64,000 nt of DNA from Octopus vulgaris. Lineage: Eukaryota. Numbering within the stretch: the first letter of the stretch is position 1; each line of letters starts with the position of its first letter. The translations under genes and the position numbers were made by a program. The notes under the pieces are model-generated. The model worked only from the letters and a program-made list of their open reading frames with translations, was not told the DNA's origin and made no database searches. The stretch covers positions 52,328,001-52,392,000 of the forward strand of contig OX597821.1 of the NCBI GenBank assembly GCA_951406725.2, given 5' to 3'. This document shows, piece after piece, positions 1 through 64,000 of this stretch.

Positions 1-729
1 AGCCTGAGACGGCAATCAAGGACATATCGGCTAACAGTAGACTATAGTTTTCTTGTTGAAATGCAATAAACCAGTAAATGGATGAGTGCTTTTATTAATT
101 CTCTATCGGGGTTACTTGTGTTACTATTTATTCCCAGCTTAATTCAGATCCAGTCGACCCGTTATCTGAGTCTTTCCAGCCAAGACCAATCGGTGTTTAT
201 TCAAGCATATAACTACAACTACATTATTCAATGTGATCATAAAAAGATGTGATTTGATCGAGATTGTTTTTAATGTCTAGCTAATGGATGGAATAATTGC
301 TAATATTAAACATAAATTATGAAATAATAATGAGTCACTGGCATCTCAGCTTCGAGTAGCACAAAATATTTACAGCATTAACTATGTGAATTACTTGTCC
401 TATAGAGTTAATACAAAACCATCGTGCTTTTACTTTTTCTTATATACCTTGGCACTTTCTCGGTTTGGAAGGGAGATCTAGTATTTAACTGTTGATGGGT
501 TTGATATCCTCTCGTCTTAGAAATTTGAGCCTAATGGATTTACCAAATGACAGATGAAATACGTCAATAATAAAAAAAATCGAAAATAACTGGAGTATTA
601 TAGCTTGAAGAGGTATTTAATACTAAGTAGTTTAAGTAGTTTACAATGAAACACTAAGGAATAAAGTTTAAAGTATGCTTAGGATGTAAAATTGTTTTAG
701 AGTGGAAGTTATGAGGTTATAACCTTTGG

Positions 730-781
<52 letters not shown>

Positions 782-805
782 AAAGTTATATACAAATATA
801 TATAG

Positions 806-857
<52 letters not shown>

Positions 858-924
858 AATGGGGTGATCATAATCAAAATAAGCAACAAGGATATCCAAG
901 GTAGTGTAGTACAATTGTTTCATG

Positions 925-1008
925 TAGATAATTTTCCATAGGATTCCAATAAATTTTAGTATCTTATATAAGGATAGAAAATATCGAAATCATTTCATAT
1001 TTATATAA

Positions 1009-1052
<44 letters not shown>

Positions 1053-1859
1053 ATTTCTATTAATATAGAATCATAGTTAGTTAGTAAATAGTGATTTAAT
1101 TTATTAATGAGTTAAATTAAAAGAATATGCTAGACATGATATTTACTAACTGTAAACACTGTAAGTATTACATCAGTTTTAAAATGTCGAGCAATCTTCA
1201 CCCACATATAGAATTTTTTAATTAAACGGACAATGCACATTCTTATACTTATTTCATTTGCCAACATTACAAAGAAGGTAGATATATAGACAGTGAGGTT
1301 AATTTCATCATTAAGAACATGGTGGTAGTATGTTCTTCTCCATCTGTAGATGTTTTTTTATCACTGAGTTCACTTTGTTATTTAGATCAATCATTGGGGA
1401 TGGGGTTTCTATTCTTGGTTCAATGGAGACAAACAAGAATTTTTTTCTATTTATAGATAGAGGAAGGGGTAGTACAAATGTCAAACCCATAAATCCATCC
1501 TCATTTTGGGGAATTTTGCTTAAACAAAAGCTAGTAGGCTGACGTTAGCGGGGTAGGGAGAATAGAGACTAATAATGCTTTAGAGGTTTTCAATGTCCCT
1601 TACCATTTAACAGCCAAAATTCCTGTATTGTGAATTTTAAATAAATATCCTTTAGATAATTTTCCATAGGATTCCAATAAATTTTAGTATCTTATATAAG
1701 GATAGAAAATATCGAAATCATTTCATATTTATATAAATATATATATATATATATATCCATTTCTATTAATATAGAATCATAGTTAGTTAGTAAATAGTGA
1801 TTTAATTTATTAATGAGTTAAATTAAAAGAATATGCTAGACATGATATTTACTAACTGT
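925..1859 (+). repeat. About 210-230 bp direct repeat (925-1153 and 1653-1859)
   Basis: tagataattttccataggattcc...catgatatttactaactgt occurs twice, differing mainly in internal (TA)n length. Confidence 0.95.
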
Positions 1860-2137
1860 GAAAAAAAAAACTTATCAATTTAGCACATATATCAGGAGTA
1901 AATAAGATATATTAAAAAGTAATGGAAGGGAGGTAATGAAGATGAACCAAATAATTTCCCTAGATATATAGAAGTTTTTGCAATCCCATATAGGAGGGTA
2001 TCAAAAAATTCTAATTTCACTGTATTCAAATTTATTTATATAATAAAATTTCTTAGTAATCTATGCAGGTTAAATAAAAGCTAGTATGGTATATCATGTT
2101 TCCATCTATTTTAATTTAATTAAATTCTATGTCTTTG

Positions 2138-2223
2138 TGCAGCTGAGGATTGCTCTGTATTTAAATTGATGTAATGATTGCATTGTTCAATTACAAGGAG
2201 TTGCGTGAAACGATCGTACTGCA
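2138..2223 (+). ncRNA. Type I hammerhead ribozyme motif (long stem II)
   Basis: TGCAG-CTGAGGA-[57 nt]-GAAA-CGATCG-TA-CTGCA: stem I TGCAG/CTGCA, palindromic stem III, GUA cleavage triplet. Confidence 0.8.
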
Positions 2224-2447
2224 TTACCGCTAGATATATTTGTTGCATATTTTGATACTATATAATTATATAAGCAACAGCACTGGGCAGTTATGATGTT
2301 TTTACACAACTTAACGCGAGAGAGTTTTTTTTAAACGGTGACTGCAGTGAACTTGCCTTTAGCAGTTGAAATATATCATAAACACTTTTAAAGTAATCTA
2401 GAGTTGGTTTATTCTTAAACACACTTTGACGCTAAATATATAACTGC

Positions 2448-2530
<83 letters not shown>

Positions 2531-3119
2531 ATCTATATTTATTTATAACAGCATGTGTATGTTTATCTATGAGATATTTCACACCGCTAAGTTGTGACTT
2601 TTTTCATGTTCCTTATCAATCTCAGAGAGAGAAAAGAAAAAAAAAGAAATATATTTATTTTTAAAAGATAGCATACTTCCAGGCATTATGATGTAAAGAC
2701 AACAGTTACGTTGGCTTTCATATAAATAATTGAAGAAATACAGCTAGAGATTTGTGTGTTTTGCAATATGCGGAGGATGGTTGGAAGAAGCCGCTTAATC
2801 ATTTATTGCTGCGAATATGATATTTACTTCTGTACCTAAACCTGCATCTGATCATATTTCCTGTGTATGTTCATTATTTGGGAAAAGAAATAACGAAAAC
2901 AGTGAAAAAAAAAATCAGATATCAGAATTTCTCAAAAGTTTTCTTTTTTAGTTTAATGTTTAATGGAAAACTTAGAAAATGCTAGTAACGTTATAGTTGG
3001 AATTGGTTCTTATCCATCCATCCATCTATACATACACATGCACAAATAAATGCTTATATATGTTTATATATATTTATACGTGTATGGTCATGTATATATA
3101 TATATATGTATATACATGA

Positions 3120-3340
3120 CCACTGTCCGAAGTCAGGACGCCATGATAGATCGTTAGCTCTTAGGCGCATTTTTTTCTCTCCTTGTTTTTTTCTGTGTAT
3201 CTTCCTGTCGAAGAGCGTAGTCTGATAACGTAAAAGACTTTTTCTATTTCTATTCCTGAGCGCTATACTAATACATTTGTTTGTTTGTACTCCACCTGCC
3301 TTCGTCTTTTGTTTATTTTCGTAAACTTTCCCGTTATACA
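3120..3340 (+). mobile_element. Short dispersed repeat with decayed hammerhead-like motif (second copy at about 62286-62390)
   Basis: cgccatgatagatcg(t/c)tagc...ttttctctccttgttt...gaagagcgtag is shared with 62286-62390; core motifs are degenerate. Confidence 0.5.
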
Positions 3341-3460
3341 TGACCATACATATCTATAGTATATATTCAATTATATATGTATGTATATACATGTTTATAC
3401 ACATACGCATATATATATATTAGTATGTATGAATATCATAAATACATACATACATAATAC

Positions 3461-3511
<51 letters not shown>

Positions 3512-3519
<8 letters not shown>

Positions 3520-4300
3520 TATAAAATAAAAAAATGGAGGAGAACAATAGTTGGTTCATCAACATTAAAAATGTTAACGTATTTATTTATCAAACTGATA
3601 ATTATAGTAGCATACATATAGCATACTATTCTTTGCATATAAGATAAGGATACCAGTAATTACTAAAACACATGAATATAAATTGGTAAAATAACTTACA
3701 GCTGTTTCAGCCTATAGATAAAAGTTTCTTATTCTGCCTATATTACTCAAGTGGATTGAGGTAATAGGCAGATGAAAATGAGGTACTTGCATATATCTCT
3801 ATGCTTCGTCAGAGATTATAAAGTACAAAAATTAAGTTATAATAATAAAAAATATAAATATAAATATAAAACCCACATCTACATCCATAAGCACATATAA
3901 TATTCAGTTATTACTAAGATTATTATTATTAATATTAGATTAGATGTATTCTGCTATTCACAATAGATAGTATATAAAATATAAAATATATAATATAATA
4001 TAATATATAAACAGATGTTTATGAAAGATATGAGGATATTTATTTTACAAATAAATAAGTTAACATTTTTAATGACTTAAAGTTGATGAACCACCTATTG
4101 TTCTCCTCCATTTTCTTATTTGCAATATAAATTAATGGTAAATATCTCTTTACCTTCACCCATTTAATACACTAGGTAATGTAATTCCAATACAATAAAA
4201 AACAATTCTGTATTAATAATTGGGTATTCTACCAACAGTATATTGGATAGATATTATCCCTTGGTGGGTTGGATTCACAACCCCTAACTTTCTTGGAGTT
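3512..4300 (-). mobile_element. PLE-derived fragment between (TA)n tracts with fold-back end
   Basis: Inverted repeat 3524-3590 / 4049-4121 brackets a hammerhead motif. Confidence 0.6.
3691..3819 (-). ncRNA. Type I hammerhead ribozyme motif (97-nt stem II region)
   Basis: Minus strand: ATAATCT-CTGACGA-AGC...GCT-GAAA-CAGCTG-TA-AGTTAT; internal hairpin CTGCCTATTA..CTCAA-TCCAC-TTGAG-TAATATAGGCAG. Confidence 0.78.
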
Positions 4301-4777
4301 ATATATATATCTATATATATATATTGTATATAAATAAAAGAGGCAGGCAACAGGTTGCTTAGCCACATACCGAAAAAATTAGAGACTGTTTATTTCTATT
4401 TTCTACAAATGAGACTCCACATACAACATATCCCTGTAATTCACAGAAATCTACCAGTAAATAATTGTTGTTTTTTTAAAAACCATTAAACATATTATTT
4501 AATCTTATTATATTACTATAAATAATATTGTATAGCATATATAATGTATGCTTACATATACACTTCACACACACACGTACATGCATATACACATACAAAC
4601 ACACAGATGTACAAATGCGCGCATGTGTGTGTGAGTGTGCGTGTATGTGTGTAAATATATAATAATGTGACTTGAAATCAAAACAAACACAGGCATTATA
4701 CACCCCATCCTACTGGCACACAGCATTCACGCGCATAATTATCATTGATATATTAAGTACAATCTGTTAGACTTTAC

Positions 4778-4861
4778 CTTGTAATAACCGGTGCGTGTGA
4801 AGACTTGGTGAGTATCTAATGCCAATGTATCGACCGAAGGTGCACTTGTCATTGATTGACG
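4778..4861 (-). CDS. Receptor guanylyl cyclase, kinase-homology domain exon
   Basis: ctatttcag|CGT...TAC AAG|gtaaag; 84 nt, phase 0-0; RQSMTSAPSVDTLALDTHQVFTRTGYYK resembles NPR-A '[25 protein letters not shown]'. Confidence 0.92.
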
Positions 4862-4984
4862 CTGAAATAGAGAAATTAGAAAAAAGAAATATTATGTTGA
4901 GTTGAAATAAAGGGGTATAGTATTTAACATACTGAAATTCGAAGCAGTGGATTCGTATTTACTCCGAAATGTCAATTTATAAAC

Positions 4985-5315
4985 AATCCTTTTTATTAAA
5001 GGCACAAGGCCTGAAATTTTGGGGGAGGAGCCAAGTGAATTACATCAAACCCAGTGTTTCACTGGTACTTAATTTATCAACCCAGAAAGGATGAAAGGCA
5101 AAGTCGATCTTGGCGGAATATGAACTCAGAACGTAAAGACGGACGAAATGCCGCTAAGCATTTTGTCTGGCATGCTAACGATTCTGCTATCTCACCACCT
5201 TAATAATCCTTTCTACTATAAGTACAGGACCTGAAAGTTTTGGGGGAGGGGACTAGTCAATAACATCGACCCCAGTGTTTTGCTGGTACTTAATTTATCG
5301 AATCTAGCTCACCGC
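4985..5315 (-). mobile_element. SINE family A (octopus-type), one near-full copy plus an adjacent partial copy
   Basis: ggcaaagtcgatcttggcggaatatgaactcagaacgtaaagacggacgaaatgccgctaagc is shared with copies at 10755, 29092 and 41279. Confidence 0.85.
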
Positions 5316-5599
5316 GTTTCAATTTACATATAATACAAAACACGAAACAATACAAAAGAAAAAGTGAACCGCATTTTCGAAATCTATTGTTATATTTTAG
5401 GAAATATTGTTCTTGTTATATAGACTCAAATTTAATTATAATGAAAAGCGCTGAAGTCATGACCATTCTGACTTCTTAGGGCGTAATCTAAGACAAAATT
5501 TTCTACGGTTTCATTATTATATCAAGTGAGAAGTGTGTTTGAATTGATAGTGATTTGGCTGCTGTTTCTCTCAGAACAACCAACCACATAAAACCTGTT

Positions 5600-5740
5600 T
5601 GCTATGGTGTATAAAGTCACCAGATTGCTCTCCAACCACCTGATTCCCGATTCATTCCCACTGCGTGGCACCTTCTTCTATAACCTCGGAGCTGGTGAGT
5701 AGATTTGGTTGACGGAAACTGAGAGAAACCCGTCGTATAT
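5600..5740 (+). mobile_element. SINE family B, partial 5' copy
   Basis: cccactgcgtggcacc...gacggaaactgagagaaacccgtcgtatat resembles the 9244 copy. Confidence 0.7.
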
Positions 5741-7459
5741 ACGTTCCTTCAGACAAATTTCTTCACAAAGGTGTCTTGGGAAATAGTGTATGAACGCAGA
5801 CAGACTCAACGAGATAAGCAATAAAGGATGGATTCTATACAGAGCTACATGACGTGCTACAAAAAGCAGTTACATATTCAACTCTAATAAAAACGTAAAG
5901 TTACATTAGATAGGGTAGCCCTATATGTATTTTATTTAAAAAGAAAGAAAAAAAAACTGCATAGGACTTGACTCAAATGTCTAAAGTAAGCATTTACGGA
6001 TCGATAAAATATACGCTAGAAGGAAATTCGTGCTAGAATCAATTCGATTGACTTTGAAGGTAATGATCCAGCTTGGCTGCAGTGCAATTTTCGGGAAGAG
6101 TAAATGACTAACTCTGATGTGGTCTTCTAACTTCACTAGGTACGAGAAAAATTTCAAATTAACAAAAGAACATTCAATGTATGGTCAAATCTTTGCAGTG
6201 GCAATCTATTATTCTTGGATTCATTGAAAGCAGGGAAGAGTGAAAGATAGAATACTTTTGGTGATAAACAGGGCGGCGGTGTGGCTAAGAAACAGCAATA
6301 GTTGTAATAACAACAAGGATATCGGCATTAATAACAATAATAAAGCAACGCAGCACTAACATCAACCACAATAACATTTTCAACAGACATAATACAAAAA
6401 TAACAACAATAATAAGGAAACAATAACTGCAGCAAAAATAATTATGAGTTCACTTCGCAAATAATGCGCGGTTTGTTCCATAAAGAAAACTCGCAAACAA
6501 TACAATTCTCCCTGCGTTACACTTACATTATACATTTTTAGTCAGGTTTTCTTTTACATTTATTCACTAGAGTCCAGAAAAATATTGCTTTGGAACCATC
6601 TTGAAATCTATTAAAAGAGACATTCCAGGAATTGTATTTTCTAACATTTATTCAGATTACTCAATAAGGGACACGTATCTTATGTATCCCTATTTTTGTT
6701 GTTTTTCAGAATGGATTAGTCTCCCAGCAGGTGGCTATAATTTCTATAGCCCGTCAGAAGATAATTATCTACCTCTAACAGAAGCTATAAATCGAAGAGG
6801 AATGAAATAGAGGTTCCTGAAGCTTTCACTCTTATGAATTGTTCACATAACACAATGAATGTTTCTGTGGTGTGAATTGATGGGCTTCTCCAATAAATAA
6901 ATAAATAAATTCAAAATCAGTTTCGATGGAAAAGAAAATAGCTTTCAAAAGTTACTGATCCCTCACACTCAAGCCTGATTTAACTTTGTCATCGAGATCA
7001 ACATTAAACAATATAATTGCATAATCAGGTGCTGGCCGTATGGAACATGAGTCAACTACGGATTTACTGTGCATTTTTTCTCAGTCATTACGATAATGTT
7101 GTGAATAGTCGTGTTCATTATTATACATCAAGTTGATTACTCTCCAGTCACGAATCGGATAAGATGTGTTCGCCGAATATGTCTGACAGTATCAAAACAT
7201 GTCTCTTGCTGTCGCCTTTATTTGTCAATATCAGACTAAATTAGTATTAATCTTTGAGCCAATGATTTATCCCCGTATCACATAACTATAATTAACTATT
7301 AATCTTTAAATCTTGAACTATGACGTATTCTAATTAAAAACATCACTATAGACAGGGTGTCTGAGTTGTTAAATTTATGACGGAAATAAAGTCAATATAC
7401 TTCGTGTAAACTTGAAATACGGGTACAATTGAATACTTTTTAGAGCCAAAATTATGTTT

Positions 7460-7567
7460 AACTAGCAGTATCGCCCGGCGTTGCTCAGGTTTGTAAGGGA
7501 AATAACTATAAAGCATTTTTAGACACACAGAAACACGCACAGACAAACTGCCGTTTATATATAGAGA
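7460..7567 (+). mobile_element. Short non-autonomous helitron-like element
   Basis: Starts aactagcagtatcgcccggcgttgctc and ends cacagacaaactgccgtttatatatag, a layout typical of small invertebrate helitron-like elements. Confidence 0.5.
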
Positions 7568-7959
7568 ATAATTTATACATATTCTAATTTCCACAAATTC
7601 ATCACACCCTAAAGAAGGCCAACTAGCAAATTTTGAAAAGAGCCGTGGATATGCATGCCCCCCCCCCCCCCATGCCTGCTTCAGTTTTGCACTTTTGTTG
7701 CATTTAGGACAAACAAAATACTCGTCCTTACTGTTAGCATTAATCTGGTCTTTGTGAAATCAAATGACTTTTCAGACCCGCTAGACATCCATATACTTTG
7801 TCATACAATTGACGCAAAATGCTTGTAGATTGCTCAAGAGGGGTCTGTGCATAATCAGCCTGCAATTATTCGCCGTCATAAAATCCCATATGAATAACAA
7901 CTGCAGTTGTTAGAAACATGTTCGGGTTGAAAAGTGTTTTAGATTGAGGTCAAGTCTTG

Positions 7960-8640
7960 TTTATGAAGTGCTCAATTCTACGTGTTTCAATTACTTTATA
8001 ACCTTCGTGGATCTCTTCCTTCCAAACCGATTGACATCCCGTCATCTGTTTCCGGTCTTCAACATCCACACTAATAGTCGGAATGTAGTTTCTGAAGGGC
8101 ATCCCAAAACTATTTTTAGGGGTTAGTCTCGGACGTTTACCATGTTACAACTACTTAGGTAACCTACCATCCTCTGATTGCATATGAGGAATATCTCAAT
8201 AGTGATATGTTGGTATCTAGTGCTAGGAATATCTGAATAGTAATATATTTGTGTGTAGTGTTAGAGATTGCCATTTGATGTTCAGGATCCTTCATGGAAT
8301 CTTTCCAAGTCTTTGAAGCAGTGACGATTCGTAATCCAATTCTCTGAAGAATATGAAAGGACGATTCACAGACGTTGAACTTTGATTTGATGCTGATGCA
8401 TCTGTCAGACTATACACGATTTTCAAGATTTCCGAAAGCTAGCGAAAATACTGCCAAAGATATACGAAAGAGTCGACCACATCCAAAACTGAACCCTGGA
8501 GGAAGGTGTTTGGTTCGACATTGGAGTTAGAATGAACATGGCCTTTGTTTTCTTCAGATTGATGATAACTCCAAAGTCAATATATGCTCTACAGGAGAGA
8601 TCCGTCATAACCGTCCCATTTCCTTCTTTGTGATCTACGA
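7960..8640 (-). mobile_element. Degenerate RTE-clade LINE reverse transcriptase fragment
   Basis: ORF 8423-8608 'FGVIINLKKTKAM' resembles RTE 'FGL.IN.KKT.VM'; the rest is decayed. Confidence 0.6.
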
Positions 8641-9243
8641 TTCTGTATTCTCAGCGTAAAAAAACGCCCACGAACAAGGAGCTCACATGAGTTTCTTCGC
8701 CCTTCGACGGATTTTGGATTTCATCCTGCAGAATGACCAAACACACTCTGCTCACCAAATAAGTTCGGAGAGATTTAGTCACCGACAGCTAGACTATTTG
8801 ACAGGTTGTTCTGGGTTACATGTTACCAATTGCATTTGAAAATGATATAAAACGCGCACGTGCGCGGGTACACACTTGCACGCTCGCGCAGATACACGCG
8901 CGCACTCACACATACATTTGGAAAGAAATGAGACGGAGTGATTCAGCAACCTTAAGTTCGTAGATGAAAGGCGAAAAGTCTAACAATTAGAAATCCTGAA
9001 CTTTTTCTCAGAATGAACACAAAAAAAGTTTGATCGCCTAAGCACTTTGCAAGAAATTACAAACGAAGACCAACGTATAAAAACGTTGAATTCTCCCATC
9101 TTCACTCAAATTTTTTCTTGTTAGTAAGTCCAGAGATTGGGGAAGCTGTGATGTACATCACGTCTATTGGCCCGACTATTCCAAGAGGTGGAAAGAAAAA
9201 AAAGAAAAGCCCAAATACTTGACTGAAATTTTATTTATCGATC

Positions 9244-9405
9244 GCAGGAGTGGTTGTGTGGTAAGTAGCTTGCTTACCAACCACATGGTTCCAGGTTCTG
9301 TCCCACTGCATAGCACCTTGGGCAAGTGTCTTCTACTATAGCCTCGGGTCGACCAAAGCCTTGTGAGTGGATTTGGTAGACGGAAACTGAAGGAAGCCCG
9401 TCGTA

Positions 9406-9460
<55 letters not shown>

Positions 9461-9633
9461 CTTGACAATCGATGCTGGTATGTTTACGTCCCCGTAACTT
9501 AGCAGTTCGGCAAAAGAGAACGATAGAATAAGTACCCGGCTGACAAAGAATAAGTCCTGGGGTCGATTTTCTCGACTAAAGGCGGTGCTCAAGCATGGTC
9601 GCAGTCAAATGACTGAAACACGTAAAAGAGTAA
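9244..9633 (+). mobile_element. SINE family B (tRNA-derived, octopus OR-type-like), full length
   Basis: tRNA-like head ggagtggttgtgtggtaagtagcttgc...ggttctgtcccactgc, internal (TA)n, 3' end ...gcagtcaaatgactgaaaca; close to the 51875-52282 copy. Confidence 0.9.
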
Positions 9634-9907
9634 AGATCCTGAATAGTTGACAAAACCGATGAAGGTGGTATCTGAAATCAGAGTTCAAAAGATCGGAACA
9701 AATGCAAGAAATCTTATCCGGTACTCCGACTCTTCAACCAAGACATCATAATGACAGTTTACCAAACTGATTGGCAGGCCTTTACAAAAACATTTAACTT
9801 AGTTTTGTCTAACAGCGGAGACGCCCACTCACCTATATATTTTCTTCTATATTTTCAGGAGACATATAACTATAAGCTTGATTATACCGCATCTCCTAAA
9901 TTCTCCA

Positions 9908-9980
<73 letters not shown>

Positions 9981-10754
9981 ACACAAACATCACTGAGCTA
10001 TCACCATCATGTAATCTTTTTTTCTTAGCTATAACCATTTGAAACATTTCGCTGCATTTGATTTTCCTACTTATAGTAATTCGCGTCAGTGAAAACTAAA
10101 TATCCCAACCTTGCTCCTTGTAAGCTAGCAGGGTATGGAAACTGCAAATACCTACCGCAAATTCACGTCGAAAATAGGTAAACTAACCTATATAGAAAGT
10201 AATAACTAAAGAGCATTAGCCACGAACTATTGACAACAACAAGTAACTATTAGTAAGTCGTGTATTAAGATGTTAAGAAGGATAGCATGTGATGTTTTAA
10301 TTAAGATCTCAGTAATGAGCAAAATATTAAAATATCACATAAAACATTGGCGTGTTATCTATAATCACAGAATCTAATTAACACATGCGATAAAATTCTA
10401 GAAAATTCTTCGACAAAACACTTATTATATGCAAAATATTTTATTAGCTGTAAAAGCAAATAAAAACTCAACAGCTAGCGCTAGGTTATGACCAGTTTTA
10501 TTAATAACTCGTATGGAGAGCTAAAACCTCGTATGTTCATATGAAATTTATAAATGTCACCATTTCAAGAGGCCTCAGTTTATAGTTAATAAAAACGGCC
10601 AAAGTGTAATAAACATGTATTTATATATGCAACGAAGATTTGTACTTTACAAATGTTTATTGCAGACAGTTTGGCGGTTAATTACCTGTTAGTACAATAC
10701 GAGTTTTAAGTTTAGTTTATTTTCTTTCTCAATCGTGTTGTTAGAGTGTTAATA

Positions 10755-10980
10755 CTGGTTTCAAAGTTTGACACAAGACGGGCAGGTTTGTGGGGAGGGG
10801 CTAAATCGATAAAAGTGACCACAGTTTTCAACTGATACTTATTTTATCCATCTCTGGAAATTAAAAGGCAAAGACAACCTCAGCGGAATTTGAAAGGATC
10901 TCACTCAGAATGTAAAGACGGACGAAATCACTCTAAGCACTTCGCCCGGCGTGCTAACGATTCTGGCAACTCAGCGCCTT
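10755..10980 (-). mobile_element. SINE family A with probable target-site duplication
   Basis: Family A body flanked by ttagagtgttaata / ttagagagttaata. Confidence 0.8.
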
Positions 10981-11196
10981 TTAGAGAGTTAATATTAAAA
11001 ATATTTTGTAGCATTTAGTTACGGCTCTTCTTGTTCTGAATTCAAATTACATCGATATCAACTTTGCCTTTTATTCTTCCTGTACCGATGACATAAATTC
11101 CGCTAAATTTGCGGCCATGTCTCTATACCAGAAGTCAACATTTGTATCGATGTCGGAATTCTATAAATCATAGAATGGAAATCTTTCACTATTTAG

Positions 11197-11262
<66 letters not shown>

Positions 11263-12546
11263 ACACACACACACACGCAATTGCACATGAACCATTACAG
11301 TAGCAGGGTCTTGGCATCACCATCTACTATTCTTTCTCTAATGGTTTTTCTCGTGTTCCTTCAGTTTCGTACACACATGATGGAGCAGCAGTTATACATA
11401 GATTCCTTAAGTTAGTGTAAGATCTGCATGCAATAATTATTTCTCTAGCACTGGGTGAGTATTTAAATTTATTGATCCTAAAAAGATTAAAAGTAGGAAT
11501 AGCTTCAACAGGATTTGTTTTCTGCGCACCAAGAATAAACATGAATATTGTATGACACTTATTTTTCGTACTTGTAAACCAATAAAAAATAATGCCCCAG
11601 TGACGCATAGGATCGGTTAAAATAGTCTTGATTTCTGAAAATACAGCTGAACTAGCTTCACTGAAAGGAAAAGCAAAATATATATCATGGAACGGTTAAC
11701 GTTATTCTTAATGTAGTCTTCGGTAGTTTATACTTTTCTTTACAATACGACTTAAAAATAATATTTCTTCTTTTGCGAACTTTCAGCATTAGAGATTATT
11801 TTAGAGTAGGAAGTAGTAAACAATTGCCATTTGTTTTTGACTTGAATCATAATTTCTTGATGGACATAAAGCTGCTCATGAATACACCCTAAACTCTGTC
11901 TCCTATAAACCTGTTCTCTTCCCTGCACACTTCCCCTCTAATATAGTGACCGAATTACTTGAAACTGGTTGAACTCGACTCTGTCCATTCAGACTCTTCA
12001 CACTCGTCTCCCTCTCCCGAATCCCGTTTCCTCCATCGTCTACATCTATCATTAACCTCCTCATATTATCTCCCTTTTCCGCTCTATCTCTGTCCATGAT
12101 ATTTTTATTGCAGCTGCAGGAAACTTACGAATTCAATTATTTACTTCAAAACAGAAGAAGAATCCCAGTACATGCACTCAAAAAGTTACAATAATAATAA
12201 TAAATGGCACACTAACTATACAACTATCTACATGTTTCAGTAATTTAAAAACATGTTATCACCATGTATTGTTTACTTCTATTAAAGCACGAAAAACTAT
12301 TGGACACTGCTAAAAGAGATTCAAATGTTTCTACATTTGCTGTTCCATGCTGCTATGTCATCTCTCCATGATCGATGGAAGAGGGAAAGAGAAGGGAGGT
12401 GTAAGAAAGATCGAGAAAAAGAAGGAAAGTGTAAGAAAGAGAGAGAAAGAGTAGAAACGGAAGAGGAAAAAAGATAGAGAGATAACGGGAGGGAGTAATT
12501 CAGATTGCTTTGTCAAATATTGCAAATATAGAGAGGAAGCCAATGA

Positions 12547-12588
<42 letters not shown>

Positions 12589-13067
12589 AAGAAGGAGAGA
12601 GCGAGTGAGGGAAACAGAAAGAGCGTGTGTGTGCATGTGCATGTGTGTGTGTGTGTGTGTGCGAGAGAGAGGGAGAGAGAGAGAAAGAGAGCGGTTGCAG
12701 CTTGCTATGAAACCTTATAGATATTTAGTGTCAGATGAAATGAAGCACTTTTCTGATGATGAACATAACTATCTACATTTACTGCTATTCTCAAATGTAA
12801 GATAGTATTAGTTTGCGAAATGAGCGAGGTCCCCCCCGATGATTATAAATGAGATACAGTTGAAGGTGACGAAGAAGTATATTTATTATCGTCCTCAGAA
12901 TATCTTTGACATGCAGCAACTCACAATGATAGGCTTGCAAATCTCCCAGTTAGCTTTCGTTACTCTGTGAACTTTTGTTGACAGGAAGTATGTAAAATAG
13001 CGCGGACAGCAACAGATAAAATATTTGCCATCTCCCCTGGTTACAGAAAATACTGTGGACTCTATCT

Positions 13068-13445
13068 TTTATCGTTTACTTGCTTTAGTCATTGGACTGC
13101 AGCCATGCTAGGGCGTCCTTTTGAAGGATTCAGTCAAACAAGCTAACCTCGGTGCGTATACTTTTCCTCATACTTATTCTATCGATCTATAGTGCTGAAA
13201 TGCTAAATTATAGGGATGTAAACAAACAAAGGAAAACACAAAGAGACATACACACATCCACTTGATACCTTCCCCGTGAAACATATATGTGACGGCTTCT
13301 TTCAGTTTCCGTCAATCGAATTCTACTGACAAAGGTTTGGCCGGCACGAAGCTATAGCAGAAGTCACTTGCCCAAGCCGTCACACTGTGGAAATGAACCC
13401 GGAACTATGCAAATGGGTAGCAAACTTCTTATCATATTGCAGCCC
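13068..13445 (-). mobile_element. SINE family B, diverged
   Basis: Reverse-complement similarity to 9244-9633 over its full length. Confidence 0.75.
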
Positions 13446-13627
13446 TTGTGAAACAGTAACTAAAATATAGTGGACAACGAAAGTCTATATACTATTTCGT
13501 GGTTAGATTTCATACTAACAAATAATGTCTGAAAATAAAATGGCCAAACAAACATGGGTTAAATATTTGGTCATATTACAAATGTCGTATAACTGATGTA
13601 CAAAATTGCCACAACATTACATAATTT

Positions 13628-13679
<52 letters not shown>

Positions 13680-14477
13680 CAGTAGTAGTAGTAGACCACA
13701 GTCGATTAAATTGACCTAAGAGCATGACTTGATGCTATGCTTTATTTTATCATTTACGAAAGAAGAAAGACAAAGTTCACCTCGACGCCATTTGAATTCA
13801 GAACTTAGTGACATAACCGAATTACTGCTCGCCTGTTATTCTGTTGTCTACCGACCCTGCACTTGTTTCAATTGCTATCAGTGTTACTACAATAGTTTCT
13901 CTACAGCAATTAATCCACTATAACCACGACAACGACGACGACGACGAGGACCACCACCACTACCATTACTACTTCTAATACTAATACGGAATACGGAATT
14001 GAAATCACTGCATAATCGTTAGAGGCGGACAAAATGACGAGGCTATGAAAGTAACACTTTTAGAAATAGCACTGATTCCACTGAACTCTCGCTCTTCAAA
14101 ACGCATCAAGATAAATAAATTTGTAAATTATTAGCGTCAGGCCTTGTTGTGGTGGTCTGGGTGAACAAACTTCGACAGGCGAGCTCCATTAGTTTTATGT
14201 AAATGTTTTTGGCTAAGAGACCTCTTCCATTTCTCCCATTATTTTTTTCTTTCGTTTCTTTTTTGTTTCAAACATTTACGAGTAAGTGACACCTGAGGAT
14301 GCCTTTTTTGTGTTGAAGAACTCTAGTTGAATTATTTTCAATTTCTGCGTTTCTGTTTATTTGTTTTCTCAGTTCTCATTATTTTTGTATTTTCGAATAA
14401 ACGGACTTTTGAAATATTGCTCAGTTTAATAAGAAAATGAACGACGTCAGTTTCTTCTATTATATATCCCACCATTC

Positions 14478-14662
<185 letters not shown>

Positions 14663-14819
14663 CCTGCTGCAGAACACATCGGACGTGTTTTTCGAACGCT
14701 CCAAGTGAGTTCATTTCAAAATATTTATTTACACCAAGTTTGGTGTCCTTTTGTAACAATTTTTTTTATTCCAAGTTGTAAATAGAAGCAACATTACATT
14801 TTTTTTCTATGGTTGTGAT

Positions 14820-16570
14820 GTCCCCCCTGGGGCCTGCAGAACTATAAAATAAATTCGGTGGGCGTTAAAATTTAATGGAATCAATACAACCTAACAAGAT
14901 AGCGGAGCGCGTCTTGAAAGACTTGAGGAAAAACAAAACGAACCCTCCTACAAATGTGGTAACGGATGAAGACTTCCTCCCTTCCCTCTGTCATGGGAAG
15001 GGGAGAAGGAGAAAAACAAGATTGTCATGGTATAAAGTACAACGAACAATAGTAGCAGAAACACTAACAGTGGTAGAAATGACAACAGCAGCAGCCGCAA
15101 CATTGAGAGCAACCGCAATAGTAGTTGTGGTTGGAGCAGCAACAACCACGAAAAAGAAAGCAGCAGCACTGGCAGTAGCGATAGCTAGAATAATAACAAC
15201 AACAGCGAGAGCAAAAATGACGACAACAACAATAAAACCAATACCAGCATCATCGATAAGAACGACGGTAATAAGGGCAGCAGCAGCAGCAACATTGACA
15301 ACAACAAAAACAGCAACGAAGATAATACAAATAAAAATATCAAGAATAGTTTTGCAGCAGAAGCAGCAGTCAATACCAAACACCTATGTACCGTAGACCT
15401 CACAATTAGGGAGCAGATGCGCATAGCGGCATGGAAACTAATTAAACAAAAGAACAATTGGGCATGTCTAACGATCCCATCAGAGGCAAATGAAGCAGTG
15501 GAGAGGAGAACGGTATTTTTCAGATGCATCTCAGCAGGCACAAAAAGAGTGGCTTTGATAGCCCAAGTAGATACTGAGGCGGCGCTGAGGTGCCTAAGAA
15601 ATTACATCGAATACATAACGAGGGGCAAACAATACGGCACCATTTCGGTGGTGTTAAAATCAGAAGCACTCGCTGTGAAACATTCAATGACCCCTGCAAA
15701 ACCAGCAAAGTCATCATGTACCCCTCCCACATGGGGAAATATACAGCCTGTGTCCGTATTTCGAAAATCCCCTCCAGGACTAGATATTTGGTGGCTTTTG
15801 GGATGCGTAATCGTGGAGGGGACGGATACTGTCCCTATAGAGGCGACAAGAACTGCCAGGGAGGACTGAACAGGGGTTGACCTGGAGATACTTCTCCAGA
15901 TTAGACCCGAAAGCATTAAAAAATCCCAGACCACATCCCTCTCCATAACGGGACGGTGATACATATCATAACTGAGGACAAAAGGCCTCATTGTTTCAGG
16001 TGTGGAGAAACAACTTATTTGGCTGCCCGCTGCCGCCTACGGCCTCCACTGCTGCCTACGCCGAGACGAGAACCAGAAACATCACCAGCACCAGCAACAA
16101 CACCAAAGACATTAACCATCCTAGGGGGAAACAAGGAAAGCTCTCCTACCCTCTCACACCAAACAAAAATACACACATAAACAAGATTATAAACAAACAC
16201 ATAGACACAGACCCTTACAGTAGTGGAGATGAAGGAAAAATGAAGGGGCCAAAAAACAAACAAACAAACAAAAAAACAAAAAAACAAAAGAGAAAGTACA
16301 AAAGAAAAACTCCACAAAGCATAACAACACCCTTAATCAAAAATACAATCACTACCCACGGAAACATCTCCCCCAAAACACCAACACAAATACAACCAAC
16401 ACAATCACCAGAATCCCCCAAGCGCAAATAACCTAAACAGGAACAGACACTGACACAAATATCTAAAACTGCAAACCCCACACTCACAGCACACACATAA
16501 ACAACAGAAACAACAACACCACCGCTACAGTCAAGAAAACAAATTAAACATCACCAGCACAAAACACTCA
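14820..16570 (+). mobile_element. LINE ORF1 (gag-like, L1/Tx1-type) remnant
   Basis: Frameshifted ORFs 14875-16180 ending in 'ITEDKRPHCFRCGETTYLAARC', a CX2CX4(H>Y)X4C zinc knuckle, followed by a P/T/K-rich tail. Confidence 0.6.
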
Positions 16571-16589
16571 ACTTCGTACTTATCAAAAG

Positions 16590-17825
16590 GGACAATGAGG
16601 TTCTACATTTTGCCAATTTCTATTTCGAGATCTTTATACTTGCTCATTTTTTGGTAGGTCTTGACAGATATATTTATGTCGATTGGGACAGTTATATCAA
16701 TGAGGACGCATGGTTTTTGCCAGAAGTCCTTCAATATAATGTCTGACCAATTCGCATCTATCTTTCTGTCAGTTTGAACGTGAAGTTTCAGAGGAGTGAG
16801 AAGTGATCATTTTCAAGCACTGGAAGTGGTTTGTGTTCCCAACAGTTTTTTCCAGGTCAAGGTTTTGCAAATTACCCAGTGAATATACTATGCTGTTCTA
16901 TCATGCCTGTTGAGATACTCTGTAGGCGCAAGAAAACTGCACATGGAGACAATGTGATCAATGGTTTCATTTTCTTGTTTACATACATGGCACGTTGGGC
17001 TACTGCCGTTCTTTAATATTTTGGCCTGGTAACTCCTTGTAGGTAGGCATTGATCTTGGCCTGCTGTGATAAACATTTCTGTTTCTAATTTAAAGCCAGA
17101 ACACACTAGCCATTGGTGGATTATGGCTTTGTCAACATCGGCATTATTCGTTCTCTTTGGATATTTGCCATTGAGAGGGTTTTCTTGCAATGTATCAGTA
17201 AGAATATCTAAGGCAGCAGTTTTAGCACGGGTTTTCATACACTTAGCTTTTTCTGTGCTTGTTTCCAGTACGTCTAATTCTGGGACTTGTATTTGGAGTC
17301 CCCTTAGGTATTCATTTGCCTGTTTTATTACTGAGTATGATGCTTTCTTGTTTTCGTGCTTTAAGACAAGTTTGAATATCCAGTCCTCAGAGGTTTTCAG
17401 GTAGGTGTTTAGGCCAACTGTGGAAATCGTCATTGTTAATTTCATTTCTAAAAGTCCACGGCCAACCTCTTTTCATGGCAGGCAAAATCGTTCTATATCT
17501 ACCTTAGGGTCGTGCATTCTATTGATTATCAACAAGTTTCGTATTTTCTGTCAAGATTACATATTTCGGTAATTGACCAGTTAATGATATTGAAACTGTA
17601 AGTCACGACCGGTATGGTTAACGTATTGATCGCTTCGATCCTGTTTCTTGCATTTAGTTCTGTCTTGAGTATTGCTCTCACCCTGCGATAACATTCTCTC
17701 CTGATCCTTGAACATTCCTGGTCATTGAATGTTTGATTCTATCACCTTCGAATACCCCCTAGGTATTTGTATCTATCCGCTGGTTCTAACTCTTTATGAC
17801 CTTCTGCTTGACAAGATTAACGTTA
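16590..17825 (-). mobile_element. R4/Dong-type (RLE clade) non-LTR retrotransposon 3' fragment
   Basis: ORF 16888-17445: ETEMFITAGQDQCLPTR...CHVCKQENETIDHIVSMC...EYLNRHD (CCHC plus RHD); a decayed PD-like motif 'NWSDIILKD' lies downstream. Confidence 0.85.
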
Positions 17826-17950
17826 CGTTCTTAGCTCAAATTCCGCCGAGGTCAACGATTAAATAAGTACCAGTTAATCCCTGGGGGTCGATGTAATCGA
17901 CTTATTCCCCTTGTCTGTCCCCTCTAAGTTTAGCTCCCTGTGGGCAATAC
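17826..17950 (+). mobile_element. SINE family A partial copy
   Basis: caaattccgccgaggtcaac...taagtaccagt...ggggtcgatgtaatcgactt. Confidence 0.75.
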
Positions 17951-17976
17951 ATAAATAAATAAATAAATACATAAAT

Positions 17977-18044
<68 letters not shown>

Positions 18045-18970
18045 TTAATAATAATTATTATTTTTATTATGATTAATATTATCGTGTTCTCCCTCCTCCA
18101 GTCCATTATCATCGACATTGTTGTTATTGTTTGTCATGAATGGTAGCTACTTAAGAAAAATTACCGAATGAAAAGAAATGAAAGTATTCTCTTGTTCGTT
18201 TTGCCAACGAAAATGTTTGGGGATATTGAAATGTCAACGTCATTTCTTATGGTGGGAAAACCATGTTGTTTGCTTAAACATTAATTTCAACTTGTTTATA
18301 CTTTGCCACGGTATCTAAATGTGTTTATTCTAGGTTCAAAATGGCCATCTCTCTTACAGTGGAAAGAATTGCTAGTCTTAATGGTGGCAATAGTCTCAAC
18401 ACAGGGGAAAAAAAAAAAAGAAAATCGAAATGTTGCAAATACAAATTGTTTGTATTTCAACGACATTATGTAAAACTAACACCATCACCAGCGTCACTAC
18501 CACCATTAGAAACATTCCCAGAAGGCAATAACATCACCACAAACAGTAGCATCACCATCATCAGCATCGGAGCCACACCCCATTCTCATCACTAACAGCA
18601 AGAACTACAGCTACGAATGTTTAACTAGAGTTAGGGATTAAAGGGAGTGTATGATGCAAAAAAAAAATAAATATATTTCGAGAAAGAAATTGGAAAATTT
18701 CTCAGAAATTTTATGGAAGTAAGGGGATAGAAAGTGACGCCACATCAGAGACTCGACAGCTGGAGGATTATCACGTAGAAGATATGAGAGTTTCCACGGC
18801 TCAACAAAATCCAGCTTTGTCGTAGAAGTGGAAATTGATCGGGAATTTGAGGGTGCTCGCATTCCAAATGGATACTGATTTTTTTCCCATTTTGTTTGTA
18901 GGCGCCTATATGTTTGTGTTATAAACTTACAATATCCTTTAATGCTTCGGGTTAGGTTTCTTGTCACCCC

Positions 18971-19058
<88 letters not shown>

Positions 19059-19302
19059 GCCAGCTCGCCGGCATTGGTTGGTCAAATATCAACACCTTCG
19101 GTATTATGACAGTATATAATATATATATCCTTTACGTTTTATCTTTTTTTTTATTCATTTGACTGCACCCATGCTGGGGTACCGCCTTGAGGACGCTCAG
19201 TCGAAGGAATCGATACCAGTACTTCTTTTTATAACATGGTACTCATTCTACTCGTGACTTTTCCGGAACAGCTAAGTTACGGACCCGTAAATACACCATC
19301 AG

Positions 19303-19389
<87 letters not shown>

Positions 19390-19399
19390 TGTATGTATG

Positions 19400-19444
<45 letters not shown>

Positions 19445-19469
19445 TTCATTTTAAGCAGCAGAAAATTCA

Positions 19470-19521
19470 ACAAAATCTGTTACTCTGAGTTTCTCGTTGC
19501 CGTTCATCAGACAGTTTTTGC
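19470..19521 (-). ncRNA. Minimal type I hammerhead motif (left arm)
   Basis: Reverse complement of 21792-21842. Confidence 0.72.
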
Positions 19522-20521
19522 TAGAATGGAACATATATATTAATTCAATCTATACTCTTACAAACGCTACACCTTTAAAAAGAAATGGACTTGTTTGATT
19601 GGCCCTTTAGAAAAAACGGTCAATCTTCGAGCGATAAACAAAAAGGTCAAAAATATATGTATATATATATAAAAAACTTATAAAATTATAAAATCCGAGG
19701 AAAAAACCGAGGAAAAAACCTATTGCCGTTAATGAAGACAGTACAAATTAATGCATAGAAATTAAACCTGTTATAAATACTGCAATACATATTTATATTA
19801 AAATCCACATATATATATCAACATACACAAAAGGATGCGCGTAAACGCCATACATACATATACAGACGTATGAATATGAATCTAAATTATACACATAAAA
19901 GCATGTGTACATATATTCACGCAAACCGTCTCGCACGCAAGCTAAAATTCATCTATGTAGCAATTCTCATATACTGAGCAAGGAGGGGGAACGAAAGAAA
20001 GGGAAATAGAGAAAAAAGAAACGAAGGAGGGGTGGGGAAAACTTGTAGCGATATTATTGACATCTATAGAGGCCAGTATACATACACAAGTTTGAATTGA
20101 TACATATACATACCGTCGTGTGTATGCGTGCTTAAGCACAAGCATACTTTCACTTACACATACACAGATGCGCATGCTTACAAATATATATGCTTTGCTA
20201 TATACAAACTTATATAAACATTCTAAATTTGACAACATTGCTTTTTTTAAAAAAAACATTGCTTTTAAAAAATGGGTGCATTAATAAAAATATATACGAA
20301 AGACATATAAAATAAAATATAACATCCTATTTTGGGTCATTTATAAATAATCAAGGTAATATAAATAATCAAGGTAATCTTATGCAATACAATAACATGA
20401 AAACAAAGTTTGTAGGTTTTTCCTAATATATATGTAGAAACAATAAGACTTTGCTATAGGTCCGTCGTAGCGCTCAAGAGTCAAAATCAAAATCAAAAAA
20501 TCAAAATACAAAATATATACT

Positions 20522-20689
20522 CTATCCATATGGTATATTTATATTCGACATTTTAAATTTAGCCGTGTGCCTACATAAGTTCATTAATTCACTTCTTTGA
20601 TTCAAAGAATTATTGTCCATGAATAATATGTGCATTTTTTCAAGTAAGCAGAGCCTGCACTTGAAATTATATTTGTAAGCTCCATGCCT
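20522..20689 (-). pseudogene. C-terminus of a Penelope-like GIY-YIG endonuclease (Naiad-like)
   Basis: RHGAYKYNFKCRLCLLEKMHILFMDNNSLNQRSELMNLCRHTAKFKMSNINIPYG* carries the PLE 'CxLCxxEK...LNxRxE...CRH' signature and reads through the spacer into the left arm. Confidence 0.85.
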
Positions 20690-21791
20690 GTATGGACAAT
20701 AATTCTTTGAATCAAAGAAGTGAATTAATGAACTTATGTAGGCACACGGCTAAATTTAAAATGTCGAATATAAATATACCATATGGATAGAGTATATATT
20801 TTGTATTTTGATTTTTTGATTTTGATTTTGACTCTTGAGCGCTACGACGGACCTATAGCAAAGTCTTATTGTTTCTACATATATATTAGGAAAAACCTAC
20901 AAACTTTGTTTTCATGTTATTGTATTGCATAAGATTACCTTGATTATTTATATTACCTTGATTATTTATAAATGACCCAAAATAGGATGTTATATTTTAT
21001 TTTATATGTCTTTCGTATATATTTTTATTAATGCACCCATTTTTTAAAAGCAATGTTTTTTTTTAAAAAATCAATATTGTCAAATTTAGAATGTTTATAT
21101 AAGTTTGTATATAGCAAAGCATTATATATTTGTAAGCATGCGCATCTGTGTATGTGTAAGTGAAAGTATGCTTGTGCTTAAGCACGCATACACACGACGG
21201 TATGTATATGTATCAATTCAAACTTGTGTATGTATACTGGCCTCTATAGATGTCAATGATATCGCTACAAGTTTTCCCCACCCCTCCTTCGTTTCTTTTT
21301 TCTCTATTTCCCTTTCTTTCGTTCCCCCTCCTTGCTCAGTATATGAGAATTGCTACATAGATGAATTTTAGCTTGCGTGCGAGACGGTTTGCGTGAATAT
21401 ATGTACACATGCTTTTATGTGTATAATTTAGATTCATATTCATACGTCTGTATATGTATGTATGGCGTTTACGCGCATCCTTTTGTGTATGTTGATATAT
21501 ATATGTGGATTTTAATATAAATATGTATTGCAGTATTTATAACAGGTTTAATTTCTATGCATTAATTTGTACTGTCTTCATTAACGGCAATAGGTTTTTT
21601 CCTCGGTTTTTTCCTCGGATTTTATAATTTTATAAGTTTTTTATATATATATACATATATTTTTGACCTTTTTGTTTATCGCTCGAAGATTGACCGTTTT
21701 TTCTAAAGGGCCAATCAAACAAGTCCATTTCTTTTTAAAGGTGTAGCGTTTGTAAGAGTATAGATTGAATTAATATATATGTTCCATTCTA

Positions 21792-21842
21792 GCAAAAACT
21801 GTCTGATGAACGGCAACGAGAAACTCAGAGTAACAGATTTTG
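21792..21842 (+). ncRNA. Minimal type I hammerhead motif (right arm)
   Basis: GCAAAAACTGT-CTGATGA-A-CG-GCAA-CG-A-GAAA-CTC-A-GAG-TA-ACAGATTTTG: stem I CTGT/ACAG (extendable), GNRA-capped mini stem II, near-palindromic stem III. Confidence 0.72.
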
Positions 21843-21938
21843 TTGAATTTTCTGCTGCTTAAAATAAAGCATATTACTCTACCACTGGTATTTGAGTACT
21901 CTTTTTTCCACCTTGTTTCACATTTATGTGTTTACTCC

Positions 21939-22019
<81 letters not shown>

Positions 22020-22689
22020 ATATATATATGTACATACACACAGATTGAGAGAAAGTCAAAGAGAGAGAGACAATATCAATATATGTCTATCTATCTATCT
22101 ATCTATCTACCCATCCATTTCATGGAAAAAATTGTATGACACGTTTAGTAGTAAATGTCTAGGGTCTTGTGGCCGATAACCAATGACGAAATAATACTTT
22201 CTTTACTGTTATTGTTACTGTTGTTGCTAGATCATCATCATCATCATCATCATCGCGCTCGTCATCGTCGTCGTTGTTAACGTCATCATCATCGTCCCCA
22301 TCATCGTCGACGTCGGTATCGTCGTCGCCATCATCATCATCATCTTCAGTCGCAGTAGGAACAACAGTAAAAGTAGAAGTGGTAGTAGTGGTGGTTGCTA
22401 TCTTATATGAAATAATATAAACCGTCGCCTTTCGGTAAACGACTGTCTCAAACAGGCGTATAATCAAACAACAAAGAATAGAACGAAAGACAAAGCGTAC
22501 AGAGGAAGAGAATTATCAGAAAACCTCAAGTAGATGCATTCGTGCTTTCATTCTTTGATCTGCCAAGTCTTAGAAATAATCTGTAATTATTCTAAGACTT
22601 TCTCAAACACAATCAAAGTCATTTCATGGGAAATTAAAGTATAAAATTATAGAGCATGTATAATAACATTTGTTGATATATAGATATGA

Positions 22690-22693
22690 ATGA

Positions 22694-22773
<80 letters not shown>

Positions 22774-22914
22774 GTATATGTATATGAATGTATGTATATA
22801 TATATATGTATATATAAATATATATATGTATATACATATATGTATATATATATATATATGTGTGTATATATATATGTATATATATGTATATATGTATATG
22901 TATAAATATATATG

Positions 22915-22946
<32 letters not shown>

Positions 22947-23110
22947 TATATACAAATATATACATATATATATATATATACAAATATATACATATATATA
23001 TATACATACACATATACACACACACATATATTTTATATATATATATATATACATATTTATACATACGTATACATATGTATATATACACATATATATATAA
23101 TATGTGTGTA
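22690..23110. repeat. Degenerate (TA)n/(TG)n/(CA)n microsatellite block
   Basis: Direct reading. Confidence 0.95.
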
Positions 23111-24603
23111 GACATATATAATATATCCACACACATTGACCTAGGTACTGACATATAAGCATTTCATCTGATGCATACATAATATAAACCCACATTCCCA
23201 CATTTATTTAAGATTATCTATGTATATATGAGCAGATATATAATTAGACTTTTCTGTAAGATATAATTTGAGCACAAGTTGTTTAAGACGTTTACATTGC
23301 ATTTTACAGATATAGTTTTGGAGTTCATATATATATATATATATATATATGAAAACGGTTTACAATAGGAAAACAAAAGACCGACATAGCTGACTCCAAG
23401 ACGCCGCTTCATATCTCCTTTTTATAATTGTGGTTTACTTCTGCAACAGTTTATATCAGGTCTTAGATGAACATAGCCAGTGTTCGTTTTATTAGTATCC
23501 AACAAACGTGTGTATGGTTTGTTTATATACAGCCATAATACCCAAGGTGTTGATATTTAACCAACCAATGCCGGCGAGCTGGTAGAATCGATAGCCCGTC
23601 AGGCAAAATGCTTAGTAGTATCGATATTTAACCAGCTAAACACATACAGTTAATCATATACCTAGAAATAAATTATCGACTCAGTAAACAGTCTCTCTAA
23701 CAGCTAGAAATAGCAGGGAATCTTGCTTAAATAGCATCCTATTTTCGGGATATGTAATTACATATTGGATGTATCTCTAGATATGCAATACCTGTAAAAA
23801 TGGTGAAATGGTCACGGTTGAACCTACGTCTGCTCGATCAAGCCAATCTCACTTAGACAACAGCAACAATATCATGAATCAGAACATCATCAAACAACAA
23901 CAAAGTTAACGTTATTAACTACATCATCATCATCAACAGCGACAACAGCAATCACAACATAAAATGCTGACGAGCCAACATGGAAACCCCTGCTCAGTAG
24001 TCCAAATATTACTAAAAGTATCAGCCAAATCTCTCAGAAATTGTAGGTATTCTATATTAAAAAATTAAGGTAAGGTTGATTATATTATCAAATATATAGT
24101 ATGCCCGAACAAAAAAAGACGGTATGGTCAAAGGTAGAGTGTCTTTGGACAAAGGGAAAACAAAACCCGGGCCAATTTGGAGCTAAACAATTATATAACG
24201 ATAAAAATAATAGTAATTAAATGTTGGTTTGGAAAAGCTTTTACGACAGAACAAATAATCGTAGACCACTTGTCGGCTGTTTCGACTGTCCCAAAGAATA
24301 TCTTTTAGCTCTATATTTGCATACTGCTATTTATAGCTTTATATGTGATTCGAGATCTATTAAAAGAAAAAAGAACAAAATTCACATTCTTTTGAAATCT
24401 TATAAAATCCTTATAGTTCTTCTCCACTTACCCCCCAAACCCTGTATTAAATATTTTCCCCAGCTGTTCATTTCGAAAACTACAATATCCACTGAATTCC
24501 TTATTTTTCCATGCAATCATTAATCTACGACAGTTTAATCTGGATATCAGTTCAATCGAGCTGACATAACGTATTAATTATTGTGTAATGCATAGATACT
24601 TAC

Positions 24604-24727
24604 CCTTGCAATACTTTGTCGACTTCCCATTGGGTCCCGTTTATGTCGATCAAGTGGACCGTACATGATGTCTTCCCATCGAACACGCCAGTTCTTTTCA
24701 TCAAGCTCCGCTTCAAGACTAATTCGT
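24604..24727 (-). CDS. Receptor guanylyl cyclase, juxtamembrane / start of kinase-homology domain exon
   Basis: ttctgtag|A CGA...GCA AGG|gtaagt; 124 nt; RISLEAELDEKNWRVRWEDIMYGPLDRHKRDPMGSRQSIAR resembles NPR 'LEKELASELWRVRWED...GSRLTLS'. Confidence 0.93.
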
Positions 24728-24998
24728 CTACAGAAAACAACAAAAGCAAAATTATCAGTAAGCATTTACTTTTCCTGAAGGAGACAAAAATAGTAAAATA
24801 TGATAAACATAAAACACATGTGGTGTTATTGTGCAGAACATAAATAAATACATAGAACACAAACACACCTAAAATGCTGTCCAATAATCTGCAAACAATA
24901 AATAAGAAAACAAAGCAAAAGATCCAGGAAAAAAAGTTATGAAAATTGTGCATGTAGAGTGTGTGAGTGTGTGTATGCTATGCTTATATATATATGTA

Positions 24999-25050
<52 letters not shown>

Positions 25051-25093
25051 CATATAACATATAAATAAATAAATATATACATACATACACATA

Positions 25094-25130
<37 letters not shown>

Positions 25131-25652
25131 CTGCTGATTTTCATTAACTATTATCTCTTAATTAATGTTTCAAGTTATTTAGTTTCATTTTATGTTTGAA
25201 GATTTGGGCTTAGGCTTGAAATTAATGTAATGGAAGGCAGACAATATCTACAATTAAAAAATCTATGTTTTTGATTAAATAAGCAGAAGATGACTATCTG
25301 AATGATTAAACTTGCATACCAAAAAAGAGAAGGACACGTATGCAAAAATCTATGCAATCAAAGGCTTGTTTCTAGTTGTGAACCGTGTCATAGAAGGGAT
25401 TAATAAAGGCAACTAACATCATAATGGAGACTCTAATGTTTCGGTTCATTATCCTTAATCACAGAATGAGGTAAGGGAAGAGTTGATGTGGTATCACTGC
25501 ATGTCCAGTGTATAAATATATTACGAAAGCGTGATGTTGTTGGAGTGGCATGGGGTTGAGGGTAGACAAGTCTGGGTCAGATATTGTGTGAGAGGGAAAA
25601 CTGCGGAGTACAAAGTGGATGAAGATGTTGAACATAGAGACTGGAGAGAGAG

Positions 25653-25694
<42 letters not shown>

Positions 25695-25789
25695 GGTGGA
25701 AATAACAGCCAACACCTCAGGCAAGGCAAAAGATCTCCAAATAAGAACAGAGATAAGGATATATGGCGAGAGAAAGAGAGAAGAGAGAA

Positions 25790-25834
<45 letters not shown>

Positions 25835-27609
25835 AAGAAAGAGAGTAAAAATGCTTCTATAGAATACTCATAATTTAGAATGATGAAATTATTTAGCTAG
25901 TAGTAGAAAGGATGGATCTAGGAGTCTGCTAGGGAACTCAGAATAATAAAAAGGTGAAGCCTATGTCCATTGCTTGAGTGGTTGAGAAAGATTTGTTTTT
26001 CCTTGGGTTTGCGTCGCTTGATGAATACAGGAGTAAATCATAGATCAAGGATTGGTCAGTGGAGTCTCCAGATATATTTAAGTGACAAGCTACGATACTA
26101 AGGGCATTGTTTTGAGCATGCAAGAAAGTTTCTCTCGATTGGACATACAGACAGCTACGCATCTCTTCTATGTAAATCCATCGTTAGAATTTCTTCTTCT
26201 GCATTGTATTAGTTTAAAAGTGGTGCAGTGTAAATTTGATGTTTTTGAAACAGCTTCAATACATTACGAATGAGAATTTGGCAAGCTACTGTATGAAGAA
26301 AATGAATGCTATCAAATGTTTAAATGTTTGATGTGGTTTCCAGCAGATTCTGACAAGGACATTTTTTCCCTCGTGGATTAATAATACTTCATAGTTAGAT
26401 CGTCATACATTATACAAATACAATGCAAATGCCGCTAGGATCCATGGAACAGGGCAGCACTGTAAAACACAATCGACTCGGGCAATGCATCATCTTCAAT
26501 AGACCAGTTCAATCAGAGATTAATTAGAAACAGAAGGGATGCAGTTCTCTGGTTCTATGCATTCATTTCGAGGAGAATTAATTGGTAACAATTGTTCATT
26601 CAAAGATGTTCACCAAGAAATGAAAAGAAACAAAAAGGACGCAATTTTATTTTAGTTTATTTTCTTCACGAATTTATGATTTTTGTTCGTAAATGAAAAG
26701 AAAATTAAATTAATTATTTTAGAAGAATGTAGCGATCTACAAATCTCTTTCCTCTCAATAATCTTATCTGAACCACACAGAAAACCACTAGAGTTACAAA
26801 ATATCAAAATTTCTATGGTCTCTACATCACAAGACGAAAACCAGGAAATACAAAAAAATGCTTTACCGAATCAATACGCTAGTAATTGATTTTGTTATCC
26901 AAAGAAAACTTATATATCACCATCAAAGTGGGAACACATGACAAAAATTGCAAACGTCTTGTTTTTGACTTTCTTTTATCGTTGTATTATCAAAGTACCG
27001 ATTACGACGGGAAGGTTGAGTACACAGCGTTGTTTATGACACCCTGGAAAATTAGATTTAAGTTTCGATCCTCGTCTATAACAGATCCATATGATTTTTT
27101 TATATCATTAATATTATTTCGGAAATGCTTGATTGCTAAACATTCTATTTTTTACTTTGATTTATAACCTCAATTAAGAAGACAAATCGTTGGACGGGTA
27201 AATTTTTTGTATTAATGTATCTTTTTTTTTTTTCTGAAGGAAAATTCCATACTATCGAACAATAGAAAAAACGACGGAATTGATTTTTAGGAGATTTTTT
27301 TTTAAAGATAAGAAAAAAAAAAGATCTAAGAAGGGCGGTACAAAGGTAAATCTAAGTCGGTGCCGTTGGATAATTGTCGCAGAGTAACAAAGTTTTATGA
27401 GCATAAAACGTTTCTTTTTATTTTATTTAAAAGATTAATTGGAAATGCATCACACACGGACATACGCACGAACGCATCTTATGTACAGTTATCAACATTG
27501 AGATATCAATAAATACATTTAAGTATAAAACCTGAGAAGCGTAAAGCTTCACAGCTTGTCGAAGGTAGCTATCGATGAGACTTCGAAGTCACAGTCAACC
27601 ATTCACTTA

Positions 27610-27655
<46 letters not shown>

Positions 27656-27760
27656 CGTCTATCTATTTACCTGCATGAATGCCTGTGTGTCTTTGAGTGT
27701 GCCTGTAATCATATATATATATATATATACACATACATTCACATACACACATTTATATAT

Positions 27761-27825
<65 letters not shown>

Positions 27826-27836
<11 letters not shown>

Positions 27837-28016
27837 TTAGAGACAAAACCACTATTTTGCAAAACAAACAATGTATTGATTAAGTCTTTCCTTGTTTGTT
27901 TTGCAAAATAGTGGTTTTGTCTCTAATTAATATTATATTAATATTTTACTATAAAATTGGATTTAATCCTAAATCTGATTTTTTTCCCTGTAAATTTGGA
28001 TTTATTCCCTAATATT

Positions 28017-28020
<4 letters not shown>
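27826..28020 (+). mobile_element. 5'-truncated PLE-type 3' end with perfect 46-bp fold-back, inside (TA)n
   Basis: Arms 27826-27871 / 27892-27937 with a 20-nt spacer; 27872-28020 is homologous to 30558-30706. Confidence 0.8.
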
Positions 28021-28066
<46 letters not shown>

Positions 28067-28412
28067 TCATATATATACATACATACATACATAGGACTTA
28101 TGTGTCAATGTTTATGTAGGCACCTAAAACAATTAACGAAAGTATAGTATGGTACAAGCTACAAGGTTACACTCATTTGCGAGTATATCATCCATCATAT
28201 ACGTACACGTGTGTCGGATTTTATTCAGTGATTTATTTTGTACCCTAGATACTAGTGAATTGCCTCGAATTATATTTAATTACTTTATAATTACTCGCTA
28301 TACCACTTTGGTAAGTCACATACTCATACAGCAATTACGATTATTTCCGATGTCTCCTGCCATTCATCCATGCATCCCCATCCGTCCTTTCGCCCGTCCG
28401 ACCGTTTGCCTT

Positions 28413-28490
<78 letters not shown>

Positions 28491-28568
28491 CTACATATAT
28501 TTCTATATGTATACATACACATACATATACACGCTTATATGTTTATACTCTTATACACACATACACGC

Positions 28569-28616
<48 letters not shown>

Positions 28617-28707
28617 TTGTGTATATCTATAAGCATGCATAATGGTGATGTTTTGCTTGAAGTTTCATATCCAGAACAAATGATCTGGGTATCTGGTATG
28701 ATATGAT

Positions 28708-28784
<77 letters not shown>

Positions 28785-29091
28785 TCACTCACTCACACAC
28801 CAAATAAGCAATATTCTAAACCACGGCAACTTTAATTATTTTCTGCAGACTGTAAGACGTATTGCTCGTTTATAGAAATTATAATGAGTAGTGTGGAGTA
28901 TTTGACACACAGAGATGCACTCACGAATATATCTATCTTACGTTCCAGTCCTTTTTATGCATTCACAGCGCTTCAATTAGTTGTTGATCGTTAAATATTT
29001 CTATCTACATGTTAATCATTTACTTAAATTTATTAATATACCACTTCAGAATCTTATAAAATCCGAAAATCTCTAAACACGCGCAGATATT

Positions 29092-29705
29092 CCTTTCTAC
29101 TCTAGGCACCAGGCCCGAAATTTTTGGAAAGGGAGTCAGTCGATTAGATCGATCCCAGTAAGCATCAAGTACTAAATTTATCGACCCTGAAGGGCGGAAA
29201 GGCAGAATCGACCTCGGCGAAATTTGAACTCAGAACGTAAAAACAGACGAAAAACCGCTAAGCATTTTGCCCGGCGTGTTAACGTTTCTTATTTTTTTTA
29301 CTGCTCACAAGGGACTACACACAGAGGGGACAAACAAAGACAGACAAACGGATTAAATCGATTATATTGACCCTAGTGCGTAACTGGCACTTATTTAATC
29401 GACCCCGAATGGATGGAAAGCAAAGTCGATCTCGGCGGAATTTGAACTCAGAACGTAACGGCAGACGAAAAACCTATTTCTTTACTATCCACAAGGGGCT
29501 AAACACAGAGAGGACAAACAAGGACATACAAACGGATTAAGTCGATTATATCGACCCCAGTGCGTAACTGCTACTTATTTAATCGACCCCGAAAGGATAA
29601 AAGACAAGGTCAACCTCGGCAGAATTTGAACTCAGAACGTAACGGCAGACAAAATACGGCTACACATTTCGCCCGGCGTGTTAACGTTTCTACCAGCTCG
29701 CCGGC
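29092..29705 (-). mobile_element. SINE family A tandem multimer (three body units) with TSD
   Basis: Three repeats of ctcggc(g/a)gaatttgaactcagaacgtaa; flanked by taaacacgcgca(g/t)atatt at 29074 and 29707. Confidence 0.85.
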
Positions 29706-29957
29706 TTAAACACGCGCATATATTACACGTAAATCTGAAATATCTTACAAAAATCTTATAGTAGATTAGCATAGCTATATCAGCAATTCTGTGAATTCTT
29801 ATCAACAAGAATACCAAATTAATTCTGCGACGGAGGCGTAGTTAAAGAGTGAAAAGTTTAAAAAATATTGAAGGCTTTGATGCCATATTGTGGTATCTGT
29901 GGCAAATGAGATATAAATTTTGCCAATTTTTTAAAATTCAATTATTAAAAAAAATAT

Positions 29958-30365
29958 ATTTGTTTCAGTCGTTTCAATGTGGCTATGCTGGGGCACTGCG
30001 TTGAAGGGTTTTCAGTCGAACAATAGATCCCAGAACTCATTTCTTAAGTTTAGTATTTATTCTACCACTCTCTTTTGCAGTACCTCTAAGCTACAGGGAC
30101 ATAAGATCACCAACAGTAGTTGTCAAGTGGTGATGGGGAGGGGACACATACAGAGACACAGACACACACACACACACACATCGATATATAAACACATATA
30201 TATATGTACGACAGGCTTCTTTCAGTTTCCGTCTACCAAATCTACTCGCAAGTTTTCGGTCGGCCCGAGGCTATAGTAGAAGACACTTGCTCAAGGTGTC
30301 TCACAGTGGGACTGAACCCAGATCCATGTGGTTGGGAAGCAAGCTTCTTACCATCCAGCCATGCC
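29958..30365 (-). mobile_element. SINE family B
   Basis: cttctttcagtttccgtctaccaaat...gaggctatagtagaagacacttgc. Confidence 0.85.
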
Positions 30366-30424
30366 TTTGTCTGTCTCTGTCTCTCTTTATATTATTAAAT
30401 ATTTAAACCAAGTTAAATATTTAA

Positions 30425-30492
30425 ACCACCTGATGAATGACTGTAACTCGAAAATTTAAAGAAATTAACAGCCATGAAACGATCGTAGTGTT
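30425..30492 (+). ncRNA. Type I hammerhead ribozyme motif in a PLE-type 3' end (30400-30710)
   Basis: ACCAC-CTGATGA-ATG-A-CTGT...ACAG-C-CAT-GAAA-CGATCG-TA-GTGTT. Confidence 0.8.
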
Positions 30493-31259
30493 ATATTAAT
30501 TATATTTTTTTTAATAATTTTGTTATGTATTTAAATAATATAAATTAAATAATCTTATGTATTGGCTTAAGTTTTTCATTGTATGATTTGCCTATTAGTG
30601 GTTCTATCTCTAATTTAATATAATATAATATTTTACTATAAAATTGGATTCAATCCTAAATCTGATTTTTCCTTGTAAGTTTGGATTTATTCCCTAATAT
30701 TTATTATATATATATATATGTATGTATGTAATTCCGCAGTTTTTAGGTGAATTACTGAAGAAGAGATGCCATTTATCGGATGAGTCACTTCATGGAATTT
30801 TAAAATGCAGAATTGCTGGCTTGGCTTTTCTTACTGTGTTTTTGTCATGCTTATGTAGTTGAGTTGCGATCTAGAGGCTCCAATCGTGACAAACCCTTTT
30901 GTATTCAGCTGTGAAGCATCTGAACTCACATATTTTTAAGTGCAATTCTATTCCTGTGAGTTACGGAGATATGATTTTAATAAATATTTGACGACCACTC
31001 ATAGCTGGTCCATTCGCCACATAGAGGTTTCATCGTTGATCTGAAAACAGAGTAAATTGTTTAATTCCGGTTAGGGAGTCCTAAAGCTTTCCATGTGCGA
31101 TAATTACATTTCTTTTGATGGGTAGTGGAACCCGGACTACATTATCAAAAATAAACGTGTTCATTTGTAAAACGGTTGGTTTGGGACTAGTTCTGGCAGT
31201 TACGGTAACCAAGCAGCGGTGTCTCCACTGGCTCTCAATTAAATACTCAGTAATTAATC

Positions 31260-31595
31260 TATCACTTGTTTCAGTCACTGAACTGCGGCCAAGTTTGGGC
31301 AGCACATTGAAGGGTTTTAGGCGAACTAGTTGGCCCCATTACTTATTTTACCTCTCAGTTACTGTGACTTAAACAAATCAACACCAGTTGTCAAGTAGTG
31401 GTGGGAACAAAAGCAAGCACAAAGACACACATATGAGGCGGGCGTTTTTCAATTTCTGTCTATCAAATTCACTTACGAAGCTTTGATCGGACCCAGCTTA
31501 TAATATACGGCACTCGCCTAAAGTACCAGGCAGTGAAAGTAAATCCGGAACCATGTAATTGGAAATCAAACTTCTTACCACACAGCCACACCTGC
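31260..31595 (-). mobile_element. SINE family B, diverged
   Basis: cttgtttcagtca...cttcttaccacacagccacacctgc. Confidence 0.75.
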
Positions 31596-32668
31596 ATCTA
31601 TGATATATAATACAATTTCAAAACTTATATCTACTTTCTTATTTTCTAATATTCAGAGAAGAATACCATACTAGGTATGATATTATTCACAAATATAGCG
31701 GAACTGTTTTAACGGTATTCATCATGGAAACTAAACTTTGTAGCCTTAAATCTGAGGTAATTTCGCTGACAACATTGACATAGCAATGAAGAGAAAGACT
31801 TGCAGTGTTTGGCAGAATGCGTTTTACGTTTCCAGTTCATTTTCAGTCGAGGCCATTTGGGTGGCTTTCGGTCAATAAAATAAAACGAAAGTTCACTTCC
31901 TTTATATGTGCGACAGTAAAGCTATATAAGAAGTTAATAATTTGAAACTTTAATAAATACCAAAGTTATAACTTAATAATATCAATTAACTGAAGAAATC
32001 TTTAATGTTTCATTGACCTTATATGAAGATATTAATTATGCATGTTTATATTTATAATTATTATTAACTAATGTGAAGATATTAACTATGCGCATATATT
32101 ATTTATAAGTTTGTTTACTCAAGCTAATTTTAATTGCATTATGAAAAGAAGGTACAATATTTCTATGTAAATATGATATTAATTACATACTCATTCATAC
32201 ATGCTCTCGTATACTTGTGTTTGCACACAAGGGCAGGCTCATGCACATGTACACACGGATACACATACATACACATATGTACGCATGGTTACACATATAT
32301 TTATACACAAATGGGAACACATACATATTAGTTGGTTTATAAATGATGAATACACATACATACACACATATACAGCACAAACACGCACACACTGGATTAC
32401 GTATATCATGCACGCAGATTTGATACATGTACAGAACTACACAAGGAAACATAACTACAGTCCTTTTGATACAACATAGATGCGCAAATAACATACATCA
32501 CTTTAGACATTTAACGAGCATACACGTCCCCACACACGCAGACATATTTACACACTTGCAATGAACGCTAGGTTCATATATACATACATAAGTACTCATA
32601 TATCAAAGTACACCAGGCACACAGCAAACACTACATGTAGAAAGGCATACGTGTCGTATAACATATTT

Positions 32669-34260
32669 TAAGCTCTTTTACTCAGTTAAGCTCTTTTACT
32701 CATTGAAGCTCTTTTAGTCTATCTATGTCCGGCCGCCATTCATTTCACACCATTTCTCCTCATTAGATACGTATGTAATCATATCATTTTATTCCACGGA
32801 ACTTGTACACATAATTTGCTATCTGACCTTTCTACATTACTTCCCTCTTTTTCCTTGAAGAAAGTCTCCTGTACTAAATGAATGATGCTTGTAACGTTTC
32901 TTACTATCATAAAGTTTACATTTCCGTTTATTTCTGAGAAGTTTCCGTGGATTAATTTTACCATACTGATAAAGACACTGACCCTCTCTTTCTCGGATTT
33001 CTACATTCGGATTATATTGTAGATAAGATTATTATTATTTTCACCACACCAAACACCAACCTCCCATTATCTCTAAATTTAACCTCACCTCAGTGTCTTT
33101 TTATTCTATGCTCTTTCCCCTTGAACAATTTCTGACATCATTTCTTCCAAAGGCGTTTTCACTTACCCATATATCTCACCAGATTCCTCTAAGAATCACT
33201 ACTCCAACTATACTGTGTTCTGGACATTGCCTTCACGATAATCTCATCCCTTGTAATTTCCACCTGCACAAAAAGCAATCGTTCTCCTCAATCGAGTATA
33301 CTCTTATCAACTACACCCGCTTACACGCGCGTGTCGCTATCTCCCCTATCCATTTGAAAGCTTGGAGCTTGGCCGCATAAATTCTTCATATACATCGCAT
33401 CTCACCCACTTTCCCTCCTATCATCTTCTTCTACCTGAAAATCATTGTCATTTATTGAGCTTCATCTCTTCGTAAGCTCTATTTACACCTGAAATACTCA
33501 CTACGCTTGCCCTGCCTCAATTAATCTACATCACACATTTCTCTTTTCTGCTATAGGCACAAGACCTCTTCACACATTTCTCTGATGTCATCAGGCATCT
33601 TCCACATTCTGCATCCACCGACTCAGATCTTGTACCTATCGTAGATGTGAGTTACCTCTGGTGGGCTTTGCTTCATACACCTTATCTCACCTAAGGATGC
33701 ATGACGGACAAGGAGCAATTGCTGTATAGCTCCGGATTACGATTTTATTTCCACAATATTCTCTCTGTGTTTAGCGACTCCAGTTAGTTTACCAATCTTT
33801 CCCAAAGCATATCCTCTCGAAATCTCATCTAGAGAAGTTCAGCATATACGTCTTCTTCGATTTATGCCTTCACGCAGGGAACCACTTATACTTTTGGAAT
33901 CATTTACGGGAGTTTAAAGAATACGAGCTGGTTTTTCGCTCTCTGTTATGTCTAGCGTCAGGAATACATCATGCACAAGCTCTCACACGTCTCTTTCCTT
34001 AACCTCACTGTCTGCACACCCTGTACCCGTGCCATTTACTTTATATCTGAAATTGACCAATCTGTATCTTTCACTCGAATCTCTTCTTCAACTATTATAA
34101 ATTTCGTTATTGCATCCCATTCATCACCCACAACTCTTTCAACTTAAATTTTTACTCCCAAACCCTCCCAGCATTTGCTCGCCATGGACATTATATCACT
34201 TTTCATTTAAATTCCTTCATTGTGAGAGTTTATTCATTATCAAATTCATTGATGTACCAC
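32669..34260 (-). mobile_element. Highly decayed LINE (probably RTE-type) 3' region
   Basis: Strong pyrimidine skew on +, short tandem tail (aagctcttttactca) at 32670-32716, no intact ORF. Confidence 0.4.
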
Positions 34261-35651
34261 TTCTGAATTTAGCACATAGCTCCCACATGTATCAAGCATT
34301 GCAGCAGTAGTACTTCATAGGTCGATTTGTATTACTCCATAATATACATTCACACACAGGCACATACCTCCAAATAGCCAGCAAGAACATACTTCCAAAC
34401 AACTCACACGCACACTTACTATGAGCTGTTCAATTCAAGGTAACTTTAAGGCACAGAGCTGGCCAAATTGTTACCGTCCCGGGAAAATGCTCAGCGGCAT
34501 TTCTTCCCAACTTACGCACTGATTTGAAATGCTGTCGGGGTCGACTTTGCCTTTTATTTTTTGGAGGTTGTTATGTCGCACGTTCGGATACCTTATACTC
34601 AACTACTCACTACTCTGACTGCTACTCAACTCTGTTCTCTCCGCTACTCAACTGTCCTCCGATCTACTATTCTGCTGACGTCCAGGCTTCTCTCTCTATA
34701 TCTACGTATTGCGCTAGCCTACTTCATCGACTGAGGGCGTCCACACAACAGAGGTAATTTAAAATACGTTTTTGTTGAACACTGAGGTTAATGTGATCGA
34801 TTTATACCGACCCCCGAAATTGCTAGCCATGTACCAAAATTTGAAATCAATTTATAGCAACTACACAGATATAGTTGAATTTAACAAGACATCGCGCATC
34901 GCTACTTTATGTAATACCAGATATAGACATCACAGAACATGCGAATGTACATACCTAAATGCACAACATACTCAGGTAACAATTATATAATATCCTCTCA
35001 CAGAAAATTCACGCAATATACACACGCACCTTTCGTATATAATCTTACTGCGTAACGTTTTCTCTTCCTCGCAACTCTGGTTCAATTTTCTCTGCTTTTC
35101 ATTGAAGAAGAACCAGCATCTGAGACGTAAAATACTTAATTCATTTCTTTCATTTTAATACCAAACTGGTATAAATTTTGCATTTTCGTTTTTTTTTTTT
35201 TCTTTTTCGTGCTTTGACCCTGCGATATTTTCCCAGTCAGGTATGCGCATACAATTTCTCTCTATTAGGACGTGTAATGAAGTCGGAATAAGTTCTACTT
35301 GGTGACAACAATATTTTTGTAAATCACGGAGATAGACACACGGCAAGTTGGATTAATAGCTCTAAACGTTACCAAGAATAGCAATATTGACGGGCATTAT
35401 ATTTCTACTCTCGAATATCAAATTACTAGAAAATTCTTTAATTATAAATTAAAACTCTTAAATGTCATTAGCATTATTATACAATGCATTAGAGGTTATT
35501 TACGTTTATATTTAATAATATCTACGACTGTGTTCTATTTAAATATATCTTGCCCACCTATATGAATGCCCCTGATATCCAAGGTGCCTGTCTGCCAGCT
35601 TGTCTTCTATGTATATATGTATGTATGTATGTATGTATCCATCTATGTATG

Positions 35652-35682
<31 letters not shown>

Positions 35683-36702
35683 CTATCTATACATATTGAA
35701 AGAAATGCTATATATATGCATTCACCAATAATATTATAAGTCGTAGATATATAAACATATATACATACATACACTCTCATACACATTTATTTATTCAAAC
35801 GTCTTTATTAAATTGAACTATATTTTGGTCCTGTAAAACATATTTTCTACGAATTTATTTCGTTTTTGAATTTTAATTCAGATAATTCATTAAATCTGTC
35901 TGAAATAATTATACACATAATTAATCTTTATACATAATTATTAAAAAAAAAATGTTTGTTTAATTAGAAGAGAACATAATGATTACTTAATTACTATCAC
36001 GTAGTTGTAATTAACATTACATACATTACATAACATAAATAAACTATTCAAAAAAGCTTCATTTAATAATTTCAGTTTAATATTAGATTAATTATTAATC
36101 AAACATGCTATTACAGTCAGATCTGTTGCTTATACTATTGGTATATCATGTTTGAACACCAGCAAGTATCTGCTATCTTAGCCCGTAGATATATCCAATA
36201 ATAAACACCACTGCGTCACTAGTGATTCAGTTTAAAGGAATAGGAAAATACTTCTATTAGTGATAAGCAATTTTACCTCACCAAACGCATCTCTGTTTAT
36301 TTTCTACTACTTATAATATTGGTGAATATATTACGTCACCGACAAAGTTGTGCCGATTAACTACAAGGCATATTATTGGTGAATGCATTACGTTATCAAT
36401 AAAACACAGTTGATGACGTACAAGAAACAATCGGTCAATGAATGACATCACTAACATATATTTAAGTAACAAGTTATATATTTAATGGATGCATTACTTT
36501 ACTATCAGCGGCTACGTCATCACCAAACTGTTTTGATGAATAAATAACGTATTTTAGGGCTATCGTTTCAGAAAATCTCTGTGCAGTAAACATATGTCGG
36601 TAGAATAAACTTTTCCACCAGCTCTCTCTCACTCTCTCATATATATACACATATATTTCTATATGTATACATACACACACCTATATATATATATACACAC
36701 AT

Positions 36703-36780
<78 letters not shown>

Positions 36781-36782
<2 letters not shown>

Positions 36783-37175
36783 GTGGTTAGGGCAGTCGTA
36801 GGATCGCGGTTTCGATTCCCAGACCGGGCTTTGTGAATGTTTATTGAGCGAAAGTACCTAAAGCTCTACGGCAGTGGATGGTGGTGAACCCTGCTGTAAT
36901 CTTTCACCACAACTTTCTCTCAATCTTTCTTCCTGTTTCTGTTGTATCTGTGTGACAAGGGCCAGCCTTGTTACACACTGTGTCACGCTGAATCTCCCCG
37001 AGAACTACGTTAAGGGTACACGTGCCTGTGGAGTGCTCAGCCACTTGCACTCTAATAAATGAGCTGCGACAGAGAGGGGAGGCTTGTATCCATAAACAAC
37101 CTTGCCCGGACTTGTGCTTCGGGTAACTTTCTAGGTGCAATCCCATGGTCAATCATGACCAAAGGGGGTCACAAT
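36781..37175 (+). mobile_element. tRNA-derived SINE (third family)
   Basis: Head gtggttagggcagtcgtaggatcgcggtttcgattcccagacc with a B-box-like motif; GC-richer body between microsatellites. Confidence 0.55.
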
Positions 37176-37215
37176 ATGTATCTGTACGCACATATACATA
37201 TATGCATATGTATAA

Positions 37216-37248
<33 letters not shown>

Positions 37249-37249
37249 T

Positions 37250-39387
37250 ACATTTGTCGTCATCGTGTTTGTTGTTAACACAACGTTTCGGCTAATATAC
37301 CCTCTAGCTTCATGAGGAAATTTCTTTGGGGAAATTTCGAACCTGGGCTCTCATTCTTTAAGTATTTTTCGATGTTGTTGTTATTATTATCATCAAGGTC
37401 ACTTCCTGGAATCGAACTCGGAATCTTGGGGTTAGTAGCCCGCGCTCTTAACCACTACGCCTTATGCCCGTAGGCAATTATGGAATGAATTTTAGGGCTT
37501 ACAAATCTATTATTTTCCTATCCTTCCTTAATACCAGTTCCCATATGCTATTCATATCTGCACTCGGCCTGCGTAAGAGGTTGATGTGTTCTAGTATATG
37601 TGCTGCTTCTTTTACTTTTCGTATTTTTGCAGTGGTGTTCTCCGTCTATTATTTTAACTTCATCCCAAAGGGAGAAGTGGTCTCCATTTCATCTATACAT
37701 GATAAGCTATGCCTGAGTTATCAACATTTCCTTGTGTTACTGCTTTGCGACGTTCGTCTACACTTATCAATGAGTGGGGGTGGCATGTTTCACCTTTGTA
37801 TAACCTACCACAGCTGCATGGAATGGCGCATACGCAGTCTTTGGTCATATTCTCTTCTATTGGTGGAAATATTTGCAAATTGTATTACTCTTGAATACTT
37901 TCCTGATGTCATATGGGCCGCATGTCTTTTGTATCTTTTCGAAGAGGCCTTTCACATAGGGTAGACAGACTTTGGACAGTTTATTGGTTTCATCCTACCT
38001 TTTCTTCATAATTGGAGTGAATAGTATGCTTTCGGGGTAGATGTTGCTTAATATATTGTTATTGAGCTTGATAATCTCTTCGTGGTGTGTATCACGATTG
38101 CTACTTATATTCTTTGCACGATGTTTTAGGCCTGAACAACCCCACTCTTTACACTGTATGGATGGTGGGAATTGAAGATGAGGTATCGGCCAGTGAAGGT
38201 CGGCTTGCGGTATACGGATGTCCTGAATCCATACATGCTGCGTTATTAATACGTCCAGGAATGCTAGATGATTGTCTTTTACCTTTTCCATTGCAAACTG
38301 TATGGATGGCTTTATTGAGTTCACATGATCTAACATCACTTGGAAAATCTTCCTGGTGGGGCCAGAGTATAAAGGTGTCATCAACATATCGTAGCCATAG
38401 TGTTGGTTTCCAATTATGAAGAAGAGAGAGGATAGGATTGGTTTTAGTCGTGTTGATACTAAAGCCAAATTCTCAAATTATTCCATGTATATATTGGCTA
38501 TTATCGGTGATAATGGCGAACCCATAGCTAAACCCTCTTGTTGTCGATATATACCAGTGCCTATACTGAAGTAGGTAGTTTCTACAAAGAAGGTCTACAT
38601 TTCTATCAGGTTTCTTATTGGTATACTAGTGCATTCTTTTTGATGGGTGTCTGTCACTAGTTTTCTTGGATCACCGATAGTGCTTCACCTGTTGGGTAGT
38701 GAACAGATTTATCACATCTAGACTCACCATCTGGTTAGATTCAATGGTACTATCCTTGATCAATTCTGTGAAGTAGGTGGAATTCTTCCCGTACGATGTT
38801 GACTTTCCTGATTATATCCACAAGGAAGCGGCTCAGTGAATGACACGCTGAACTTTTACAGCTCATTATAGGTCTTAATGGAATCCTTGTGAATCTTAGG
38901 GAGAGCGTACATGTGTGGTAGTTTAATGTAGTGTTGAGTCAGTAGTCTGTACTTCATTGGTGTAAAATGATTCTTGTTCTTGATCAAGATCTGTGACAAC
39001 TTCCTCTCTGTTTTCAGAGTTGGGTCTTTATTTTCTTTGCTCTAGCTACCATATCTTATAAGACTTGCCAATTTTTCAGAGTAATCAGACTTGTTCATCA
39101 CGACTGTAACATTTACCTTGTCTGCTAGAAGTGTTATGATAGAATTGTCACTCTGTAGTCTTTTGAGAGCGAAATTTTCTTCCTTAGTGATGTTTGGTTC
39201 GGGAAGTTTCGATTTTTCTAGTACCTGTTTCACTTTCCACCTTAGTTCATCTCCCTGAGCTTTTGGTATCTTTATGGCTATCTCTTCAATAGGGACTATT
39301 ATGTCCAAGTATGGAATGCGCTTGATTGTTGTCGCAAAGTACATAATGTAAATAATGTACATAATTCCTCATCGCTTAAATATAGAA

Positions 39388-39390
<3 letters not shown>
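37250..39390 (-). mobile_element. Penelope-like retroelement (RT + GIY-YIG), frameshifted
   Basis: Minus-strand motifs NITKEENFALKRL...DKVNVTVVM, GLAMGSPL (about 38512-38534), WLRYVDDT (about 38375-38397), LAFLDVLI and CVCAIPCSCGRLYKGET; (TA)n on both sides. Confidence 0.92.
37397..37469 (-). other. tRNA-like / Pol III promoter module inside the PLE 3' end
   Basis: GGGCATAAGGCGTAGTGGTTAAGAGCGCGGGCTACTAACCCCAAGATTCCGAGTTCGATTCCAGGAAGTGACC: A box, B box, CT-ACT-AA loop; imperfect acceptor stem. Confidence 0.7.
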
Positions 39391-39452
<62 letters not shown>

Positions 39453-39521
39453 CCCTTGGCACTAATACGGTTGTACATACATACAAACACTAACACGCGC
39501 ACATACACACACAAACACATA

Positions 39522-40680
39522 TATTGAGTTGGGTCATAAATAATTTGTGATTGAAAGTAAATTGTGTGGACATATTTCGAACTTCAGATGTGTAAAATTG
39601 AAATGGAAATTACAGTTTTTAAAAGACCTTCATCTGTCATTCATATTTAAGCAGTGAAATTGTACATATCATAGTTTAATATTAAATTTCACTGCCCTAA
39701 AATGGACGAACTGATAGTGCGTATTCGACATGTGATGTTATGGGAGTTTATAAAGGCACAGAAACAATTAAGAAATATGCAGCGTTTATGGCCAAGGTGT
39801 CATTACTGACAGGCAAGTATGAAATTAAGAGACTAACTGAGACCAGGATGCACATTAGACTTCGATCAAGATTCATTAGGAGAATTAGTGGAGTTCAGTC
39901 CTCGTAAAAGTACACTGGAACTAGCGATCCCAATCCCCTATCTGCTGCCATTTAGAAATTATGAGAAAAGTCAGCAAGCTGGCTGTTTGCGTTCTCTATA
40001 CTCTTAGTGAGAATAGGGGAAATCGCATGTCCATATCGATATGTCTTCTTTAAAGGCAGAGAAATGATCCGTTTCTCAATACTATCATTACAGGTCATTT
40101 TTACAATGAGGACTGTCAAGGATAAATCGCCACAACTTGCCTCAAGGACTGAGCTCCATGGAAGGAAGGTTATGTTGTGTTTATGGTGGGATCACCGCGG
40201 TGCCATTCATTTTGAAATTTTAAAGAGCAAACACTAAATGCTCACTTATATCCATAACGTGTGAATAAAAATCTTATAAGAAAGTACCTTGCACTCGTCA
40301 TTAGGAGAAACATGGTGCTTCTCTATGATAACGCAGGACCACACTCAGCAAGAACCATGCAGGATAAAATGTTGGATTGGAGCTGGTCTGTTTTACTCCA
40401 TCCACAATGTTCACGAGATCCTGCACCAACTGATTTCCATCTCTTTCCTTCTCTACGAAATGTTCTGGTGGGAAAAAAATTCTGAAGAAGATTAGGCGAA
40501 AACGCACGTGCTATACTTTTTCATGTCGAAGCCGGGTGGAATTTTATTCGAGAGAAATCAAAAGGTTACCAGAGAAATAGTAAAAGGTCATTTAAAGTAA
40601 TGACTATATTCTTTGTAAAATATTTTCATGAGTGAAGAAAATTTAACAAAATCCGAAATTATTTATGACTCAATCACATA
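39522..40680 (+). mobile_element. mariner DNA transposon, decayed, with TIRs
   Basis: TIR ttgagttgggtcataaataattt / aaattatttatgactcaatcac; KVMLCLWWDHRG, LLYDNAGPH, HPQCSRDPAPTDFHLF. Confidence 0.9.
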
Positions 40681-41278
40681 TATACGGTTGTCAGATATTT
40701 TTTTTCTTTCTTTCCCATGATAGCTGAATTATCAAGAAAAAAATTAACAAGGTAAAAAAAGAAAAAAGAAAAAGTATAATGTAGTGTTCTATGTTTGTTT
40801 CTTAGCTATATAATTTTTCTACTGTTTCTGAAATCTGAATAATTTTGACCTCATTTCAGATATACGACGATGGAGCGTTAAGCACACTCAAAAGAAACTT
40901 TGTTACATGTTTCAGCTTCTTGCCAAATCTGCCCAAGACATTTGCGTATGTGTAAGAAGAAGGCACTTTCATTGAAACAACTGCACAGACAAGGATTCTA
41001 CGATTCAAGAATGGGTAATTCAAGCTCACAGATTCGTTGCATTTTAGTCGACTTGAAGGTTTGAACGAGTTCATCAACGGTGATCTGTGCCAATCCGCTA
41101 GGCAAGGAGTCCAACAGATGGGATGCTGTCATGACCTTGTCGTTTGTTACCTTCTCTCGATGGGTAAGTTTCAAACAATCCGTCGGTTACATGACGTGCT
41201 TCTTCAACACAACAACGCTTGTCTCCAATTCGTTAATCTGGCCAAACATGATATTCAACATCTCTGTTGCGAAGTTCT

Positions 41279-41505
41279 TAATTCTGTATTGCCCACAAGG
41301 GGCTAAACATAGAGGGGCCAAACAAGGATAGACAAACGGATTAAGTCGATTACATCGACCTCAGTGCGCAACTGGTACTTAATTTATCGACCCCGAAAGG
41401 ATGAAAGGCAAAGTCGACCTCGGCGGACTTTGAACTCAGAACGTAGCGGCAGACGAAATACTGCAAAGCATTTCGCCCGGTGTGCCAATGTTTCTGCCAG
41501 CTCGC
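41279..41505 (-). mobile_element. SINE family A with TSD gcgaagttct
   Basis: TSD at 41269-41278 and 41504-41513. Confidence 0.88.
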
Positions 41506-41755
41506 GAAGTTCTACTGCACTCACCATATTTTACTAAAATACCTCCTTCAGATTGTCACCTTTTACAGTGTCTGCAAGGTATTTCATTCAAAAGCGAATT
41601 CTTGCTCCCATCGATACATTGACAAAATATGCTAATGGAACCTCGTCAAGAAGTCGTAGAAAATGAAGGAGAATATATTGTGAAAAATAATGATTAAAAA
41701 GAAAAAAACGAACGAATATATTTGACAGTATAACGATGAATGAATGAATAAATGA

Positions 41756-41880
<125 letters not shown>

Positions 41881-41902
41881 CCTATCTATCTCTCACGATA
41901 AG

Positions 41903-42784
41903 TACGAGGGGAGTACCCAAAAGTAACCGGAAGAACTCTCTGTGGGTCAAGCCAGATGTAGTTCAGGCTTCCACCGCTAGGAGCCACTCAGATGCGACCC
42001 TCAGGCATCAGTCTGCACACCAGCGTTGTCCATTGGGGTCATACTGCCATGTAGTGCGTCTCTGTCTTGCACTGCTTCTCCCCTGTTCGTCGATTTTTAC
42101 GATGGCTGATATAAGGAACAGCGTGCTTCCATGAAATTCTGTTTCCTGTAGGGAAAAATGGCAGCCGAAACAGTTGTAATACGTTAAACAGATTACAAGG
42201 CTGATGTCATGAAAAACACGGAACTTTATGAGTAGTTTTCACGCTTTAGAAATGGTCACTAGCCAATTGAAGACCAGCCTCATTCAGGGCGACCGTCGAT
42301 CTCCTGAATGAATGAAAGCATGAAATTTCATGAACTGATCTTGGAGGACTGCCACCGAACAATTGAGGACCATCTTGATGTGACTGGTGCTGCTGCCAAC
42401 GAATTTTGAGCGAGGAAGTTGCAGCAAAATTTGTGCCTCACTTGCTCACGGAAGATCAAAATTAGTCACGTCTGAATGCGTGTCGTGCACTGAGAGAACT
42501 GTTGGAAGTTGATGCAGACCTTTTTATGGAGGTCATCACCCGTGATGAAAGCCGGTGCTACGGAAATTGCAGATGTGGAATAGGTGAAGATAAAAACGAT
42601 GGAGGCGTTAAAAGGCATTACCTCGTAAGGGTTCCAGCATATCTTCCTACAGTGGAAAATGCGTCTGGAAAAGGGCATTACTTTAAATGGAGAATATTTT
42701 GAAGGTGATAAAAGCGTAAGCATGTAAAAGTAAGGGAATAAAATAATACTGTAAATTTCCAGTTTCTTGTGGGTACCCCACGTA
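41903..42784 (+). mobile_element. mariner internal-deletion derivative
   Basis: TIRs ta-cgaggggagtacccaaaagtaaccggaa / ttccagtttcttgtgggtaccccacg-ta; transposase relics QRASMKFCF and VITRDE. Confidence 0.85.
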
Positions 42785-42793
42785 TAAGTATAA

Positions 42794-42876
<83 letters not shown>

Positions 42877-42904
42877 TTTGATTTTGTTGATCGCACAGCA
42901 TAGT

Positions 42905-43595
42905 ACATCACTACACAGCATAGCAGGGTCATTTGGGCACCGCCTATGAGAAAAACAGCACCATGGCGTAATTCACTCGGCCAGAAATTTGGATATGCTG
43001 TAATGCTTTTTATTCGCACTGGAAGTTCCAATATGAACATGTACCAATAATGATAAAAATCAAACATCCAATTAACATTATGGTGTTTGGAGTGATCACT
43101 AGTGATGGCAACGTTATGGCTCCATTCATCTTCCCACACGGCCTCACACTCAACATGGAGGCCTATATCAGGTGCCTGGAGGAGGTAGTGCTGCCCTGGG
43201 TCAAGAGAGTGGCTGCTGGAGCACCCTATGTCAGACAACAGGTATCTGCACCACACCACACAGGAGAATGCAGTCATGGTTGTCAGATAATTTCTGCGAC
43301 AACATCACCCCTACCATCTGGGCACCTAAATCTCCAGACTTCTCCCTCTTGATTATTATCTGTAGGTCGCAGCTGAATGAGAGACCAGCAAAATTCCTTG
43401 TAATACCAAAGATGATCTAAAGGCAAAGATTATGGCAGCATTCACCAACTTAAACAAGGAAACCGCCCAGAAGAGTTGCAGGAGATTCCGAAGTCGTCTG
43501 GAGGCCGCGGTTGAAGCCATTGGTGATTGTATTGAATAAATTTACTCTTTAGAATTTCAATATATTTTTATGTAATTGCGGTAAATATATCTGTT
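42905..43595 (+). mobile_element. Tc1/mariner superfamily transposase fragment
   Basis: MVFGVITSDG...YIRCLEEVVLPW...QQVSAPHH and WAPKSPDF. Confidence 0.85.
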
Positions 43596-43678
43596 AATAT
43601 GAGATAGTGTTACTTTCACTTTTTGTGTAATTTAGACAACAGTTTATCCACTTCACCCTGTATACATACATACATACA

Positions 43679-45640
<1,962 letters not shown>

Positions 45641-47226
45641 ATTTTTCTTGCAATAAGTTTAATACATCTTTTATTATATATGCCAAGAAAATTAATTCGT
45701 TATTTCTTGGTATTCTGCAAACCTTAACCGCAGTCAAATTCCGAGCTCAGTTGAAAACCAGTCTCAATTTGCCAACTCAACAGGTAGACATTTGTTAAAG
45801 CTTTATGAACCTCAACGAAAAGAAACAGTAATTTTACCAATTACTTTTATTTTCAAGGCTTCTTATGCTTATAAATATGTAGGACGTTATACTCTTCCAA
45901 TGTTTAATTCTAATTAAATTATTTCTATATAACGTCTGATTAGACTTCAAGAACAAATCTAAATATGTTGATTTAATAGCTGCTGTGCCATTAGTTACGT
46001 CAACTGACATCTATTGCCATAATGTAATCCTGGAATAATCAGAAATTGTCGCTTATGGTTCTTAAATTGTTTATGAATTTCGATAAAGACTTAATGAAGT
46101 AAATTTACATACACACATGTGTGTACAACGAACTCTATCATGTTGTCTTTTATACAGTATACATAAGACGAACAGTATCTCGTTTCTGATGAGAGCATAT
46201 TATATATATCGTAGAAGACGAGAAGAGATAATTAGGAGAAATTAACTAATATCTCCAACAGATTTCTATTTTTTGTTTTGGTGAATGACACTTTGATCGT
46301 TGCTTCTAGACATGGGCCGTATATATTCATGTTTCAGGCTCTTAAACTTTACCAACGTATAATTTTAAAAACCGAACCTCATGTGGCTGCTTTCGTTTTC
46401 CAAGTGGAACTCTCAATCAAATGAAAACTTTCACAATTTAGATTATTTTCCTTATTTCAGTTTATATTATATCAGTTTAATATCAGTAAAATCACAAATG
46501 AACATAAACATAAAAAGTAAAGCTGATGGAACCTCTACGCCTATATATACTCATACATACACAATATGATGATCTACCTGCAATTATCAAAATAATTTAA
46601 TATCGGTGCGGATTTCTGGTCATCTTAACAGAAATCGCATATTCATCGCATTGACGTCATTTTCATAACTTTAAAGACACATGTGCTCTGATCTTAGTAT
46701 GGTTGTAGACAATATGCACACACTTGGATGCGTATAATCGTTAGAATATTATGAATTTAAATACTGCAGGGATAACTACATTTCTCATAATTTTCCTGTT
46801 CATAAAATAGGATATCAATATAATACGTTGGCTAGTAGTATCGTTTAATACCTTCTATACAAAATTGCTAACTTTGCACATCAATCAAAAACAATTATTT
46901 TCATGCAAAATTAGGGGGGATATTGTCCCAAAGAATCTGCAAGTCGATAATATGTGTCTCTCCAATATCATTCCCTTTCTTAGGTAGCTCTTTGGGTGTT
47001 GTGCCGAGTGAGCCCATTAACATGAGAACAATTTTCAAACTGGACCTTCAACTATATTTGTAACCTGACTAGCTCCTCATCCATTTTAATTGTCTCAATT
47101 TACTTAATATGAACTTTTCCATCCTATTATATTTGAGTCTATGAAGGTAGACGTTGTTTCCACAGTGTGGCCGCTGGCTAAAGACTAAAGTAAGTAAAGG
47201 TAAAAAGTAAACGATGCGAACAGACT

Positions 47227-47283
<57 letters not shown>

Positions 47284-47999
47284 CTGTGTGTGTCTGTGTG
47301 TTTGGGTGGGGGGTATAATAAATAATGTATAGAAAATATTTTTACACACACACACACATATTCATATATACATAACTGTCACCACTAATATATGAACCTG
47401 AAGATTTCATAGTTTAGTGCATGAAAGTACTAGTATTCTATCATTTTATTGTATTATCTTATCTTATATTATTATAAGTCGGTAGATAAAACGTGAAAAT
47501 CAAAGTTGGAATTCCTTTGAGTAATATATCCTTCTATACACAATCATACACACTCGTGTATATATATATATGAATGTATATATACATATATGCACATGTA
47601 TATAAATATATACATATACACACACGCATATATGTATATATATATATATACATATATATATATGTGCGCGCGCACACACACATACACATATATATATACA
47701 CATGCATTTATGGATATAGGACATCACAAACAGTAAGCAACATGAAACACGAAAACAAATGAGTTCAATTTACAACAACGAGAGAAACAAATAGAAAACA
47801 GGACCAGTAACATAAAGATGGACCCTTCATCAGTTGTCGGCTGTCTATCAACTCCTCATTTCGAGTTTTGAAAGACAATGTGAGTCTTCGAAGGCAGTTG
47901 TTTCCATAAGTGCCAAAATATAATTTGGGAGTTATGGATGGTCAAAGTCGGGAACAAAAACAGGACAGTGGAGACATACAAGGAAACCAAACTGGGCTC

Positions 48000-48155
48000 G
48001 CTTTAGGCAAGAAGTTGAAACGTGTTTTAGCCCATGACACTGCATGGGCCGTAAGTAAGGCATGTGTAAAATTTGAATGAAATCGTATAGGTAGTTCTCG
48101 AGTTTTAGGGATTCAGACAGACAAACAGACATTCTCATCTTTATATATATAGATA
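48000..48155 (+). mobile_element. Helitron-like element end
   Basis: aatttgaatgaaatcg...gttctcgagtt...cagacagacaaacagacattctcatctttatatatatagat. Confidence 0.5.
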
Positions 48156-48156
48156 T

Positions 48157-48998
48157 ATAGTGGCCGAAATGTCACTGGGGGGTTGCAGTCTTTGATAATT
48201 CTTTTATTTTTTATATCTTTTTTCTTTTCAGAGGTTTTATGGACTACGCCCTGGAAATTAATTCTGGAAAAATATGGCATTAAAGTGGTGAAGTTGTTCT
48301 ACCAAAAGCATCAGGGGTCAATTATTCAAACCCAGAGACCACCAAAGAGAATTGCACGCCATAAAGTGTTCAATATGCTGTGCAATTACGGTGGGTGATA
48401 TAATAGGGACTTATTTCTTTGTGGACGATGATGACAATACTGTCACTGTGATTGGTGAGCGATACAAGTCCATTAACGAGGACTTTTTGCGCCCAGCCAT
48501 TCAAAACAGGCTCGATATGTGGTTGTAGCAAGGTGAGGCAACTCCTCATACTGCAAGAGACACAATACAATTGCTGAGGTAATATTTCGGACAAAGACTC
48601 ATCTCTCGCTATTGCGATGTCACCTGACCACCGACTACCCCAGATCTGACCAGCTCTGACTTGTGGGGATACTTCAAGAAAAAGGTTTATGTCAACAAAC
48701 CAGAAACCCTGGAGCAGCTGAAGAAGAATATTACTAGAGAAATCATGGAATTGTGTCCTGAAATCCTTAAAGCGGACATGGAGCATATTTTGGAAAGTGC
48801 ACGGATGTGTGAAGCTGAAAATGGATGCCATTTAAAAGATGTCCTTTTTCGTACATAATACAGAGGTATGATAAAAAAGGTCTAATGCAAATTAATTTCC
48901 ATTAACTGCCCTATATTGAATTAGAATTTCATATTTCTAAAAATAAGGGACTTATTAAAAATTAAAACCATTAAGTGACGTTTTGGGGACACCCTGTA
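48157..48998 (+). mobile_element. Tc1/mariner superfamily element, decayed
   Basis: Right TIR gtgacgttttggggacaccctgta; PPRLPQI/SPDL-like region and DLWGYFKKKVYVNKPETLEQLK. Confidence 0.8.
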
Positions 48999-49312
48999 AC
49001 TATATATTGCGTGTGTGTGTGTGTGTGTGTGTTTCAGAGTTGCGTGTGTCCATCATCACCACTTGACAACTGATGTTGCCGTGTTCAGTCTCCATAACTT
49101 GGTAGCGCGGCAATAGAATAGGTTTAGAATAAGTATCGGCTTTAAAAACAAGAAGTACTGTGGCAAATTCGTTCGTCTAAAATTCTTCAACGATGTGCCC
49201 GCCGTAGCTGTAGTATAATGGGTCAACCGAGTCAAAGGTAGAAGATAAAAGAGAAATAAATGAAAAATGTACTAAGAATATAGGCAGATTTATCTAAAGT
49301 TTTCATATATAT

Positions 49313-49350
<38 letters not shown>

Positions 49351-49419
49351 GATAAACTCTCCTGTCGGTTTCGACGTATGAGAATCCAACAACCTACTCT
49401 TTCTTTGTCATAATGCTTA

Positions 49420-49830
49420 TGTCGTATGTGACATTTGAGTCCCGCCAACGATTTCAAAAAAAAAAAACCCCAAAAAACCGCAGATTCTGCAAGTATGATG
49501 AGTATAGGTCAGTGCAGGTGGTATATTTGCAGTCTCTTTTTCACATTGCCTTGCATCCCGAAGCCTGATAATGCTACTTGTAACAAAGGTTTGACCCAAC
49601 AATTTCCATTTTGTTTGCTCCATTGCCACTCTTCAGTTTGTCCTTATATCTCAGCCATGGTCGACCAACATTCCTTTGCCCACTATTAAGCTGGCTGTGC
49701 ATAAGGATTTCGGGTATTCTTTCGTCACTTATTCTGATAAAATGGCCAGCCCAGCGCAATTGTGATTGCATAAGGAAGCTCTCGATTCCATCAGTCTTAC
49801 TATATATTGTATTTTGTCTGACACTTTAAT
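49420..49830 (-). mobile_element. RTE-BovB-type LINE 3' fragment
   Basis: QLRWAGHFIRISDERIPEILMHSQLNSGQRNVGRPWLRYKDKLK and terminal HTCRICG. Confidence 0.85.
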
Positions 49831-50066
49831 TTTGTCTATATATTGCTGAAAATGACAATTTTGGGTATGCGTTTTCACACTGAATGAAATGATGGTACGA
49901 CCTAATGAAGGACATCGTTAAACGATTACCCGAGGAGGATCATTTTACACTTTGAATACATGATAATGATTACACATCAGGATACCAATGTGTCATGGAT
50001 GTATAACTGTAACGAAACAATTGTAGTGATTTTTAATAAACAATGTCATTAATTCTATTTTCTATA

Positions 50067-50118
<52 letters not shown>

Positions 50119-50889
50119 AAACATACATACATCCATACGTACACACACCCATACACAAACACCCACACACATGCTCATACACACACATGTATGTATTCAA
50201 ATACTTAAATAAATCTTCGTATATTTTGTGTAAATTTTCAAATATACTTTACTGTTGTGTGGTTTAATAACGATTTTTCTACATACGTAGTTTTAAATAG
50301 ATAACATACCACCACGTATGTATACATACAAACATAACTACATCCATTCACCCATCCAGTCATGCATGCATATATAAGTTATACCTGCCACAGAGGAAAA
50401 AAATCATGCGGCTAATATGTATGAAAAATTGATAAAATTTATTAAGGAAAAACATTGATAGTATATTGTAGATATTTATATAAGGCTGGTTTTATTACTT
50501 TCGTCTGCTTCCAAATTCTTTCACGGATATTTCCAGGTACTTTCGAGTAAATGATAATACTCAAGAACATGTTCCATTCTGCGCTTGCAATATGGAATTA
50601 TGGGTGTATTTAATAAACACCTAGTGTGTATAGTCTATAATGTTTATAAAATATACTTGTTGTGTGTAAGGACAAAAAGCCGTACATGTATAATAACTTG
50701 GTGGATATCTCATATGCACGCATACTGATACATATAGCCATATATTAACTTTTATAGTTAGATTTATAATGGAACTTCGGTGGATTTTGTTTTCCTACGT
50801 TCTCTGAAAGTGGAATATAATTTGGATGAAAATTGTAAGATACAATATATAAAATATAATATATATATATATATATAAATAAAAGATAC

Positions 50890-50947
<58 letters not shown>

Positions 50948-51452
50948 AAATTTAATATTTTTAACATATTCTTTAGAGAAAACAATATAAAAATAATCTC
51001 TTTCTGTAGTATTCATTACTATAAACTGAATGGCGTATGGTTACCATGCAATTATCCAGATGATGTAGAGATCTCAGATGAGACATCAACAAGGGGCAAA
51101 ATTCGATTAAATCTGCTCATCTACGGAGGAGCAGGTAAATTTGCAACCTTTTCATGCAAGATATCTTCGCATTAATACACGCGAAACCATGCGCTCGAGC
51201 ACGCACATATAATTATAACATAACATATTGTTATATTATTTTTTATGCATATTTTAATATGTTACGCACACATGCATTTGTAAAACACCCAATGGATAGA
51301 TAATTCATGAGTCATACATGTATGTATGTATGTGTATATGTATGTAAATATATATCATATTATGTCCATACACAAATAAGCATTTATTCGCAATCAGAAA
51401 GCCATGATGTGATATTTGTACGTGTCAATAACATGCTGTAATTAGCTATATA

Positions 51453-51504
<52 letters not shown>

Positions 51505-51874
51505 TATACATATAGTTATATTATTCTCATGCAAGCAAGATAGATATTAATATGAGGCCTGAATATCCCCTGAAGTTATCAGTTAGTTAAACACCAAATC
51601 GGATTTATTTACGTCATGTTATATGATATTTGATATATATTTCGTATTGGTAAATGAAGCATGGAAATGAAATGTGTGTAGCGAGGCTTACTCTAACCAT
51701 TAGATTTTGTTTATTGAATTTTTTGCCGCATAATATGTGACATTTGTAAGTCTGAGACATATACTGATTCTCAGGATACCCAGCATCAGTAAACATCTTA
51801 ATTCTGTATGGACTAGTATACTGAGCAACTGACCAGTTGAATCGACAGTATTTCTTTCAGAAGAGCATACATAC

Positions 51875-52282
51875 TCTTTTTTCTCTTTTACTTGTTTCAG
51901 TCATTTGACTGCGGTCATGCTGGAGCACCGCCTTTAATCGAGCAACTCGACCCCAGGACTTATTCTTTTGTAAGCCCAGTACTTATTCTATCGGTCTCTT
52001 TTTGCCGAACCGCTAAGTAACGGGGACATAAACACACCAGCATCGGTTGTCAAGCAATGCTAGGGGGACAAACACAGACACACAAACACACACATGCATA
52101 TACATATATACATATATACGACGGGCTTCTTTCAGTTTCCGTCTACCAAATCCACTCACAAGGCATTGGTCGGCCCGAGGCTATAGTAGAAGACACTTGC
52201 CCGAGGTTCCACGCAGTGGGACTGAACCCGGAACCATGTGGTTGGTTAACAAGCTACTTACCACACAGCCACTCCTGCGCCT
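51875..52282 (-). mobile_element. SINE family B, full-length young copy
   Basis: Close reverse complement of 9244-9633. Confidence 0.92.
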
Positions 52283-53203
52283 ATACATGCTAGTGTATTA
52301 TATAGATATTAAATTTAAATTAATATATATGTATACATATGTTTATATATTTGATTGCAATATTCTTGATATGAAATGGTGTATTGAAAAAAAAAATTTT
52401 ATACTTAGAGATAATGACAATTTACCAATTAAACACACACACACCCATACACATACACACACACACACGTTTTATTCTTATTTTAGTGTACTTTTTTCTG
52501 AAATCTTTCGTCACACATCCTGTCACTTCTTTAGCGACTCTCCAGCCTACATGCCACCTCCTGTTATGTTTAGACCATGTTAAACTTGCAGAATGTGCTA
52601 AGCGGCAGGATTGAGCTTGGAACCACGTGGTTGAGAAGCCAACTACTTAGTACACAGCTATACCTGTTGAAGTATTTGGAAGACAGACATAATCCCATAT
52701 AGGTTATCTGATACTAGATTTTCTGTCTTTCTTAATTACATCTACGACGAGAGCTTACACTGGGTGGTAGTATTGTTATTATATAACTATTAGAAACAGT
52801 GGCTCCTTAATGTCTATATTAATTTAACAGTTAAAGAAGAGAGTGAAGAAAAGTGTTTAAGACAATCTGAGTGCGATCCAACATGCAGCAGAGGACTGAA
52901 GTTAATAATATCGCCATTGTGAAATATTTGAAGAAACAAGTTAACAATAAATATATAGAATTATTTCATAATAAGACATTAAAAAAAGGATTCAAGTACA
53001 TGGCGTTAGGTGTGAAAATTTTAACCTTGCGAGCGGAAGGTAAGATCAAATTCGATTTTGGAAATATAAAAATCCGCAATGCTTTATTGGGTGAACTTGC
53101 ACGCTTGTATATTCTCGGTATACATGCATACATGCATACAAACATACATAAACACATACACACACACACACTTACACACACACACACACACACGCACACA
53201 CAC

Positions 53204-53253
<50 letters not shown>

Positions 53254-55067
53254 TAATTCACATATCATTCACACATACACGTGTATATTGATGCACATAT
53301 TTCGAACATACATTATTAGTTATTCATTGTTAATTATTATTTTCTCGCACCAGTCTCTCTCCACTTATATATCTCCCTCTCTGTAAATACACACATGCAT
53401 ATATATACGCACTCACACGCACATATATATGTATATAAATGCATACATATGCAAAAATAGCTAATATTTATTTAGCCACCATGCGAGAAAGGAATCGTGC
53501 TGTATTATATAATTATATGTGCACCATTACTGTTTTCCGGTCGTCAAACAGTTTCTGACGAATGACACCGTCCGTTGAACTGAGTGGAACCTGCAGGAAA
53601 TGGAATCTTTTGATTTGGTTTGTTCCCGGAGATAGAGAATCTCTGAAGCTGATTTCTATCAAAATACACCTGGACATGCAGCCTGTAATGTTAGCCGAAC
53701 GATGCAGATAATATTGCGGAACACAGTCTTATAATCCAGATAATTTTGAACTGATAGGATATCGCATTTATCTTTATTCACAGCAATTTGATCTCAGCAT
53801 GTAAATATATAATTACTTATATCAAAAATATTCCATACTGTACCTCACTTTCTCTATAAAAGTAAATAGTTTTTGTGATGATCATCGCTAATTTTAGCCC
53901 TAGGTCTGCCTGATCAAACAGATATGTGATCAGATGTGTTCTAGCTCTGACCATCATGCATATTTTGTTAAGTGATGTGCATCTAGTATGTCACTGTCGC
54001 TGTTAATACGGTAGGGTGCAAGGGTGTAAATATGGCTGCCATTTCTAGGTCGAGTAACTGCAAAAATTCTCCATTAAAGTGAGAAAGTACAACACCCATG
54101 TTCAATCGAAGTATTACAACAATCAAATTTGTTCTCAGTCTATTGCCGAGAATTATACTTGTATATCTGTATAAAAAACGTAAATCAGACTGAGCAGATC
54201 CGCTCAGTTTGGTTTATGAATTATATAGCAGGAAATATTGCTCACACAAGGATCAGTTTGTGTGATATTCCATTCATTCAGCCATTCCATGCATTACACA
54301 ACATTTTCTCTCTATCTGCTCCTTTTTAAGACAGTCCACAACGTTACAAAACATATTTTATTCTAATTTGGATATCAATCTTTTGCAATTATTTAGCCTG
54401 CGAAAAATATGCTTCTTTCATCTAATATTTACAACTTTGCAGAGCAAATTCCTTTGAAAAGATTTTCTTGAAGTAAAAACGTCTTCAAATGAATATTATT
54501 TGATTTTAGTGAATATTTATATTTTATATATATCATGAATTGCAGTAAGTTAATATTTAACATTCACGTAGAGCTAAATGAGTTGGTTGACAAATGACTA
54601 ATCTATTCTGCTTATGAATAAACCTCCTTTAGGATATATACCACATATTTACGATGTCGGCTATAATTAATGTAACTAATGTATATATGTGGCAGTTATT
54701 TGATAATATAACTAAAGATAATTCTGTACAAGATATAAAACTTGTTATTCCAGTACACAGGGTGATCTCATTTCATTATTTTGTAATTTCGTGGTCACTG
54801 GAAAGAGAAAGCTATGTCTGATCATTAGTTATAACTTCTCATGAAGTAATGATATTGTGTCAGTGTTCGCTTGAATGTAGAACACCATTATATATTGCAG
54901 ATAATTTAGGTGATATGTGTAGTGATCATTAACAGCTTCTGCTCTTTTGAAATTGAGAGAATCGTGTTCTTGATCTCATTGTTGTACTGCTAATTCTCAC
55001 ACTTGTTATGTTAAGTTACGTCTAATGTAAACAACAGAAATAATACAAACGAGCATACATACATACA

Positions 55068-55105
<38 letters not shown>

Positions 55106-55199
55106 GTAAGTGAGAGAGAGAGAGAGGGAGAGAGAGAAAGAAAGAGAGAGAGAAAGAAAGGGGGAGAGAGAAATATTCACTTTTACATCGATGAGTGCC

Positions 55200-56290
55200 A
55201 GACTTGTAGGTGCTAGCACTGTAATGCTAGAAAAGTACAATCGAAAGATTACAATCGCTGAAAATCTTCAAATTCCTCTTGCCACTGTTAATACAGTTAT
55301 AGTGTGATTCAAAAGCCAAGGAAAACCATAAACAGATTCTCGTCCCGGACGACCTGGGCCCTCGGAAAGGAAGCTTCACTGTTTGAAGAGAAGTGTGGAA
55401 AACGAACCCCGTTCGAAGGCTTCTGACATTGTAAAACAGCTAGAAGTTATTCCAAGAACGTGTATTACATATCTACATAAGATTGGGTATTATGGACGAG
55501 TAGCTAGAAGAAAACCTCTGATTTAACCAATTAATATCATGAAAAGAAAGAAATGGGCTAAGGAGATGTCATAAAAATCCAGTTCATTTCAGGATAGAGT
55601 GATTTCCTCAGATAAATCCAGATTTGCATTACTATCAGATAGTGGACGTGTTCGGGTCTAGAGGCTTTCCAATCAAGAATTTGATTTGAAACGACTCCAA
55701 GCAACTCCAACTGTGAAACATGGCGGTATCTCTGTAGTGGTATGGGGAGCTGTCACCAGCAATGGTCGTTCTGAGCTGATCGAATGTGTTGGAACCATAA
55801 ACTCAGAAAAATACATCGGAATTCTTAAGCAAGGACTACTTCCGATATATTCACACGATAACATAACGAAAATGAGTTTTTTTATTCATGGAAGATGGGG
55901 CTTTATGTCTCACAGCGAAAAGGAATCAACAATAGTTCACTGAAAATGGGATCAAAAAGCTTCCTTGACCGAGCCAATCCCCTGACATAAATCCAATTGA
56001 AAATCTTTGGAGCATACTAGATAGAGCTATACGAAAATCTCGACAGAAACCTAAATCTAAAGATGAATAGTTTCGATTGTTGCGTTAAAATTGGGCAGAA
56101 ATACCACAAGAGACAATCACAAAGCTCATCAGTTCAATGCCAAAAAGTGTTTCTGAATTAAAACTGCAAAGGGAATGTCATCTAAAAACTAAAGTATGTA
56201 TTCCGACCTATCGATTACATCTCAATTGTTCGCTTTGCGTATTAAATAAGAGATTTTGAAAATTAAAGGTGTCTATTTACTTCCTGCGTG
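55200..56290 (+). mobile_element. Tc1 (DD34E-type) transposase pseudogene
   Basis: [38 protein letters not shown], with stops and frameshifts. Confidence 0.9.
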
Positions 56291-56442
56291 TCTGTGTATG
56301 TATATATAATTAATTTAGGCAGCAGTTTGCAATTTTTCACCAAATAGGAAAACTATAATTATCATTAAATTTGATAGGATGTTAGAAACACCTACATTGC
56401 TAGAAATAAGAGCTAAAATGGTCTATGCATACATAGTACATA

Positions 56443-56500
<58 letters not shown>

Positions 56501-56683
56501 CTTGAAGTGGTGTATAGTAAGAAAAAGGAGGCAGTCAGAATTTTGGTAAATTCTTTGTCTGGGTTTTATTTTTTTGACGAGTTTGATTAAAAGAACGGAA
56601 GCGCTAATAAATATTATCCAAATCTCTGACTGCCTCCTTTTTCTCTGTCTGTCTGTCTGTATGTCTGTCTGTCTGTCTGTCTG

Positions 56684-56714
<31 letters not shown>

Positions 56715-58628
56715 ACCAGACATATGAACACACACACACACACACATACATTCATAAGAACACTGACACATAGATATCCATATATCGAGTTATCTGCCTC
56801 CTTAAGCATACACTATTTTTACACTGCAACTTAAGAAGACGCACATATCCCATTATTATACACATACACATAGAGACACATAGTTTAACATAGTGTTGGG
56901 TCAAAATTTATTGCTGCTTATATTATTTTAAACTTTGATTCTTAGTTTCTAACACATTTTTATGCCTATGTAATTGGCCATTTTGAAGCTCCAGTGTCGA
57001 TTTAATGATTTATGCGAGTGATTTTGCTCACATAATTTCCACATTTTTTCGCCTTATTTCAACCTATTAAATTAAACATAGAAACACGAGAGATTTCATT
57101 GCATAAGTTTAAAGAGGAATGCGAAATAGTAGTTCTGGTAGCAATATTAATCAAATATTTGGTCAGTAAAGTAGATCTCAAAATTGTTTACAAATATTGT
57201 ATTGCAACGTCGACGGCTATGAAGCTGAGAAATATCTAGGGTAGCCAGCCTACTTGGATTTAGGGAGACGAGCTGGAAGTTATTATTTAGGTGAGACGAC
57301 ACAAAACTACTCGAGATATATATATCGATTTGTTTCAGTCTGGTCTGCACAATATTGCAATGACACAAATGCTCGACAAATCGATGCCGCAGGAGATGCT
57401 GTTACAATCCTTCTCTTCGGTTCCGTTATCTAAAAAGGTGATACATTTGATGAACTCATAGCAAATTGCAATATAAAATGTATTTTATACAACAACTATT
57501 CGTTTCCGTGCTGTTACTGAGGACACTCAACAGGTTATTTGTATTAGTATTAATATATATTCACGGGAATATTTGTATGTTGGGGTATAAATATAAGAAT
57601 CTTCATGATACTGTTTGCTTATGTTAATAGTTTTAATTACAACATTATTCGACACTCAATGTTGCTTAAACGTTGGAACAACCTAACAGTGTAACAAGGA
57701 AAAATAAATATTAATGAATTTATGTTTCTTATATGTAAATAAATGCTCAAGAAAATATATTATTTAGCGGTATTGTTAAATACATTGTATTTTTGATTTT
57801 TTCCAAAAAAAAAAGACAAAAACCCCCAAAAGAACGAAAACAGCAACAACAAAAAAACAGTTTTATTTTGAAATTATCCAGCTTGCTTCGAAATAATTTG
57901 AATGTAATAATTTTGTATGAAATTAAGGTGAAGCGATCAATATAATAACCTGCTGGGAGATTGTAGTTGTAATTATACTTTTTTGATGTTTTAAATACAG
58001 GAAATCTAAGCTTAGCGTTGAGATTACATTGACGCCATTTGGTTGGCTTCAATTTTTTTAATAGTTCAACTTTTTCTAACATCACTTTCTATTTCGGTAT
58101 TTTGTAACATGAAAACATTAAAAACGTCAAAATGAAATGATAGCGTATGCAGTCAATCCTTTCTAAACTACTCTATATCAATGTATGGTGGGAGCGGTTG
58201 GACGCTTGTTAAAAATCAGCATGAAACATATTGCTGTATGAATCAATAATTTTATTGATATCCAATTCATGAAAATTTTAACTAAACTAAGATTGTAAAT
58301 GTAAATCTATATACATATACAGAATCAAAATGCTGGTACCAAAAGGTAAACTTGACGTACGTTTTGGCAGATATCTTCATACCCGCTAGATCCGATTCTT
58401 CTCATCTTAAAAGACTGAATAATTCATATAACTAAGTTATAGATTTACCACTATATTTTTGTATGAAATCCCTTCATTCAGTAGTTCATTACAATATAAG
58501 AGAGAAATAATGTTTTTTCCTTCTCTATAACTTTCACTTTTCCCTCTTTCTGACGAAGAGCCACGATCCAAAAGTTACACACCCGCTATTTTTACTACAT
58601 TATAAAAAGCGTCAAGTTAATACATTCT

Positions 58629-58629
<1 letters not shown>

Positions 58630-58689
<60 letters not shown>

Positions 58690-58899
58690 TATGTACATAT
58701 ACATTCATATAAACATATACATATATATATATACATATATATGTACATATGCATTCATATAAATATATACATATATATAAATACACATATATATGCACAT
58801 ATATATATGCATTTATATACATATATATATTCACATATATATATGCATATATATACATATATGTATATATATTCATATATGTATATATATTCATATATG

Positions 58900-58940
<41 letters not shown>

Positions 58941-58950
58941 TCATATATGC

Positions 58951-58997
<47 letters not shown>

Positions 58998-59198
58998 ATA
59001 TGTGTGTGTATATATACATATATGTATATATATACATATGTATTTACAAATATATATGTATATATATATACATATATGTATTTATACATATATATATATA
59101 TGTATATACCTACATATATATATATGTATATATATACATATGTATATATACATATATATATGTATATATATACATATGTATATATACATATATATATG

Positions 59199-59270
<72 letters not shown>
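58630..59270. repeat. Long degenerate (TA)n microsatellite
   Basis: Direct reading. Confidence 0.95.
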
Positions 59271-61440
59271 CATAAAAAAATTAAGTAGAACAGATGAACC
59301 TTCATATATGTTTCTGTCAAACCACTTAGCTGATGGGAATTCCCACCAACTAAATGGTTTCAAAAATTGTGAATAATTATTTTAATGGGTGAAGTTTATA
59401 TATATATATATTGTAGGTTAAAATTCTAAAAGTGTAAGTTGAAAATACTGCATGTATTTAACGACCAGTTACTACTACACTTACGGAATTCTCAATGAAG
59501 CACTGCTTTTAGTGAAGTCTCGGCGACTCTACGCGATGTACATATTTTCAAAAGGAGGTTCTGCTCCTATCTCTGATAGTGTTGTTACTACACTTAACCC
59601 GCTTGCACAATGGTGTACTGCTCGCAAAATCGATACAGTGCTTTAGCGACATGATCGTGATAAATGATACTGTGATGCATGTTGAAGTCTGGTGCTCCCA
59701 CACATACACACAAACACACACACACAAACACAAACACACACAGCCTAGACCACATTCATAGAAATAGGTATCATATTGATTGGCATTCAGTCCATATTTC
59801 AGCCATTGACGCCGACATGCGATCCCTCACTCTTCGTATTCTGTTGTATGATAGTGCCCTCTGTTTCTCGAAGCTGACTGAACTCACACCATCTCCCCTC
59901 ATACACTTGCTCACCTTTTATTTAGTCATTGATATTGTATTTTCTCTCCCATCACTTCCATATACAAAACAATTCTTCTGACAATTCCTATCGTTTTTGC
60001 TGCAACCGTCCATTTGTAATGATTCGAGAATATCGACCACATTAATTCCACAAGCCTGCCTAACAATACCATGGATACAGCCTATTTCTCCAGACCAAAC
60101 GATTTTATAAAGGATTATAATATTTCAGAATTACGAAACCCAGATATGAATCAATTGTCTAGAAGAAGAGAGCGAAATATAGCCTTACACCAAATGGAAA
60201 GTTTACTAGTTCGTAATCCAGGAATAAGACACGTAATGACGGGCGATTATCAAACCAGTATAGACGCAGTTTACATGGAAATATTAGAAACAAAATAAAA
60301 CAAAACAAAAACAAGAACAAACAAACAAGAACAGAGACGAAAACCAAAAGCAAAACCAAAATCAAAATACACAGCCAATAAATGCTTCGTCTCTAAAGGT
60401 GAGATTGATTATTCAGGAAACTTTTAATTGTAATTATCATTCATAGTTTTCTCTATAGAAATACTCCAATATTCAACATCTTGATGTTATGTAATCATCA
60501 ATATAAGATAACCATCAACGATCATTGATATAATATCATTGGTATATATATATATATATATATAATTATGCGTATATGATCATCCATATATAAACAATTA
60601 TGTACGATCATCAACAAACGATCATCTTTTTACCTACATAAATTTTGTTTCTCAAAGTGTTATAGTAAATGTCACATATTTCAGACATTTATTCAACAGT
60701 CTAGTGCTGACGCAAGTCGCGAGAGATAATAAGTGAATCTTCACCGAATTACACCCAGTCGTCATAAAAGAGAACATAACAATGGAGAACTAGCCTCTCG
60801 TATACAAAGGGGCGGGATTATCATGGCTGAAACGCAATGCTTTCGGAATTCACCAAAGCGTTTCTATGCAGTTGCTCGACCTGTGAGAAATAGAAGTAAA
60901 ATTTCTCCCGATTTATCTTAAAATGGAGAGTATCATATTGAAAACAGCAGCTTTGGTTATTTGTAAAGCTAAGTCGTGTTGTTGCCGTTGGTAACGAACT
61001 ATATATATATATATAAATAATTATGATATTTCAAACGTAAACAACCTCACCGAAATACACTAAAAACAATTCGTATAAATACAAGCCTCTGCTTTATCTC
61101 TCGATTTGTAAGTACTCCTCAAATCACAACCTACTCTCATAAAAATGTAAACATTATATAATGTAAACATATCTATGGCATTTCTGAAAAACAAAAACCT
61201 GAAAAGACGAAAGATTGGATGGTCATGGTTGTAACACCTTTGGTCATAGGTCCGTCTCATTAAGCTGACCTAGGGCTAAACAACAACAGCAACAGCAAAA
61301 TCAACAGAAGCAGTAGAAGCATCAGTAGCAAAAGCAGAAACACCTCCAGCAGCAGCAGCAACAGCAACTCATCTAAACAATATAGAAATGAGAATATTAT
61401 TCCAGTGGAATTAAATGTGAAGTTATCCGAAAGTACTTAC

Positions 61441-61525
61441 CTGTAGATAAAGAATGCAGTTAGCATAACGATGATTAGTAGAACGCCCAACACAATTACA
61501 ACGATACCGTATTCTGGAAAAGGCT
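61441..61525 (-). CDS. Receptor guanylyl cyclase, transmembrane exon
   Basis: ctttatag|AG CCT...TAC AG|gtaagt; 85 nt, phase 1 to phase 2, fits both neighbours; (E)PFPEYGIVVIVLGVLLIIVMLTAFFIY(R). This frame is absent from the ORF track. Confidence 0.93.
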
Positions 61526-61639
61526 CTATAAAGATAGAAGCAACCATTAAGATAGTATGTGAATAGATATAGATTAAAGCAGATCATAAAATGCAAACAG
61601 TTTGGCAAGACTTGACAAGGACATTTCATTTAGCTATAT

Positions 61640-62060
61640 AATAAAAGACTTAATCCCTGACAGCTGTTTCTACGACATCCCAGCCATTCGAACATCGTTT
61701 CGAGTGAGGATCCCATAGGCTAAGTATTTCGTCATCGGAGAGATATAGAGTAAATGTATTTAACAGCAGAAGAAATCCCTCATCAAGGAGAGGTATTGTG
61801 GTTCATTATATCTAGAAAGGGAATGTAAATCCAGTTAAAAGCAATTAAAGCAGGCATTCATTTGATAAATCCATGAATTGAGAGAATGGTTTGATAGAAA
61901 TCCATGGCAAAGGAAAATGGATGCTGGCAGTTCCAGAAAGGCAGTTACAAAATCACACCTTCAGCTGCAGTTCAAACCGGAATGGTTGTGACGTACCAAT
62001 TTGAGAACTCGGAGTTCATACCTCTTCGTTTGAGTCACCCCGGCGAAAACTCCTCGTATC
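61640..62060 (-). mobile_element. PLE 3' end with decayed hammerhead (61654-61790)
   Basis: Minus strand: TCCT-TGATGA-[109 nt]-GAAA-CAGCTG-TC-AGGGA; upstream a weak GIY-YIG-like end (...KRYELRVLKL...GLNCS*). Confidence 0.55.
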
Positions 62061-62855
62061 TTTTATATGTGAATTGATATTAAACAACAATGGTTCAAGT
62101 AACGGATTCAATGATAGCTAAATTTTAAATTTCTGAAGGAAAACTGCATTTCTAGGGTTTTCAGGTAAATCTACATCCTAAGTACTTAGAGTGGTTATTG
62201 ACTGCTAAGAAACCTTATGGTCTGTGTACATGAATGTGCATGACTTTATATAAAATGTGTGTGCATGAATGTATGCATACATGTTCGCCATGATAGATCG
62301 CTAGCCACTACACTTTCTTTATTTTCTCTCCTTGTTTCTTTCTGTTCCTTTCTATGGAAGAGCGTAGGCTCGAAATGTTAAAGACATTTTCATTCATTTA
62401 GTTGTCCACCGACAAATGACAATTTTGTGAATGGTTACATATATGTTTCACGTGACTATAAAACTCCGCGTCATGAATGCTTCAGTTAAACATTTTTTGC
62501 GAATAAACATAAACACCCACATAAAAATACATACACGCATACACGTTATTACTATATTTCCACATAGAGAACCACATTAGGCAAAGTACTTAAAGCTTTC
62601 AGTAGAGTGGAAACTTTAATGCTTCTTAGGATTGAATTTGCAGTCGAGCGTTTCCATCAGCACTTCTGAGTAAAGTTATTTTTAAGTTGCTTTCGCAAAA
62701 ACTCTAGATATGACGAAGCAACTTTGCTTACGCATATACAATGTTAACACATTCTGTATACATCTAGCATAAATATGTAATGTGTCCATGTGTGATTCTG
62801 TACCAAATATGAGTAAACGCCATCTATATCTATATATATATATATATGTGTTTAT

Positions 62856-62892
<37 letters not shown>

Positions 62893-62924
62893 CATGTATA
62901 TATACTATATTTATATATATGTTT

Positions 62925-63120
62925 TTCCCCAACCATCGCTTGACAACCGATGTTGTTATGTTTACGTTCCCGTAAGCTCGTGGTTCGGGCAAAGAGACCG
63001 AAAGAATAAGTGCTAGGTTTACAAAAAATAAACCCTGGCGTAAATTTCATCGACTAAAAGCCCTTTTCAGGTGATGTTCCTGCATGACCACAGTCAACTG
63101 AAATAAGTAAAAGAATAAAA
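62925..63120 (+). mobile_element. SINE family B 3' half
   Basis: catcgcttgacaaccgatg...gaataagtgctagg...cagtcaactgaaataagtaaaaga. Confidence 0.8.
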
Positions 63121-63319
63121 TATATATACACATATATACACACAAACATACGCGTGCATATACACACATACATACACACATATTATATAATTTTGCACAT
63201 GCACATCCACACACACACATGCAGACGCAGACGCACACACACACAGGCACACATACGTACTCATAGATTCACATATATACGTATATATGTTAAAAGTTGT
63301 GATATCTCACAAGACGTAC

Positions 63320-63458
63320 CGTCAGGTGGACATTTCGATCCATCATATCCGCATTCAGGTGTGTCTGGAGGAGGGAATTTTCTTCCACCTGCCCAGTGTA
63401 TGGTTCTGTTTGGCACAGGTACGTACTGTTTCTTATTGCCGAAATAATTAGCGACAAC
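63320..63458 (-). CDS. Receptor guanylyl cyclase (NPR-A/B-like), exon encoding the end of the extracellular domain
   Basis: ttacag|GTT...GAC G|gtacgt; 139 nt; VVANYFGNKKQYVPVPNRTIHWAGGRKFPPPDTPECGYDGSKCPPD matches the 'I.W......PP.D.P.CG.D...C' juxtamembrane motif of NPR-type cyclases. Confidence 0.93.
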
Positions 63459-64000
63459 CTGTAACGAAGAGTGATAAACCAGAACAGTAGTATACATTAT
63501 ATGTATTGTAAAATGTAATGAAGACTTAACGAAATATATCTATATAACTGGAATGAACAATTGAAGAAAACATTTAATATAAGATAGGTCTATGCATGAA
63601 CTGTAAAACAAAATTTTGATCAGAATCAAATATCCTCATGTAATGATAAATTATGTTTTTGTTACATTGTAGATGATTATATTAATGAAAAAAAAAAATG
63701 CTAACTCTGGATTGTGTGAAGGGTTCATGTTTAGATATTGACATTTTGAAACGAGGTTTGTATTTGAATAAAAATGCAATGTTTCTGTGGAACTCTGTAG
63801 CACCGAAAGCAACAGAGAAATTCTTACTGTAGAACAACGAAAATGTTATTTAGATTTTAGCCTTTGATGTTAAATTGAAATGAGTTATGTGCATATATAT
63901 TCTGCATTTATTCATTAGGTGAGAAGATAGACGCAGGTAAGAAGATGTGCAATAGTAGTTTGCCGAGGTACAATCGATAATACTATAGAACAACCAGATA

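What the first reader, a model, noticed from the sequence alone, without database searches (positions are those of the whole stretch)
19448..21865. 2.4-kb palindrome made from a PLE 3' end, with outward-facing twin hammerheads
Seen: arms of about 1.17 kb with only a handful of differences and a 71-nt spacer. The spacer plus left arm encodes the GIY-YIG C-terminus. Each arm ends in a hammerhead, so a transcript from either strand contains one ribozyme and can fold into a >1.1-kb hairpin. Established: PLE insertions often carry an inverted pLTR at the 5' truncation. Inference: a recent insertion. In the host pre-mRNA it would be a strong ADAR/Dicer substrate, and full pairing would mask the ribozyme. 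It is also a potential cruciform or fragile site.
Basis: partly seen in the sequence, partly recalled or inferred. Interest (0 to 1): 0.72.

Follow-up and report, generated by a model that had tools for sequence, protein, structure and literature searches.

The report
Two-ended Hydra-clade Penelope insertion palindrome
This 2.5-kb mirror-image stretch in an intron of an octopus receptor gene is one of many hundreds of young, head-to-head double insertions of a Penelope-like jumping gene; the shape is already known, but its two halves stop at two different fixed points, which likely means both cut DNA strands started copying the same RNA.

Summary
The palindrome is in the sequence as described. 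It is a young insertion of a Hydra-clade Penelope-like element (PLE) into (TA)n, inside a ~20-kb intron of a receptor guanylyl cyclase gene. The family has an intact 711-aa ORF (telomerase-like fold) and about 1,700 copies of each of two fixed 3' ends, A and B. Simple outward pairs are A+B in 59 of 61 cases. Here each arm holds element sequence that the other lacks, so neither is a plain copy of the other. Arms nearly always share one source haplotype (381 of 386 sites), and joins are rich in microhomology. Best model: priming from both nicked strands on one uncleaved RNA, then end joining. A two-base change that perfects the stem is unique to this locus and hints at hairpin-templated repair, snap-back or a polishing error. 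The hammerheads are Hydra-type motifs, predicted to be masked. Editing, small RNAs and read support were not shown. The architecture is published, and this scan reached the same two-strand priming model on other DNA.

The parts
19444..21940 (.). Whole insertion unit: two head-to-head, 5'-truncated 3' ends of a Hydra-clade PLE, ends facing outward
19444..20695 (-). Left arm: end of ORF, about 1.08-kb 3' UTR and hammerhead; stops at fixed end A (no tail); reaches 1253 nt into the element
20695..21869 (+). Right arm, part shared with the left arm; reaches 1175 nt into the element; 1-nt microhomology at 20695
21870..21940 (+). One-sided 71-nt tail up to fixed end B; in tandem copies the same sequence lies between the pLTR and the ORF start
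20621..20691 (-). 71-nt spacer: element coding sequence present only in the left arm
20522..20695 (-). 57 codons plus stop: C-terminus of the endonuclease domain (CxxC, E, LNxRSE, CxH); no start codon context, presumed untranslated
20618..20619 (+). Two adjacent substitutions in the left arm that make it complementary to 20693-20694; found once in the genome
21792..21844 (+). Type I hammerhead motif (core 21803-21809, GAAA 21820-21823, predicted cut after 21832); antisense to the host gene
19469..19521 (-). Type I hammerhead motif (core from 19510, predicted cut after 19481); this copy is on the host pre-mRNA strand, in the arm transcribed second
19305..19443 (.). Left target flank, (TA)n/(TATG)n microsatellite
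21941..22030 (.). Right target flank, (TA)n microsatellite; no target-site duplication can be read
4874..24603 (-). Host intron (about 19.7 kb; limits approximate, from tblastn) between two consecutive coding exons of an ANPR1-like receptor guanylyl cyclase

Best explanation
It is a young, non-coding, head-to-head double insertion of the 3' end of a Hydra-clade Penelope-like element in a TA repeat within a host intron, likely made when both nicked target strands primed reverse transcription on one uncleaved element RNA at two fixed sites 71-73 nt apart and the two unfinished cDNAs were joined end to end. Shown: identity, clade motifs, target, two fixed ends, the A+B pairing rule, independent truncation of the arms, one haplotype per unit, microhomology and templated inserts at the joins. 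Inferred: nicking of both strands, use of one RNA, joining by microhomology-mediated repair. In the host pre-mRNA the arms are predicted to pair into a ~1.17-kb duplex that hides the one sense hammerhead and would be an editing substrate; the locus is most likely a neutral passenger.
For: Family: >=40 copies 98-99% identical; intact 711-aa ORFs in L021, L023, L031; best fold matches are telomerase RTs; Hydra motifs. Ends: 1,749 exact A ends and 1,629 tail-type matches. On C1 up to 177 Mb, 58 of 61 simple outward pairs are A+B, 59 after reading the variant tail of L060 (binomial p 8e-16). Of 66 fetched two-ended loci (partly picked as pairs): 62 A+B, 1 A+A, 2 B+B, 1 internal tandem junction. 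The tail-less arm is longer at the 5' side in 18 of 60, shorter in 21, within 10 nt in 21; in those 18, this locus included, neither arm contains the other. L105 and L040 have an inverted piece made of tail only, L028 of tail plus 5 nt. Arms agree at 381 of 386 diagnostic sites, against 146 disagreements expected at random. The rare alleles shared by L022's arms recur together in sibling L198, so they came from the source. 27 of 44 insert-free joins have >=2 nt microhomology against 18% simulated, and 16 of 60 have inserts, several copied from nearby element sequence. In vitro, anole PAc cleaves and extends both strands, starts at two RNA sites that bound the tail, and uses uncleaved RNA (PMC11167929).
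Against: No intermediate was observed. The stem-perfecting doublet (20618-20619) and an allele found only in this locus's two arms (20007/21306) are not explained by two independent cDNAs and need hairpin-templated repair, snap-back or an assembly error. PAc showed no difference in start site between strands, which does not by itself predict a strict A+B rule. 61 of 124 clusters on C1 had no partner by exact pattern; a partner was visible in only 8 of 20 such loci fetched, plus L101 through the longer L081. L024's arms differ at two family polymorphisms, so two templates occur at times. Real microhomology was measured with an aligner and the control by exact extension, which may inflate the excess.
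Confidence: 0.7

Rival explanations
1. Hybrid snap-back: both strands prime, but only one cDNA is long. Its 3' end (20695) folds back on 20617-20620, copies itself to make the right arm, and anneals to a short cDNA primed at B that supplies the tail. Mismatch repair in the hairpin perfects the stem.
For: Explains the doublet at 20618-20619 and the allele shared only by these two arms. Short fold-back inserts occur at the joins of L070, L038 and L078, and tail-only arms exist.
Against: A stem-perfecting change was seen in 1 of 42 loci tested. The 7 loci with identical arms carry 0 shared private alleles in 5,165 nt, against 3.8 expected if these were errors copied at birth (p about 0.02). Shared rare alleles at L022 are source-inherited.
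Confidence: 0.17
2. Plain self-priming (the published reading of PLE palindromes): one strand folds back and is copied, so one arm is a copy of the other.
For: Proposed for Adineta elements (PMC3846280 Discussion); arms share haplotypes.
Against: Here the left arm alone has the 71-nt spacer and the right arm alone has the 71-nt tail; the same holds in 18 of 60 loci. It does not predict A+B pairing or tail-only arms.
Confidence: 0.03
3. Assembly or fold-back read artefact, either of the whole palindrome or only of the fine differences (doublet, shared allele) through consensus polishing between near-identical arms.
For: Near-identical arms invite mis-mapping of short reads; the doublet sits exactly where reads from the other arm would overhang.
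Against: The flanks differ, the arms stop at element-defined ends, each arm has unique sequence, 6 differences remain, and about 60 other loci show the same rule with different joins. I put the whole-locus artefact at about 0.04 and a polishing origin of the doublet alone at about 0.25.
Confidence: 0.04
4. A selected regulatory hairpin or ribozyme switch in the guanylyl cyclase intron.
For: It lies in a transcribed intron; young repeats are the main editing targets across animals (PMC9989829 passages).
Against: Very young (3 of 1154 sites from other copies), one of hundreds of like units, about 2.7 kb and 14.6 kb from the nearest coding exons; the hammerhead is predicted to be masked and has no sense partner.
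Confidence: 0.04
5. Two separate insertions into the same TA repeat.
For: The family targets (TA)n and is abundant; L091 (A+A, diverged arms) may be such a case.
Against: No host DNA between the arms, a 1-nt microhomology join, the same haplotype, and a chance of about 0.01 of a neighbour within 10 kb.
Confidence: 0.01

Closest known systems
Hydra clade of C-terminal-endonuclease PLEs (Craig et al. 2021, PMC8557442; section 11, passages and supplement part 2 seen), including Hydra-1_Obim of Octopus bimaculoides and Penelope-13_HM
   Same: RWK, DKT, no CCHH, CxxC and CxH around E and N, (TA)n target, type I hammerhead. Penelope-13_HM is listed with a 966-nt 5'-truncated inverted copy at its 5' end. 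The hammerhead's stems I and III match Hydra-2_aMil.
   Different: A different family from Hydra-1_Obim (other hammerhead; protein homologous but not the same, compared by eye). Unit of 3.35 kb with a 1.08-kb 3' UTR against <3 kb. About 1,700 young ends. The second cysteine of the linker is Phe in most copies sampled.
EN+ PLE insertion units with an inverted truncated copy and a one-sided tail (Adineta Pen2a, PMC3846280, passages and Discussion seen; Fig. 2 legend of PMC8557442)
   Same: Head-to-head inverted copy at the 5' truncation, tail at one end only, partial tandems.
   Different: Tail of 71-73 nt rather than 30-40. The paper reads the palindromes as self-priming, which does not fit units where each arm has unique sequence.
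PAc, Poseidon of Anolis carolinensis (Frangieh et al. 2024, PMC11167929; parts 1-2 of 4 seen)
   Same: Two reverse-transcription start sites bounding the tail, AT-rich target, both strands cut and extended, uncleaved RNA as template.
   Different: Another clade. The parts read give no account of inverted units or of a one-A-one-B rule. The start sites here lie upstream of the ORF start, not inside the ORF.
Minimal type I hammerheads of metazoan PLEs (Cervera and de la Pena 2014, PMC4209133; part 1 of 4 and passages seen)
   Same: Short near-palindromic helix III, thought to act as a dimer, weak in vitro; pairs on opposite strands 100-700 bp apart already noted in Schistosoma.
   Different: Stem II has only 2 bp, closed by an A.A pair not seen among 66 sense motifs in relatives (U.U in 27, G-C in 22); spacing here is 2.3 kb.
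LINE-1 twin priming (recalled, no call)
   Same: Both target strands prime on one RNA, giving an inversion joined by microhomology.
   Different: In L1 the second primer anneals internally and the two parts do not overlap; here both start at fixed sites near the 3' end and copy the same sequence, giving a palindrome.

Membership tests
Penelope-like elements, EN+ | Single ORF with telomerase-like reverse transcriptase | tested here: met
   711-aa ORF with YRDD; model pLDDT 86; best PDB matches are TERT (E 4.9e-9). Pfam gave no match.
Penelope-like elements, EN+ | C-terminal GIY-YIG endonuclease | tested here: inconclusive
   VVY(581)...YTG(598), R, E673 and N686 are conserved in the alignment and fit the Hydra description, but no Pfam or fold match to GIY-YIG was obtained; one relative carries PF01541.
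Penelope-like elements, EN+ | pLTR from partial tandems, inverted truncated copy, one-sided tail | tested here: met
   L021 and L023 are partial tandems; inverted copies and tail in about 60 loci.
Hydra clade | RWK motif and DKG changed to DKT | tested here: met
   RWK at 37, DKT at 113.
Hydra clade | [quoted passage not shown] | tested here: met
   CRLC at 667, CRH at 695; the last two lie in the window's peptide.
Hydra clade | CxCX5C linker | tested here: met
   Intact in 11 loci including full-length L031; second Cys is Phe in 29 loci, L024 has both. The window does not reach this position.
Hydra clade | Insertion into (TA)n | tested here: met
   Both flanks here and nearly all ends listed.
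Hydra clade | Length under 3 kb | tested here: not met
   Unit of 3,353 nt because of a long 3' UTR. The paper says 'generally short', so this is descriptive, not diagnostic.
Hydra clade | Placement in the Hydra clade of an RT phylogeny | not tested
   No tree built; published Hydra proteins were compared by eye only.
Type I hammerhead ribozyme | Conserved core with stems I-III and an NUH cut site | tested here: met
   Core, 4-bp plus extended stem I, 2-bp stem II, near-palindromic stem III, GUA site; same layout with varied stems on the sense strand in 52 of 77 related loci. No Rfam match.
Type I hammerhead ribozyme | Self-cleavage | not testable with these tools
   No assay. 1 of 40 short arms ends near the predicted cut, and both arms here run through it.
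MITE or self-contained fold-back element | Copies share one fixed internal junction | tested here: not met
   Joins differ from locus to locus and units range from about 120 bp to 7.6 kb.

The most novel reading that the evidence does not exclude
The family is a genomic record that Penelope inverted units are built by obligatory two-strand priming at two fixed RNA sites, one site per strand, on a single uncleaved RNA, with microhomology joining of the two cDNAs; this would replace self-priming as the explanation of PLE palindromes and tails. This locus would also record hairpin-templated repair between the arms in the germ line.
Probability: 0.55. Interest if true: 0.6.

Novelty: new member of a known kind. 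Interest (0 to 1): 0.36.

Why it matters
The locus itself is an ordinary passenger. The family matters because how PLEs make inverted units and one-sided tails is stated as open (PMC8557442), and this young family gives a sharp rule (one end A, one end B, one source haplotype) plus intact 711-aa ORFs with which to test it in vitro for a clade with no biochemistry in the papers I read. It also implies hundreds of near-perfect duplexes in octopus introns, a likely load for RNA editing.

Tried and rejected
Rfam at gathering score and at E<=10: no hammerhead. Pfam on the ORF, the peptide and 20 aligned proteins: no relevant family. PDB by sequence: nothing significant. Sequencing runs: no RNA holder listed on record, so nothing on expression, editing or small RNAs. 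Contigs of 6 runs laid on the centre: none bridged the 20695 join or carried the doublet; contigs drop rare variants and this is no evidence either way. Pile-up of 5' ends at the hammerhead cut: 1 of 40 short arms; the commonest stop is 81 nt from end A (9 of 40), at a 4-nt palindrome. A-to-G excess among alleles shared by both arms: 8 of 38 against 14 of 122, p 0.18. Correlation of arm lengths: rho 0.21, p 0.21, n 39. Correlation of shared with arm-specific changes: rho 0.32, p 0.10, n 28. Siblings of this locus: the 20170 allele occurs in 4 other places, on other haplotypes in the three loci read, and the 20007 allele nowhere else; L025's tested allele recurs on another background. Stable hairpins at ends A and B: z -1.06, not significant. 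Target-site duplication: unreadable in (TA)n. Literature searches listed no paper whose title or abstract start proposes two-strand priming for Penelope palindromes; the library lacks most subscription papers, and supplements of PMC11167929 were not read.

Full report
Observation. The arms (19448-20620, 20692-21865) and the 71-nt spacer are there, with four substitutions and one indel. Comparison with other copies moves the limits: the unit runs 19444-21940 between TA repeats. The left arm stops at a fixed end A; the right arm passes the same point (21869) and continues for 71 nt to a fixed end B. The spacer and left arm give 57 codons and a stop on the minus strand.

Identity. The genome (G000, 2.8 Gb) holds at least 40 copies 98-99% identical to the centre of the feature. 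L021, L023 and L031 carry an intact 711-aa ORF. Pfam and PDB sequence searches found nothing, but 1,063 relatives were found among 7,996 candidates, and the predicted structure (pLDDT 86) matches telomerase RTs best. The motifs match the description of the Hydra clade in PMC8557442 section 11: RWK, DKT, no CCHH, CxxC and CxH, CxCX5C linker, (TA)n target. The linker is intact in 11 loci and has Phe for the second Cys in 29. The paper's supplement lists another octopus family, Hydra-1_Obim, and a Hydra element with a 966-nt inverted copy at its 5' end. No tree was built.

Host. tblastn places four exons of an ANPR1-like receptor guanylyl cyclase on the minus strand of the window (63464-63321, 61526-61440, about 24747-24604, 4873-4778). 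The best named match, 100% over the stretch aligned, is an Octopus vulgaris protein. The gene spans about 0.9 Mb. The palindrome lies in the intron 4874-24603.

Hammerheads. Rfam misses them. The same layout with varied stems sits on the sense strand in 52 of 77 related metagenome loci and in the published Hydra list, where Hydra-2_aMil has the same stems I and III. The A.A pair closing stem II was not seen among 66 sense motifs in relatives; U.U is the commonest there (27). Such motifs are thought to work as dimers and are weak in vitro (PMC4209133). The two here are on opposite strands. On the host strand the motif is in the arm transcribed second, and pairing with the first arm is predicted to win by about 100 kcal/mol. 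Both arms run through the predicted cut, so the template RNA was uncleaved, as for PAc in vitro. Only 1 of 40 short arms ends near the cut.

Family rule. Exact patterns give 1,749 A ends and 1,629 tail-type matches, the latter including internal tandem junctions. Only the first 100 places of each were listed. On C1 up to 177 Mb, 100 A and 90 B places form 124 clusters: 58 A+B outward pairs, 1 apparent A+A, 2 B+B, 2 complex and 61 single. Reading showed the A+A to be A+B with a variant tail and one B+B to be an internal junction. About 39 of the pairs are small units with ends under 220 bp apart; the rest reach 7.5 kb. Of 20 singles fetched, 8 showed a partner in the stretch taken. Among 66 fetched two-ended loci, partly chosen as pairs, 62 are A+B, 1 A+A, 2 B+B and 1 internal.

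Mechanism. In 18 of 60 A+B loci, this one included, the tail-less arm reaches further into the element than the tailed arm, so neither arm can be a copy of the other. In L105 and L040 the inverted piece is tail only, and in L028 tail plus 5 nt. This argues against plain self-priming, the reading in PMC3846280, and for priming from both target strands, which PAc does in vitro at two sites bounding its tail. Arms agree at 381 of 386 diagnostic sites; the rare alleles of L022 recur together in a sibling locus, so one source supplied both arms. L024 is an exception with two templates. Joins show >=2 nt microhomology in 27 of 44 (18% simulated) and inserts in 16 of 60, several templated from nearby. 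This fits end joining of two 3' single-stranded tails (inference from known microhomology-mediated repair, recalled). The nicking of both strands, the single RNA and the repair pathway are inferred.

What does not fit. Two adjacent substitutions at 20618-20619 make the left arm complementary to the end of the spacer. They occur once in the genome, and such a change was seen in 1 of 42 loci. The allele at 20007/21306 is found only in these two arms. Either a hairpin formed and was repaired after insertion, or this unit arose by snap-back plus a short second cDNA, or polishing mixed the arms. The loci with identical arms have no shared private alleles in 5,165 nt, which weighs against errors copied at birth. 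Contigs of public runs could not settle it.

Age and effect. The nearest other copies differ at 3 of 1154 sites and the arms at about 0.5%: a young insertion. Young repeats are the main A-to-I targets across animals (PMC9989829 passages), so editing is plausible but untested. Nothing points to selection on this locus.

Verdict. Present as described, a new family of a known clade in a published architecture. The one-A-one-B rule is a useful lead on an open mechanism; I did not find it in the listed searches, but earlier notes of this scan report the same model in this and other genomes. I had formed the reading before opening them. Interest 0.36.

Noticed in passing
G000:C12:28.43-28.61 Mb: About ten long, intron-less matches to the kinase-like and cyclase part of the guanylyl cyclase lie in a cluster, most in open frames of 1,400-1,760 aa, some with stops; possibly an expanded retrocopy family.
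   Followed up: no
family ORF codon 564 (L023, L031 and others): The second Cys of the CxCX5C linker, proposed to aid (TA)n targeting, is Phe in 29 of 39 loci sampled, on more than one haplotype background, and these copies still sit in (TA)n.
   Followed up: partly
L068, L095: Both arms stop at exactly the same element position (599/599 and 1428/1428) with an inserted centre, as if both ran off one broken RNA end.
   Followed up: no
L032:521-5293: A B+B pair lies inside a larger inverted duplication that includes flanking DNA, with identical arms; a secondary rearrangement or an assembly fold-back.
   Followed up: no
L041-L061: Small units of about 120-270 bp are the commonest size class; their arms stop mostly 64-83 nt upstream of end A, just below a TATA-like stretch, suggesting run-off at the RNA 5' end.
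   Followed up: partly
window 37995-39368 (-): Broken frames with YVDD and a DK(V)N motif: remains of another, older Penelope-type element (label recalled from motifs).
   Followed up: no
window 44344-45290 (-), 16888-17472 (-), 42678-43420, 48370-48831, 55662-55943: Fragments that look like LINE reverse transcriptases and Tc1/mariner transposases (labels recalled from motifs).
   Followed up: no
window 969-1097 and 1699-1801: A near-identical direct repeat about 730 nt apart.
   Followed up: no
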